Source of the DNA: Isurus oxyrinchus | Lineage: Eukaryota | Direction: 5' to 3' | Assembly (NCBI GenBank): GCA_026770705.1 | Contig: JANJGN010000062.1 | Span: 1,488,001-1,552,000, forward strand | DNA length: 64,000 nucleotides | Part shown: in pieces, positions 1 through 64,000 of the stretch | Layout: each line of letters starts with the position of its first letter | Numbering within the stretch: position 1 is the first letter of the stretch | Position numbers and translations under genes: made by a program | Notes under the pieces: generated by a model | Database searches by the model: none | Told to the model about the DNA's origin: nothing | Seen by the model: the letters and a program-made list of their open reading frames with translations, nothing else

Positions 1-1079
1 GGGTTTAGAGGATGGTTTGTGTCTGGAAGATAACCAATGTGTATTCTGTACTGTACTGGATGTTTTTGGACAGTGGATAACGTTAGCGTGACAATTAGGT
101 GCGCAAATTATGCTTAAGGTGATAGATAAAGCCAGACTTATTTCAACAGATATCTCACCAAAGAAAGCCTCATCCTTCATGTTTGTGACGTTCCCTCTGG
201 AGTTTGATTTTGTCAAATTTTCTGTATCTCAGAAAACCAGTATTTCAGCTGGCATGCACAATAATGTCAGGACATCTTGTGTTATTAATCTAGCCTATTG
301 GAGAAGGCTGATTCTAGCTTCTGAGCGCTCAGAAACAATAAAATGCATGACAGGTTTAAGGCACATGCATTCTTTGGATGTAAATGCTGATGGGGAGCTT
401 CACACCGACCTCGCTAAAAATTAAGCACAACAGACACTACTCTGTCCAATCACTATTAGCATCTTGGGACTTTACAATTCTACCTTGAAAAGCTGTAATT
501 ATCAATAGAGTGTTAAGTTCTGTCGTCCCCTAACAAAAATATTTATGTTAACTGATCAATATTAGGTCCGTGTTTTCAATGTGCAGCATCTATTTGGACA
601 TGCAGCTGTACAGCCTGAAGACAACGGCGCCCATTTCCATTCTGAATAATAAGGTTTACATTAGCACACCTCTCGACCATCTATGGGCAGTTACATACCG
701 ACCAGTGGCAAGTAAATCTCAATGTCCCAATGCTTACGCCTAGATTAAGAGACAATAAAATGTACTAAGACCCAGATCAGTCACAGCACTTCCGCAAATG
801 TGGCTTTTGGTTGTTTAGTGCACAGTGGAAATTCGGTGCAGAGGGGTAGAGGTGCTCGCTGCATTTTTTTTCTTTGCTATCCAACTTCTGAAATCTTCAT
901 ATAGTGGACCTTGCCTGCTGCAGCAGTAGACGTTACAAGGGAGATACTTGACTGGTAAGCAGTGGGTAAGGCTGGGCAAGTATTTAATACTTTCATTGCT
1001 TCTTTTTCAAGTTATTTTGCGTTTTAAAGCTTGTACATTCTGCCGTAACGAGGATCAGGAAAGATGATGCCTAGAGTAA

Positions 1080-4000
1080 TTAACTTTAGATGTTTAATTT
1101 AAAGGCATAACTCATGGCAGTAAAGCTGAAAGCTGTGGTGTGCTCCTTGTATTGCATGTCGGAAGTCAGAAACATTTCCAGTGACAGGGGAGCATGTTTG
1201 CTGGAACTGTGCCCAGCTGCAGCTCCTGGAAGCTTGGGTTTCAGAGCTGGAATGGCGTCTGGGGACACTATGGAGCATCTGCGAGCCTGAGAGCATCGTG
1301 GATAGCAACGTTAGAGAGGCAGTCACACTGCGGCTGAAGGACTTCAGAAACGAAGTTAATGGGTGACCAACAGGCAGTCCAAAAGCAACAGGCAGGTGAT
1401 TCCGGATTCGCCTGATGTCCCACTTGCAAATCCTTATTGTATTTGGAAGTCTGATGGGGGCGCTTGTTCCTCCAGGGAGTGCAGACAGAGCTAATGTTCT
1501 GGCAGCACAAGCAGTTTGTTTGAACAGGAGGGGAGGAGGTGAAGTAGAGCTATAGTAATAAGTGATTCTATAGTCAGCTGAGCAGATAGGTGGTACTGTG
1601 CATGCCAACGTGACTCCAGGATGGTGTGTTGCCTTTCATGTGCCAGGTTCCTGGATTTTAGTGAACGTTTGAAGGACATGCTGAAGGTGGCAGGTGATAT
1701 GGCCGGGGTCATGGTACATGTTAGAACCAATGACATAGTTAGAAAGAGTGATGAGGCCATGCATCAAGGATTCAGGGAGTTAGGCAATGGACTGAAAAGC
1801 AGGACCTCTTGTTTTATAATCTCTGGATTGCTCCCAGTGCCACGTGCTAGTCAGCACAGAAATAGGCGAATAACGCAGATGAATCCATGGCTTTATATTT
1901 GATGCATGAGGGTTTTAGATTGCTAGATCACAGGGACCGTTGCTGGGGAAGATGGGGCCTCTACAAGTGGGACAATTTACTTCTGAATCAACATTGGTTT
2001 AATATCCTTGCAGGCGGGATTGCGAGAGCTGTTGGGATCAGTTTTAACTTATTCGGCAGCGGGAGTGGGCACCCGTTAGCAGAGTAGGGACACATCATCA
2101 TTCATCGAAACAATCAAGTCAGAGAGTGTGCAGCTACATTAAGTTTCCAGGTAGTAAGTCAAGGCAAGATGCCTTTACTTTAAATATCGGGAGTATTGCA
2201 GGTAAAGCGGATGATTTAATGGTGAGGATTAACATGTGGAATTGTGTTAAGGTAGACATCACTGGGCCGTAGTTGAGGGAGAGGCAAAATTGGCAGCTGA
2301 ACTTTTCGGGATATGAAATCTTCAGGCAAGTGAGTGAAGGGCGTAAAATGAGAGGAGGCATTGAATAAATTATTAAGGATTCTGTTACTGTCATCAGGAG
2401 AGATGATATCTTGGAAGATACAGGTAGAGATTTGGAATTGAAAATGTGCAGCCGCTTTTTTAGGAGTTTCTTCTAGAAACCCAAATAGTCAGCGGGAAAT
2501 GCAGGATAAAATAAAGTCACAATTTGGGCATGAGTGTTAAAAAAACACCAAAGCGTAATTGTATTCGGTGATTTCAACTTTCCCAACATTATTAGCGATA
2601 GACTTTGTGTGAAGGGCTTAGATGGAATGCATTTCTTGAAATGTGTACAGGAGAAACATTTAGGGCAATATCTAACATGTCCATCAAGGGACGGGGCATT
2701 GCTGGTCTTGATACTGGTGTCTGAAGCCAGGCAAGTGGCTGAGGTTGTAGTGGGGGAGCATTGCCGTGACAGCAAACACAACATGGTATAATTTATAGTT
2801 GCTATGAACAAATAAACAGACACATTACAAAAAAATGTTCTGGATTGGTGGAGAGAGGATTTCAATAAAACAAGGCAGGATCAGGCTAAAGTCGGCTCGG
2901 AAGACTTACTGGTTTGGTAATCTACATATGAGTAATGAGAGCATTCAAAACGTAGATGGGGACGGTACAGACTCAGCATGTTCCCTCTAGAGTGATGGGA
3001 AGGAGGAACAATACCAGAGAGCCATGGATGACCAGAATACGACGAAATGGAAAGGAGAGGCCCTTTTGAGGTACAACAGAAACAAATCAGCCGTTCCATT
3101 AGTGGAGTACAGAAAAGGTGGAGCTTAAGAAAACAATTAGGGGAGCAGAGAGGGGATATGAGAAAGCTCTGGCTGGGAAAAAAAAGAAATATCTCAAAAA
3201 TGCAACAAGTTTATCAATGGGAAGAGGATAACGAGGGATGGTGTTGGGCCCATTAATGATCAAGTTGGCAATCTATGGGTGGAGCCAGAGGACATCTGTA
3301 GAGTGTTGAACGAATACTTCACTTCAGGCTTTCCCCAAGAGAATGAAAATGAAAGTAATGAACTCGGGGGAGGGACTGCACGATTCCTGATCAAATTGAC
3401 GGAGGGAGTGATCAGTTATTGCACGTTTTGGCGGGCTTAAATGTGGACAAATCCCCCAGTCCTGATTACCTGTGGCCATGAATGCTGAGGTAAGTAAGGG
3501 GGGGAGATCGCAGGGGCTGTGACACAAATTTTTAATTTTATTTCGCAACGGAGGAGGTGCCAGTGGACTGGAGAACATCTAAAGTAGTTCCACTATTTAA
3601 TAAGGGCTGCAGCAATGAGCCAAGGACCTAGAGGCGAGTGAGTCTCACGTCAGAGGCACAGAACTTTTCGAGCAAATACGGAAGGAGAGAATCTATCTCA
3701 ACTTGCAAAGTCAAGGTTTGGTCAGGGATAGTGAGCATGGCTTCCTGAAGTGAGGTCATAGATAACAAATTTGTTTGAATTTTTTGAGGAGCTGACCAGG
3801 TGTGTAGATGGGGGAATGCAGTTCGTGTGGTTAGTATAGTTTGCAGCAAAACATTTGACAAGATCCCACAAGAGATTCATATAAAGAAGGCAAATGCAGA
3901 TGGGAAACAAGGTAATTAGACAATGTGGATTCAAAATTGACTTAGTTGTAGGAGACAGAGAGGGATGACAAGGAGGCTGCATTAGTGACTGGAAACCCAT

Positions 4001-5030
4001 GAACAGTGACGTACCACAAAAATCTGTGCTCGTTCCGCTATTATTCCTCATTTATATAAATGCCGTGGAAGACTATGTGGGGGATTGGTTTAGGAATGTT
4101 GCGGATGACAAAAAAGATTTGCACGAAGTTTAAGAGTTAGGTCGTGTGTCTTGGGCGAAAAGAAAAATAGACAGGATGGTCAAATGGGAATATAAGTGGC
4201 AGATGGAATTTAACCTTGAAAAGTGTGAGTTGATACAATTTGCATAATTAATTTGACGAGGCAGTATTCAATCAATGGCACATCGCTAGGTTGTTCTGAG
4301 GCAAAAAGGGACCTTAGCATGTGCGTCCATGGATCTCTGAAGGTGGAGGGGCAAATTATTTGGGTGGAGAAAAAGGCATAGAGGACACTTGCCTTTATCA
4401 ATCGAGGCATAGATTACAAAGGTAGGGAGGTCATTTTGAAGTTGTATCGAACCTTGGTGAGGCCACAGCTGGAGTAATGTGTACAGCTCTGGCAGCCACA
4501 TTAAATAAATGAGGTGATTGCCCTGAAGGGGGTGCAGAGGGATTATACAGAATTTTGCCTGGGATGAAACATTCAGGTCATGAAGAGATGTCAGTAGACT
4601 TGATTGGTTTTCGATGGAGCAGAGAAGACAGAGGGTCGACCTGATTGCGGTGTGTAAAATTGACAGGGGCTTTGACAAGATGCATCGGGAGCAGTCGTTC
4701 CCCTTAGCTGAAGGGTCAGTCGTGAGGGGCCGAATTCCAATGTGAGGGGCAGGAGGTTTAGGGGTCTGTGAGGAAAAACGTTTTTACCCAGAGTGTTGTG
4801 ACCGTCTAGAATGCACTGCCTGGGAGGTTGGTGGAAACGGGTTGCCTCGCATCCTTTAAAAAAAATGGATGAGTACTTGGCATGTCCTAACGTTCAAGGT
4901 TATGGGCCAAGTGCCGATAAATGGGATTTGGTAGGTAGGTCAGGTGTTTCTCACGTATTGGTACAAACTAGAATGGCCGAAGGGCCTCTTCTTCACAATG
5001 TGATTCCGTAAAGTTGTGATTCTGTCACCT
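1080..5030 (+). mobile_element. Near full-length, decayed CR1-clade LINE (ORF1 zinc-finger/esterase, ORF2 APE endonuclease + RT)
   Basis: ORF fragments: HVCWNCAQLQLLEAWVSELEWRL (ORF1 Zn finger/coiled coil); VMVHVRTNDI (SGNH-esterase-like ORF1); IVFGDFNFPNI (APE endonuclease); RT remnants near 4010-4110; CR1-type 3' tail near 5000-5025. Many stops and frameshifts. The 5' UTR may extend to about 830. Confidence 0.9.
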
Positions 5031-5899
5031 GTCTACACTTTTCGGCCCCTATCACAGTGGAACTGATGTGGAGCTTTGGCGGGGGATTTGACATCGGTTT
5101 TGAAGTTCCCATATGGTATCCATCAAAAGCGGCCTCCATTCCGGTCTATCACCCCCTGACCTTCGTTCCTGTCTCAACACACCTGCTGCTGAAAAGCTGA
5201 AATGATGTCTTCAAAAGCGAATATTTCAGCGTGCCCCCGTATCGCGCCCTATTGTGTAAATTCGATAAGTTACAGTATTTCAAAATATATCTAGTGTGAC
5301 CTGCACAAAGTCTTACTCACAGACAACGATTCTCTCAGTGATCTGCATTGCCTTGCCGTTGGAGAATATCTAGAGTAGAGCTTCAAATTTGTATAGACAC
5401 CTTGAGATACTTTCATGTCTCCCAATCCTTTCACTGAGCCACCAACAGCCCGAATCAGCTTATGTTCTCCGCAGGTCTCCAGAAATGTTAACTGGTATAT
5501 TACCCAATAACTTGGCCCATCGCTTTCAGCTTGTATTTGGCAGCCTTTGCTGAAAATTAGTATTTCTCCCAAGATGTAGCTGCCTGTTCAAATCTAAGAG
5601 AGTGTCTTCACATTTATCACTCTGGCCAAGAAAGTCGTCTTCTGTTCTATGACCTTTTTCAGAACTTATGTCCTGTTTTCTGACCGACTAAATTGCTGGG
5701 TAACTCCTGGGAACTTATTTTCCTTAATCAGTGCAGATATGAAAATACTTCGCTACTCAAAGCTACCGGTACTGATCACACCCTGCGCTCAACTCTTGAG
5801 CTGAATCGCTATATGATTGACAGTGATTTGTGTTCCGAGTTAACTACGTGGTATAGAAACCTCCCTTCCTGTTTCTGCCAAAATGAAATGGATATTCAC

Positions 5900-6210
5900 C
5901 TGAACACAGAACCCCTACGCCGATTCCCTCAGTGATAGACTGCTTCAATGTGAACGAGCTGCAGTTCGCAGAACCGAATAGTTTCCTTTGCACTGGAAAT
6001 CATTCGTGCACACGGCCCATTCACCTTCTCCGTCCTTTGAAGAGATATAAGCCGCTATAGCATCGGCGCAGGCCAGCTGACTGCAGACAACATTAGCATC
6101 GTTCAGATCCCAGATTCTGTCCTACACTCTGCCCCAGCGGCCGTGACTGTAAATCTCCAATAGCCCATCGCAGAGATTTCCGCCGTTTGACAGTCTTAAC
6201 GAAAAAATAT
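5900..6210 (-). pseudogene. Decayed SRCR exon, paralog of SRCR domain 4 (51175-51489)
   Basis: Minus strand reads RWGRV*DRIWDLNDANVVCSQLAC...VGVLCS versus [24 protein letters not shown]...VGVLCS in the intact copy. In-frame TAG; donor GTGAAT retained next to 5900. Confidence 0.88.
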
Positions 6211-7279
6211 CAGCTTCAAAACGAAACAGAAAAAAAACTAACGCAAATGATAAAAAAAAAGTTTTTGGCTGCCACACTTAGAGTATTTCAATGTTTAAAT
6301 TTAACCTGATGTCTATCCGCTGATGATTGCGCAGATTTGTCCTCTCATTACTGATTCTTCAGTGAAAATATTTCTGTGAGATGTTGAGAAATATTCAGTT
6401 TCGTACAGGGAAACTGAAATACAGCCAAAAATGAAAAGATGGGCATCCACCCTTACAGGATTTTTCAATTTTATGCATTTTAGGCCCACAAAATAATTGA
6501 ATTGCTACAAGACATTGTTCATGATGCCAACTTAAAAAAATGTAGATTTATTCTTATTCTGAATCAGGAGATGGTGGGAAGCTCGAAATTATGTCAAGGG
6601 TCAGAGAGCCAGCTGTCTTGTAATAAGGAACACAGACCACCCAGGTTATGAGTGATCACTGAATAGCTTTGTGAAATCAAACGATGGTTAATGATGAAGG
6701 CAAATTAATCAAATCATTGCACTGTTCCTGACGCCAAATTACTCTTTTCACGGATTCTAAGTGGGTAGTTCGTGAAACTGATTTGGGAAGTCAGTCTCTA
6801 ATTAATGAAATTGGCATGGTGTTTAAATGCCTGGGATTTGTTAACAAGTTAACGACTATTTGAAAGTTTTGCTGGTCAGTGATGGTAACATATGTTTAAT
6901 GATGATAACCCACAGTTAATGAGGTGGTGTGAGATTAATGAACGTGCTATTATAGCTCTTGAAGTGTGTCTACTGGTCGTGAGGCAGGGTAACACGAGCG
7001 AGTTGTTTGACACTGAGTTGTACATGAAACACGAAAATAAACCTATAATCAATGCAGGAGATGTTCAGACACTCTATCAACACACCTTCAGCTTTTTGTC
7101 ATTAATTACAATTAATTGGGGATGCTTTCGATGGATAGGCCAGGCGGATATATGAAAGCAACATTGAACTGCAAAAACGAGTTTAGATAAGACCATCACA
7201 GAGTGAAGCTGAAAAGTTGTTTCTTCCAGTCTCCAAATATTTGGGAGGAATTTCTCTGTCAATCCGTTAGTGTACACAC

Positions 7280-7593
7280 CGGAACCGGTCACACTGACAC
7301 CATTCCTGAGAGAGTACCCTGTTGATTTACTGGAGAAAGTGTACAGTCCATCAGGCTTGTCTCATTGCATTTACACTTAAAGCATTCATTCCGTAAAAGC
7401 CCATTGCCTTCACCAAAATAAGCTCCTCTCCGTAGGGACATGACGGATCCACATTGAAGCTGAGCTCAGAGCTCAGTGACTGCATTCCAATCCTAGTGAA
7501 AGACGTACACTGTTCCCCACTTGATTCCGGAATGTATCTCCACTCTACCCGAGCACTGGCAAGATCCATACACTAGACTGGGAAAGCTGGGAA
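7280..7593 (-). pseudogene. Decayed SRCR exon, paralog of SRCR domain 2 (57108-57422)
   Basis: Reads PSFPSLVYGSCQCSGRVEIHSGIKWGTVYVFH*DWNAVTEL*AQLQCG, with two in-frame stops. 314 nt instead of 315. Acceptor context ttactcag is identical to the intact copy. Confidence 0.9.
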
Positions 7594-10500
7594 CTGAGTA
7601 ACAATAATTGATAATGAAACTGATTATTTTCACCAATGTACACATTTGGTTAATCAGAAACTGTCAATGGTTTGTATTGATACTGGTTCCATTCTGAGAT
7701 AATGCCAATCCTGCTGCTCCCACCTTCCTCCAAAACTTATTGTTATTCTGCATTACTATTGATATATTGTCAATTTAGCCAATAGCTCTCAGTTTGATGC
7801 TACACACGTGCAGTGCATCAGCAGTGACATATCGACGAAATATCTGCAGATGCAGATGCGGAAATTCAGGTCAATAAATATCTGCTCTCCCCGCAGCCAC
7901 ATTTGTTCAGAAACAAGTCGTTCTCATCCAAATTCTCCTCTAGAAGCCATTGACGGAGACCGAGCCACTGAAAAAGCAGCGACAAATTCCCTGCACTGAA
8001 AGATGCAAATGAAAAGCTTCCCTTTCCCTCAAATCATTCCACCTGACACCCCAACATACAAGAGCTCATTGACGATGAGGAGAGAGGTCTTATTAATCAG
8101 AATGACCCGGAATACGACTTTAAGCAGCTGGTATTTCATTGGGTCAAACGTCCACAACCAAACTACATCAGATTGCAATCAAAGCCTCATCACCCCCGCC
8201 AGAAGAAATCCCATCACCAAAATGATTTTACATTTCTCTCTAATTGTATTATCTATTGCAAGGTGATAAATAGGTTTATTGAAGGAACTATTCTCAAGGT
8301 CCAAATGTACAGCATTTACTACCTTTGCCAGCTCACTTTTCAACAATCTCACTTGGATTTGTAAGGCTTACTCTTCACTCTATCGGCGAATATGGATGCC
8401 AATGTAGCTTTCTCTCGATACCACTTTCAGGATATAAATGTTGCCTGGCACACACTGACTTCATCTATACGTTGTGCAGAAACCGTGAGGGACTAAAATA
8501 TCCGTCGCTTCCACCTGGAAACCTGTGTTGTCCTCGGATAATTGTCGTCCACCATTTGATCTGATGTCTGATTGTGCAACTAACATATTGACGAACAAAG
8601 TCACGGTGCAACCTCAGGCATGAAATGATAAATCCGGGAATGTTCCACCTGAAAAGTTCTGAACATGGTAATTCCAAAGTAATGTTAACACTTCATCTAA
8701 ACAGATCAGTGAAAGTAATGGCCACACACAATGGAAAAATAAAATGGCTCTTGTTATTTTTGTATTTGTTTTTATCTAGGCAGCTATCATATAAAGAAGC
8801 TTGTTTGGCTGCATATTTAAGGAGCCTGGATGAGAACATAACCGGAATACATGTCCAGTTCTGAGAAGAAAGCATTAGAAAACGTAAACTCATCGAAAAA
8901 GCTTTAGAGCGGGCACACAAGAATTTTTACACCGTCTTCTCAGTGGAAACTTGAGAGGGAAGCTTATATGGATTGTTTCATGTTCTCTTCAACTCCCGCA
9001 GTTTTAAATTTAAAAGATTCCTGCAGCATTTCCGACTTTATTTCCTGAGAGGTTTACAAGCGGACTAGACAGAAATAGCCCGGTGCGGTCATGTAGTTAC
9101 AGGGTGTTCACATCAGATTCAAAGTAGGATGGAGATATTCCTGCAGACGCTTAATTATATAATCAAACACTTCCACCTCTTAATGTAATAATCAACGTCA
9201 AAATGACTGGGGAAACAGCAGCTATATTCTCTCTCATCCTCACTCTGCCCTCTCAACTCGTTTAATCGGGTCAGTGTGAGGCAATGAGAAAGCAACTGCA
9301 TTACGCCCCTTCCTTGGCAATTACTGACTGGTAACTTTCCATTACGTGACCTGAATTATATTCAATAATGTAGGGGAGCAGAGAACAAATAGAAAAAGCC
9401 TCAATAAACTAATTTAGTTTTAATCCAGGACATCATTTACACTGCGGGACCCAGACAACATTTTGGATAACAGATTATCAGACCGGTACCTTCCAAAATG
9501 GTTACCATTGTTTCTGAAGGATAGTTTCTGCGATAACAACTGTATCCCCTGAATATCCCTTACGTAGCTGTAATGCCAAAATTTTATTGGCGTGCAATGT
9601 GAACACCGCCTCTCCACAGGAACCCCTTAGCCTAATAAGGGTTATTAGCACGTTCTGTTTTTTTTTCTTCTGATTTCCAGGAACCACAGTTATATCATTT
9701 TCTCTTAATTTAGCAGTAGCCTTTCTATCCTCTCGTGCACAAGGGGAAAAAAAGCCACTACCGTGACAACCCATATGGAGTTAGGGTACAGGTAGCAAAA
9801 TCAATTCCAAACTGGTTAGCAAACAGAAATTATTGATTAGGGGTTGAGGGTAGATATTCAGACCAGCACAAAGTTAATACGTTGTGATCTACAGGTGCCA
9901 GGAACAAAATTCCCCACCGAATTATTCACAAGAAACTGTTCCAAATTACTGGATGAAGTGAAATTAGAAGCACGATTGAAACTCAGGAACATTGCGGCGA
10001 AGTACTGAAGAACAGTAATTACAGTGGCAGAATAAACAGTAATTGCAATAATTTTACAAAATGTGTGATCATAATTAAGGGCAATGAATTCATTTTGTTA
10101 GGCTTAATTCAGATGTCATGTACTCCTTGAAAAATGAAAGCGCAAATAAGTTAAGTGCAGAATCGGATTTCGGCGGAGAGATAAACAAATCATCGAAAAT
10201 ATAGATCAAGAAAATCCAAACAAAAAGGATAGAAAATACCGGCCTTCATTACTGGATGGACAGAATTGAAAAGTTTGATAGGTTTTTTTACGTTTCGGTC
10301 ATCGGACGCTTGCGCCAGCGGGATTTTACTGTGACGCCGAAGTCAGTGGACATTTGAATAGGTCGCCGCCATTTACGCCCCGCCCCCGCCGCAACGGGGC
10401 CGTAAAATTTCAAGAGACAACAGAAAATGTTGAACACTATCTGTAAGGATTGTGACAGTTCTGCGAGGAGGGCTGAGGGGAAACAATCAATAGCCAGGCT

Positions 10501-11889
10501 TTATTATGTTTCACTAATGAAGAGAACCCGGGACTTTGGACTATGTCCAAACTAGAAATCTAAAAAAAAACGCACAAAACATCCCAACATGTATTCAGAA
10601 AAATTGTTATTACGGCATAGATGTTTGAAAGTGGAATTCGTGACCCCAGAAGATCAGGTGGTTGCCATGGATATATTTAAGGGGGCGATTTATGATCAGG
10701 TGTGGGACAAAGTATCCTCAAGTTATACTAATGGCGACAGACGAGGCGGTGTTGTTGCGGCGGGATCGGGTGAGGGTTGGGGATGGAGAGAGTCTCGATT
10801 CGATCATTAACGCCAGGATGGACCAGTTGGCCCACGTGGACAGTAAATTTGTCCTCCAGTTTGTGTAGTTATGTGTCATATTCCCAACAATTCCACATTC
10901 GTAACCTTGGCTAACAAGGTCTGTATTTATTATTACATCCTTTGTATAATTGAGAAGATTGTTTGGTGGTTTTTAAAAACAGCTGCATTACGTGCGGATC
11001 AGGGACTCCGGATTTATTGTAAGATGGATAGTTCATTGAATTTGAACTCGCGGAATAAAGGACGTGGCTTGGAGATACGTTAAACGAATGTTTGGACTGG
11101 TGATCCCGTCCTCCCTCTATATAATACAGAATGCAGTCGTCGTGCCCCTTTGAGTGAGAGAATGGAGGTTGGTGGCGGTGAATGAAATCCCTGCCAAATA
11201 CAAACTTTGCCTGGGGGTGGCAAGGCTCCCGATTGTTGCTTCAGCAGCGCCTATTCAGGGCAAGTGGAGTTTGCACGATCTCTAATGAATCGGGACCTAA
11301 TAAGCTCTGGAGAGCGAGGTGATGATCGAAGTTCACGGCATATTCAGCCTCCGGCCTGCTCAAGTGCCGAAAGCATTGAAATGAGTCTTGCAATTGCGAA
11401 TTTAACCAAAGGTTCTCCCCAAGTTTAAGATGGCGAGGGACTGTTTTATCGCGAAGCAACTGAATGCCAAGCGGAGGCTTTCATTGTGTTCTTGTCGTTA
11501 GCCCCTTGCACATATCCGTGTGGTACAATTCTTACTTATCCCTGAGAATTTGAGGCCTGGGTGTAGTCCGGGATTTGCAATGTGTGGACTTGGGCAGCTT
11601 CCTAATTTGATGAATTTGTAATGTAGCTGAGCACTGAGCAATCATTAGTGAACAAGTACATTTCTGAATATATAACGTTAGAAAGGGCAGTGATGAAGCA
11701 ATTGAAGATAGTTCGACATTGAGCAGTAACTTAGAAAGTGTAGCTTCCGCTAAAGCCCTATGGACATTGGTTTTAATAGACTTGTTCAGTTTTACAATTG
11801 CAGCTCTGTACAGCCATACCCACCAATTTTGTTAATTTGGTAATTAATCTTTTCTGATGACGATCAGGTGAAATTATAGTGTCAGGATT

Positions 11890-12165
11890 TCACGCGCAGA
11901 CCCGTAGTCCAGCTCCCGAAACACCACAGCCGTGTCTTGCATGTCCCAGCTGAGACCAAACTGAGTCCCCCACTTCAGTTCTGTTGAAGGGTCATGAGGA
12001 CTCGAAACCTCAACTCTTTTCTTGTCCGCCGATGCTGCCAGACCTACGGAGTTTTTCCTGGTAATTCTGTTTGTGTTACAGTCCGCCACTTCCCCATGTA
12101 GTGAATCGCCACTCTTCCTGAGCACCTACGGCCCACATTCGACCGTCTTAGCTTCACTGTCTCCG
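11890..12165 (-). pseudogene. Truncated, interrupted SRCR exon, paralog of SRCR domain 1 (62516-62830)
   Basis: KWGTQFGLSWDMQDTAVVFRELDYG matches [25 protein letters not shown]. Acceptor AG changed to GG (ttttacgg). Interrupted by a ~104-bp insertion; 3' half deleted. Confidence 0.85.
11976..12079 (+). mobile_element. Short Penelope-terminal-repeat fragment inserted in the pseudo-exon
   Basis: Same sequence as the arms at 13653-13871 and 18755-19345. Flanked by a 12-bp near-direct repeat: agtcccccactt (11964-11975) and agtccgccactt (12080-12091). Confidence 0.8.
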
Positions 12166-12839
12166 TAAAACACCATAATACCGGTAGAATTACAACCTAA
12201 TAAACATCAGATCCCCAGCAATCGGGTTCGGTCGGTCAGTGCTCAATAATTTGCAATATTGGTCTGTGCCCAGACTCTCATTCAAAATTGGAATAAGTAT
12301 AATACGTGTGAAAGATAAAATTCTGATAGTAATAAACCCTGTGAACGTCTAGGTAATAAGTGAGAAGTTCACAGCACCAGAGATGTCCCCTCAGGGACAG
12401 CGTGTCCATAATTCACAATATGTTCCAGCCCCCAGAGATCAGAGAGACATGACTGTAATTGCTAACTGACTGATTGGACGCGAGAGATCCCAGCCCGAGT
12501 GCAAATTGGAAGATATCTAACCCTTCTCCAAGCCCGACCCGGAAATGGATCATTATGCAATCTCCATGACAAGGATGTTGTAACTCGCGAGGTGGCAGCC
12601 CATTTGCATCGGCAGCAGCATCAGTTGTTTTTCACATTCGCCTCCCTGGTGCCCCAGTCATTTTCGCTCTGCATTCGGCACCAATTCCCTCTCAACATGA
12701 TTTTAATATGTTCAGAAAGACAATTCAGGAAAAAAACTGCATTCGGCACTGGTAGCTATATGGAAACCGAGTTCATCAATGATCAAATAGACACTGCAAT
12801 TGTCTCCGGTATTTAGTTTGTCCTCGAGCATGACCCAGA

Positions 12840-13520
12840 CCTCCCTGTCGCTTGCGATTTCAAGAGTCCGCCCTGTTCTCATGCCCACATGTCCGTCTTT
12901 GGCATGCAGCATTGTTCCAGTGTTGCTCAACGCAAACTGGAGGAAGAGCACCTCATCTTCCGAGTAGGCACTTTACAGCCTTCTGGGCAGAATATCCAGT
13001 TCAACAATTTCAGGTATTGAGCTCTGTCCTCCATCCCCAACCACTTTCCAATCGCCTTTTTCCCAAATATTTATATAGGTTTTTATTTTCCCACCTATTT
13101 CCATTACTTTTATTAGTATTTCTGTCCAGTGCTTTATCTCTGCCTTTTAGCCTATTTCTATCCCATCCCCACACTCCACCCCCATTAGGCCTATCTGTAT
13201 CTTTATTAGCACATTCCATAGATAATATCACCAGCTTCAACACCTTTTAGTCCTTATGTCTTGTTTTGACATGTTTTGGCTATCTCCACCTATCTCTGGT
13301 CCTCTATCCAGCTCTAACTGTCCCATCCCTCCCCTCTAAACCAACTTATATTTCACCCCTTTTCTACTTTTTCTTAGTTCTGTTGAAGAGTTATACGGAC
13401 TCGAAACATTAAGTGTGTTCCTCTACGCAGATGCCCTCAGACCCATTTAGTTTTTCCAGGTATATTTGTTTTGTTTTGGATTACCAGAATACGCAGGGTT
13501 TTTTTTTTGCTTTTATCTTT
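12840..13520 (+). mobile_element. Penelope-like element 3' fragment (C-terminus of GIY-YIG region plus terminal repeat)
   Basis: cgcaaactggaggaagagcacctcatcttccgagtaggcactttacagcc encodes RKLEEEHLIFRVGTLQP, typical of the vertebrate Penelope ORF C-terminus. It is followed by the terminal repeat with a hammerhead-like core at 13376-13414. Absent from the paralogous intron near 63480. Confidence 0.8.
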
Positions 13521-13652
13521 TATTTTGGTTCGTTTTAATTGGCGTGGATTAGAGCAGGAAGTTATCTGATAATATGAAAATTGAGACTGATCACCTGATG
13601 GATTTTCCTGACTGCTGCCATGTCTGCCTGAAATGTAATATTGAGAATTAAC

Positions 13653-13871
13653 AAAACAAAAACAGAATTACCTGGAAAAACTCAGCAGGTCTGGCAGCAT
13701 CGGCGGAGAAGAAAACAGTTGACGTTTCGAGTCTTCATGACCCTTCGACAGAACCTTCTTTTCTTCTCTTCTTTTCTTCTCCGCCGATGCTGCCAGACCT
13801 GCTGAGTTTTTCCAGGTAATTCTGTTTTTGTTTTGGATTTCCAGCATCTGCAGTTTTTTTGTTTTTATCTC
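13653..13871. mobile_element. Penelope-derived fold-back insertion with 14-bp TSD
   Basis: Two inverted copies of aaaacaaaaacagaattacctggaaaaactcagcaggtctggcagcatcggcggagaagaaaa. Direct repeat tattgagaattaac at 13639-13652 and 13872-13885. Confidence 0.9.
13717..13754 (-). ncRNA. Minimal type I hammerhead-ribozyme-like motif (A6U variant)
   Basis: Minus strand GTT-CTGTCGA-A-GGGTC-ATGAA-GACTC-GAAAC-GTC-AAC: helix I (GTT/AAC), CUGANGA-like box, helix II, GAAA box, GUC cleavage triplet, no helix III. Activity untested. Confidence 0.6.
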
Positions 13872-15179
13872 TATTGAGAATTAACGTTCGCTGGGCGAAG
13901 AGATAAATGCACATGCAAGAAATGTTATTTCTTAAAAGCAACAACGAGGTTGTTTTGTCCTTCTTTGAACCAAAGGGTTGCAAGAACATTATGCTAACAA
14001 AATTCGCAAAGGCCAAAGTTCCCATTGTTATCGGAAGGTAGAATCTCTGTCGTTGTTCTGAAGAAATAATCTCGGAATTTGTGATTTCTCCTGTTCCCCA
14101 CTCCCAATAAAACAACCGATGCAGCCTCAACATCAAGTTCATCTTGCTAACATGTCAACATTTTTGCAGGAGTTCTGGAGAATACGCCATCTGAGAGATC
14201 AACTTCTCACTATATATAGCCCCTCCGACATTCTATCGATGGTACGTTGCCCTCATGACCCCGTTCGTTCTTGTTGACATTGTGACCTGTCGGTTTCTTG
14301 GTCACTTTCGATTTGTTAGTTTCACACCATTGACAGAGCGTTAACCTTTTCCAAAAGGTGTTAGTTTTTTTAAAATTTTACCTGAATAACCTTCTAGTCT
14401 CTCTAAATTCCAAATTTGCTGTTTTGTAGAACATTTGACACTGATTCCAGCCCTCAGATGGATTGCTGCACCTCCTTGCAAAATTCCCAGTTTTCCTTCT
14501 CCCACTTCAAATGATCCCATTATTCGCTGGCGCTACCGCATTCTGAAAGATTAACCTCACGGTTCTGTCAAAGCCTAACACAAGAATGGGGATTTGGGGG
14601 GCAATCTTTGCTGTCAGTGTAGAGTTGCTAAGGGCGTGTGAGGCTTTCCTGTAGTTGAAGTAAGTCACGCACTTTGGGCATTACAGAATGCAGAACGACA
14701 GAATGCCAGCCACATTGGTCCTGCTCAATTATCCTGCATGAAATCTTGAACCGCCTTCATCCAGACCTAAAGAAGGACCATATAGAATCGAAATGTTGAC
14801 TCTCTCCACAGATGTTCTCGGGTCTGCTGGGTTTTTCCAGCAATTTATCTACTGATGTTGCCAAAATCCAACGCCTTCTTTTTATTTTCTCCTTTAGTTT
14901 TAAACTACCAGCAAGTACATATCCAATACATCCTGTACAATTTTTTTAATGCTCCATATTGATTGACTCTTGCACCGTATCACAACACAGTAGAATTCCA
15001 TTAATATGTGTGACATATCCATTGTTGAATAACCTGCCCCAGTAACCTTGTGTCACCTTTCCAGGAAAAACTGACTAGGCTAAAATATTTCTGCCGAAAG
15101 CCTGCGCCTAATTAGAATGTATAAGTCATGAGTGTGATGCAATAGTTTGTAATTGTCTGAGTAATGGAAGTCGCAACAA

Positions 15180-15570
15180 TGCTCAAGGAATTCCACATAA
15201 TCTGCATTACAGGAACGCCCTTGATTAGCTGTCCAAGCATCTCCTATATCAGTCGCTATCGCATTTACAAGATTCACTGCAACAACATGCCAAGTGTCTT
15301 TCAGCAGCTCTTTCCAGACTGGCGAGCGTAAATGCCTCGCTGAACATGAGCAGCAGGCGAATGGTAGTACCACAAACTTAAGGTTCCCCCCAACACCCCA
15401 CACGCCAAAACTCCACGCCAGTCACAATGCTGACTTGGAACTATATCGATTTTCCTTCACTGCATTTGCTTCCCTCCTTAACATTATGATGCGTTTAAGT
15501 GAACCTCAGACATTGCTGGGCTTCAAAAAGACGATTTGGAACAGTTTTATCTAGGGAAGCTGGTGCCGGG
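15180..15570 (+). mobile_element. 3' fragment of a second non-LTR retrotransposon lineage (same family as 39890-41230)
   Basis: Degenerate similarity to the 3' part of 40780-41230 and 26390-26830. Confidence 0.6.
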
Positions 15571-18500
15571 CAACAATTGCTGGCAGATCTAATGACTACA
15601 TATCCCGGGAGCCACAGAGAAACAAATACAGGCAAGGATGTCACGGAACATATCCTAAATTATGAAGTGATGAGCAGTTCCTTGCACGGGAATTTAACTC
15701 CCAGAATGAGACTTAGGGCCACGGATTATGTAGATCGTTAACATTGATTACAGGACTAATATAAGGGTTATAAATCCAGCTAACACAAAATGTTAATTAA
15801 TATATTTTTCTCATGAGGGATTATTCGCTAGGTAGTGATGAAAACAGTTCCCAAGCTATGAGGCCTGATTTCAATAGCTGTCACAAACTGCACGGTAGAA
15901 TTGCGAGCAAAATGAATTAAAAAAGAAATTATTCGTGTTATGTTCTCCATTAAGCTCAGGACTGATGAGGCTCGCAATCTACTATTGCAAATTTAAAATA
16001 TATATATATTTCCCACCCAATGAATTTATGTTGGATTAATAGTTACTAACGTTAGAAAACTACTAACCATTTTTCCAATACTTACAAAACTGAATAACGT
16101 TTTCATGCATTCTGGATACAAATGAGTTTAAAATCCTGATACAAAGTGACATGGAGTATAACGAAATTGAGAATGGAGACCTGATATCTCATTAAATACA
16201 AGATGATCCTATGTAAAAAAATGTTGGGTATATGGAAACTTGATTTTAATTTTAGAATCTCCGTAAAAAAAAGTCAAAAAATTTTCATCGGTTAATTCCC
16301 GGGAAGATGTGAGATCTTTCAGTCTCCTCATTTTTCAGCGTGCAGATGGTACTTATTATAACCTTAATTATACTTTCAAAGCCAATATTGACCTATCTCG
16401 TTTTAAGTTAACTTTTTGCCAAATTTACAGGCATTCCCAGAAGTCCCAAGCTGAAAACACGATTTATAGTCTTTCCGCTCATTACAACTCACATTATTCA
16501 CACAGCACTATCACTGATGAATATATTTTTGAAAAATGTGTGTGTTATTTCAGTTGGCAGCAACTGCAAAATTAACTTGGTTTCTACAGTCAGTGAGTGA
16601 ACTTACATCTCAGAATGTGATACATGCTATTTTAAGAATGACGGCGAGAATAGCGTGCACGGCCTTGTGCCGTAAATTCAGCAACTTAATAAACACATGG
16701 AACAGTAAAAAATAAACTTGACACACTGGTACATTTTCTCTAGAGGCCTTGTCACCTGGGGAAAGAGATAGGCACAATCACATCAAATATATATTCCTCT
16801 TTCTAAGGTGCAAGGCAGAAGGACCCAGTTTAAAAGTTTCTCAGATTAATAACTCGGTGTATATATTTGGCGCTGTTTGTTTCTACTCTTATTCTTTGTG
16901 GCTACATATTATATGTATTATTGCACTGTCTGTAGTCCCAAAACGAGAATAATTTGTCAACGATGTCAAGGGGAATTTGAAGATGACTCTATATAAGGGA
17001 ATATTGGAAAGATTTAAGGTTCAAACAGCTGAACTGAGGGATAAAGCAAACTATTGATATTGAAATAACCTTAAATCTAAAGTTATTGTGAATCTTCATT
17101 GGCTAAATTTATTGCAGTTCATTGTTGTCACAGTTGGTGAAATGCTTAATTGAAGAGTTAGTTGCTTGATTACCAATATCACCAATAACAGAGAACAACA
17201 TTATTACTTGTGCGATTTTTCCAATTTTCCACGAACTTGTACCTCGGAAAAAGTCCGCTCTGGAATCATTCCCTAAATAAAGCAGAAATGCACTTGCACC
17301 ATTTTCAGTAAACATTGCCAATCATTTGAATTGAATAATGTTGCCATCATTCAGCGTGAGTCTTGGAGAGAAGTGGATACCACAGAGATATTTGTGGTAA
17401 AAAATATGTTTTCTAAAGAAGAGCAATTAGTATTGAAGATGGCTGTGTGCATTCCTAAAGCAGTTCGCAGGCTGTAGAATCACAGAGCACTCGCTGTTTG
17501 GTTTGGTGTTCTGCTGATCAGACAGGAACACCAGTCGTTGTGGTTACACCTGCACGAGCATCTTAGTAGCTGCTCGCTTCTAATATTGACTTAATGCTAC
17601 TGGGCATTGAACATGTCCAAGCCAATGAATCGGCACAGCACATCTGGGTAACATCACCAATTCAGGAGAAAAAAAAAAACAGAATGTTGCCGGCAAATAA
17701 TCCTAACCACTATCATAAATAGTTCGTCAGAGAACAAAATGTCGGTAACCTGTCGAGAGAATCTGACGTATGAAACACACATTGCGTTTGCCTTGGTGGG
17801 TTTAACAAACTATTGCATTTTCTGAGGATGTGGAAATCTACAGCCATAACGTGGGAAGTTTCCAACTCCACCACCCCCCTCAGCAAACCCCTCACACCAG
17901 CCTCCACTCTGCAATGCCCTCGAACTACTGACCGTTTAGGATTCTGTTGAAAAATAAAAAAAAATCAGTAAAGGCTGACTCCACAGAGCAGTCCTTGGGC
18001 ACCCCTTTACAAAGAGTATTTGGATCTGGACTAAAAGAGCATGTCTATTTTGTTTGGATGCGGGATATTTTAATGAATAATGCGTCAGCATATATGTATT
18101 CTTTCAGTTTTAATTCTAACACATGGCTTAGATATGATGACAAGTGACAACAACTGGGGGATGTCTGAGATGTTAGGTCATTTTCAGAGCACTAGGTTAG
18201 CTTTTTCTGCATTGTATTCATATATTAGTGAGGGGTGAGTTGATGGGCGTTGGTCACTTTGTTAACTGTCGAATGCTTAATCAGTTCCTGCGTGCTCAGA
18301 AAATTGAAGATTTGGATATTGAGCTGAATTTTGTGGTGTTATGAGGTATAATTAATATATTATCTGCTGGCTATTGTACAGTCGTGTATGCGTTGAGTCA
18401 TTTTTTGTTGGCTCAGCAAGGATTCATTGTTATTATGTGTTATTTGCATATCTAGGTTGGTGTAACTTATCTGTTTTGCACCTATCAATATACCATCAAA

Positions 18501-18754
18501 TTGTATTACACAGAATACCCCCAAGCAAGATTAAATTTGTTAATTTTTGTTTTGCTTCATCAGTGTTTCTACATAATGCTGAAGGATTTAATGTTTCACT
18601 TCTGATGACGGCTGTAATTCCGAACTATGAGACAGTTCCCCAATAACACACACCTTCGGAGTAGTAATGTATAGCAGCTTCCAATAAAAATCAACGACCA
18701 ATCATTATCACTCCGAGTCTTCTGTACCCCTGGCGGGTTATATATCAGGTGATA

Positions 18755-19345
18755 AAAACAAAAAAAAAAAAACTGCGGATGCTGGAAATCCAAAACAAAA
18801 ACAGAATTACCTGGAAAAACTCAGCAGGTCTGGCAGCATCGGCGGAGAAGAAAAGAGTTGATGTTTTGAGTCCTCATGACCCTTCGACAGAACTTGAGTT
18901 CGAGTCCAAGAAAGAGCTGAAATATAAGCTGGTTTAAGGTGTGTGTGTGTGTGTGTGTGAGGGGGATGGGGGGGGGGGGGGGGGGGGGGGTCGGTGGGGG
19001 GAGAGAGAGAGAGAGAGAGAAGTGGAGGGGGTTGGTGTGGTTGTAGGGACAAACAAGCAGTGATAGAAGCATATCATCAAAAGATGTGAATCTTTTGATG
19101 ATCTGCTTCTATCACTGCTTGTTTGTCCCTACAACCACACCAACCCCCTCCACTTCTCTCTCTCTCTCTCTCTCCACCCCCCACACGCACACACACACAC
19201 CTTAATCCAGCTTATATTTCAACTCTTTCTTGGACTTGAACTCAAGTTCTGTCAAAGGGTCATGAGGACTCGACAAGTCAACTCTTTTCTTCTCCGCCGA
19301 TGCTGCCAGACCTGCTGAGTTTTTCCAGGTAATTCTGTTTTTGTT
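18755..19345. mobile_element. Penelope-derived ~590-bp near-perfect palindrome with 17-bp TSD
   Basis: Arms about 18792-19085 and 19090-19345 are reverse complements around a 4-nt GTGA loop. Direct repeat ttatatatcaggtgata at 18738-18754 and 19346-19362. Confidence 0.92.
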
Positions 19346-20999
19346 TTATATATCAGGTGATATTGCTACTTTGAAGACTATGTGGCGTTTACAGAGAACA
19401 AAATTATCAATGTTGTTTCATATTCAATGTCGCCAATTGTTACTCATTTACTCCCACTTTAGCAAACATCTGTTCCTCAATAGAGACACAACCAAAGTAT
19501 TAGTTTAGTACAACAAGGATTCCCTCTGCCGACAATGGACTGTCTCTTTGGTAGTCGGAACCACACTTCAAAGGCCATTAAGTGAATGTAACTAACGTCC
19601 AAACCATTTTCTCCTTACTCCTCAATAGTACCGAGCTGTCGGTTGAAGGCGGGCGATGACTTTGCCTGATGTGCATACCGTTTTCTAATCGGTCCACAAT
19701 TGTCCCCGGCTTTCTTTCGAAGGCTGTGCGACGACCTTGCCTTTGTTCACATAGTTTTAGCTTGTTTTTTTTTAATTGGCGGTTGATGATTCAAAATGCT
19801 AATGCAGAGCATTCGTACGCCCGTCTCATTGCTGTGAGTCAGCCTGTATAAAATGAGTAAGATTTAATGAGAGAGTCTATTCAGTTAATGTGTTCATATC
19901 AAACCTATGGATTGATTTATTATATTACTGATAGATAGATCTGATTGCTATTTGAGAACTCAGTGTTACCGGATATTTTATAGGGTCTTTTTCTTTCAGC
20001 TGAATGAGTCATATAATGGACCTTAAATTTGTATTTAGTGATTATTCGCTATATTGGAATAGTTCTGTTAATCGATAATGCATCACTCTGCAGGTTTTCT
20101 TTTATTTCATTTTTATTTTTAAATGAGTACAATGTTAAGTACATCGGCAGCGGGTCGGATTGATATTCTTGAGCCACTTTGTTGTTTTTGGGTCAGTTTG
20201 CCATTGTTCATAGGCTTATGTCGCTAACACGTTAACTGGAACAGTGTCAGTTTACGAGTGTTCCGTAACATCATTGGTACATATTGCGGGTTCACAATAC
20301 GTGAGTTGGGCCAGTGCAGCTTGATTTTAATAGACTTGCTTATTTTTTTATTTCAACGGATAAGAATGTGTCTTAATGGATTATTTTGTGCTGGAAGAAC
20401 GACATTTACACCTTTTAGATTGCTGGAAATTAACGTTGTTTTATCGGGTTGAAGAGGGTTGGTTTGTGGGGAATTTTCCCTATTTGCAGAGTGAGGCAGT
20501 TAATTCTCAGCGGGTTAGTTCAATGGCAGTCGGGTAGCTAATGTCTCTGTGTTAGTTTGGAAGTGATCGAAAATTTTAAATCCAGTCGATTATGTTCTTA
20601 AAATGGGGCAGCGGATCAGCAGGCCGGCAATTTCCTGCTCTTCAATCAGCTTGGGACGTGGATAACCTTTTGGGTTTTTGTTTGCTTTGTAAACACATGG
20701 CCAAAACGTTAGTATTGCGCAGGTTTGAAGGTTTTGAATCACTTTGGAGGATGATTACTTATTTGCCAGGTTTCCGGTTACTTTCTAATCACAATGTTAC
20801 TTTATACGCCATGTTGCCAGCATATGGCCGAGTGTTACTGTATAGTCACAATGTCAGTTAATTGAGTTTTGGCTTTTCTATGAGTTTGGATTATAATCAC
20901 AAAGTTAATCAACTTGTAGTTTTGTGTGTGTGTGTTCAGTCATTGACAGCAACACATTATCCATAAAATGGCAAATTGACGCACTCAATATGGCATACT

Positions 21000-23900
21000 T
21001 GTCTGGCATAGGACCTCTATCTTGCAGAATCTGAGTACCAACTGTCAGGCATTTCTTCTACACCCCATCTGGACCATAACCACATCAAACGGTACAATCA
21101 AGTGGTAGTTTCCAGGCCTGCCACCGAACTCAAATGCAAGGAATGCCTTCCCACTACAGCCTCCAAACTCATGGTACCCCAACTCTGTACCACCGACCTT
21201 TCCCTACTTCATATAATCCTCTCAAAAAGGACTGTCCTATGATACCCATTTACTCCACCTTTGCCTACCTCGGTGAAAGTATTTCTTCATATTTGTCTAG
21301 ATTTTGCTTCCCATGATGCAGAAGTCTCCTAAACAGCTTCGTGATAACTCCGTCGCCCTCAAACTCATCATTAATTTCCAGTTCCTAATTGCCACACTTC
21401 ACAATGTACATCCTATCCCTCCAGTCCTGCATCTGCCACACTGGCACTTTGATGCTCTCAATTTCTTCAATGACCAGAGGCCCGAACAGTCCATATCCAC
21501 CCACGTCCATCGCAGCCGGGCTGAACTTTATCTCTCACTGAGAAAACAAACGTTAAATTGTTTTTACTTTCCTTTCATCAAATAAGAATCACAGAGTCAC
21601 ACAGCTAAAACATTGCATTGAGGAACATTCGGCCCATCGTGACTGCTTTGGCACTCTAGGCATTTTAATTTAGTGCAAATCTCCTGTCCATTCCCCGTAA
21701 ACCTTTTCGTTTGAGAATGTCCCTAATGGAAGGACGGTAGTGAAGGTAACGTCACACAGGATCAGAATTCAGCTGGCAAGATGGATACAGAATTGGGTTG
21801 GTCATAGAAGGCAGACTATAGCAGTGGAAGGGTGCTTATATGAATGGAGAACGGTGACTAGTGGTGCTCCAAAAGAATCGGTTCTGGGACCTTTTTCTTT
21901 TTGCAGTATACGAAAATGGTTTGAAGGAAACTGTAACTGGCCTAATTAGTAAGGTTGCGATGAGATTAAGTTTGGAGGAGTTGCAGATCGTGAAGAGGTT
22001 TGTCAAAGGATTCCACAGGATATAGATCTTTTGGAGACATGAGCGAAGAATTGGCAGATGGAGTTAGTCTGTGCAATTGTGAGGTCATGCATTGTGGAAG
22101 GAATGATACAAGTAGGAATTATAGAGCAAATGGCAGAAACCTTGAGTGCATCGACGGGCAGAGGGATGTGGTTATACTGGTCCACAGGTCACTGAAAGTG
22201 GCAACGCAGGTCCACAAGGTAGTTAGGAAGGCATATGCCATGCTTGGCTTCATTGGCAGAGGTATTGAGTGTTAAGGTTGGGTAGTCATGCTGCAGATGT
22301 ATAGAACCTTGGTTAGACCACACTTGGCATATTGCGTGCAATTCTGGTCGCCACATTACCAGATGGATACGGAGGCATTGGAGAAGCTGCATTGTAGGTT
22401 TACCAGGAAGTTGCTGGCCTGGACATAATTAACTATGAGATGAGCTTGTAGAAACTCGGATTGTTCTCACAAGAGCGATGGAAATTGAGGGGTGACTTGA
22501 TAGAAATTTATACAATTCTGATTGGCATGGACAAAGCAGATAGACAGAAGCGTTTTCCCAGGGTGGAAGATTCAATTACTAGGGCACATGGATTTAGGGT
22601 GAGAGGAGAATACCATAGAGGAAACGTGCGAAGCAAGGTTTCTTTACGGATAGGATAGTGAATGTCTGGAATGTACTGCCAGAGGAGCTGGTGGAAGCAG
22701 GCACGATAGTGGTGTTTAAGAGGCAGCTGGACAAATACACGAATAGGTTGGAAATAGAGAGATACAGAAACCAGAATTGCTAAATGTTTTACTTTGACAG
22801 GCAATATGATGGACGCAGGCTTGGAAGGCCGAAGTGCCTGTTCCTCTGTGGTGTTTTTCTTTGTTCTTTGTTCTTTGCGGTTTCTATTGAAATAAACATC
22901 CAATAACGTCTTGAACGCCTCGATTGAACCTGCCAAAGCAACACTTCCATGCTGTGCATACAAAACCCTAATTTTTCACTGTTTGAAAAAGCTTTTTGCT
23001 CACTTCAGATTTGCACTCATATAGGTGGGGTTATAGGTGGCAGCATGGACCCGAATTACATCTGACTTTTTCGGGGGTGGTCATGTTCTATGTTTCTAAA
23101 TAAACTCCTAATCAGTCCCAATCCCAGAATTGATTCTTTTTTCTGGAACATTGATGACAGTTTTGCTGCCACTTTATGCTTTCTTCTGGACCATGGGGAA
23201 AATAAAAACAATCAAATTTGCATGCAATTGCAGACCTTTCTCACCTCCACATCTTGCAACTCCGATTCTTTCCTTCCACGACTTTTCTGTCTCAATTGCT
23301 GGTGATCGGCTGTGTACAAATATTATAGACAAACCCACCGATTTCCATAGCTACCTCGGCTGTACGTACTCACATCCTGCTTTCCAATATCCAACACTCC
23401 TGCCTCAAACATATCTCATGATGCTAGATTTCACAATAAAAATCCCAAATTGACTTCCTTCTTCCCCTGCCAAGCAAGCTCCCACCTTTTGGCCCCTTGA
23501 CCATGTCCGACGCATATCCAGAATTTCTGCATTCATTATTTTCCCTCCCTTTCTGAAGCCATGTGGTTGCCTATGCCCTCCTTCTCCATCCCAGCAGCCT
23601 GCATCACATACACGAAATGTAGCATGAGGTCAGGAGCAAACTTATCATCCCTTCTCTAATCTGGCGTCATTCCAAAGGAACATTTCTCTCTGTAACCACT
23701 TGGATCAAACAACTAGCACCATTAAACCTTCATTGCCGTTCACCTGCATTCTCACTTGCAATAGCTGGAGGTGTAATACCTCGAAATTTACGTCCTACCT
23801 CTTTACCATTAAAGCCTCAAGAAATCCCTCCAGGTGAAGCCATGATTTACTTATACTTCCTTCAAAGTAGTCTACTATATTTGCTGCACAAAACGCTATG

Positions 23901-24620
23901 TCGTCTACATTGGGAAGGCCGAGACCAAAATGAGTGTACTCTTTGCGAAAATAAATGAATGTTCTACGTCAGACATGAACCTTACCTTCTTGCTGCTTGC
24001 TATGTCACTTCACCAGCTTTGCTCTCATGCTCAAATTTCCATCTTCCGTCTGTGGGAATCTTTCAATGTAGGACAATGGAGGCTGGAAGGACACCTTCTT
24101 TGCAGTTAGGCAGTTGAAAGCCTGTTGGACTCAGCATTGAGTTTAACATCTTCAGGCAAAGAATTTTGTTCATTTTTTTCTGATGTAATTCTACACACGT
24201 GCAAGTCTGTAACTTGTTTCTTTGTTGTTGTTGTTGTTTTCAGTCAGAGCTAGCGCGTTTGTTTTGCCATTTTCTGCTAATTCGTTATTCTGGCTCAGGC
24301 AGTGCTCACATTTATTGTGCTATCGGTGTCTGGTCTCGAACTAATTATTAAACCTCAGCATTTCCTTGTCGTTCCCATTGTCTTGTGTTTCAGTACATTT
24401 TCCTAATGATATTTCTCGTGCCCTCTCACATGTTCCTGACCTCTCAATTTGTACTCCTGTCCCTTCTTTGCCTGCCCCTTCTTTTTTTATTAAAACAACA
24501 TTAAACTGATCAGATTTCCACCTCTGTCCTGTTCCTAAGCAATAAGTAATATTGGACTCCTAATTTTATCTATGTTTCCCTCTTCCCAGGTACTGACCAT
24601 GAGGTATCTTTTCACGTATT
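21000..24620 (+). mobile_element. Decayed Penelope-like element (RT + GIY-YIG), split by nested CR1 insertions
   Basis: Remnants FFWNIDD (RT YIDD-like), IIDKPTDFHSYLGCTYSHP, and a GIY-YIG-like VVYYICCTKRYVVYIG near 23867-23915. Terminal-repeat-like end at about 24530-24620. Confidence 0.75.
21730..22875 (+). mobile_element. CR1 LINE 3' RT fragment
   Basis: WIQNWVGHRRQTIAVEG...WRTVTSGAPKESVLGP; VVRKAYAMLGFIGRGIE; 3' tail with ttctttg repeats. Confidence 0.88.
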
Positions 24621-26299
24621 TTCAGCTGTTATTAAAATCGCAATATGATATGCTCTTCAATATTTATCCTGTTGACGTGATATAAGTTGACCATAAAACA
24701 AAATAACGTAACTGTTTTTCATGTGTGATAACAGTGGTTTGGTCGTATTTTGAAAGATGCTTTCTGAAGTTACGTTGATCGTATGATATCAGGAGTAGAT
24801 AGAATTGTCGCTCTGATGTAATACTTGCTCGGCAATGGTGAAGTGATGAAAACCTGAGGTGGACAAGTGAGCAGTATTTGAGGATTCGAAAGATTTTCGC
24901 CCATATTTTTTTTGTAACGGGTAGAGGCCAAAATGAAATAAGGCCACATGTAGGAAACAACTTCATTCAGAGAAAATCTTGTTAGAAGAGACAGTAGACC
25001 GAAGGAGAAGGTGGCAGTGGCGTAGATAGCTACTTTTCACTCTTACTGATGCAGCCTTCCTCCACAAGGAGGACTCCTCCCCATTCATGGATACACGCAG
25101 CCTCCTTCGGCACCACCCACACAGTTAAACATTAACAACACAAAGATGTCTCTCCACATAGATCTGCCACCTCTCCCACTCTTACACAGAAACAGCCACA
25201 GGCTGAGTTTCTTCACCAATAACAGACTCCGCATGCATGCAAATTCAGAGCAAGAATAGGTGATCAGACAACCTAAATCATCACTGATGTTATTGTGGAC
25301 TCTACTCCACATTTCACTTAACCTGATCGGCTTCGGCTCCCTTCTTAGTTATGTATGCATTTACATCTGCCTTAAAAAAAAATTGCACAGGCCCCGACGC
25401 CTCGTTTGGTTGGGCAAGAGAGATCGAAATGCTCATCAAGATCTGAGAGAAACATTCGTCACACTTGTGTCTTAAATCTGAGAATCCATGTTCTTTAACT
25501 GATCCACCAAGTTCTAGACTTGCCCAAGAGGACAGACGTCCATTCACCATTCACCCTGTCAAGTTCTGTCAGGATCTTATATGTGTAAGTCAAATCATCT
25601 CTCTTTCTTCGAAATTGGATCCTGCCCAAGACTGTTCAAACTTTCTACGTATGCTAACTTGCATTTCCCCATCCGCTCCAAAACAATTAACATATCAATG
25701 TTAGTTGCCTTCTTTTCAAAGTATGCAGTAATTGCAGAAAATTGGGTGTGCAAAACATAATTTAAAAGTTTGCCAAAAACAGAAACGCTTGAAGGGTTAC
25801 TTTGTTAAGACGATTGAGGTTAGTTTATTGAGAACCATGTGTATATTTTAAAGTGGATCCGAGGCAGAGAGGGCTGTTTTGTTCCAATAAATATGTCAAT
25901 CTGACAGACTTAGATGTTGAATCATACAGTCCTTCTGTTTTACAGGAAGAGTGATGAAGCTTAAGGGAAAAGACAGTCATGACAAACATGTGAGCAGCAA
26001 TACTTCAGATTCAGCTGTAGTGTTGTGCGCAGTGTTTAACAGAACACAATAAGAATGACATGAAGGTATTACAGAGGAAGCACAGACTTGGTTCAAAGTG
26101 GAGGAATTCAATTATCTGATTAGGTGTGTGAAATTTGATCTGTTCTCCTTGAAGAGGAGGTGATTAATTGGAGTTATGATATTGGTGTTCATAACAATGT
26201 GGATCCTGTGCATTCTGTACAGGGAGAAAGTGTTCTCCTTCGCTAAGTTTATGGACGCTGGGATTAAAGCAAAGGCGAGCACTTCTGATCTCCAACACA

Positions 26300-26840
26300 A
26301 TCCCTGAGATTCAATCTTCTCCAAGGAACCAGTCAGGAGTGTGTTGGTGTACTCCGCATTTGCCTGTGAGAGTGTAAGTCCAACAAAATTCGAGAAACTC
26401 GCCAACATACAGGACAAAGCAGGCCACTCTTTGTTTGCCTTTTACACGAACATTCATTACCTCCACCATCGACGTAAATTGGCAGCAGTGTGCACCATCA
26501 ATAGCAAAGACTGCAGGCTCCACAACCCTTCTTACACAGCACCTTAGAATCTCACGCCCACTACAGCCTCCAAGTGCAAGGGCAGCTGACAGATTGGAAG
26601 ACCGCCACCTCCATTTTCCCCAGCATGACACACCATAATTACATGGAAATAAACCGCCTTTTAATCACTTTCGCTGTGTGAATTCCTGGAATTCTACCTC
26701 ACCGCACTGTAGGTGTAACTACACAACATGGAATTCAGCGGCTGTGGAAGGCAGCTCAGCACAAAATTCTCAAGGACAATTAGGAATATCCAATAATTGT
26801 TGGCCTTGCCAGCGACGCTCAAAGCCTATGGCTGCATAAA
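26300..26840 (+). mobile_element. Non-LTR retrotransposon 3' fragment (lineage B)
   Basis: VRSVLVYSAFACESVSPTKFEKLANIQDKA, similar to 40720-41230 and 46960-47450. Confidence 0.75.
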
Positions 26841-27142
26841 TAGTTAACAGAGAGCACTGTGGACACAAAGACCCTTACTTCACAGCGTCACCTTTAACAT
26901 AAATGGAACTGTCCACTCACAGAACAACTCCACTTTCGCACATCACGCCCACGGCTGACTGAGATGTTCGAGGACCAAGTAGCAACTGAAGCATTACCCA
27001 CCATCCCCCAAACCTCCTCTCCCACATTCCGATCCATCTTGCTGAGTTTGCTCTTCTTTGATTATGATTCAGTCAGTCAAAACCATCACCACCATCAGGC
27101 TCCAGTATTCTTGGGCGAGGATCTCACAAAGCTAGATGGCCA

Positions 27143-27969
27143 TCATTCGAATCGAATCTTTGCCCTTTTTGGATTAAGGTTGAATGGGCGTTTTACATCG
27201 TCCACCAACTCCTCTCTGAATTTAATCCGGGTAAGAATGTGAATACATGTGTTGGCGCAATTATTGTGACGCTGCAGCATTGCTGCTCTGATTTCTGTTA
27301 TATTAACAGTTTGTGGAAATTCAGATAATTGCTATAAACTAGGTGGAATGCCGTTAACAGAATTACATTGCCAGAAATTCTGAACATTAAAATGGTGGAC
27401 ATCCTTCGGCTCAACAGCTCTAGTTCCTAGCGATCCTCTTTCTTATTACAGCCCTGGAGACTTCATCGGATACTATTGGAAACCACAAGATGTCTGATCA
27501 TTGGGAGATTGAGAAGCAAAATCAGAAGAACATCAAATATACGGATGATACGGGTGAAGTAACAATATATTATCAAGTTTATTTATTGGTTCCCGGATAA
27601 AGTACCATGAGATCATTACAAAGCAGCCCACCACGCTCACTGTTCCGAAATCGACAGCTTCAGTTTTCTCGGTACAATACTTTGTTCTCAGATTTCCGCA
27701 ACAAATGGCCATGAATCGGTCAAAGTTGAAAGCGACTGTGAAACATATGGAAAGCGCTGTTGCTTCAAAGGACAAGGTAATAATGAGGTAGCGCACAGGA
27801 GTAATTTTCAGGAAGTAATCTAGGCAATAAAGCGCCCCTATCCATTGCAATATCGCTTCAGGTAGAACGACAGGGAGATCGGTCACAGCCTTTCCCAGCT
27901 GGTGCCCAGTGATACACTTGGGCAGAACGCATTTTCCTCGGGAAAGGATTGCAATCGCCGCCATGTTAA
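27143..27969 (-). pseudogene. Class A GPCR pseudogene, GPR139/GPR142-like family (main coding exon)
   Basis: After an AG acceptor at 27970-27971 reads (V)NMAAIAILSRGKC...FTVAFNFDRFMAICC...KYCTEKT (DRF motif). The ORF stops at 27533. TM7/helix-8-like MLQRHNNCANTCIHILTRIKFREEL lies further downstream. Family assignment is from recollected family motifs. Confidence 0.8.
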
Positions 27970-29739
27970 CTTGGAGAGGGGGAAAGATAAAGCATAGAAG
28001 TTATTGTTAAGATGTGGGGCCACAGCAGGAGGTGGCACAATCTGTGGTTGAAGTTAGTACTTTACTGGAGCATCATCCGATTCACGCTGTTTTTTTTTTG
28101 AACATTTGATTGGGTTTTATTTTTAAAACCAGCAATGATTCAGGAAATCTTGAAACAATTTGTATCAATTTTATCGATTCCACAGAAAGGACTGAGTGAC
28201 TCTGCAGTGCAGTGCCAGCCGAGAGGCGGAAGTCAGTTTACACAGGCGGAATCCAACGTCTGAAATTGTCATGTGGTCTGCATTCGAACGGGAGGGATTC
28301 CTTGTGACAACGTTTACTACAGCTGCTTCGTTCTACTGGTACATGCGAATCAATCAGTGTTTTGCCGAAACAGTCTTTAAAATAAAATAAATGAACTCAC
28401 ATCGAATTGAGTTCAAGGTTCTGGATACCATTGGGAGAGTAATTTGGAGGCCTAGACAATGAATCATATATTTAGGAAGACAGGGGCAATGTCATATCCG
28501 AGCTGGAAGGAAGGCTGGAGCTGATGGATTTGGCAGTTGGATAAACTGATTAAAATCAGAGTAGGATTAGATAAAAAGGGATATATTTCAGCAGAATAAT
28601 AGTGCAAAAATGTCTTTAACAGTTGAATTAGCACAAGAAAACATCATTACCTGTGCACATTTGTGTTATGGAACCAGTAAGCTGGGAACAAATCAAGTGT
28701 GATCAATTCCCTCAGCACATTTTCGAGCATTAAATTTAAACATGTTCTTGAAATCATGTTGTTTTTTCTACTGAATTGTCAGATGGTACTAAAATCACGA
28801 TAGTGAAGCTGTCAACTGACATCATGGAAATGAAAACATGACGCTATTATGCCTAGTCTGCAGTAAGGAAGGAAAATGAAGCTTCAATAAAAAACTCTCT
28901 TGAAGGCTTGACAGTTTTAACTCACACCGAGCAGATCCACCATTACTCTGCACTATATGTGGCACCATCGTATGTGCAACTTAAAATCAGTTTTGTCTCA
29001 ATAATTGTTCTGAGCAAGACAGCCGTCCCACCTTATGCATGATTCACACTGATGATAGCTTTACATTATTTTGTTCTCTCCAATGCTCTCCAATCTGTTT
29101 TCAACGATGATTTTGGCCATTACATCCTGCTTCTCCATTCTATTAGCCAGCCAGTTTTCAAACTTTAGTATTCACAATCTGTGCAGTTGTTCAGCCGCGG
29201 TGAGCAGTTTAACAATTTGAGCAACAATGCATCTCTCCAACTGTTTGTATCACGTACAATGCACAGAAAAAAAAATCATGGATCTTCCAAGTTGACTTCA
29301 CAAAAATATAAATAAAATAATTGTCTTGTACTTTTGTAGTAAATTATGCACGCCTTCCTTACGTTTTAGCTATTGACTGTCTACAATCATGCCTTTTAAC
29401 GAAGCTTTGCAATAACAAAGTCAACTTGAAGATCCTGCCCTCACATATTCCTTTATTTGACTTTTAGATCAATATCCCATTGAACAAAAACATGTTGCGA
29501 ATGAATACGTTTTTTTTTTTGCAATTTATGGTCTCTCTTTCCTAATGGGTAGTTTGCAACAAAAATATTAATTCTGTCCATTGATTGCACAATACTAGAT
29601 CTAAAATTGCCAGTTGTCGAGTTGGTTCTTCAAGATGCAAGTTCAGGAAACAATCTTACATGCACCCCAATATATATACCTACACAACATTAGTACTGAT
29701 TAGTATTTCCCAAATAATTGTACCTTGAACATCCTCATG

Positions 29740-31150
29740 ATTACTGATATAAGCCAGGGAAGAACAGTCCAGTGAGTCTCAGGTCAGTTATAGGGAAAAT
29801 TAGAAAAAATTCTGAAGGAGAGTCTCTCTCTCCACTTGGAAAGGCAAGTTTTGCTCAGTGATAGTCAGCATGACTTTGTCAGAGTGAGGTCATGCCTAAC
29901 AAGTTTGATTCAGTTTTTTGAGGAGGAGACCAGATGTGTAGATGATGGTGCAGTTGGCGTAGCTTAAATGGATTTCAGCAAAGCTTGTGACAAGGTCCCA
30001 CATTGGAGACTTATAAAGAATGCAAATGCACATGGGATTCAGGGTTATTTGATAAGGTGAATTCAAAATTGCTTAAAGTGAAGGAGGTAGAGCGTGATGA
30101 CAGAAGGATGCTTTAGTGGCTGGAAACCCGGTCCATCCAGTGGCGTACCAAAGGGATCTGTGCTCGGTCCACCATTTTTGTCAATCATATAAATGACATA
30201 TTTGACTATGCGGGGGTTATGATTAGTAATTTTGCGTATGACACAAAGATTCGCTGGCAAGTTAGCAGTGAGTTTCAGTGTCTTGTGGATCAGGAAGATA
30301 TAGATGGGAAGGTCAAGTGGGCAAATAAGAAACAGGTGGAATTTAACCATGGAAAGTGTGAGGTGATATATATTGGAAAGATGACTTTGTCAAGGAAGTA
30401 TTCAATGAACAGAATGTCACTTGGATGTTCTGAGGAACAAAGGAAACTTGGCGTGTGTGTCCATAGTTCCCTGGAGGCAGAGGGGCACGTTGGTGGGACT
30501 GTGAGAAAGGCTTATTGGAGACTTGCCTTTATAAAACAAGGCACAGATTAGAAAAGGAGGGAGGACATGTTGGAGCTTTATAGACCATTATTGAGACCAC
30601 AGCTGGAGTAATGTGTGCAACCCTACTCGCCACATGAAAGGAAGGATGTGTTTACACTGGAGATGGTGCAAAGGGGATTCACCAGGATGTTGCCTGGGAT
30701 GAAACATTTAAGCTCTGTAGAGAGTTTGAATAGATTTGGGTTGTTTTTGTTGGAGCTGAGAAGACTGAGGGACGACATGATCGAGGTTTACAGGATTATG
30801 AGGGACATGGGCAGGTTGGATAGAGAATAGATGTTCCCCATATTTGACCTCTCAAGGGGGCATACTTTAAGGTGAGGGATAGGAGGTTTAGGGGGGATGT
30901 GAGGAAAACTTTTTTTTTTACCAGAGGCTGGTAACGGTCTGTATTGCACTGTCTGGAAGGGTGGTGGTGGCATGTTGCCTCACATACTTTAAAAAATACA
31001 AGGATGAGCATTTGGCACGTCATAACATTTAAGGCTATGGGCCAAGTTCTGGGAAATGGAAATAGGTTGGTAGGTCTGGTTGTAATCTCGTGTCGTTGCA
31101 GACTCGATGGGCCGAATGGCCTGTTCTGCGCTGAGATGCTGTGATTCCGA
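29740..31150 (+). mobile_element. CR1 LINE 3' RT fragment (same subfamily as 1080-5030)
   Basis: GVPKGSVLGP, ISNFAYDTKI, KAYWRLAFIKQG, VQRGFTRMLPGM; same 3' tail as 4900-5025. Confidence 0.9.
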
Positions 31151-33169
31151 TGCCATGCTTCCGTGATTATGGTAGTATTATTGTTACAAGCACTAAAATT
31201 TTCCTGAATTATTTTATGATTTACTTTGCAGTTGCTGTTTCATGCATTGTTTTTGGAGCTTGCTGTTTGCTAATTCCACCTAAGTTAATTCCATGCATTT
31301 ATCTTCGGATCCAAGGTTATCTGTCACTACAGTATCAATACTGTTTTATTAACTGTGCTATCCACAACATCTGCCTGTTCTACCTGATTGTTCAATGCCA
31401 TTCAATAATCAGTTCGCAGCGTTTCTTTCCTTGTAGCCATGTCACTGCAGATTTTATATCGGAGCTGGAAAACGTCAATCACAAACAGGTAGTAGTAGGG
31501 AAAGGAAAGAACACATTATAATTACTGTGGCAATGTGGATTACAGATAATGGAAACTATTCTATATTTCAGTTTTCCAAAAATGGATGTAGCTTATAAAC
31601 AAAATATGCCCCTTGAGTGACTCCTGCAATTTGACATACATAGCAGCTCAGTTCAATTTGTTTTAATGCTTTAGCGTGTCTCAGGAACCCTTGCAAGCCA
31701 GTTATGTTCATAGTTCGTACTTCATATCAAACATTAGTTTGTACCTTGCAATACAGCGACCAAGTAGAGGGCACACTAGAACAGATAACAAGATGCTTCC
31801 TTCATTTAAAAAACAGAACATGTTTGAATAGATCCCGTATGCCTGGCAGCATCAGTTCAGATAATAAGAACTCAGTTTTTTTGGAACTCTGAATTCCAAA
31901 GAGGAAACATATTGGACTGGCAAGGTTAACTCTTTTTCTCTCTCCACGGAAGCTGCCAGTCCTTCTGAGCTTTTCCAGCATGTTGTGTACTTATTACAGG
32001 CCTCCACTGACTGCACAAAATTGCTTTTAAATTCCATACATAATTTGCCGCGTTGCTGAGTGACAGATCAGTACAACGTCTAACTTTGATACAAAATGAC
32101 TCATTAGTGAGTTGTAGCAATATCCGCATGTTCAATGAATCCAGTATAGGAAAGCAGAAGCAGTACACCAACATGACTAATTCACCAGGATGGATTTGTT
32201 GTGGCCCTGAAAAATGACAGACATCAGGGAAAGAATGCTCTGAATGTAACGCATGTGGGTGAAATTTATTATTCCTCTAAGGGGGGCTCTGCCGTTTCGT
32301 ACAGAAATAAAGCTGATTTCCAGAGGAAAAACGGTCCACGTATGATTAGCGAAAGAGACCAGGTGACGAAGAAAGTGCATTTGTTGATGTAGTAGGTGCC
32401 AATTGCAAACACAGTAAAATAATTGATCTTTAGGTTTATGGATAGTAGGTATAGATGGGAGTCTAGCATGATGCTGATGCAGAGGAGCAGGTCGAGGGCG
32501 GAAGTGTAGGATATGGGACCGTCATGGTCGAGATCCCTGTGTGCCCCAATGAAGCCGACTTATGGGCAGAGCATGGAGGAAATAATTTCTATAGTAGTGT
32601 TGTGGAACGTGGCCCAATTAATACAGATGTGATGAAGGCGGAGGAATATGAAAAATCAACTGAGAAATTACAGGAAGCAGAATGGCAGGAATAATGATAA
32701 AGATTGGTGTGCATGACAGCAGCATTGTTATACGTATTGTAAACAGTCTATCCCCACAAATGGAAATAGGAAGTCGAGGGAGGACGCGGGAGTCCTCACA
32801 GATAAGTCATGCATAGGGAGGACAGCAATTGAATTATTTTATATAATAGATAGGTGGTCTATTCCAAGTCAACACCAGTAAACTAAAGGCAGAATAACAT
32901 AGCAGTTAAAATATCAGAAATAATGTTCCCTTCACATAAACAAAGGGATAGCTAGGACTCTTAAAGATTTAATGTAATTATTCTGCTTTTATTGGAGAAA
33001 TGCTGTAGATGCAAAGGTGATTTTTCCAATAAGAGTTAAGCTTCGACAGATGAAGATTGTTGCTGTTACAAGGCAATTATTTGGACTGACGTATATGAAT
33101 GAAAAAGATGGGTCGTTTGGAAAGCGTGGAAGGGGTCAGCGATGAAGCAATCCACAGAATTCCCAGTAA

Positions 33170-33880
33170 CGTAGGAGGCTAAAAATCCACTTGTAATCTT
33201 GGTGAATAATAATTAATAGGGATGAGGGAGAGATCGAGACTACCCATTCTGAGAAGAGACAGAAGTGGCTTTTCCAAGTATTGTGCTGCACTGGATTTGA
33301 ACGTAAACCTGAGGGATGGTGGTAGTGGGTGCCATGCCAGGCTGTCCTTAACAGAAGCTGAGGTGTTAGAAGGAATGGATTTCCAACTCAGTGATAGAGT
33401 TGTGGAGCGACTTAGTGTATTGGTGAGCGATGAACTTGCAGAAAGATTGGTTGTTCCGGCGTGGTCTGGAGAGGTAGACGGAATGGATGTCATAGTACAA
33501 AGAAAAGTACAGCACAGGAACATGTCCTTCCGGCTCCAAGCCTGCGTCGATCATATTGACCATCAACTAAAACATTTTGCACTATCCCTCTATTGCCGTC
33601 CTATTCATGTATTTGTCAAGCTGTGTTTTCAACACCACTATCGTTCTTGATCCTTTGGAGTTCGCTGCCACATGAATTAGTACAGGCCAAAACATTGCAT
33701 GTTTTAAAGGAAGACTTGATATAGCTCTTGGGGTGAAATGGTTCAAAGGATGTTGGAAAAAAGCTGGAGCAGGATATTGAGCTGGATGATCAGCAATGAT
33801 CATAATGAATGATGGAGCAGGGTCGAAGGGCCCAATGGCCTACCCCCTGCTCCAATTTCTATATTTCTATGTTCCTATGT
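33170..33880. mobile_element. Mosaic of old LINE fragments and CR1 3' ends in both orientations
   Basis: 33690-33880 is a CR1-type 3' end with ttctat(g/a)t repeats; 33490-33650 is an inverted 3' end. Confidence 0.6.
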
Positions 33881-33889
33881 TTCACATAA

Positions 33890-34400
33890 ACTCTCTCCCT
33901 ATCTCTCTCTCTCTCTCACACAAACACACATGTGCAAAGAAACACTCACTCACACAAACACACACAGAAATACACACACAGACACAACACGCACACACAC
34001 ACAAAAAAACACACAAACGCGCAAATGCGCAGACACACATATGAATACACATAGGCAAACAAAAAATGATTCACACCTGCTCACATAATTACTGTCACAA
34101 GCAGAGATACTCAAGCACACGGACAAAATCTCACAAGCACTCCCTGACACACAAACACACAGAAAAACACACGTGCACACACTAACAGCATTACACATAT
34201 ATCAGGTACATAAACACACGTGAGTTTCCACATTCGCAGAAATTTTAAGATAAACACCCGTTTTCACACACAGAAATATACAGGAATAAACATACACGTC
34301 TCTCCCTCTCTCTTACACACACACATTCATGAACACACAAATGAACAGACACACACATGCACACACAGGCACATACATACACATTATCTCACACACGCAG
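33890..34400. repeat. Degenerate (CA)n-rich low-complexity tract
   Basis: Interrupted CA/CT dinucleotide runs. Confidence 0.9.
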
Positions 34401-34859
34401 CCAATGACTCAGACAAGGACTTTCAGGCACCAGTATGCAGGATAATCCCACAATGCACATCACCATGTCTATACAATCCATTGGCTCCACGCGCACCTGT
34501 CCTCTCCGAGTCCCCCTTCCGGTGACCTCAGCAGCCCCAACTCCACATGCCGAGGAGGGTACCTCTTCCACATTTTAGGACCACGAAAGCAGGCTGGGTA
34601 CCTCCAGAGGCTGCCCGTCAAGGTAAACACAATCAACAGGCTGCGTCCACTTCTGATCTGCATTCTGGGGTTCAACAATACGTATGGGCAGAGTTTGGGA
34701 GTTTGGGAAATGGACTTGCAGAGCCTGGGCAAGTTTGTTAATCCCTTCTACTTCACTAGTATAAATTAACTCCCCAGAATGTGCCTTTCCTGTGTCTCCT
34801 TGTTATGATGAGCAGTGTTTGTGACACTCGGATATGAAATTTGATAATCTGTATATTTG

Positions 34860-36360
34860 CAGCAATACATCCCCCCTCCTTTACTCGAATCTTCCAGCTA
34901 CGAAGGCCGACACACCATCCGCCTCCCCCATTGCACTAGCATGCTTACCCTCAATGGCAGGTGCACAAGGATCCCCATACCTCTTTGCCCACTCCCCTCA
35001 CTCAATTCAAAGCCATTCAGATAACGATCTGCCCTCCCATCCCTGCGACCAGAGTGGACAAACTCACATCCGTCCCCAGCACACTGCTTCTGGCATGCAG
35101 CAGCCCACCCACTCAACCTGTCCAAATCACACCGAAGCATCTCCGCGTCCTCCACACAGCTCACCCTCCCAACCAGAACCATGCCATCTGCAAATTCGGA
35201 GACACCACACCCAGCTCCCTCATCCAAACCATCGGCACACACCCTGAATAATTTGGATGTCAGCAACGACCCCCGCAGCACTGCTCTATTCACTGCCTGC
35301 CATTCGGTAAAAGACCTGCTCATGACCGCTCCCTAATTCTTGCCTGCCAACCAGTCTTCTGTCCGTCTCTGACTCTGTTCGATTCTGCCACTGCTTCCCA
35401 AGGGCTCACCTACCAAATATTCCAAATTCAACTCCTGAATTCTCCACACCACCGTTGTCAGCCCGACTGGTCAACAACTCCCTGCCTTCTCTCTAACTCC
35501 CCTTCCAAATTTTGCTGTTCCATTAGTTAAACTCCAACCCGCAGGAACTTTACCCGACTCTACAGAATCTCGGGATATGACCACCAGTGCATCCACCACT
35601 TAAAGGGCGACCTCCCCAAGTACACTGGGACGTAGAAAAACATGCCCCAGGGTTCCACTGGCCCTCAATCCCATCAATCCCTCCAACACCATTTTTGTGC
35701 CCATACTGGTCCCTTACAGCTCCTCCCTTACACTCTAGACCCTGCTCTCCAACATTTCTGGCACGTCATCTACGTCCTCCTTTGTGAAGTCAGACCAAAA
35801 GTATCCATCTGGTTGGTCAGCCACCCCTTCGTTCTCAATCATAAATCACCTGTTTCTGACTCTAAGAGACCCGCACATGTATCCACCAACCTTCCCTCCT
35901 CACAATCTATAGAAGCGTTAACAGTCAGTTGATATTTTCCCGCAAGTCTACTCGCACACTCCACCCTCGCCACTTAATCAATCCCCTGGTCTTCCCCTGA
36001 CGAACTCTAAAGTGCTCCCAATCCTCATGTCTTTCCCTTTTTCCCCTCCAACTTGTCTGCCGCTTCCTTGGATCCAACACTCTCCCCAATTTCCCCTGTA
36101 GGCCATGGATCAGACACCATTGCTATCTCCCCCTTGCGCCAGACATGAACAAACAAGTGTTGAAGCCACAAAGCACCCCCCAAATATCCGTCACTGCCCA
36201 TCCACCGTCATCCCTCCAAACAACGTTTCCAAATCCAGCATAGGCAGGCCGCACCCCAAACCATCGCAGTCTTCTCCATTATGTTTCAGGACCCTTGTTT
36301 CAGAACAAAATACGTCACTCTCTGTCCTCATGAAAAACTCAACCATATCATAGTCACTTA
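34860..36360 (-). mobile_element. CR1 LINE ORF2 fragment with A-to-G hypermutation
   Basis: ORF 34898-35323 aligns by eye to the CR1 RT, but reads VCADGLDEG / SEFADG where CR1 has IYINDLDEG / SKFADD. Confidence 0.85.
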
Positions 36361-36364
36361 ACCT

Positions 36365-37130
36365 CACTGGTGAGGGATGAAAGTGTAGAAGGACTGGATG
36401 CCCGCGGATGGAGATGTGTAGAGGTACCGGATGCCAGGGGTGAGTGAGGGGGCCTGGACAAGCTGGATGTCTGGCTGAGTAATGGGAATGCAGTCTTACC
36501 ATGTGCCAGGCTGAGGGATGAATGTGTAGAGGGAAAATGTTTGCTGTTGAGTGTCCGATGCGCAGGATAACTGCATGCCCTGTGATGGATGCAGGTTAGG
36601 AGTGACTGCCAGTCATATTGCGGGATGGAGGTGAAGAGAGATTGCTTTTCCTGGTGAAGATGAAGGGGTAGAGGTTATGAATACCTTGTTGGTAGACGAA
36701 GGTGGAGAGGGATTGAATTTCGTCGTGAGGCATGGAAAGGTGGAAAGATTGTGTGCCCTAGAGAGGAATGTAGATGTGGATGCGGCATTTAGGTGAAGAG
36801 GAACAAGATATCCATTGAGGGAATGTTATGCAGAGGGACTACAAGATGTGGCGACTGATGGAGTTAAAGAAGGACTGAATGTCATTGTGAGGGATGTTGG
36901 CATAGTGAAACTGGATGTCTTCTTGAACAACATATATTCAGAGGGACCAATTGTATTGCTGAGGTATGTGTGTGTAGAAGAACTGGATGCCCTGCTGATG
37001 AATGGATTTGCAGGGGGACTGAATGTTGTCGTGATGCATGAGGCTTAGAGGGATTGGGAAACCTGGTGAAGATAGAGTTCTATGGGGATTGGCTGTTCTG
37101 CTGAGGGAAGGATGCATCACGTTTTTATTC
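36365..37130. repeat. Degenerate ~36-bp minisatellite
   Basis: Recurring ctg(g/a)atg at 36874, 36911, 36983 and 37019; unit resembles tgagggatgaatgtgtagagggactggatgccc. Confidence 0.7.
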
Positions 37131-37489
37131 TTTTGTGGTATGCGGGAGTGGTGGTAAATTCACATTTTGTTGCTGATTCCTAATTGCACTTTAATTATAG
37201 AGTTGTAAGGAAGGGAATTCCAGGACCCTAAACCAACAACATGGAAGGAACGGTGATACAGATGTAGTGCTATGTCCTAGTTGTTGTAGGGGAACTGGAT
37301 GTCCATTGTGAAGCAGAATTAGTGAAGGCCAGGATACTAGAAATGGTTAAGCATGTTGCATATAGTCTGAAGAGAATTGTAAATGACTTTCAAAATATTA
37401 GTGATAGCAAGAATTGAGAATGATGTGTCAGACAGCTACACCATTTTTATAAAGGAATTTGCGTGATGTTGCATCACTTGCTAGGCCAC

Positions 37490-37910
37490 TATACCCTGCC
37501 CATTGCCAATTGCCCTGATATTTATGATGGCAGCCAAATTCCTGTGGTGTAGATACATTCTCTGTGCGGTTCAGTGGGATTTCCAGGAATTTTGTGCATC
37601 GGCAGTAAAAGAACGAAAATATACTTCCAAGTCCATACGGTGTGTGAGACTTGGATGGGAAATTGCAGGTAGCATCGCTTCCATGCGCCTGCTGCCCTTG
37701 TCCTTCTATGTAGGAGATCTCGTGTGTGTGGAAGTTTTGCCAAAATAATTTTACGCAGTATTTGCAGTGTATCTTTGAAATGGTACACACTGCTACCATT
37801 GTCAAAGGGAGAGAGAATGATTTATTTAAGGCCGTAGATGGCGGGTGGTGCAGCAGTCAAGCAGGCGACTTTGTACTGGATGTTCTTGAGTGTCTTGAGT
37901 GTTATGGGAA
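37490..37910 (-). mobile_element. Non-LTR retrotransposon 3' fragment (lineage B), inverted
   Basis: Reverse complement of the 3' region seen at 40780-41230. Confidence 0.7.
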
Positions 37911-39889
37911 TTCAGAAGGATGTAGAATATGCTCGAGTAGACTGTGGCGTGAGGGGGAATTAGTTTCCTGTGTGCATAACTCCAGCATCCATGGTGTCCC
38001 GAGAGTGTCTGGGGAAGGATGGCTTGATGTCAACTGTTGGTGTCTCGCTACAGGTGAAGACAGGACAAAATTCCAAACAGCTGGTGATTCGGTTCCACCA
38101 GCTGGAAGATTGGCAACAAACATTAAGCGCGATTATGTTTCCACCAGCCTTTCAGAGAAGGAAGAATTTTTGCCCTGAGCGTACATAGCACAGCAAGTTC
38201 ACAGGGACAGAACACAGAGTGCTAGAGCTGAGCGTTTATTTAATCACTCCGGCCCATGACCCTTTCACAGACAGGAAACATGAGCAATGTTTCTCTAACA
38301 GTCTATGTTATGTCATTATTTGAACATTTTGTCTCTATTTTGTGCTGTATTTGTTATAATGGTGGCCCTCTGCATGTGGTCATGCCTGATACAATCGCCA
38401 ACCTCATGGAACTAAAATAAGAGCTGCTGGGGGATAGTGCACGGTGAATTATTTCTCCTGAGTCAGTTAGATCTGAGCTCCACTGATGGACAACTGAGCA
38501 GTTATGTTATAATAGTAAAGTATTGGAGACATATTGAATTCTGAATGTTTTCCTCCCTCCAGACTCGATAACCCGACAGTTAGATGTTGTGCTGTCAAGC
38601 AACATCGTGCTGTTTTGAGCTGCTATGAGAATGCAGCTCTCTGTGTCCCACGTATGTGGCAGTCTAGAGGGAAAGTACACTAAATGGAGGTAAAACAAAT
38701 ATTCCATTTATTTCCCTGTTCCAACCCTTCATTTGTAAGGCATTTGGGAAAAAAAAACTTTTACAAAATGGAGCTGAAAATAACTTTTAATGATAGTCAT
38801 CGGTTCTTCAATTCTCTTGATGGGTTGTATTGTCGATACAGCGGAGTGTGCAACAGTTTAATTATATACATGAAAATGCTCGAAAAAAATCCTTTGTCCT
38901 ACAATTCTGATTAGGCAGTATTTATACTTTTTAAGATAATTTATAGATTTAAGAAACGAATCTAGATGTCTCCACACAAGGTAACGTTTGTTTTTTTTTC
39001 TCAAAACATGTTTATGTCGGAAAGTTAAGCATCTTCCAGATGGATATATTTATTGAAAACTTAAGATCGTTCCCTCAGATATCACACAGTTAGTCACATG
39101 CGTGGGACGTCGGATCCTCGATTTGTCGATGTATTTTACCTGAAAGATGGATTAAAATAATATTGCTTTACAGAGAGGGTTGCAACTATTTCCGCCATCA
39201 TCTAAATGAAAGCGATGCATTCATTTTATTCTTCGGACTATTTCCAAACAAATAGTTTTTTTTTGTTGTTTGTTGAATTGAAAATAAAAAACAGCAAATT
39301 ATCATTGATAATTTCCGCATCATTAAAAGCATCGGAACAACTCCATGTAATGATATGGTAAAGACCAGAGAGGGCTTCATTGTCCCTAACTATGCGGAAC
39401 AAGCTTGTAGCCGGTAATAAAGCATTACTTTCCCAGTTTAATGCATATGTTGTAAAGTTTGAGCAATACCCTCACTGCTTTCTGGGGACAGATTGGGCGG
39501 GTTTTTGAATGTTTCACAGAGGACATTGTCATACATATCAGGAATGGGAGGAACCGATAAGGCGTAATCAAAAATAACCTGAGTGTTAAGCACTTAGGAT
39601 GAACATATTATTGGTTAATAATGGGCTGAGAGCGGGTGCATTTCAGGTGCCTGGTGTGTTTGTGCACAAGTGAGTGAGCATGTGTGTGGGTGTGGGACAG
39701 CACCATGAAGAAGTTAGAATTTATTTATTTATGAATGAAAGAGAAATGATGTTTATTTTTGCCCGGGCTGCGTTGTGCTGCTGGGAGGCAACAGACGACG
39801 TCCTGCAAAGCCTGATGTTTCATGTTGAGCACTCGACGTATTCCTGCTTGGGGTCTGAACAAATGAGAAAATCACAGCAAACAGCATTA

Positions 39890-41230
39890 ATTTTATCAAT
39901 GACTAAAGCCAACCCGATCCCAATCAGTCTACTCTCCATCATCAGTAAAATCAGAAGCGACTCATGCTTAGCAATCTCCTGCTCAGTGTCGATCAGTATG
40001 GGTTCATTATTATTTTCGGCCTTGGCTCAAACATGGACAACAAACCTGAACTACCAAGGTGAGGGGTCAGTGACTGCCTTTGACATCAGGGCGTTATGTG
40101 ACCGCAGCGCGGCTTCAAGTAGCCCGAGTGAAACTGGAGTCTTTGGGATCCAAGGGAATGAAAAAAAAAACTTGCCTTTGCTTGGAGTAACATATACCAT
40201 ACAGGAAAATGGCTGTGGCTTTTGGAGGCCATGGATCTCAGTTGTAGGGCACCACTGCAGGAGTTCCTCGGATTAGTGCCCTCGGCCCAGTCATCTTCAG
40301 CTGCTTCATGAATGACCTTCCTTTCATCAGAAGGTGAGAATAGGGAATGTTCGCTGTTGATTGCACCGTGATCATCACCGTTCACAACAGCTCAGGTTCT
40401 GAAATTGTCCTTGACTAAATGCAGCACAATTTTGAAAATATCCACTCTTGTGCTGACATGTGACAAGTAACATTCACTCCACAAAGGTGCCAGACAATTA
40501 CCATCTCCCATAAGGGAGAATCTAACCTTGACATTTAATGGCATGGTCATCTCTGAATCCCCCGCTATCAAAATCGTGGTGCTTACAATTGACCATCAAT
40601 TGAACTGGAATAGCCAGGTAAACACTTTGACTACAAGAGCATGTCAGATTCTCGGAACCCTGAGGTGAGCAGTTCAACTCCTGACTCCACAGAACCTGTA
40701 CATAGTCGACAAGGCACAAGTCAGGAGCCTAATGGAAAACTCTTCACTTGAGTGGACGATTGCACGACTAACAACACCCAAGAAGCTCGTCAACATACGG
40801 AACTAGGAACTCTGCTTGATTGCTATCCCTTCCCACAAACATTCACTCCCATCACATCGAAGAACAGTAGCATCAATGTGCATCATCTGTAGGAGGTACT
40901 GCAGAATCTCACTAACTCCCCTGTGGCAGCACCATCTGAGCGCCGGACCAGGGCCATTTAGTGGGACACGGGAATAGCATACATGAGATCACCGACATTT
41001 GGAATGTCCCTCCAAGCCACAAGCCTTTCTGACTTGGAAATTTATTGCCTTTAATTCAGTGTCACTGGCTCAGAATGCTGGAAACCTGTGTTCAACAGCT
41101 TTGCGCGGGTACTTACAATAGAGGGGCTACAAAGCTACAAGAATGCAGCTCACCACCACCTTTGCAAAGACAATTGTGTTCGGGCAATAAATTCTGGCCA
41201 AGCCAGTGTCGCCCATATCCAACAAATTCA
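39890..41230 (+). mobile_element. Non-LTR retrotransposon RT/3' fragment (lineage B, CR1/L2 group)
   Basis: PISLLSIISK; gagttcctcggattagtgccctcggcccagtcatcttcagctgcttcatgaatgaccttc (GVPxxSxLGP...FSCFMNDLP); KAQVRSLME. Confidence 0.82.
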
Positions 41231-41745
41231 AGAAATAAGTGGTATCAGCTCAAGAGGAGCATACTCCTAACAAAGCCTTGTTCAATCGCCAATATGAATG
41301 GACTTTTAAAGAGATCCAGTTCAAACCGCAAATGTGAGCAGGTGATGGAAGGAATAATCACAAGAAATCATCTACTCTGAAGTCAGTGGCGGGAGGTGCA
41401 GGAGGCAGATTTCTCCCAGAAGGAGGAGGAAAAACAATTCAGGGATGTTTCCAACGCATCCCTGAAGACACTCAGCTAACCCCGCGACTTATCTGAGAAC
41501 GCGGTTGGCCGCAATCCAGCAAACACAAACGTGCATAAACTAAGTCGAGATGATGGATGGAGCGCACAACAGTTCGGACAACCTGTCTACCCAACCATTC
41601 AAGCAGCGCATGTGCCGTTAGTGAGAGACTCCGCAGTTCATCCAATGGACTATCAGTCATTTCAGAACCGATATTAGCAGAGAATAAGAAAGTCACCAAC
41701 AATACAGAGAGACAGTCTGAGAAGATAAATAAATCTCTGTCTCAC

Positions 41746-41871
41746 CCAGAGTTAAAATATCACCGCCGGTATTTTCCCGTGTGACGAAATCATCATGAAC
41801 ACGGTCCAGCAGCAAGTGATCGCCCTTAGAATCATTGTCTGTAGTCTCAGCACCGTCGTAATCACAGAAAG
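41746..41871 (-). CDS. SRCR receptor cytoplasmic exon 3
   Basis: ttcctcccag acceptor, gtgaga donor, 126 nt, phase 1/1: (A)FCDYDGAETTDNDSKGDHLLLDRVHDDFVTRENTGGDILTL. The terminal exon was not identified with certainty. Confidence 0.75.
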
Positions 41872-42404
41872 CTGGGAGGAACAAACGACTTTCATTGAGA
41901 TTAATTGCTAACAATGAAGAGTTGGAATAAAATTGAGACTTGTCAACAAAACATTCCGAGGAGAGAACAGTGGTTCTGTTGCACTAACAGGGGAGGGCGT
42001 TTAATGTGTGGATAATTTTTGGAACATTTCGCGTCACAGTATTATTATTTTATGTTTTGATGTCACGTGTCTCACTGACCCAATGATCTCGACAGCCTGC
42101 ATGCGCATTGCACATTTCGCAGGTTACTGGGCCTTGTGATGAAACTAATAATATGATATGTACTGTAAGTTAAAGCATTTCACTCCTTTGTATTATTGAG
42201 TACAATCACATGATTTTGATATGATATTGTATCAGCCTGAATGTATTTCAGAAGCGCTTTTATCTAAAGTCACTGTAGTAGCTGATATCATCGTCCGTGC
42301 AACTTAATGGTGTTTTTGTTCTTGTTAATACTTCACATTCGATTGTTGATATTACTGAGTGCGAAGGATGAAAACGAGACGGTCGGAAGTAAAACTTTAC
42401 CCAC

Positions 42405-42515
42405 CCTGAATACTGGATGAGTTCTCGTCAGGAGTTTGCGATCCAAGACTTTTGAAATCCAAAATGTGGCTGGTGTAATATTCGATATCATTGAGCGAAA
42501 CAATGGAAGCAGAAA
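42405..42515 (-). CDS. SRCR receptor cytoplasmic exon 2
   Basis: tttctttaacag acceptor, gtgggt donor, 111 nt: (V)SASIVSLNDIEYYTSHILDFKSLGSQTPDENSSSIQ. Confidence 0.8.
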
Positions 42516-42699
42516 CTGTTAAAGAAAGGGGACAAAATAATTTGGTTCTTGGAGCAATTGTTTATATCATTATATTCTCCACACGGTAAAGAAGTGTTCA
42601 GACCTTTGGAGTAGAGGTTACAATAAATAATCCCCTGCCCAAAACTCCCCTTCCCTTTCATTTTCAGAGACGTTAATTCCGCAGCATTTGACGGAGGAG

Positions 42700-44770
42700 A
42701 AAGGAACTCATGGGCAATGGAACCAAAAAGAGACCAAGAATTTTATGATCCTTATTTTCAGCATTTTTGGATTCCTTTTGCTCATAACACGGTTTTCGTT
42801 CTTGTAAAGTGCTGCGAGCCTCATCATCTACTGTTCTATATTTTATAATAATATGCGGATCAGAACCCTAAATTATACTCCAAATTCCCTCGAACTAATG
42901 TTCGATCGAGGTTCAACAGAGTAATATTGTTATTCAAGGACAAATATCCAGAAATAAATTAGTGTTTGCTTTGGTTTTGTACAGCCTGATCATTCTGGAT
43001 CGATTTTCTTTCTTTATTCGTTTCCCTGAACTCCTGCATTCAACGATTTTAGTATTTAATTCCGATTCATTGTTACAGATCGAAAATTAATTCTTACTTT
43101 TTATACTAGATTGAAATTCCCCATAATTATTATGTAGAGATTCATTTGCCAATCGCATGTTCTTTGTCGGAAATTTATTAATGTCTGTTTTTAAAATGCT
43201 TTCACTGCCCCGAGCCACCACAATTTGGTCACTAGATAAATTTAGAAAAATATATCGTTTTCATCCAAAATCTAAATCATTCAGATTAATTTATAACATC
43301 AGTAATCCCAGCAGTGATGCGTTTTAAATACCCATTCCCACTTTCCTCCCCCTACATAACTACCTTGTATAACACTCTGTTTCTTGTCTTGCAGGCAGCA
43401 GGCTACTCATTCCCATAGGTGTCACTTGACTCCATGTAAATGTAATGAATAAGAGCAAACAGTGCTTTTCCTGATCACCATATGTCCAAAGCTGTTTGCA
43501 GCTAATGGACACTTGTGACGTATCGTCACTATTGAAATATGGGACAGGTGGCAGACAATTTGTAAACAAAAATTCTTTCCACGGGCAACCACAGCAATGT
43601 ACTAATTAGCAGATAATCTGACTTTGTGATTTTGTTCAAGATATACATATTTGTCAGTATACCAAGGGCATGTCTAAATTCTCCAGGAGAAGATATTTTG
43701 GTCACCACTTAAACAATGACTCTGAAAGAGAACACTGCCAAGAGCGCATCAGCTGCTCATTTCTGCACCACAGTGTCTCCTTGATATTTCTGAGCAAGTA
43801 CTGGAGTGGAACTGGATGCCAGAAGATATTGAATGAGAAGCAAATTTGACACCCACTGGGCAATAGCTGAGATGTAAGCACTTGTATTATCCATCGGTAT
43901 GTTAAGGGCACAGTTCCAAAAATTATTTTTCAAATCCACAGAATGTATGTCCTCACTGCTAACCTTATCTATGCTGTTACATTTTTGAACATTTTGCTGA
44001 CGTTCATAAAGTGACAGTTCCCATTATCGAGTGTTTGCTGGCTGCTAGTTTAGTCGTTTGATGCTAATTTGTACCCTTTTCCTCCTTTGTATCAATTGAA
44101 TAAGTTTTTCTCCTACCAACGTTCAGGCAACGGATCTTTTGTCCCTGGACATTTTACTTCTCCATATTTAATTGCACATTTAATTTTAGTTACCTGCCAG
44201 GATCGTGGCACTACCACCGCTTGAAATGAATTGTTTGATCACTGTAAATGTGCCTCTGCTATCTTATTTTCTTTCCGTAATTAATGGATGCAAACTGTTC
44301 TGACCAATGATGTTTTTTGGTAAGATTTTTTTTTACTTTCTTTTTAAATGAATTGTTGTCGCTCCTAATCTAATTTTCCAAAGTCATGCCCTCTTACCCC
44401 TGGTGAATACTAAAATAATGTTGTTAAGTAATATTTCTGATATTTCATGAATGCCGCTCTTATTCTTTCAGTTCCTTTTTGGAACACTGTCATGCCATAT
44501 TGACCTACCCTTACTTTGTACCGTTAAATATTCTACTAATTTGCTAGACAATCCACGATCATTTCATTGACTAGTCATTATTATCACCATAACTACATTT
44601 TTCATCTTTCTTCACGTTCTCCCTTATCCTGCATGCCACCACAATTCTTCCCATCATTGTTATTCTTCCCTAACTTATCGTTATTTCTTTTTTTGCCATG
44701 TGCTCTTGTTCCCAATGGTTTGGCCCAGTGTTTAGCATATTCTTATTAGTTATTGAAAAATGTTCTCGTG
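42700..44770 (-). mobile_element. Old, highly decayed CR1 fragment (intronic)
   Basis: Reverse-strand similarity to CR1 ORF2 and its 3' end; interrupted by a SINE. Confidence 0.55.
43480..43870 (-). mobile_element. tRNA-derived Deu-type SINE (SacSINE1-like), decayed
   Basis: Reverse strand begins tcagctattgcccagtggg...tccagttccactccag (tRNA A/B-box-like head) followed by a Deu-like body. Family name is from recollection. Confidence 0.55.
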
Positions 44771-45242
44771 GATTCTGTTGAAAGTAGTTTGAATGTGTTT
44801 TTCTTTCCATTATAGGTATTCATAATGTTGGATAAATGATACCCGAATATGATTCTCAGCCCCTGAGATCAGCGGCCCTGTAGGCTATCATAGTTGATGA
44901 GAGTGGATTGCATTTTCTGTTTTATAATCCTCTCTTTGCATAATTTTGTCAGTCTGATACCTAATAAATGCAGTGAGCAGTCCCTTGGGAAGTTGGAAAC
45001 ACTGATCTGATCGCTATTTTCCACCAAACGGCAAAGCACCCTTTAGGTAACACAGAATTTTGGGAAATTTGAGAAGCTCATTACTCTTCTCACATAACAA
45101 AAGTAAGCGGAGATAGGAAACTTTCACATGAGTAAAGTGAGTGGAATGCCTGTTGGACCCATTCATTGCCCTGACTTTTAACGGGGGTGAACGGAAAGGG
45201 AGTTCCCCAGTGCGTATTGGCTTTGCAATGGAAGTTACAAAC

Positions 45243-45350
45243 CTGAGCCACGGGTCAGAGCTGGATCCTTGACAGGTGGTATATTTTCAATTTCTTCATA
45301 AATTGCTTGGTACAAATCAATTGGTGAAGCCCAACTGCCAGTGGCAAAAC
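45243..45350 (-). CDS. SRCR receptor cytoplasmic exon 1 (YEEI motif)
   Basis: tctccatcag acceptor, gtttgt donor, 108 nt: (G)FATGSWASPIDLYQAIYEEIENIPPVKDPALTRGS. Confidence 0.88.
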
Positions 45351-46399
45351 CTGATGGAGACAATGTGGAGGGATTAACATTTTGTTGCATTTTACTTTGC
45401 TGAATATTAAAATGTTTTCAAATAATATCACAAAACAGATGGTGAATGTGAATGCAAAAAGTCAGTGAGCTGGCTTTGAATGATCTTTTGTTAAGTACGT
45501 TTTATTTTACAAGAGAGTGCATATCCAAATGTGTGTGTGAGAGAGATAAAATGAGAGACAGAGAGAGAGACGTTATGTACATGGGGCTGTGTCTGTGTGG
45601 GCGTGTGCATGTGTGGGTAACCGCATGGAAGCATGTTCAACTCCATCAGACTAGGGGAAATTTAATTAAGGTCGGAAAAGACGAAACAAGGCGTTTCCGG
45701 GAGGAATCAATTTCAGCTGAAAACTCTGTCGTGAGACCCAAGGAGATTTTAGCTGAAGAGAAGCAGGGGAAAAAATGATTGATTCTGCTGAGAGCATCAG
45801 GTTGGAAAGACGAGTGAGGAGCTGACCTTTCTTTTATGTATCGCATCAACATTAAAATTAATTTGCTTTGCGCATCGAACAGGAATGTGATGGTTGTTCA
45901 GATCAGAGTAGTTACTTATGTCAATGTACACAATATTCAAAAATTGGTGCTGAAAATCCCATCGAAGTCTCACATCTCAAAATTATGGATCAATTCTGGC
46001 TATGGAGAATGAGAATGGGCATCAGGGCACGGAAACTCAAGGAGTGGACGGACACTGATTGGATTGACTTCGAATGACGGAAACGTCATGGCAGGGCACT
46101 AAGTCTAAAATGCTTCAAATAACCTTCAGATCTGTGGCTGCAACAATTGATTGACCTTCAGACGCAGTAGCGGTGGAATCATTAGGACTGAGAATGTGGA
46201 CATTCAAGTGATTCTTCAATTTAAATGACACATTTCACTGTTTGACCAAGTACCTTGAACGAAAATTCTCGTTAAATTGCTTAACATAAGTTTCCAACAT
46301 GACAAGTGACATTCAATGGAAAAGGGCAATAAAGTGAATTCTCGCCAGTGTATGAGGCATGAAGGCCACTGAAAAAAAAACACTGGAGCCAATAGGATT

Positions 46400-47470
46400 C
46401 AGGGGGAAATTCTTCACTGCGTGAAGTCAGAGTGAGCATAGAACAAGGGAATTGTGGTTGTTGGATGTCAATCATCCATCAGTAGTTGGACATTAATGCA
46501 GGAGCTCCTCAGCATAGCGTGCTAGGACCAACGATCTTCATGTGTTTCATCAATGACCATGTCTTCATCTGAAGGTCATCAGTGAAGATTTCCACTGATG
46601 ATGGCACAATGTTTATTACCGGTCCCAAATCCTCAGCTACTGCAGCAGGCCATGCCCACATGCTGTCAGACATGGACCATATCCAGGCCTGACATTCATA
46701 GTGGAGAGTAAAATTCGTGCCTCACTAGTGCCAGGAAATGACGATCTACAACAAGGTGCAATCCAACTGTCAGCCTTTGACATTCAGTGGCATTGCCATC
46801 ACTGATTCCCCCACTAACAACATCCCAGGCATTTCCATTGACCAGAAACTGAACTGGGCTTGTGATATGAATGATGTGGTGACAAAAGCAGGTAAGAGAC
46901 AAGAAACCCTTCTGAGGAACTCAACACCAGACTAGGCAAATCCTTTCCATCGTCTGCAAGGGACAATCAGGAGTGTTCCTGAATATTATCCACTTGCCTG
47001 TTTGAGAGCAGCTACAACAAAATTCTAGAGGTTTGCCGCCATCCAGAATAAAGCTTTCTGCTTTTTTGGCACCATATCCACAACCAATCACTCCATTCAT
47101 CATCCGCTTACAGTGGCAGCAGTGTGTACTGTGTATAAGATGCACTTGAAGAATCCAGTAAGGCTACTGAGGTAGGACCTTCCAAAACCACATAAACAAC
47201 CAAGGAGAATGACAAGCGAAGCAGAGATATGGGAAAACCACTTACTGGAAGTCACCCTCCAAGCCTGTCACTATTTTTATTTAGATATTTGTCGCCGTTC
47301 TGACGCAGTCGCTGGGTCAAATCCTTAAACTCCCTCCATAAAAGTACGGTGGTGTACCTATACAACATGGACTGCAACGGTTCAAGAAGTCATCTCATCA
47401 CGACTTTCTCAAGGGCAATATTGGATGACCAATGAATGCAGGACTGCCAGAGAGTCTCAAATATCATTCA
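46400..47470 (+). mobile_element. Non-LTR retrotransposon RT/3' fragment (lineage B), intronic
   Basis: GAPQHSVLGPTIFMCFINDH; IPGISIDQKLNW; colinear with 40230-41230. Confidence 0.82.
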
Positions 47471-47537
47471 TAAATTGAAATAAAAAATAAAAATATCCGA
47501 GATTCAATGTGAAGTGAGTGGTAATGTTTGTCCTCAC

Positions 47538-47654
47538 CTTTCCTTGATGATTGCCTCCGCATTACCACAATTAGTAGGATGAACTCACAGATCAACAGGA
47601 TACCGATTGTTATACCAATCACAAGAGGGATGGAAGTGATATTGTCTTCATGTC
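47538..47654 (-). CDS. SRCR receptor transmembrane exon
   Basis: 117 nt, AG acceptor and gtgagg donor: (G)HEDNITSIPLVIGITIGILLICEFILLIVVMRRQSSRK, a hydrophobic helix followed by a basic stop-transfer. Confidence 0.92.
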
Positions 47655-47839
47655 CTTAATGAAATGTTAAAGAAAGATTCAACTAGGACACAGGATGCTT
47701 TGTATTGTTAAACGGTCCAACATTCTGAAACACTAAGATTAACTTCAGAATTTCTTTATAAAAACAAGCAAATGCCAATTATATCAGATCATTCTGAACA
47801 TTAGCCTTGACAGGAATACTCATTATTCATAAGACCAAC

Positions 47840-47881
47840 CTGCGGGTGTGGATGGAAAAGCAGCCGATGACAACTCTGGAC
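47840..47881 (-). CDS. SRCR receptor Pro/Ser/Thr stalk exon
   Basis: 42 nt, phase 1/1, atag acceptor and gttggt donor: (G)PELSSAAFPSTPA. Confidence 0.75.
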
Positions 47882-48029
47882 CTATGGGTTATGAAACAAA
47901 AAATATAGAACTTTAACTTAGAAAGTCATCTCTTTTTCATCATTTACAAATTCATGAGACGTATTCAGCAAACAATCACCAACCGCCAATCTCCGGGCCC
48001 CTACTCGCACCATTCTGCAATACCCTTAC

Positions 48030-48347
48030 CGGAACAAATCACACTGGCGTCCTCCTTGTGATCACAGTCAGTTTGAGCAGACGCTAAGGAAGGACAATCA
48101 GAGAGAAAGGATTCACTTCCGGTACACCTCACCTCATCAAACCACATGTCACCTTCACCCTGTCCAAAAGTGGCCCCTGCTGTGGCCAATAGAGCAGAGC
48201 CACAATGCAGCTGTCTGCAGACAACATTGGCATCGGCCATATCCCAAGAGTCATCACACACTGTGCTCCAGTTGTTTTTGCACATTATCTCCACTTGCCC
48301 GGAGCAGTTGGTGTTACCTCCAATCAGGCGCAAACCTACATCTGAAT
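48030..48347 (-). CDS. SRCR domain 7 exon (group B)
   Basis: 318 nt, AG...gtaagg: LRLIGGNTNCSGQVEIMCKNNWSTVCDDSWDMADANVVCRQLHCG...CDHKEDASVICS. Confidence 0.95.
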
Positions 48348-48435
48348 CTGTCAAAGAGAATCAATCACTATTATTTCTGCACAAAAATACAGGTAGACAA
48401 CTCAGATAATTGATCTATTAAAGTGGAGCAATCAC

Positions 48436-48492
48436 CTGATTCTCGACCACAATCCTTTTCACTTTTGGGCTGGCCCTTCGTTATCTTTCTTC
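48436..48492 (-). CDS. Interdomain linker exon
   Basis: 57 nt, ctcaacag acceptor and gtgatt donor, phase 1/1, open: (G)RKITKGQPKSEKDCGRES. Flanking introns are 83 and 88 nt. Confidence 0.75.
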
Positions 48493-48575
48493 CTGTTGAG
48501 GAAATAAACGTGCTGACTCATTTGGACATCAATGAATGAAATAACACTCGCACATTGGAAGGTTTGTTTTGTTAC

Positions 48576-48893
48576 CTGAACATGAAACGCCTGCATCCTC
48601 TTTGTGATTACAGTTGTGTTGTCCCCACTGGTCTGTCTGACACTGCCAGATGGTCGACTCGTGTGAAATACATTCTATTTCATCGAGCCAAATAGGTCCG
48701 GATCCTTCTCCGAATGACTGAGTGGTATAGTCTATAGAAACCAGGGGGCCACACTGTAACTGTTTACAGATCACCTCAGCATCATGGCGATCCAGTGCTT
48801 CCGAACACACTGTTCCCCAGATCCCATTGTAGAACACTTCCGCCCGCCCCTCACAGCGATGCTTTCCATTCACCAGCCGCAGCGCTTTGTGTT
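48576..48893 (-). CDS. SRCR domain 6 exon
   Basis: 318 nt: [26 protein letters not shown]...[12 protein letters not shown]; canonical splice sites. Confidence 0.95.
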
Positions 48894-49883
48894 CTATCAA
48901 TGAAAGAAGAAATCTCCAGATGTTTCCAGTGATAAAATGAATCATGTCAACAGTGCCCCCTCCACCCAAGTTGTGCCAGAGGTGTTCACTGAATAGAGAT
49001 AATTATTCCAGAAATGTAACAGTGATACATGTACAGTCCAATTATATAATCAATGATAATCAACACAGATTTCAAAAGAGTGAACTATAGATCTTCCAAT
49101 TCATTGAATTACTTGAGGAAGTTTCAGAAAGATTATGTGGAGATAATAATGTCCATGTAATCCACATGGATTTTGAAAACAATAACTTTCAAAAAGTTTT
49201 CAAACAGCTGCATTAAGGCTGAGAACAGGGAAATGAAATTGCCGGCACAATATTAAAGGAAGAGCAAACAAGCAACAACGCAGGATTTCATATATAATAG
49301 CAGAAGTTGGGGCGTGCTGTACACATGGATTATTGCTGGGGCTCACATCTGTTTCAGATTAACATATTACATTTGGTATTTGGAATTGAAGTAAATGTTC
49401 AAAATGCACTACGGTTTGCAGTTAATACCAAGACAGGTTCCATTAACTGCAGGAAGACGGTCGGAGACAGCAGGATAGGCTTGTCAATACTGAAATTATT
49501 TCAATGCTGATTAGAATAAAGTCGTGATTTTTTCGGACAAAGAAACACAAGAGCCAAACAAATTGGGATTTAGGAGATTTTCTGTTTCGCTTTCTATTAC
49601 CCAGATAGAAGGAGAATGTGGAACATGGAACATGTACATTTAGTGGGGGCGAATTGTGGTGATGCCTTGAATGTGACGTTTGATAAAGGCACGAGGGGAA
49701 AATACAGAGTGCAATACAGCTCAGACCACATGAAATGATGTAAGATTATGAGCAGAATAAGCAGCAGTCAGACGCATTGAGCAGAATGACCAGTTGATGT
49801 ACAGTTTCTGGGCCATTCAGTAAAATTCCATCTGTCTGAATCTTCTCGTATGAAGGAAATAAGTGCATTTACGTCACCCTTAC

Positions 49884-50198
49884 CTGAGCACATGATCTTC
49901 ACATCTTCTTTATGAGAACAGTCGTGGGCACCCCAATGTTCAGAAGGACATTGCCAGAGATACGATTCCTCCCCTGAACACTCCAAGCCTTCCAACCAAA
50001 CTGGACCTGAGCCTGCTCCGCAAGAGGCAGGAAGTGTCACGTCCAAAGCCTTTCCGCAATGCAGCTGTTTGCAAACGACGTCAGCGTCTGTCAGATCCCA
50101 GGAATCATCACAAACTGAGCCCCAGGTCCCGTTGTAGTAAATCTCCACTCGGCCTGCACATGGGCTTCCACCGTCTGACAGCCTTAACTGTTTGTGTT
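49884..50198 (-). CDS. SRCR domain 5 exon
   Basis: 315 nt: [45 protein letters not shown]...[12 protein letters not shown]; canonical splice sites. Confidence 0.95.
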
Positions 50199-51174
50199 CT
50201 GATCCAAAGAAGACAATCTTTATTACGAGGATTCGATTACGCATTTATGTCATAACACAAATTGAAACTATTGGATATTATCCAGCAAAAGTAATAAAAC
50301 AAATCACTTGACTATGACAGGTAACTGTTTCTATAGTTGAGACCATGTATCTCTAATTACTTGGAAATTTATAATGTGGAGTGCACAAAGATTTCAAATA
50401 TTCCTACACCTGATTCCATCGATATTTTGGCTTGCAGTTCACGTATTGTGTGCTCAGTGCTGTGTGCCCTGTTTCAACCTCAGCTGAACTTTTTTGTATT
50501 CATCGTTCCACCTAAACTACTTATGAACATCAATTGTACACAACTTTTTCTCTCCCCTGCACGTATCTCGAAAACTTATTTCAGTCGATTTCTGATTATC
50601 TCGCTTTTTTATTTTGATTATATTGAAAAAAAATGCTGCAAATCCTCAGGGGATCTGGCAGCTTCAATGGAAACAAGAAACCAAGTGACTTTGAAGAATG
50701 ACATTTCATAGAAGCTCAGCCTTCTGCTGCTGAAAGACATGTAAGTGCATCGTTTTTTCATGGATTGAATAATGCAGAAATCCCATGAGCGGCCTGTCGC
50801 TCTGACGAGTATGTGAACGGCAATTCTATGAAAACGCTGTTAAATTAACACACGATTTCGCACCAAGCTGTAAGGCCCCTCCCAACACCACACCGCCCCG
50901 CCCCTCACAACTCCCCCCGCCCCGCACTAACAGAAGTGCTGTCAGAATTCCCTGTTTGAGAGAAAATTTTGAATTCCGTCGTTAATAAATGCGCAGCAAA
51001 AATGCATGTCCTGCTTGTTGATCAGTTCTGTGCGTGCCCACTCTCCCCACGTTAGCCCTCCAATGCTAAGCAGTTAGGTTAAAAGAACTCGAGGAACAAG
51101 TGGCGTATATTCACACCTCCCTCCTTATTAGATATTTCTATTTATGTTCCGGTAAAATTGAACTATTTATTCAC

Positions 51175-51489
51175 CTGAACACAGAACCCCGACGCCGACA
51201 CTTTCATTGAGAGACGAATTCATTGCAAATGAGCTGCAGTTGCGGAGATGCAGTTCATTTCCTCCACACTGGACATCATTCACCCACACAGGCCCTTCAC
51301 TCTCTCCATACATTGCAGAGGTATAAGCGAAAAGTGCGACACCACATCCTAGTTGCTTGCAGACCACGGTAGCATCATGGAGGTCCCAGAGGCTGTCCTG
51401 TACTCTGCCCCAGCGACCGTTGTGGTAAATTTCCACCCGACCATCACAGCGGCTTCCCCCATTCGTCAATCTCAGTGACCAACTTTCAT
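51175..51489 (-). CDS. SRCR domain 4 exon (6-Cys variant)
   Basis: 315 nt: LRLTNGGSRCDGRVEIYHNGRWGRVQDSLW...VGVLCS; lacks Cys2 and Cys7. Confidence 0.93.
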
Positions 51490-52699
51490 CTAGAAGATGA
51501 GAGCAAGGGGTAACATTCAAACAAATCATGCACATTTGACTCAATATAACCGGGGCAATGATTATTCACGTAAATGTTCTGACCCTAGTGCCAAGGTGAG
51601 GCAGATCAGTGGGACCCTGCTGAGCACGCTGATGCGGGAGGGTGAGCAGTCAGCATTCGTTCTCCGTTAGTGGAACAATTTCAGAGGTAGGAAGAGGGGT
51701 GTAGTCCTGCAGATGATTTTTAAGGATGTTGCAAACAATCTAGTAAATTGCCATCAACGGAGTAATATCCTGATAATATTGAAATATCCCAGCACAACGT
51801 ACGAGCGATAGAACTAATGAACATGTCGCAAGATAAACGGTGCACGAGAGTCCTAATGAAGCTCATGTGACTTTGTGACCTGTTCTCATGCACTCATAGA
51901 CTCAGTTCTGTGAAGAAAGGACCAATGGGTGTTTTCATGTGTTTCACATGAAAAAAAATCCGGCGGCAATGTCCGTCTGGTTTATTGGTTGGACAGTACA
52001 GAATGAATTTGTCAGGGATTTGGGAACGGGCAGATATGGTTAGAGAGAAAAACCAAACTGCACAGAAAAGTAGAAAAGAAAGATTGCAATAACGGAGGAA
52101 ATAATGTGGTGTTATTCGTGATAAGCACAACCGGGGTTGTATAATGGCCTCAATTATATTTACTTTTCAGGTGTGTGAACGTACATTGCAATAAATGATG
52201 TTCGTGACGTGCAGGGTCTGAAAATGACTGAGGAGCAATAATGGAAAATTGACTTAGACAAGTGCAGGACTATGCAAAAACTCAAAGGCTCCCTGGGTGA
52301 TTAAAGAGATGGGGATTAAGGTGAAGCAGAAATAAATATATATGGATAGGATATTGAATTTGGATAATGCAAGCGAGATCCAAGATGAATGTACAATATC
52401 CAGACCATATAAGAGACTCCCACTAACATAAAACGGGATCTTACAGTCTTATATAGGCACAAAACAGACACCAAAAAGGAAATCGGCATATAAAGGCTGA
52501 TGTTATGGCTCAGCTGCTGAGTCAGCATTTTGAGTATTTTTTTTGCTAAGGAAGAAAATGCTCCTCAATGCTGGACAAAGAATAGGCAGATGAAATAAAA
52601 TGGAGTGTTTAGATATTTATAAAGAGGACGAATTGGCTTGGGCAACTGATGTTGAATTTGACGGGACACATCGATTGGATGACGTGTATTCGGGGAGAA

Positions 52700-53420
52700 T
52701 GACCAATGTCAGAGCCGAAATCGCCAGATAATGGTCATAATGTTCCCATCCTTCTTCAATGCCGATAAATGAAGTTTCCAAATATTACACCCTTGTTCAA
52801 GAAATGGTGTTAGGATAAATGCAGTAAATTCGGACCAGTAAGTTTAATATTGGCTTTGGGAAAGCTTTGTTTCCTTGGAAAATATGCATTGGGGCAGAAG
52901 TTAGAGCCAGTTGAAAAATGTAGTTTTGGTAAGAGACAATCGCATTGCACGGACCTGCTAGAGTAATTTAATGAGGTTAGTGAGACTGTTAATGAGGCTA
53001 ATGGAGTGGATGTGGCTTTGATGGACTTTGAAATGACCTTTGGCAAAGGGTCACGATAGCTGCTTGGCAGAAATGTTTGGCGCCTGTGGAATAAAAAAAA
53101 ATGAGTGATTGGAGATGGAATTGCTCTTTGAAAGGGAACAGGACGTCGTGTTCAACGTTTCTTCTTTTCCAGACCAGAGGAACAGGACATTCCACCTGGC
53201 TAGAAACCCTGATTTTCCGTTAATACATGATATCTACCGAGACTTGGTTGTAAGGGGAACAATTTCATTTTTTTTCTTCAAAGTATACAGAATTTTTTTA
53301 AGTGTTGTAAAATGTTGAAAGATTAAAATTAAATCAGACACCGACAAGCTGATGAACGGGCCGGAAAGTTATAGACGAAATTCGGTTGAGGGAAGCATTG
53401 GTTGGCCCATTTTTGTTGGA
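52700..53420 (+). mobile_element. Old CR1 RT fragment
   Basis: ttacacccttgttcaagaaa (ITPLFKK), ggaccagtaagtttaa (PVSL), gtggatgtggctttgatggacttt (VDVALMDF). Confidence 0.65.
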
Positions 53421-53479
53421 AGTAAAAAAAAAACCTATTAAAGTAGATAAGTATTTTTTTCAAAACTACCGGATCCCTC

Positions 53480-53860
53480 AACGCAAGTTACAGTCATTTA
53501 TTTGCATTGTGTAATGTCAGCACTGTTGCAATTTAAGGAACGCCGCAGCCATAATGGGCGCAGTAAAATCGCACAAAAATCGTGTGATAATGACCAGATG
53601 AGCTATATTGTCTGATGTTGATCAAGGGATAACTTTGGATAGACTCCCTAGTTTCCCTCAAAGTAGACCCATGGTAAATATTTTATTAACCTCCACTGAT
53701 GCAGATATGGCATCGAGTTAAACCTCTTACCTGGAACAAGCAAAATTATAGAGAACAGCATTCCCACAGCACTGCACTTCATTCACAGACTTGACTGCTC
53801 TGCTAAATAACTTGAGTCATTCTTGAAACAGGCCTTGTGCTTTAGAAGTGAGTGTTTTTA
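53480..53860 (-). mobile_element. Decayed Deu-type SINE
   Basis: Similar in layout to 43480-43870. Confidence 0.45.
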
Positions 53861-54396
53861 AGAGAGGTAAGGGCAAACGAAGGACTAGGAGAAGGAACAA
53901 TAAGGAACTGGATCATTTCTGAATGAGTTTCAGAAGCTGACGAACCTCGGGTGCATTTGTAAGAAACATTGTACTTGACAGTGCAGGTTGTGAAAAGGCT
54001 GCTAAAGTTTGGAGTTCTTTGGTGTATAACTAAGGCACAGAGTACACTGAAGGGAAGATGTTATGATTCATTTCGGCCTCATGTGGAATAATGCTTCCAA
54101 TTCTGGGCTAAAAACGTTAGGGAGGGTATGAAGGCATTAGAAATGATGCAGGAATGCTTCATAAGATCATTTCGGTGATGACAAACGTATTTTTTCTACA
54201 TTGTTTGAGTGAGCTACGAATATTCGACTTGGAGAGGGAATGCTAAAACAACCTTCGGGTTCTGGACATTACGGCACAGAAAAATTGTTGCCATTGGCGG
54301 AAGGATCAAGAATGATCAGTACAGATTCATGGTGATGGACAAATTGGAAATGGTGACATAAGGATGCTAGTTTTGCATGTTGCGATTAATTACGTT

Positions 54397-55425
54397 CTGC
54401 AATGCACTGCCTGAGAATGTGGTGGACGAGGATATGCAATGCACTGACTGAAATTGTAGTGAATGATGAAATGCAAAGCACTGTCTGAGAAAATGCTAGC
54501 TTAAGATCTGCAATGCAATGTCTTAGATTGTGATGGATGAGGATCTGTAATGCATTGACAGAGAATGTGGGTGATGAGGACCTGGGATGCAATGTACCAG
54601 AATATGCTGGATGGCAATCCGCAATACACTGTCTGAGAATGTGACGGATGACTGTCTACAATGCACTGGCTGAGAATGGGGTAGGTGAGGATCTGCTTCA
54701 AGCTATCTGACATGCACATTCTGAGATCGTGGCGGGGGGGGGGGGGGGGGGGTGAGGATCTGAAACACACGGTCTGAGATTGTGGGGGATGTGGATCTGC
54801 AATGCACTGCTTGAGAATGTGGTGGATTTGGATCTGCAATCCACTGCCAGAGAATGTGAGGGAATAAAGATTTGCAATGCACTGTCTGAGAATGTTAGTG
54901 ATGAGGGTCTGGAATGCACATGTATGAGAATGTGCTGGATGACGATCTGCAATGCTCTTTCAGATAATTTGGTGAATGAGGACATGGAATGCACCTTCTG
55001 ACAAGGAGGTGGATAAAGATCTGAAATATGCTGTCTGAGATTGTGGTGGATGTCGACCTGCAATGCACTTTCTGAAAATGTGGCGTATGTGGATCTTCAC
55101 TGCATTTTCTGAAAATGTGAGTGACGAGGATCTGGAATGCACTGTCTGAGAATGTGCTGGATGACGATCTACATTCCACTGTCTAAGATTGTGGTATTTG
55201 ATGATCTGCATTGTACTGTTGGAGAATGTGGATGATGAGGGTCTGCAATGCACTGACTGAGAAAGCGAAGGATGAGGATATGAAATCCACTCTCTGAAAA
55301 TGATGGTGATGAGGATCTGCAATTCATTGTTGGAGAATATGGTGCTTGAAGATATGAAAAGCATCGTCTAAGAATGTGGCGGCGAGGATCTGAAATGCAC
55401 TGCCTGAAGATGTGGTGGATGAATA
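54397..55425. repeat. 37-bp degenerate minisatellite (about 28 units) inside a CR1 3' fragment (about 53950-55600)
   Basis: Unit about gcaatgcactgtctgagaatgtggtggatgaggatct; starts at 54399, 54436 and 54473. Confidence 0.92.
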
Positions 55426-55623
55426 TGAATCGTAGATTTTAAAATATATATAGTTAGATAAATGAGTGAAAAACAATGCACAGCTATTGTAAATTGCAGG
55501 GTTGTGTGAGTGGGTGAGATACTTTCACAGAGAGCCTCCATGGACAGAACATGCTGAAAGGCCCCTTTCAGTGTTGCAGGGAGATTATTTTAATCCATGA
55601 TTACATTGACTGAGAGGTCTCAC

Positions 55624-55938
55624 CTGAACAGATGACACTGGCGTCATTTCCATGTGAGCAGTTAAAATTTTCCCCGGATGTAACCCGACACTCTGTCACT
55701 CGCGATTCATTCCCGTGGCACCTGTAATTTTCCTTCCACACACGGCCTGCTCCCTGCCCAAAGGGAGAAACCCTCGGGATTTCCTTTACAACCCCGCACT
55801 GAAGGTGCTCACACACCACACTGGCGTCTTCTAAACCAAAGTGAATATCACACAGGGTCCCCCACTGCTCTCCGTGCAGCACTTCCACCCGGCCGGAGCA
55901 CCTGTTCTCACCACCAACCAATCGGGGTCCATGCTTCC
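55624..55938 (-). CDS. SRCR domain 3 exon
   Basis: 315 nt: GPRLVGGENRCSGRVEVLHGEQWGTLCDIHFGLEDASVVCEHLQCG...CSHGNDASVICS; canonical splice sites. Confidence 0.95.
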
Positions 55939-57107
55939 CTGTTTTTAATAAAAACAAGGACGAAAATATTTTGTAAATGAACATTTGAATATAGACATGG
56001 CGAAACAAAGAAAAATGAACGAATGAAAATTTATAAATTCGTGTTGTACTGCACTGTTTATACATCTTACTGTTTGAAACGCATTAGACTGCGATAAGCC
56101 CTTAAACGAACGTGTCTGTTTGCTCAAAGTAGAGGGTTCATCCAGGAAAATGCTAATGGAATTTTGGACTTTGTCTCAACAGCTTTGAAATACCAAAGAG
56201 AGGACGTGACGTTTCAGTCATACCCAGTATTGGCCAGAACCAACCTGTATAACAGCTGTCAGATTTGGACAGGGCACTCCGGAAGAAACTATTCGTCTTG
56301 GAGGGGATGCAATGTATATATAGAAGGATGCTTAATTTACTTAAACATTGTATTGTGATTCCGAATCGAACAAAAATGTCTTGAAGCTATTTACTCTGGA
56401 AGGATTAGGGCTGATTAAACGATGTTAAAAATCTTAAATGGATTTCAAAGATTTGGCAAAGAGTCACGTGTCCAGTAATCCAGAACAAGGTCACTCAAGG
56501 GATGAAGTTGTTACTGCCGGGGACAGGAATATATTTGAGACGGCCTGCATTTATTCCGATTTTCTACATTCCCCTGTGGAAGCGATTGAAATTGATTCTC
56601 TTGGACTGTTGACGTAGGCACATAGCACATACAGTTGCAATGCTTCTACGGAGATAATCCCACTATTTTGAGCAAGAAACAAGAAAGGAAATTTTCTCCT
56701 AATTATTTACTTTATTTCGGTCAATTCATTGAAACGCCTCTCTAAAATAATGCAACCACAGTTAAATATTGATTCGCCTACTTTTATAATTAATGAAGTC
56801 ATTTCAAGTTTGGCAGACAGAAAACGACTTGAGAGTTCAATCGATAATGGGTGTTCTGGCAAATGTCAATGAAAAACCTATGTATGGTGCAAGCATTAAT
56901 TTCGCAATAATAATGCGTTATTTTCAGATTACGCAGAAGTTACTGACTTAAACATAATCGCGTTATTCCAGAATCATAAAAAGCGACAGTGAACTATAAA
57001 GATGTGCTTGGGAATGATCATAATACAAGGAAACAGCAATGGCATTTTCTCCGTTTCTGAAAAGTTCACCAGAAAACCTTTATGTGTTTCGGAATCCTTC
57101 TACTCAC

Positions 57108-57422
57108 CGGAACAGCTCACACCGACATCGTTCATGTGGGTGCACTCGTTTTGATTTACTGGAGAGATAGGGCAGTCTGTCAGGCTTGTCTCATTGCCTT
57201 TACAATCAAATTTATCGCTCCGTAGAATTCCAGTGCCCTTTCCAAAATAAGCCCCTTTTTCCACAGACACGGGGACTCCACACTGAAGCTGATGACAGAC
57301 CACGCTGGCGTCATTCCAATCCCAGTGAAGATCACACACTGTTCCCCAGGTTGTACCGAACTGTATTTCCAGTCTGCCCGAGCAGTTGGAATCCACGGAT
57401 ACGAGTCTGGGAAACCTGTGAT
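57108..57422 (-). CDS. SRCR domain 2 exon
   Basis: 315 nt: HRFPRLVSVDSNCSGRLEIQFGTTWGTVCDLHW...CTHMNDVGVSCS; canonical splice sites. Confidence 0.95.
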
Positions 57423-60400
57423 CTGAGTAACAACAATTCATGATTGTCCCAATCATTTTCAATTTTGTGCATATCTGTTTAAGCAAAACCTGTGAAGATG
57501 ACTTCTGATAAGGGTTTCATCCCGGCACAATAGCGATTACGCTAAACCCCACAATCCTCCAGAAGTTATTGCTTGTAAAGAGGCCACATGCATCCTTTAA
57601 CACACTTAGATTTACTGCTACCTCAGTACAGTGTTACAAGCATGCACTATATCTGCAGAGAGAACTTGGCTAAACATCTATTGAGAGAGAAGTGCTCTTT
57701 GACGTCAAACAATCTCTGCACTACCTGCAGCGAAAGTTCTTCATTGCATATTATTCTTATACCGGTTCCCGCCCGGAATCCATAGACTGAAATGCAACCA
57801 TACCATCCTTCACCCCAACACACGTGCACACCTTCGAGGTTCGGTCGATAGATCTCATTGATGTAGATCACCAAGAATTCGACTTTTCACAGCTGGTATT
57901 TCATTGGCACTAATGCCCAAATAGAAACTACATCAAGTTGCATCCAGGCAACATTCCCCCCACCCACAGACACCGCCCCCCCGCTCAACCGCCGCCAACC
58001 CAGCCATCATTGCAGGAAAACATCTGAACAACAAAAAAATTCCCTTTCTCTTACATTCCGTATTTTCTATCGAGTTGAATTTAATAGTTTTAAATACATA
58101 TTTATTCTCAAAGTCCCAATTTATCTACTTTTACTACCTCTGGCCCCTCATTTTTCAATCCCCCCTCTTGAATTATAAGACCCACTTTTCACAACATCTA
58201 CTTATATGGAAGTCACAGCAGCTTTCTCTTCATAACACTTTCAGGGCGTAACTCTTCCCTGGAACCGGGCGACTGCAACTAGTCATATCCTGTGACCGGC
58301 CAGAAAATTACTCAGATAAATCCAGGAACCCTGACTTGTCCTCGAATCTACCATTTGATCTGCTGGCGTTTGTTCTTTCGTCGATGGAGCATATTGACGA
58401 ACACAGACACCAAATAATCTCAAACATAAAATGATTGATCCCACAATACTTTCCCAGTGAAACATTCCGAACACTGGAAGCACAAAGCAATGTTAAGTGC
58501 CATTTTGAATATGTCAGTAAAATGTAACGGTCACATACAAGGGGCACAAACAGGCTCGTGTTATTTTAGCATTTTTAAAGTACTGACAGCTGAATCCAAA
58601 CGAAACAATCACCGGATAACCATGTACAGTTTTGTGAACCAAGCCTTAGTTTTAATACGCTGATCATTTAAGGAGTGCATTTCGGGCTCCCCAGAATGTT
58701 TCCCGTCTTCCAAGTGCAAACTTGAAAGGACAGCTTATGTCAATTGGTTCATGTTCCCATACATCGCCTTTTGATTCCCGAAGCTTTAAATTTAATAGAT
58801 CACTGAAGCATTTCATACTTATATATATAATCAATCACATACAAAGGGAGCCTCTTAAGGCCATAATCAATGTGCAATTGAATGGGGAGACAGTGATACT
58901 CCAACAATATTCTCTCTCTTCCTCACTCAGACCTCACTTCTAGTGTAATGAGGTCAGTGAGAGGCCATGAGAAGGCAAACTCATTGCAACCGAATAGTCT
59001 TCATGGGCCTTGGCAATTAATGTCCGGTAACCTTCCATCTGTAGCCTGAATTGCATCGTATAATATAGGGGTGAATGGATTAAAACAAAAATGACCCTCA
59101 ATAATTATGGGTCATTGGATCCAGGACACCAATTACACTGTCAGATGCATTAAAATATTTGGATGACAGAGTATCAGATCGCTGCTTTCTATAATGGTTA
59201 CCAACGTTGTTCATGGATCGTTTGTCCATTAACGAATGTCATCTCTGAATATCGCTTCCACAGTTGTAGTGCCAAAATCTTACTGGTGTGAAACGTGAAC
59301 ATTGTCTGTCCACAGGTACCTCTTACCCAAATCAGTCGTTTTAACATCTTCTGTTTTTTTTCTGAAAAAAATAGTTACATCGTTTCCTTTACATTTCACA
59401 GTAGATTTTCTGTACTATCGCGCAGCAGAAAAAAAAAACAGCTAATTCCTGTGAGAGACGATGTGGAGCTGGCGGAAAGCTAGCAGAATTAATCCCAAAC
59501 TGCATAGCAAACAGCCATCAGTAATTAAGGATGGATGTTAGGTATTCAGACCAGCACAAAGGTAGTTCGTTGTGTTCCAACAGGACTGATGCCAGGAACA
59601 ATATTGTTTGCCGTTTACAGAAACAAATTATCCACAGGGAATAGTTCAAAATTAGTCTGTGGAGTCAAATTCAAAGCACAGTTTAAACTCAGGAAAACTG
59701 TGAGGGGGCACTTAGAGAGACAGAATAAACAGTAAATGCAATAAATTCCCAAAATGTGCACTTAATTTGCAAATGAATGTTATAATAGTTAAGGGCAATG
59801 CATTATTTTTGTGAGAATTAGTTCAGAGCTCAGGTATTCATTGGAAAATGAAAGTGCACATTAGGTAGATGTGCCATCGGATCTCAGTGTCTCGGCCTTC
59901 ATTTTTGGAGGGAAGGAGTTAAAAAGCTTGATAGTTTCATTATATTCCGGTCAGCCCACTCTCGCACTGCCGGCATTTTCCTGTCCCGCGGAAGTCAATG
60001 GACATTTGAATAGCTCATCTCCATTGACACCCACAGCACAACCGCAATGGGGCCATCAAATTCCTAGAGACACGAGAAAAGTTGAAAGTTATTTATATGG
60101 ATTTTGACCGTTCTACGAGAAAGGTTGGGGGAAATGAAATGAATTGCCAGGGTACATTTGTTTTCACGAGGGAAGGTAACCAGAGCACTGAAATGATAAA
60201 GATCTTTTTGACGATTGAACAAATTGACATGATAGATGATGGTTAACTCTGGGCTATGGTCAAAAAATACTAAAATTCCCAAATGCATTCGGAAGAAATG
60301 TTTTTTTTTTACTAGACAGTTGTTAGAATGTGGAACTCGTGGCCACTGAAGATGAGGTGATTGCAATGGATTTATTTATGATTGATGAACAGATGATGGT

Positions 60401-61942
60401 GAATGGAACCTCACGTTATATTGATGAAGATAGATGATAAGTTGTTGTATTGCCTGGAGGGTAAAGTGGTTGGGGAGCGGGGGATGCTCGATTACGTTAT
60501 TAACCCCGAGATTGACCGGTTGGCCTATGGAGTCAGTAGCTTTGCCGTCGAGAATGTGTGATTCTGTGTAATGTTTACAACAGAACTACAGTTGTGAACT
60601 TCGCTAACACGACCTGTATTAACTGTCCATCCGAGTTTGCTTGAGAAGATATTCTGTGTTTCATAAAAGCGGCTGCCTTGTGTGTGGTGAACGGGCTACC
60701 ATATCGCTCTTAGATTGGGAGTTCATGGAGCTTGAACCAGCGAGATGAACGCCGTTTCTTTCAGAAATGGAGAAGACAATATTTTTAGAGGTGCTGCTGT
60801 TCTCCCTGCACATTATTAAGATTGCCGTCTTATTATTGCACTGAGGGAGAGAATGGTGGTTGATGGTGGTGATTAAACACACAGTCAAAGACAGAACTTC
60901 ATCTGGGGATGGCAAGTCTCCTGTCTAGTGCCTCAGCAGCGCCTTTACAGGTCACGCGCAGTTTCCACGATTAGCGATGATTTGGGAAATGAGAAACAAT
61001 GGTGAGACAGTTGAAGACTGATACTCACAGAACATTCAGCCTCTGGCCTGCTGAAGAAGCCACGGCATTGGCATTGGCTATTGCAAATGAAAGTTCAGTC
61101 AACGGTGTTCCCCAAGTTTAAGATGATGAGGGACTGTTTGACTGCAAAGCAACTGAATGTCAATTGGAATCTCTCTTCCATTGCTGTCATTAGCCGTTTG
61201 CAGACACGTCTTACTTGTCTTTTATAATTTGGGGCATGGATGCTGTGCAGGATTTGTTCTGTGTGGCTATGGGCTGCTTCCTAATTTGATGAATTGCGAA
61301 TGGAGCCGAGCACTGGGCAGTCATGATCAAACAACTCCTCTTCCGAACATGTAACATAAAGGAGATGACTGAAGCAGTTGAGAAAATTACAACATTGATC
61401 AGTAACTTAGAAAGTGCAGTTTCCGTTTAATCTCCATTGAGTTTAGTTTTAAAAGGCTGATTCAGTTTTATAATTGCTGCCCTTTCCACCGAAATCCCAC
61501 AAAGGGTTAAGTTGCTAATAGATCTGTTCCGATGATGCCTAGATTAGGTCCATGTGCCAGGATTTCTTGGGTGCGCTGATGGGGAACTCTCCGCTTTTCA
61601 TCCAGTAATGTAACGCTGTCAAGATTATTCACTGCAATTGTGCCTTGCATTACACTTAACATATTGGTTTGAAATGCTGCACTTCTTCCGATCTCAATAT
61701 AAATTAAATATTGAACCGAATGGTCTGTGCAGTTGACATCGGGATTATGTTTGCAGATTATACCCTTGCTGCCCCATAATTTAGACTCTCCGCACACACA
61801 GAAACCTTCCTTCCCAGTTCCCGATTCACAACCTGTAAAATATCAGACCAATTATTCCGTACTACGGAATTTGGGAAACCTGAGGAACGGCAGAGATGAG
61901 CATGCGAAAATACTGGCGCCTTGAGCTATGTGTGAACATCTT

Positions 61943-61992
61943 GGGAAGTTTCAACTTCATCTGGGGAATTCCCCTGCTCTCTGGGAAACTCC
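61943..61992. promoter_or_regulatory. Cluster of NF-kB-like sites in the intron after SRCR domain 1
   Basis: GGGAAGTTTC (61943, imperfect), GGGGAATTCCCC (61963-61974, perfect palindrome), GGGAAACTCC (61983-61992); consensus GGGRNNYYCC. Motif match only. Confidence 0.4.
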
Positions 61993-62515
61993 GCAATAGA
62001 GCTGAATCAATGACACCTGCATGCTCCGGTGTGCTCCCCAGGGTCGTTACGCCATGGAATTTGTACAGGGAGTGAGAACATAAAACACTGATCTAACAGC
62101 TGGGCAACTGAATAACCGGACTCTGCAATCGTTCTCACTGATTACCGCAAGAGCATGCCGAACCATCCATGCAAGTGGGGAGGGTGAGGGTATAATGCGT
62201 GCAGGATGTTCCGAACATTCTTCGCTTTCCATGGATTGTCCGGGTCACCTCACAGCAAGAAGCCAGCAGTGATATAAAGTGGGGTGCAACGTGCCGTTCT
62301 GGTGTGAGCTTAACTTTATAAATTAACACAATTATTGACATGAATGTATGACACGCAATGATTCTAATTGAATATAACATTAACTCCAACTGGAATATCC
62401 TGCCCTAAGTCTCATTCTCCAGCTATCAGCTGTCCCAAAATAACATTTCCGCCTTTATTCCAGGGGAAAGAAATCGGATACGATGGGCGATGCGAAGCAG
62501 AAGAAATATTTGTAA

Positions 62516-62830
62516 CTGAGCAGATCGCGCTGGCATCATCGCTGTGCGGCCAGGAATAGTGATCCCAGGAAACTGATTTACAATCTCGCAGGGCGGCCTC
62601 GTTCCCGCTGCACTCAACATTATATGTCACAACGGGCCCGGAGCCTTCCCCAAAGTGAGCCCCGCCCGGTGCAGAGACCGCGGTCCCGCAGCCCAGCTCC
62701 CGACACACAACAGCGGCGTCCTGCAGGTCCCAGCTGTCATCATACACAGTCCCCCACTGCCCTCTGTAGTGAATCTCCACTCTTCCTGCGCATCGACTGC
62801 CCCCATTTGCCAGTCTCAGTTTCACAGCCT
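62516..62830 (-). CDS. SRCR domain 1 exon (6-Cys variant; non-canonical donor)
   Basis: 315 nt open frame: VKLRLANGGSRCAGRVEIHYRGQWGTVYDDSWDLQDAAVVCRELGCG...HYSWPHSDDASAICS. Acceptor ttttacag is intact; donor reads TCA G|TTACA. Confidence 0.88.
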
Positions 62831-64000
62831 CTGTAAAATACAATAATAAGCATAGAATTACAACCTATTAAAACCGCCAGACCCAGCTAACCGGTCTCCA
62901 CTTTCTGCAGGTCAGAGCAGAAGAATTTGGCCCAATCTCCCATTGAAACTCGATTTAAATATCAAACCTTTCAAACGCAAGGCTATAATTGTATTAAACC
63001 CATAAACGAGCCGGTATAAGTTGGAGAGATGCCCCTTCTGGGACAGTTTGTCGATACGTTCAGAATTTATTCCAGTCCCCGGAGATCAGGAGATGGATGT
63101 GAATATAATAGCGAACTCACTGATTGGCGGAGACTGAGATCCATTCAGAGTATCAGAGCACAAATTGCAATCTCCTTCTCCCAGCCAGCCCCACCCTCCC
63201 CCAAATTCCGGAACCGGAATATCATGTAACCTCTATTTCTGTCTGTATGTAATTCGCGAATTGGCAGCCCAGTTGGGATCAAAAGCAATATCAGTGGTTA
63301 TTGACATTCTCCTCTCTGGGACCCAAGTCATAGTCACTCTGCATTAGACAGCAATTGTCCCTCAACAGGGTTTAAGTATGTTCATTATCAGAGTGCAGGA
63401 AACATTCCGTTCCTCCCTGACAGGCACATGGAGAGCGAGTTAATCAATGATCAAGTCGGTACCGCAATTGTCTCCAACAGTTAGTTTTAATTCACGTAGA
63501 GTGGACAGAAAAATTTCAGATAATATGAAAGTTGAGAGTTATTACCTGATGGATCAGCCTGACTGCTCCCAGTTCTGCCTGAAATGAAATGTTGAAAATT
63601 AAAGTTTCATGAGGGTAAGAGAACGATGAAATGGACAAAAGCGTTCTTTGTTCAAAGCAAATGCGAGAATATTTTGTCATTTTTTGAACATAAGGTTTTC
63701 AGGAACTTTATGTTAAAAAATTCAACAAAACACCCAAGTTTCCATCATTATCTGAAGGTAGATTTCCCGTCGCTTTTCAGAAGAAATAATCCCGCGATTT
63801 GTGATTTAATCTGTTTTCCACTCCTAATGATGCATCCACTACAGGCTCAGTAGCAGGTTCATGTTATTAACTGGTCAACGTTTACCCAGGAGATCCCGAG
63901 ATAACCCATTACACAGAACACCTCTTCACCATCTAAGGTCCCTCTAGCATACTAAAGATAGTATGTTTACCACACCCACTCTCGGTGCTCGAAGAAATGG

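Follow-up and report, generated by a model that had tools for sequence, protein, structure and literature searches.

A minimal hammerhead motif with uridine at position 6 in Penelope-type insertions of Isurus oxyrinchus: a possible attenuated ribozyme

The window considered here, a 64,000-nt stretch of Isurus oxyrinchus DNA, contains five copies of a short motif that resembles the hammerhead ribozyme. A first-pass annotation had reported five copies, and all of them are present where it placed them, with the copy at 13717 running to 13755. The copies, and the parts of the best preserved one, are as follows.

13717-13755, minus strand: minimal hammerhead, best preserved; the sole copy passing a structural descriptor with position 6 as its single change
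13755-13752 paired with 13720-13717, minus strand: helix I of this copy
13751 (C3), 13748 (U6), 13746 (G8), 13745 (A9), and 13744 (extra A), minus strand: core of this copy
13743-13739 paired with 13733-13729, minus strand: helix II of this copy
13728-13725, minus strand: GAAA box of this copy, followed by the palindrome, to U16.1 at 13722
13721, minus strand: C17 of this copy; the predicted cut is between 13721 and 13720
18856-18894, minus strand: hammerhead copy with U6 and with decay at a pair of CpG sites, G12A and position 16.2
19245-19283, plus strand: hammerhead copy with U6 at 19252, decayed (G8A, A14C, and position 15.2)
11977-12015, plus strand: hammerhead in a main-subfamily fragment, with U6, U7, and a broken palindrome
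13376-13414, plus strand: sister-subfamily hammerhead with U6 at 13383, U17, and a different loop; helix II is GAGUC in reads

C3 lies at 11981, 13380, and 19249 on the plus strand and at 13751 and 18890 on the minus strand. Position 6 is U in five of five copies, so none has the canonical CUGANGA box with A6; as previously claimed, U6 and an extra A after A9 are both invariant columns of the alignment. In hammerheads, G12 and G8 are the catalytic residues, and A6 supports the U-turn by hydrogen bonds. The core of the 13717 copy is intact save for position 6 (C3, U4, G5, G8, A9, G12, A13, A14, A15.1, U16.1, and H17 are all present), and the same bases are the majority in public reads. Core damage at 19245 is private to that copy: reads of run X21 have G8 in 96% and A14 in 98% of cases, and G8A and A14C are therefore attributed to decay.

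The motif is not a chance match, since the structural descriptor (helix I of at least 3 bp, core boxes with at most one change, an extra H, helix II of at least 4 bp, a palindromic pair, and UH) has one match in the window (C3 at 13751, minus strand, with position 6 the sole change) compared to a mean of 0.005 over 200 dinucleotide shuffles. The sequence pattern of the first-pass annotation, with up to three mismatches, has four matches in the window and none in 100 shuffles; the 13376 copy is more distant. No hammerhead family is among the 28 Rfam matches at E≤10, a model match being uninformative for a motif this small.

Helices I and II are paired in 44 of 45 cells across the five copies. 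Predicted pair probabilities of helix II are 0.92–1.0 in four of the five; helix I is weak. None of the nine stem pairs is changed on both sides in the window copies, with helix II being kept by one-sided changes only. The pairing-compatible helix II change noted earlier at 13376 does keep pairing, but it is one-sided, and the U at 13392 (GAGUU) is private to this copy, with C in ~95% of reads. Helix III is absent and the palindromic 15.1–16.1 bases are in place, as expected of a minimal hammerhead (“min-HHR”). Replacement of helix III by the palindrome ACGU, as proposed, describes the read majority and the 13717 copy, but the palindrome is broken in the other four window copies (ACCU, ACAU, ACAU, and AAGU); in reads, departures from ACGU are at the CpG level, ~9% per site.

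The five motifs represent only four insertions, with 18856 and 19245 being the two arms of a single inverted insertion; the earlier count thus holds for motifs. There are two subfamilies, with three insertions belonging to what we refer to as the “main” subfamily (4–9 differences per 95 nt between copies) and one to the “sister” subfamily (the 13376 copy, with 23–26 differences per 95 nt from the main copies and 23 from the main-subfamily majority). The insertions and related features are as follows.

13653-13871: young inverted Penelope-type insertion; the minus arm has the 13717 hammerhead and the plus arm begins near the predicted cut site
13639-13652 and 13872-13885: target-site duplication of this insertion, 14 nt, 100% identical
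18755-19345: second inverted insertion, main subfamily; the arms hold the 18856 and 19245 motifs, and the tail is on the minus arm only
18738-18754 and 19346-19362: target-site duplication of the second insertion, 17 nt, 100% identical
11977-12077, plus strand: truncated fragment of the main subfamily, its first base being that of helix I
12817-13014, plus strand: C-terminal 66 codons of a Penelope-type GIY-YIG endonuclease from a decayed element, ~360 nt upstream of the 13376 motif
14762-14852, plus strand: old decayed relative with the same pseudo-LTR end (nhmmer E=1.7e-11)
31872-32029, plus strand: old decayed relative (E=4.9e-09)

The arms of the 13653-13871 insertion (13652-13715 and 13772-13835) are 100% complementary over 64 nt, and in the alignment a ~36-nt tail extends the plus arm only. 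The perfect arms and the perfect 14-nt duplication bear out the proposal of recent mobility for at least this insertion. The plus arm (~13755-13772) begins only a few bases from the predicted cut, via helix I complementarity, and a 13-nt tandem duplication follows this start (13755-13790). We do not take the plus-arm start as evidence of cleavage, as helix I complementarity accounts just as well for this single case. In the second insertion, arms 18785-18966 and 19173-19354 are 92% complementary, and the central arms, 18993-19085 and 19090-19182, are 97% complementary over 93 nt with a 4-nt gap between them. GT, G, and GA microsatellite runs lie in these arms (18941-19200), and Rfam microRNA matches below the gathering score correspond to the same 18.9–19.2 kb inverted repeat and are spurious. 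Both inverted insertions (2/2) consist of an inverted, 5′-truncated copy with a 30–40 nt tail at one end. An inverted copy with a tail at one end is a hallmark of Penelope elements (PMC8557442). A non-LTR retrozyme was also considered and rejected, with the copies being dispersed or inverted and head-to-tail tandem units absent.

The 66-residue peptide encoded at 12817-13014 has 67 phmmer matches at E≤0.001. Six of 14 matches scanned have a Pfam GIY-YIG domain at E≤0.01, two of them above the curated cut-off, and in these homologues the domain sits just upstream of the part matched by the peptide; the peptide itself has no direct Pfam match. The source organisms of the seven matches looked up are all sharks, skates, or rays. 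The order of endonuclease C-terminus followed by pseudo-LTR is seen for the sister subfamily only, with the 13376 motif in the 3′ pseudo-LTR. The window has no intact reverse transcriptase-endonuclease ORF, none of five window fragments matched Pfam, and word-indexed protein searches found no long homologues. A conserved motif downstream of the hammerhead has no loci in a viral pattern scan; the one locus in a metagenome scan is unrelated beyond a 21-mer, and 12 loci from a scan of prokaryotes with the downstream motif were, judging from their titles, taken as chance. Judged from sequence, the motif belongs to the minimal type I hammerheads and lies in the pseudo-LTR of a Penelope-like element of elasmobranch type, in line with the earlier assignment, because GIY-YIG lies upstream of 13376, the inverted, tailed insertions have target-site duplications, and the motif fits the published consensus except at A6.

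Older relatives of the same pseudo-LTR end are present in the window. Those at 14762 and 31872 have A at the place of position 6, in a register set by eye. Fainter nhmmer matches lie at 31809-31876 (minus strand, E=0.005), inverted beside the 31872 copy, at 50630-50692 (minus strand, E=4e-05), and at 9609-9700 (plus strand, E=0.11). A second, older Penelope remnant at 23100-24600 (plus strand) has a reverse transcriptase-like piece and an endonuclease C-terminus (tblastn with the 12817 peptide, E=6e-07), with a badly decayed hammerhead-like stretch near 24530.

Minimal hammerheads of metazoan Penelope pseudo-LTRs were described by Cervera and De la Pena (2014; PMC4209133), and the window motif resembles them in nearly every respect: a helix I of 3–4 bp, an extra base after A9, a G10.1-C11.1 pair, a 5-bp helix II, GAAA, a palindromic 15.2/16.2, UH, a pyrimidine-rich 5′ flank, location in the pseudo-LTR, many solo and opposite-strand copies, and several subfamilies per genome. 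The window copies have both the extra base between A9 and G10.1 and the G10.1-C11.1 pair. The first-pass annotation had called the extra A unusual; instead, a base between 9 and 10.1 is a conserved trait in that study, present by our own count in 54 of 56 aligned motifs. The difference lies at position 6, which is A in 56 of the 56 aligned examples and U here. The descriptor of that study required the catalytic boxes, so the 56/56 count cannot show an absence of variants, and the alignment, in the available text, has no cartilaginous fish. A6 is likely ancestral, because it occurs in all 56 published examples and in the two old relatives in the window.

Three further systems are informative. 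First, the Poseidon “PAc” hammerhead of Anolis carolinensis (PMC11167929) is likewise a minimal hammerhead; it lies close to the element end and may be followed by a tail. Its ORF starts at stem II, and it has been assayed and found to be protein-assisted and dispensable for in vitro insertion; the available text mentions no change at position 6. Second, Perreault et al. (2011; PMC3088659) described a natural position 6 change, A6C, in phage Bcep176, with the other core bases kept and low but detectable cleavage. However, that case is a single phage sequence with C, whereas here a U6 subfamily reaches ~10^4 copies per Gb and has no helix III. Third, the U3-A8 min-HHR family of Schistosoma mansoni, with ~1,300 matches, is a family-wide core variant among Penelope hammerheads (PMC4209133); the change is compensated there, whereas A6U is accompanied by no visible compensating change. 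The available text of PMC6765202, PMC6155905, and PMC6431247 has nothing on position 6 variation, and a preprint (bioRxiv 10.64898/2026.07.22.740005) describes, in its available part, use of canonical and minimal hammerhead models and inclusion of one chondrichthyan. Among titles and abstract openings, nothing relevant was found on A6U hammerheads, the variant box, or shark Penelope elements, which weakly supports absence from print. U6 in an abundant subfamily with the other core bases kept may be new; the motif type and its setting were already known.

Six of 24 public sequencing runs were compared with two stretches of the window. Stretch 19200-19350 (main subfamily) was matched with raw reads of X21 and X22 and contigs of X5 (organism B), and contigs of X1 (organism A). 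Stretch 13345-13425 (sister copy) was matched with runs X21, X1, X19, and X15, with all variants at ≥3% shown; X15 is probably DNA, and X19 aligned nothing on this stretch. The core-box depth on 19200-19350 is ~24,000 in 1,887 million bases, or ~12,600 main-subfamily copies per Gb. U6 is the majority base of this young subfamily in runs of two species, contrary to the outcome that the first-pass annotation named as refuting, a canonical A6 in the young-family consensus. Among the variants listed for 19200-19350, there is none at position 6 (19252). X1 has no T>A change at ≥2% anywhere on the stretch, and X21 has T>A at ≥2% in three places, all outside the variants listed, of which the weakest are at ~5–7%; judging from these, the A6 share of the main subfamily in X21 is probably below ~5–7%. 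At CpG sites of the core and palindrome, 7–9% of reads show decay, indicating that the main subfamily is young but not brand new.

The sister subfamily is mixed. At 13383, A6 is present in 1,447 of 8,500 X21 reads (17%), in 108 X1 contigs (8% of depth), and in 11 X15 contigs; in addition, the canonical box CUGAA stands at the end of 323 clipped reads. The 17% value is likely a lower bound, because the reference copy has U6. The description of A6U as family-wide therefore holds for the main subfamily and not for the sister subfamily.

The pattern of variation bears on whether the U6 motif is still under selection. On 13345-13425 in X21, using tables that are unphased, pool U6 and A6 lineages, and come from mapping that favors reference-like reads, none of nine non-CpG core sites besides position 6 (C3, U4, G5, G8, A9, A13, A14, A15.1, and U16.1, with G12 set aside as a CpG site) varies at ≥3%, whereas 5 of 7 tolerant sites (N7, H17, and loop II) and 16 of 41 flank sites do so (Fisher p=0.005 and 0.02, respectively). 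The reference-private changes at 13392 and 13413 were excluded from the counts, and CpG sites were set aside. Variants interleaved with the core were detected, and mapping bias is not obviously site-specific. Position 6 is the sole non-CpG core site that varies at this level. Two of 18 stem and extra-base sites vary: A>G at 10.2 (34%), with pairing kept, and one helix I base (3.5%), with the pair broken. Between the majorities of the two U6 subfamilies, 5 of 39 sites are different: four tolerant ones (N7, H17, and two in the loop) and 10.2, where the change is compatible with pairing. None of these differences is harmful (p=0.004, or 0.015 without N7, a CpG site). When only the core is considered, 0 of 5 differences fall in 10 sites, which is unremarkable (p=0.20). 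Overall, the pattern of variation leans toward retained function.

We give a probability of roughly one half to the reading that the U6 motif is an attenuated, likely dimeric, protein-assisted ribozyme that would still be under selection. Two copies would pair via the ACGU palindrome and an exchange of helix I strands, so that the CUGUYGA and GAAA boxes of one copy would act on the GUC or GUU of its partner. U6 would weaken the U-turn without disturbing the C3-G8 pair or the catalytic residues G8 and G12. The rate of cutting would be low, with most insertions copied from uncut RNA; a drop in rate would cost little, while total loss of the fold would still be selected against. Slow, protein-assisted cleavage would be tolerated because uncut RNA is the usual template. 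Several observations from other systems bear on this proposal. The natural A6C hammerhead cleaves with a kobs of <0.1 per min (PMC3088659). The PAc hammerhead needs its protein in order to cleave, and insertion draws mainly on uncut RNA (PMC11167929). Minimal Penelope hammerheads are weak even with A6, with no cleavage as monomers and low cleavage as dimers (PMC4209133), and U6 may bring such already weak ribozymes to nil activity.

Folding predictions are mixed. For the 13717 copy, the full dimer has no mispair, a predicted energy of −10.3 kcal/mol, and helix II pair probabilities of 0.97–1.0. However, another cofold is predicted to be lower in energy than the hammerhead dimer (−17.4 vs −10.3), and helix I pair probabilities are 0.2–0.5.

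Among the loose ends and joints listed for 19200-19350 and 13345-13425, insertion ends do not cluster at the cut site. Each of the five motif copies was inserted in full, and two insertions start at helix I. Read joints at the start of helix I account for 4 of 15 listed at 19245-19246 and 4 of 11 listed at 13376-13378. Whole copies and joints at helix I are consistent with uncut templates, and they fit equally well a motif that is merely a relic. The AG at the start of helix I is where insertion ends (11977 and 13755) and opposite-strand read joints concentrate, and a pyrimidine tract precedes this AG at 13376. The AG may correspond to the 5′ end of an RNA or to a 3′ splice site, as at the end of the Drosophila virilis Penelope intron. 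Subfamily divergence also begins at the helix I AG, which confounds the joint count.

The relic account supposes that A6U killed cleavage in a master copy, that cleavage was not needed, and that there have been few changes since then. In vitro, insertion is unaffected in PAc catalytic mutants, with no RNA ends at the cut site (PMC11167929), Naiad elements are reported to proliferate without canonical hammerheads (PMC8557442), and a mutational scan found low activity for single mutants of the CUGA turn, with no second-site rescue except for a C3-G8 swap (PMC9901934). The non-significant core-only test points the same way. Against these stand the two U6 subfamilies, 23 of 95 nt apart in their window copies, whose read majorities keep the core, stems, and palindrome and differ only at tolerant sites, and the fact that position 6 alone among non-CpG core sites varies at ≥3%. 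We consider a relic the leading alternative, though an unlikely one.

Retention might also have nothing to do with catalysis: the fold or sequence could persist because the element protein or the host uses it as a binding, promoter, or splice signal, freeing A6 as a base needed only for catalysis. The PAc protein acts on the hammerhead RNA region (PMC11167929), and the D. virilis intron ends at helix I (PMC4209133); at 13376, helix I follows a pyrimidine tract and AG. In addition, sequence just downstream of the motif is also well kept across families. However, the sites that are free to vary are those that catalysis leaves free (N7, C/U at H17, and loop II), and, aside from decay at the CpG level, the catalytic G8 and G12 are maintained. 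We regard a purely non-catalytic role as quite improbable.

The coexistence of A6 and U6 copies suggests another arrangement, in which U6 RNAs are substrates only and are cut in mixed dimers by A6 subfamilies, with the core of the partner serving each cut site. A6 subfamilies are indeed present in the same runs (the 17% of X21 reads and 108 X1 contigs above), and the helix I strands and palindrome are identical in the read majorities of both U6 subfamilies. Such an arrangement would free C3-A9 and G12-A14 in U6 lineages, yet these do not vary, and the A6 reads seen on the two references are far fewer than the U6 copies; we regard it as very unlikely. Least probable of all, and hardly credible, is a coding constraint, in which the sequence is maintained by an overlapping reading frame that lost a UGA stop through A6U. 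The PAc ORF does start inside its hammerhead (PMC11167929), and here one frame reads UGU rather than UGA at positions 4–6, with several subfamily differences synonymous in it. However, the next codon is a stop when N7 is U, as in the sister copy and 39% of main-subfamily reads; moreover, most sister reads lack the loop AUG, after which the frame stays open for only 18 codons.

An extension of the attenuated-ribozyme reading is that position 6 is a tuning site in cartilaginous-fish Penelope elements, with the element's own protein or the dimer replacing A6, U6 ribozymes cleaving at a useful rate, and slower cutting having favored spread of these subfamilies; we hold this as doubtful. If it were true, the U6 subfamilies would depart naturally, and in high copy number, from the otherwise invariant CUGA turn, and they would offer a convenient way to test the role of Penelope hammerheads. 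These ribozymes are nearly universal in Penelope elements, weak in vitro, and unneeded for insertion in one tested case. A6 and U6 subfamilies side by side in one genome form a natural pair for comparison. If U6 motifs cleave with the help of a protein, the textbook core rule is relaxed, and CUGANGA descriptors miss whole high-copy families; if they are dead, a family of ~10^4 copies per Gb has spread without cleavage.

Elsewhere in the window, several frames with cysteine- and tryptophan-rich repeats lie between 48000 and 63000 (minus strand at ~48.0–50.2 kb; plus strand at 51.2, 55.6, 57.1, and 62.4 kb), and these resemble scavenger-receptor (SRCR) exons. Degenerate tandem-like repeats at 54500-55400 have long open frames on both strands.

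Follow-up and report, generated by a model that had tools for sequence, protein, structure and literature searches.

Several features of insertions made by EN+ Penelope-like elements (PLEs) have been described. According to PMC8557442, PLEs in general have an inverted second copy, 5'-truncated and abutting their 5' end, and carry a tail of 30-40 bp at one end, while PMC3846280 describes inverted pLTRs, a 31-bp tail, TSDs of 8-10 bp and junction palindromes that it attributes to self-priming. Pairs of minimal hammerheads on opposite strands, separated by 100-700 bp, were reported in 2014 (PMC4209133), and inverted pLTRs with short extensions are named among the pitfalls of curation in PMC8969392. 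The PLE protein of anole was reported to cleave and extend both target strands in vitro, the tail being delimited by two RT start sites and hammerhead cleavage not being needed (PMC11167929).

The window analysed here is a stretch of 64,000 nucleotides containing a long palindrome at 18738-19362, referred to as palindrome A. It displays the traits of EN+ PLE insertions, namely an endonuclease-linked terminus, an inverted 5'-truncated copy, a 37-nt tail, a TSD of the variable kind and a pLTR hammerhead, and it is very probably a truncated PLE insertion. Its architecture is the expected and already published outcome of PLE integration, as described in PMC3846280, PMC8557442 and PMC4209133. As in Pen2 and Pen3 of A. 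vaga, Penelope of D. virilis and Naiad (PMC3846280, PMC8557442), 5'-truncated copies lie head to head, and the 30-40-nt tail at one end, the TSD and the palindromic junction are likewise shared with EN+ PLE insertions from the same sources. It differs from them in being truncated to the point of containing no ORF, in having arms equal in extent and in carrying long microsatellites inside the 3'UTR; moreover, its TSD of 11-17 bp exceeds the 8-10 bp of A. vaga. The non-LTR retrozymes of bioRxiv 10.64898/2026.07.22.740005 are also short, non-coding, PLE-derived and hammerhead-bearing, but are built there of tandem units joined head-to-tail, whose intact hammerheads share one strand, whereas palindrome A is head-to-head with mutated hammerhead cores and is therefore not a retrozyme. 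Literature searches on Penelope in shark, palindromes, inverted repeats, Neptune and nonautonomous forms returned no description of this family, which supplements may list.

Architecture of the palindrome

Palindrome A comprises 591 bp enclosed by 17-bp direct repeats of the sequence TTATATATCAGGTGATA, identical at 17 of 17 positions. The following features were delineated (coordinates in the window, strand, description):

18738..18754, plus: left TSD, 17 bp; its final 4 bases, GATA, also fit the tail end of the element
18755..18791, minus: tail, 37 nt, on the left arm only; the same tail is found on copy B (13835-13871) and, diverged, on copy D
18792..19085, minus: left arm, 294 nt; 5'-truncated PLE 3'UTR and pLTR in minus-strand sense, running into the tail
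18856..18894, minus: hammerhead remnant of the left arm, minimal type I; G12A and G16.2A (both CpG decay), U at position 6
18939..19021, minus: left-arm microsatellite, 83 nt; GT, G-run and GA on the plus strand
19086..19089, no strand: spacer GTGA, 4 nt; head-to-head junction of both truncated 5' ends
19090..19347, plus: right arm, 258 nt; tailless inverted PLE end in plus-strand sense, its final 2 bases overlapping the TSD
19154..19200, plus: right-arm microsatellite, 47 nt
19245..19283, plus: hammerhead remnant of the right arm, minimal type I; G8A, A14C, C15.2A, U at position 6
19346..19362, plus: right TSD

An initial annotation had described a palindrome of about 590 bp with a 4-nt loop, a 17-bp TSD, a one-sided tail and arms that are near-perfect reverse complements with microsatellites varying mainly in length, and each of these points is borne out by the features above. 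The tail lies within the 30-40 nt by which PLE tails are defined in PMC8557442 and PMC11167929. The longer microsatellite of the left arm has additional G-rich sequence that includes a long run of G. Outside the microsatellites, 9 of 214 positions differ between the arms (8/149 in the outer part and 1/65 in the inner part), and CpG transitions account for four of the nine differences, two per arm. The observed/expected ratio of CpG across the window is 0.54, and the CpG decay of the arms fits genuine genomic DNA and not read fold-back.

Exact 17-mer direct repeats spaced 100-1000 bp apart occur five times in the window; one of them is the pair flanking the palindrome, and the remaining four sit inside a tandem array at 54.4-55.4 kb. 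Six of the 17 repeat bases double as element sequence, two at the tailless end and four (TATC) at the tail end, so that the unambiguous TSD, and hence the stagger of the cut, is 11-17 bp. Copies B and D have this TATC in their tails as well. The flanks have neither a paralog nor an empty site within the 64-kb window, and the TSD call is therefore made from the direct repeat itself. Part of the TSD (18743-18754) forms a short imperfect palindrome, TATCA-GG-TGATA, which is absent from the TSD of copy B and is probably due to chance.

The hammerhead-like motif that the initial annotation placed in each arm is real, the two motifs being on opposite strands with both cores substituted. Five hammerheads could be aligned in the window (13376-13414, 11977-12015, 13717-13755, 18856-18894 and 19245-19283). 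Like the minimal type I PLE hammerheads of PMC4209133, they have a 4-bp stem I, an extra base (an inserted A, following A9) before a 5-bp stem II closed by G10.1-C11.1, a GUC cleavage site and, in place of stem III, a CG palindrome at 15.2-16.2, which is intact only in copy B. The two motifs of palindrome A are about 350 bp apart, resembling the opposite-strand pairs of the same paper. Across the five copies 49 of 50 stem cells are paired, with three one-sided changes and no two-sided one; on these sequences, the pairing is a matter of consistency, not proof of covariation. Relative to the active core (C3 U4 G5 A6 N7 G8 A9 ... G12 A13 A14 A15.1 U16.1 H17), position 6 is U in all five, across subfamilies that are 76% identical, whereas it is A in 44 of the 44 rows compared in Fig. 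S3 of PMC4209133; the copies in palindrome A are further mutated. A natural A6C variant has low activity according to PMC3088659. Literature searches on A6U in the hammerhead catalytic core found nothing, and the PLE variant study of Lunse et al. may describe it. The strict A6 core has no match in the window, and no Rfam hammerhead model matches there at E<=1; a relaxed descriptor matches copies B, C and D as well as two unrelated sites, and neither arm of palindrome A passes it. Both hammerheads of palindrome A are presumably dead, because of their core substitutions and because the sense motif would pair with the antisense copy in any transcript. Hammerheads with U6 would escape standard CUGANGA descriptors, and such families may thus be undercounted. 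A candidate fossil mini-palindrome beside the hammerhead of palindrome A, on its 5' edge, was rejected, as it scored no better than shuffles (z -0.6 and 0.1).

Related PLE termini in the window

A profile search for PLE ends in the window returned ten matches at E<=10, six of them being the training copies. The insertions used for comparison, and an older coding remnant, are the following:

11977..12079, plus: copy C, of the same subfamily as palindrome A; solo tailless arm from the first base of hammerhead stem I, with a 12/13 TSD
12821..13527, plus: copy D, an older PLE 3' end; endonuclease C-terminus, 3'UTR, hammerhead (13376-13414) and tail
13653..13871, plus: copy B, of the same subfamily as palindrome A; minus-strand tailless arm (13653-13754) and shorter plus-strand tailed arm (about 13770-13871)
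23640-24640, plus: remnant H, an old frameshifted PLE (aligned part 23.8-24.2 kb); Cys-rich linker, GIY-YIG-like motif, endonuclease end and decayed terminus
31813..32030, plus: copy E, an old head-to-head PLE end with approximate boundaries

The arm of palindrome A is 76% identical to the end of copy D over 186 nt (E 2e-30, BLAST within the window). Its innermost 67 nt are collinear with positions 13271-13337 of copy D, an alignment that 30 of 2000 shuffles score equally well, and on this comparison the entire arm, apart from the expanded microsatellite, is D-like 3'UTR. The initial annotation had claimed homology to a Penelope end at 12840-13520; this holds for the 3'UTR and terminus (13271-13517), but the ORF of copy D is not covered. 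The initial annotation had overlooked copies B and C, which are closer to palindrome A than copy D is, differing from the arms at 4-10 of 100 positions (90-96% identity). Further old remnants of PLE ends are found at 14757-14890 (plus, E 8e-9), 50636-50691 (minus, E 0.005) and 9654-9695 (plus, E 0.12).

The TSD of copy B is identical at 14 of 14 positions (13639-13652 and 13872-13885), and that of copy D is degenerate (8-9 bp). The target sites of copies B, C and D each occur once in a paralogous stretch at 62660-63970 (that of B near 63.6 kb), which identifies their flanking repeats as TSDs. TSD length thus varies among the insertions, being 17 in palindrome A, 14 in B, 13 in C and about 8 in D. 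Tailed and tailless arms are paired in palindrome A, in copy B and probably in copy E, where the plus-strand arm is tailed and the minus-strand arm is partly deleted and apparently tailless; the tailless arm occurs alone in copy C and the tailed arm alone in copy D. The tailless ends of the right arm of palindrome A, the left arm of copy B and copy C agree within 2 nt, and the tail is of identical length (37 nt) in palindrome A and copy B.

The inner end differs in each of the four other well-defined PLE-end insertions of the window. In palindrome A it lies 155 nt upstream of hammerhead stem I and in copy D 555 nt upstream; it falls exactly at stem I in copy C, one base inside it in the left arm of copy B and directly after the hammerhead cleavage site in the right arm of copy B. 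The centre of copy E, a 21-bp palindrome at 31880-31900, lies two bases before stem I. The junction of copy B (13755-13783) shows AAC(T) microhomology between the stem I halves and a 13-bp tandem duplication. The inner arm of palindrome A (19019-19087) matches nothing in the window except its partner arm, and no copy with the same centre or internal structure is present in the 64 kb. Since its centre is found in no other copy of the window, palindrome A is likely a one-off, dead-on-arrival insertion rather than a member of a mobile palindromic family, and it is most likely unable to move again and without function. Of the interpretation given in the initial annotation, a non-autonomous Penelope derivative, the retrotransposed, non-coding and PLE-derived nature is retained; that of a distinct element is not, as all other inner ends differ.

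As a separate observation, the truncated 5' ends or centres at 11977, 13754 and 31890 belong to three independent insertions and lie about 2 nt or less from where stem I starts. In copy D this start is preceded by a pyrimidine tract and AG, resembling a splice acceptor, and an intron end is mapped to helix I in D. virilis in PMC4209133.

Copy D opens with a frame of 65 aa (12823-13017) that is ended by a stop. In the Atlas (3063) its first match (0.95) is an unnamed eukaryotic cluster; among named clusters the closest is a GIY-YIG one (0.89), 15% of whose members carry PF01541, and this is to be taken as a lead. The frame aligns with remnant H (31%, E 3e-6), where the motif VYYI..C...YIG is preceded by the Cys-rich linker. 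It has no match in Pfam, NCBIfam, PDB or a word-index search of longer proteins, and the frames of remnant H gave nothing meaningful in Pfam or NCBIfam; the endonuclease call is therefore drawn from the Atlas match, the internal alignment and the motif, which provide a lead that the frame may be the C-terminus of a GIY-YIG endonuclease. A search of prokaryotic genomes for the frame gave 334 pattern matches, none of them confirmed, and its single-sequence structure model was of low confidence (pLDDT 54). An arm 31-mer of palindrome A had no exact match in prokaryotic genomes, and the arm was unmatched in plasmids. No RT was detected by a Pfam scan among the 226 open frames of the window of at least 70 aa. 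PLE termini of this kind are probably typical of cartilaginous fishes.

The family of palindrome A and copy D looks Neptune-like. The endonuclease end of copy D, LIFRVGTLQPSGQNI, is by eye closer to that of Neptune-1_Ac, WIFRLRTEHPQGLNE, in Fig. S2 of PMC8557442 than to PoseidonFr, IHVKLEKPSLNR. The likeness to the Neptune clade lies in the order of C-terminal endonuclease, 3'UTR and hammerhead in copy D and in the Cys-rich linker before GIY-YIG in remnant H, both being compared with the CX2-5CxxC linker and the Neptune-type end by eye only. It is a likeness of endonuclease ends in a window containing no RT, and palindrome A, which has no coding part, is only 76% identical to copy D.

Formation of the palindrome

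Palindrome A is best explained as a single 5'-truncated integration in which both target strands were primed at two sites and the products were joined by snap-back, a reading with a probability of about 0.6. A GIY-YIG/RT protein from an intact element elsewhere would make a staggered cut of 11-17 bp, and both target 3' ends would then prime reverse transcription. A start at the distal site would give the tailed arm and a start 37 nt further in the tailless arm. Synthesis of cDNA would halt upstream of the hammerhead, at a distance of about 155 nt. One of the two cDNA ends would snap back at what is now the centre, and the strand made in this way would pair with the other cDNA to give two equal arms around a 4-nt spacer. 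The arms would then decay separately by CpG loss and microsatellite slippage. The snap-back step is invoked because two arms truncated independently would end within 4 nt of each other in about 0.3-3% of cases under a uniform model. The window lacks the parental sequence that would lie upstream of the centre, and copy D is a weak proxy for the snap-back hairpin. Copies C and D would represent single-primer events, and copy B a microhomology join or a later deletion; its unequal arms could have arisen by later deletion of a palindrome like A.

The closest experimental counterpart is Poseidon_Ac of green anole (PMC11167929), with which palindrome A shares tailed and tailless ends, a hammerhead shortly upstream and an AT-rich target. 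That system, however, was studied in vitro and belongs to the Poseidon clade, with starts in an AC-rich stem-loop, whereas the tail of palindrome A is U-rich and its family Neptune-like. PMC11167929 also describes no homology between start site and target, as opposed to the 4-nt overlap found here.

Less probable is an origin from a single cDNA, in which the tailed cDNA folds back and copies itself and the endonuclease resolves the product 37 nt short, leaving the tailless arm. Equal arms and the tight 4-nt loop would follow directly from it, self-priming is proposed in PMC3846280 and tail resolution by the endonuclease in PMC8557442, and no variant of either arm is shared with copy B or C, as expected of arms that were initially identical. 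Copy C, however, is a solo tailless arm with its own TSD and the same endpoint, which suits an RT start better than a resolution point, and in PMC11167929 the tail is placed between two RT start sites.

The interpretation of the initial annotation corresponds to a self-propagating non-autonomous palindrome, in which transcripts of a master copy would be mobilised in trans as whole units. Both termini are indeed present without an ORF, non-autonomous PLE derivatives exist (PMC8557442; bioRxiv 10.64898/2026.07.22.740005), and copy B, with its microhomology junction and duplication, could be a collapsed copy. This possibility is nevertheless rather improbable given that the inner arm finds only its partner and the inner ends of copies B, C, D and E all differ; furthermore, the published non-autonomous forms in these two sources are head-to-tail, and a near-perfect duplex RNA of 250 bp would presumably be a poor template.

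The locus itself matters little, being most likely a dead transposon scar. Palindrome A is of interest as a clean example for the question of how inverted pLTRs and tails arise during PLE transposition. A bolder extension, which must be considered doubtful, is that the window records all two-primer PLE products in vivo, from paired tailed and tailless arms of equal or unequal length to either arm alone, together with a hot spot where templates end, at the 5' edge of stem I, and an A6U core shared by the whole lineage. If this were true, a genome-wide census of palindrome centres would map the formation of inverted pLTRs and the ends of template RNA, and most insertions of this vertebrate PLE lineage would supply the host with self-folding dsRNA, which would explain the heavy editing reported for Penelope.

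Hairpin fold and genomic context

The plus strand of palindrome A folds at -479.8 kcal/mol (z -39.9), with none of 100 shuffles equally stable, in agreement with the long hairpin that the initial annotation had predicted for a transcript. The two strands fold alike (plus -477.5, minus -472.3), and perfectly paired stretches of 70 and 72 bp persist. The loop, which had been described as GNRA-type, does fit as GUGA; this carries little weight, as about 1/32 of four-base loops fit per strand by simple arithmetic, and a selected GNRA loop was rejected as likely chance. If read through by a host transcript, the palindrome would be predicted to form a duplex of about 250 bp, which could be an ADAR or Dicer substrate and would leave no room for hammerhead folding; no host transcript covering the palindrome was identified. 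The DNA may also be able to extrude the cruciform that the initial annotation had proposed. In lizard, Penelope is the one other massively A-to-I edited LINE-type repeat according to PMC5625713, and this editing may be linked to palindromic insertions. PLE insertions supply ready-made long hairpins, which can be wrongly annotated as MITEs or as precursors of miRNAs and are possible substrates for editing.

That the insertion has been retained by the host as a hairpin RNA gene, giving endo-siRNA or an editing substrate, would agree with the persisting perfect duplex runs and with the heavy editing of Penelope in lizard (PMC5625713). It is very improbable, since the 4% divergence of the arms, without a compensatory pattern, fits neutral decay and no host exon was found near the palindrome in the window. 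Rfam returned 21 matches, all below the gathering score, 18 of which are generic hairpin matches on the palindrome.

Being short, non-coding, palindromic and flanked by direct repeats, palindrome A could pass for a MITE or a fold-back DNA transposon with long inverted repeats as termini, yet this is largely refuted by the 37-nt overhang that makes the inverted repeat non-terminal on the left, by TSD lengths that are not fixed, and by other occurrences of the same sequence, which is found both in solo arms with TSDs of their own and after an ORF resembling a PLE endonuclease. The initial annotation, too, had argued against a MITE. Errors are common in long palindromes and G homopolymers, and the exact length of the G run may be wrong, but an assembly or library fold-back artefact is hardly credible given the 9/214 differences between the arms, CpG decay in both, the exact flanking duplication, the family-typical tail and two more palindromic copies nearby.

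Palindrome A is located between two copies of an SRCR gene. The intact-looking copy (45300-62864, minus strand), which is presumably CD163/WC1/SCART-like, encodes an SRCR-repeat membrane protein; its seven SRCR exons (Pfam PF00530) are accompanied by a transmembrane exon at around 47.5-47.7 kb and, near 45.3 kb, by a cytoplasmic exon containing YEEI. A broken paralog at 5880-14248 corresponds to 51155-63967 with 63-80% identity in blocks and retains remnants of three SRCR exons. Copies B, C and D all sit in this broken paralog; copy C interrupts one of its SRCR exons, and copies B and D lie within 2 kb of the exon so split.

Several other repeats were observed. The PLE-end remnant at 50636-50691 lies within an intron of the intact-looking SRCR gene, and the tandem array mentioned above (54390-55422), which is degenerate with steps of about 110 nt, is likewise in an intron of this gene. 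A pair of dispersed 1.4-kb repeats (3615-4992 and 29749-31127), 72% identical and with no Pfam match, is probably an old transposon. A short dispersed repeat pair in inverted orientation (22703-22870 and 33491-33644) is 74% identical.

What the first reader, a model, noticed from the sequence alone, without database searches (positions are those of the whole stretch)
34860..36360. CR1 copy with dense, strand-biased A-to-G hypermutation (ADAR-like scar)
Seen: the RT segment reads RVCADGLDEGAGCGVSEFADG...LRCDLDRLSGW...DGCE...RRDGRAD where CR1 RTs typically read TIYINDLDEGTKCNISKFADD...LQCDLDKLSEW...DKCE...KNRKAD. That consensus is from my recollection; the conserved I-N-D and F-A-D-D-type motifs are also visible in the window's other copies near 4050-4110 and 30185-30250. 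The changes I>V, Y>C, N>D, D>G, T>A, K>G/E/R, Q>R and E>G are all A-to-G on the element sense strand, making the + strand conspicuously C-rich (gacaccacacccagctcc). Inference: A-to-I hyper-editing of the LINE RNA before reverse transcription. Alternatives are local GC-biased gene conversion (a few sense T-to-C changes exist) or a strand-asymmetric DNA process. The adjacent C-rich 33890-34560 may belong to the same event.
Basis: partly seen in the sequence, partly recalled or inferred. Interest (0 to 1): 0.72.

Follow-up and report, generated by a model that had tools for sequence, protein, structure and literature searches.

The report
RNA-editing scar fixed in fish genome
A 1.5-kb piece of an old retrotransposon in a shark- or ray-like genome has had nearly half of its A bases changed to G on one strand only, in the sequence pattern of the RNA-editing enzyme ADAR, which suggests that an edited RNA was copied back into the germline DNA and inherited ever since.

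Summary
Confirmed. 34845-36360 (minus strand) is a CR1-type ORF2 fragment nearest to cartilaginous-fish elements. At bases fixed by conserved residues, A>G is 57/139 against T>C 9/101, G>A 13/132 and C>T 7/51; three other CR1 copies in the window give A>G 28/423. The rate depends on the 5' neighbour in ADAR's order (T 19/31, A 28/55, C 11/35, G 11/54), is even along the fragment and implies about 45% of A edited. Independent runs hold the sequence, and a second species label shares it. New: the fragment is the 5' part of a 2.9-kb block (33492-36366) that splits one 36-bp minisatellite array at a unit boundary and ends in the tail of a different, unedited CR1. Best reading: ADAR hyper-edited one arm of a double-stranded transcript that was then retro-copied into the germline (ADAR-then-reverse-transcription about 0.85; passenger route about 0.5). 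Precedent exists in cultured cells (PMC11702581); I found no paper on an inherited LINE example. This scan noted similar scars in two other genomes (an L1, a proviral LTR; unchecked). No dsRNA partner or source locus was found; no 3' G preference.

The parts
34845..36360 (-). A>G-hypermutated CR1-type ORF2 fragment (clade A; end of the endonuclease region to the RT domain), no 5' end, no 3' end, 63-codon internal deletion at 35362
33492..36366 (-). whole inserted block, 2875 bases, with no plus-strand minisatellite unit inside; candidate single retrocopy of a chimeric transcript
   Evidence: single origin is inferred
33493..33644 (-). 3' end and tail of a clade-B CR1 at the left junction, unedited (A>G 3/45 against the 3' end of the copy at 22600-22900); candidate priming end
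33650..33884 (+). 3' end of a clade-A CR1 in the opposite orientation, unedited on either strand (A>G 2/22, T>C 3/31 against L094)
33890..34420 (.). decayed (CT)n/(AC)n simple repeat; editing not testable
34500..34839 (.). part of another high-copy repeat of unknown family, cut at about 34839 where the CR1 fragment ends
   Evidence: depth, loose ends at 34560, 34784, 34839; limits approximate
33348..33491 (+). left half of a degenerate 36-bp minisatellite array: four in-phase units, the last ending at 33491
36367..37100 (+). right half of the same array, first unit starting at 36367

Best explanation
A germline transcript from another locus carried an already decayed CR1 fragment that was paired over at least 1.5 kb with an inverted copy or an antisense RNA. 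ADAR deaminated about 45% of the adenosines of that arm and left the unpaired parts alone. The transcript ended in the 3' tail of a second CR1 family, whose reverse transcriptase copied it, reading inosine as G, into a 36-bp minisatellite array; copying stopped inside the edited arm, so the partner arm is absent. The block then decayed neutrally, was inherited by at least two species labels and was probably duplicated with its flanks. Shown: spectrum, strand bias, 5' context, evenness, two unedited neighbours, the split array, sharing. Inferred: ADAR as the enzyme, the duplex, reverse transcription, one event for the whole block. The core (ADAR on RNA, then reverse transcription) I put at about 0.85; the number given is for the core plus this passenger route.
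For: A>G 57/139 against T>C 9/101 and controls 28/423; A>T 7 and A>C 1 only. 5' neighbour T 19/31, A 28/55, C 11/35, G 11/54, chi-square p=4e-4, G against the rest p=7e-4 (60% threshold; 11 sites with an unclear neighbour left out); at the 80% threshold T 16/22, A 19/40, C 9/27, G 9/36, p=0.003. This is the published ADAR order U>A>C>G (PMC3113232); control copies show no 5' G depletion against the DNA references (28/93, p=0.68). Even over ten bins (p=0.61), initial fraction 0.44-0.46, close to the 'nearly 50%' reported for hyper-edited retroviruses (PMC12925331). A model of the 36-bp unit trained only on 18 right-flank units scores its best three-unit chain outside the training flank, on either strand of the window, at 33384 (58.6; next 33.4); the left units end at 33491, the right ones begin at 36367, and the next unit into the block scores about -12 on each side. 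The left junction is a CR1 3' tail. Precedent: 3 of 235 L1-made pseudogene insertions carried clustered ADAR-type changes limited to inverted Alus (PMC11702581). Elephant-shark brain RNA is heavily hyper-edited, and CR1 is an edited LINE in chicken (PMC5625713).
Against: No inverted clade-A partner covering the fragment lies in the window and no source locus could be sought (no genome). No 3' G preference: 3' G 8/18, A 32/69, T 23/50, C 4/23, p=0.08; G against the rest p=0.81. With strictly determined neighbours only, 5' G depletion is p=0.057 (80% threshold) and p=0.082 (closest references), significant only at the 60% threshold (p=0.0014). The true master sequence is not in hand: references are proteins and two DNA pieces 62% identical; controls are another clade, with 5 reference proteins against 16. 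The target-site duplication is at most 3 bases. A split array does not prove one event, and a plain local alignment of the two flanks was only borderline (86.5; shuffles mean 67.3, maximum 91). In cultured cells no editing of L1 RNA was found (PMC5224506).
Confidence: 0.5

Rival explanations
1. Same chemistry, other route: a clade-A CR1 RNA was hyper-edited in a duplex with an antisense RNA and inserted by its own 3' end with help in trans; later insertions and deletions removed that end and piled up the other repeats in the block.
For: Same spectrum and context. The fragment has suffered at least one large deletion. Repeats are dense in the window.
Against: The left junction is a clade-B tail, not a clade-A tail (scores 114 against 38), it lies exactly at the array boundary, and no array unit remains inside the block; several precise events are needed.
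Confidence: 0.3
2. Polymerase error without ADAR: a burst of misincorporation by the reverse transcriptase (unbalanced dNTPs) or by polymerase eta, whose hot spot is also A after A or T (recalled, no call).
For: 5' A/T against G/C contrast p=6e-5 fits that hot spot as well; no 3' G preference.
Against: A>G:A>T:A>C is 57:7:1, no other class is raised above controls, and about 45% of A over 1.5 kb is far above polymerase error rates as I recall them; neighbours in the same block are not hit.
Confidence: 0.1
3. Rewriting in place: the fragment was resident and unedited, and an ADAR-edited transcript of this locus was reverse-transcribed and replaced the DNA.
For: The fragment lies on the same strand as the nearby SRCR gene; it would explain the lack of its own 3' end.
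Against: No partner arm nearby: the nearest inverted copy (29750-31059) is clade B, 23% identical as protein and covers only the last third of the fragment. All relatives laid at 80% likeness or more in a second species label resemble the edited form, though an unedited orthologue would fall below that threshold.
Confidence: 0.05
4. Slow DNA-level bias: GC-biased gene conversion, transcription-linked asymmetry, or a naturally G-rich CR1 subfamily.
For: G+C of the region is 0.49-0.54 against about 0.42 in most of the window.
Against: T>C 9/101, A>C 1/139 and T>G 2/101 are not raised; a same-strand CR1 end 1.2 kb away has A>G 3/45; 18 listed of the 30 differences to the X19 orthologue (35581-36091) are 10 transversions, 3 T>C, 2 C>T, 2 G>A, 1 A>G, so no bias is running now; invariant residues are destroyed.
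Confidence: 0.03
5. Sequencing or assembly artefact.
For: None found.
Against: Contigs of four runs under three organism labels carry the sequence at about 94-100% likeness in their best pieces.
Confidence: 0.01

Closest known systems
ADAR-edited processed-pseudogene insertions made by L1 in cultured cells (PMC11702581, passages)
   Same: Clustered one-class changes limited to a repeat inside a retro-inserted transcript, attributed to ADAR acting on inverted repeats.
   Different: There: new insertions in cultured cells, Alu arms, L1 enzyme, 3 of 235. Here: inherited, old, shared by two species labels, a LINE arm of 1.5 kb at about 45%, CR1 machinery; partner arm absent.
A-to-G hypermutated retroviruses (Rous-associated virus, avian leukosis virus; review PMC12925331, passages)
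   Same: ADAR-type edits near 50% of A, recorded in DNA through reverse transcription.
   Different: Exogenous retroviruses and short U3 or inverted-repeat tracts; here a non-LTR element in a host germline.
APOBEC G-to-A editing of genomic retroelements (PMC4866542; PMC3880073; passages)
   Same: One-event, strand-biased hypermutation fossilised in a retroelement copy.
   Different: Other enzyme, substrate (cDNA) and change (G>A); G>A is not raised here. The first screen covered LTR elements and filtered for G-to-A; the second found G-to-A in lizard L1 but not CR1.
ADAR hyper-edited RNA clusters in repeats (PMC5625713; PMC3113232; passages)
   Same: Dense A>G, 5' G depleted, order U>A>C>G, in repeat RNA.
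   Different: Those are RNA only. The 3' G preference of mammals and reptiles is not seen here.
CR1-clade LINEs of cartilaginous fish (nearest named hits: Callorhinchus, Rhincodon, Hypanus RT proteins; the label CR1 is recalled, the tools say only reverse transcriptase)
   Same: ORF2 homology over 494 codons; groups with these proteins in the tree.
   Different: Dead fragment with no 3' end; long branch (1.13), so its exact place is unsure.

Membership tests
CR1-clade LINE | ORF2 reverse transcriptase closest to CR1-type RTs | tested here: met
   Best hit E 3e-36 to a Callorhinchus RT; lies in a 95/98 group of six with fish-type RTs; P0154 has PF00078. The copy itself has no Pfam hit. Family name recalled.
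CR1-clade LINE | Endonuclease domain upstream of RT | tested here: inconclusive
   Only its last residues are present: alignment starts at residue 228 of P0277, a protein with PF14529/PF03372.
CR1-clade LINE | Own 3' UTR and tail, as an insertion primed from its own end needs | tested here: not met
   Fragment stops at residue 796 of 958 and abuts another repeat. It is CR1-derived sequence, not shown to be an insertion in its own right.
ADAR hyper-editing product | A>G only, one strand | tested here: met
ADAR hyper-editing product | 5' neighbour order U>A>C>G with G depleted | tested here: met
   (p 4e-4 and 0.003); weaker with strictly determined neighbours (p 0.0014-0.082)
ADAR hyper-editing product | 3' G preference (weak for ADAR1, absent in some animal groups) | tested here: inconclusive
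   3' G 8/18 against the rest, p=0.81; 3' C low at 4/23
ADAR hyper-editing product | Long double-stranded partner | tested here: inconclusive
   None in the window; the source locus cannot be searched
ADAR hyper-editing product | Edits confined to one tract, neighbours unedited | tested here: met
   Clade-B end A>G 3/45; clade-A end 2/22 and 3/31; short tracts and different references
ADAR hyper-editing product | Inosine in RNA, dependence on ADAR | not testable with these tools
   Past event; no RNA holder listed
Retrocopy made by target-primed reverse transcription | LINE 3' tail at one junction | tested here: met
   Clade-B tail ends at 33493, next to the array boundary at 33491
Retrocopy made by target-primed reverse transcription | Target-site duplication or empty site | tested here: inconclusive
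   Array continues in phase across the block; three bases are the same at both junctions, which chance can give; no empty allele seen
Retrocopy made by target-primed reverse transcription | Source locus with the same order of pieces | not testable with these tools
   No genome held
APOBEC-edited retroelement | G>A excess on the sense strand | tested here: not met
   G>A 13/132 against controls 93/611

The most novel reading that the evidence does not exclude
The CR1 fragment was resident and unedited, and an ADAR-hyper-edited transcript of the locus overwrote 1.5 kb of germline DNA in place (RNA-templated rewriting). Nothing here excludes it, because an unedited orthologue would have been too distant for the read laying to show.
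Probability: 0.05. Interest if true: 0.9.

Novelty: new variant of a known kind. Interest (0 to 1): 0.62.

Why it matters
It is direct sequence evidence that A-to-I editing, usually counted as a non-heritable RNA change, can be written into a vertebrate germline and last across speciation. It is the ADAR counterpart of APOBEC-edited retroelements; the genome screens I read looked for G-to-A, and such copies drop out of ordinary similarity searches (no Pfam hit; no hit in the word-indexed protein search). If such fossils are common they make three things testable: whether ADAR meets LINE-containing dsRNA in germ cells, what its sequence preference was in an old fish lineage, and how often CR1 enzymes copy host transcripts that merely end in a CR1 tail. 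The locus itself is probably functionless.

Tried and rejected
No whole genome is held, so no genome screen, subfamily consensus or source-locus search. No RNA holder listed. The window's other CR1 copies do not align to the fragment as DNA. The word-indexed protein search with the copy found nothing. Viral contigs gave no relative. The metagenome scan gave 80 distant CR1-like loci, 36-62% identical to P0154, from 36 of 64 parts scanned; only L045 aligned to the copy, over 109 bases, so they were not used. Of 13 genome-contig loci only the Aeromonas cavernicola assembly held fish-type DNA. The local alignment of L096 ran across the internal deletion; redid it on homologous blocks only. Twin-priming inversion was rejected because the pieces lie in the wrong order. 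The minus-strand CR1 piece at 25444-25620 was read but is too decayed and far to link; not counted. The across-junction score was not used, because its model included the junction unit; one search left that unit out. By eye only, loose-end consensus pieces show no T>C at about 9 T of the abutting repeat; not run as a test. Rfam: no match. Ten paper searches gave no report of an inherited ADAR-edited LINE; the library lacks most subscription papers, and Carmi 2011 was not held. PMC6015446 and PMC5199112 (passage searches) had nothing on it. Figure S8 of PMC11702581, which shows the edited insertions, was not seen.

Full report
What is there. An exhaustive protein search with it found 1371 proteins at E 0.001 or better; the best named ones are RT proteins of Callorhinchus milii and Rhincodon typus, and follow-up searches added closer unnamed relatives (P0154, P0158, P0173) and Hypanus, Mobula and Scyliorhinus proteins. 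The host is therefore probably a cartilaginous fish (inference). I call the family CR1 from memory; the tools label it only reverse transcriptase. A frameshift-aware alignment covers 494 codons, 36358 to 34845, residues 228-796 of a 958-residue relative, with a 63-codon deletion at 35362 and 7 stops. A tree of the RT part (32 rows) puts the copy on a long branch among these fish proteins (clade A) and the window's other three copies in a separate 100/99 group (clade B).

The spectrum. Without the genome I counted changes only at bases fixed by conserved amino acids. At the 80% threshold, 423 bases: A>G 57/139, A>T 7, A>C 1, T>C 9/101, G>A 13/132, C>T 7/51; A>G against T>C p=1.4e-8. With only the six closest references, unanimous: A>G 52/121, T>C 9/82. 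The three clade-B copies give A>G 28/423 (p=1e-19 against the copy), and the other transitions do not differ. Two near-intact clade-A DNA pieces, found in a bacterial assembly where they are probably contamination (L094, L096), give A>G 3/133 in the same pipeline, so the method does not create the signal. Aligned directly to them the copy shows A>G 117/306, G>A 46/296, T>C 36/240. The excess is even over ten bins (p=0.61) and, corrected for later decay, corresponds to 44-46% of A changed. Other changes affect about a fifth of non-A bases, as in the controls, so the copy is old as well as edited.

The context. Using determined neighbours plus neighbours read from the copy and the two DNA pieces, the A>G rate by 5' base is T 19/31, A 28/55, C 11/35, G 11/54 (p=4e-4; 11 unclear sites left out) and, at the stricter threshold, T 16/22, A 19/40, C 9/27, G 9/36 (p=0.003). 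Human ADAR1 and ADAR2 prefer 5' U>A>C>G (PMC3113232, passages and Table 3), and 5' G depletion is shared by all animals screened (PMC5625713, passages). Against this reading: with strictly determined neighbours G depletion is p=0.057, 0.082 and 0.0014 at three settings, and there is no 3' G preference (G 8/18, A 32/69, T 23/50, C 4/23). The 5' C rate may be lowered by CpG decay after the change (inference); the 5' G rate cannot be.

Real, old, probably duplicated. Contigs of run X1 cover 34800-36846 with 22 other letters and 8 gaps, of X5 (another sample, same label) 35124-36854 with 47, of X13 (organism C) short pieces at 97-100%, of X19 (organism B) 35581-36091 with 30. The 18 listed of those 30 are mostly transversions with no bias, so the burst is older than the split and has stopped. 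The locus contigs have depth 260 (X1) and 315 (X19) against 23-37 and 30-34 for other long or diverged pieces, flanks included; this hints at roughly 7-10 near-identical copies of the whole segment, but contig depth is a poor measure. X19 also holds pieces about 10% diverged from the edited sequence, which may be an older duplicate or the source.

The surroundings change the story. The fragment has no 3' end, yet insertion by a LINE enzyme starts there. Both outer flanks carry a degenerate 36-bp repeat. A model trained only on 18 right-flank units finds in-phase units at 33348, 33384, 33420 and 33456-33491, and at 36367; the chain at 33384 is the best in the window outside the training flank (58.6 against 33.4), and no unit lies inside (best 6.3). 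So 33492-36366 splits one array exactly at a unit boundary; the phase match alone has a chance of about 1 in 12 to 1 in 36. On the minus strand the block reads: edited CR1-A fragment, part of another repeat, TG-rich tract, inverted CR1-A 3' end, CR1-B 3' end with its tail at the left junction. The two CR1 ends are unedited (A>G 3/45; 2/22 and T>C 3/31). LINEs of the stringent type recognise their own 3' end and can move other RNAs that carry it (PMC3747384, passages). The simplest reading is one retrocopy of a read-through transcript ending in a CR1-B tail, cut short inside the edited arm. Nested insertions with deletions remain possible; the duplication at the junctions is at most three bases.

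Mechanism and odds. ADAR on RNA followed by reverse transcription: about 0.85 in all (passenger 0.5, own insertion 0.3, rewriting in place 0.05). Editing of the cDNA strand would show as sense T>C and is not seen. Polymerase error 0.1; DNA-level bias 0.03; artefact 0.01.

What is known. L1 can insert ADAR-edited mRNAs in cultured cells: 3 of 235 pseudogene insertions had clustered changes limited to inverted Alus (PMC11702581, passages). Hyper-edited retroviruses are old knowledge (PMC12925331, passages). Genome screens of retroelements looked for APOBEC G-to-A and found other clusters negligible in LTR elements (PMC4866542, passages; PMC3880073, passages). ADAR1 restricts L1 without detectable editing of its RNA (PMC5224506, passages). 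Ten searches found no inherited ADAR-edited LINE; subscription papers are mostly missing, so absence from print is not shown. Two unchecked notes of this scan describe like scars in other genomes; none matches this sequence.

Verdict. A real, statistically strong, ADAR-patterned germline fossil; a new variant of a known kind. One locus, probably without function, with the duplex and the source not found. Interest 0.62.

Noticed in passing
window 48001-62864 (-): Multi-SRCR gene: seven SRCR-like exon frames seen, two confirmed as PF00530. The edited block lies 12 kb downstream on the same strand.
   Followed up: partly
window 33179-33491 and 36367-37100 (-): The 36-bp array reads as Ser/Thr/Pro-rich 12-residue repeats in minus-strand open frames on both sides of the block; it may be a decayed mucin-like exon of the SRCR gene that the block interrupted. 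Some 35-bp spacings break the frame.
   Followed up: no
window 34671-36846: Contig depth 7-10 times that of other long contigs in two organism labels, flanks included: probably a multi-copy, homogenised segment.
   Followed up: partly
L081, L094, L096 (G001): Fish-type CR1 DNA in the Aeromonas cavernicola assembly; its product P0011 is filed as a bacterial hypothetical protein. Probably contamination. Twelve other prokaryote records hold more distant CR1-like pieces (L082-L093).
   Followed up: partly
L094:1-102: A CR1 3' UTR and tail joined directly to the middle of an ORF2.
   Followed up: no
window 34500-34839: High-copy repeat of unknown family, cut where the CR1 fragment ends; no Rfam match.
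   Followed up: partly
window 54396-55422: 37-bp tandem array, 27.9 copies, 65% matches, weakly like the 36-bp array, between SRCR exons.
   Followed up: no
window 27533-28000 (-): Open frame that recalls a decayed G-protein-coupled receptor (from memory); no Pfam hit.
   Followed up: no
window 9150-11860 and 58818-61535: Two copies of a 2.7-kb repeat at about 68% identity, with further duplicated stretches near 12078/62746 and 7273/57101; may be decayed SRCR-region duplicates or a mobile element.
   Followed up: no
window 40134-40526, 46492-46734, 49028-49438, 52772-53047: Further decayed RT fragments of more distant LINEs.
   Followed up: no
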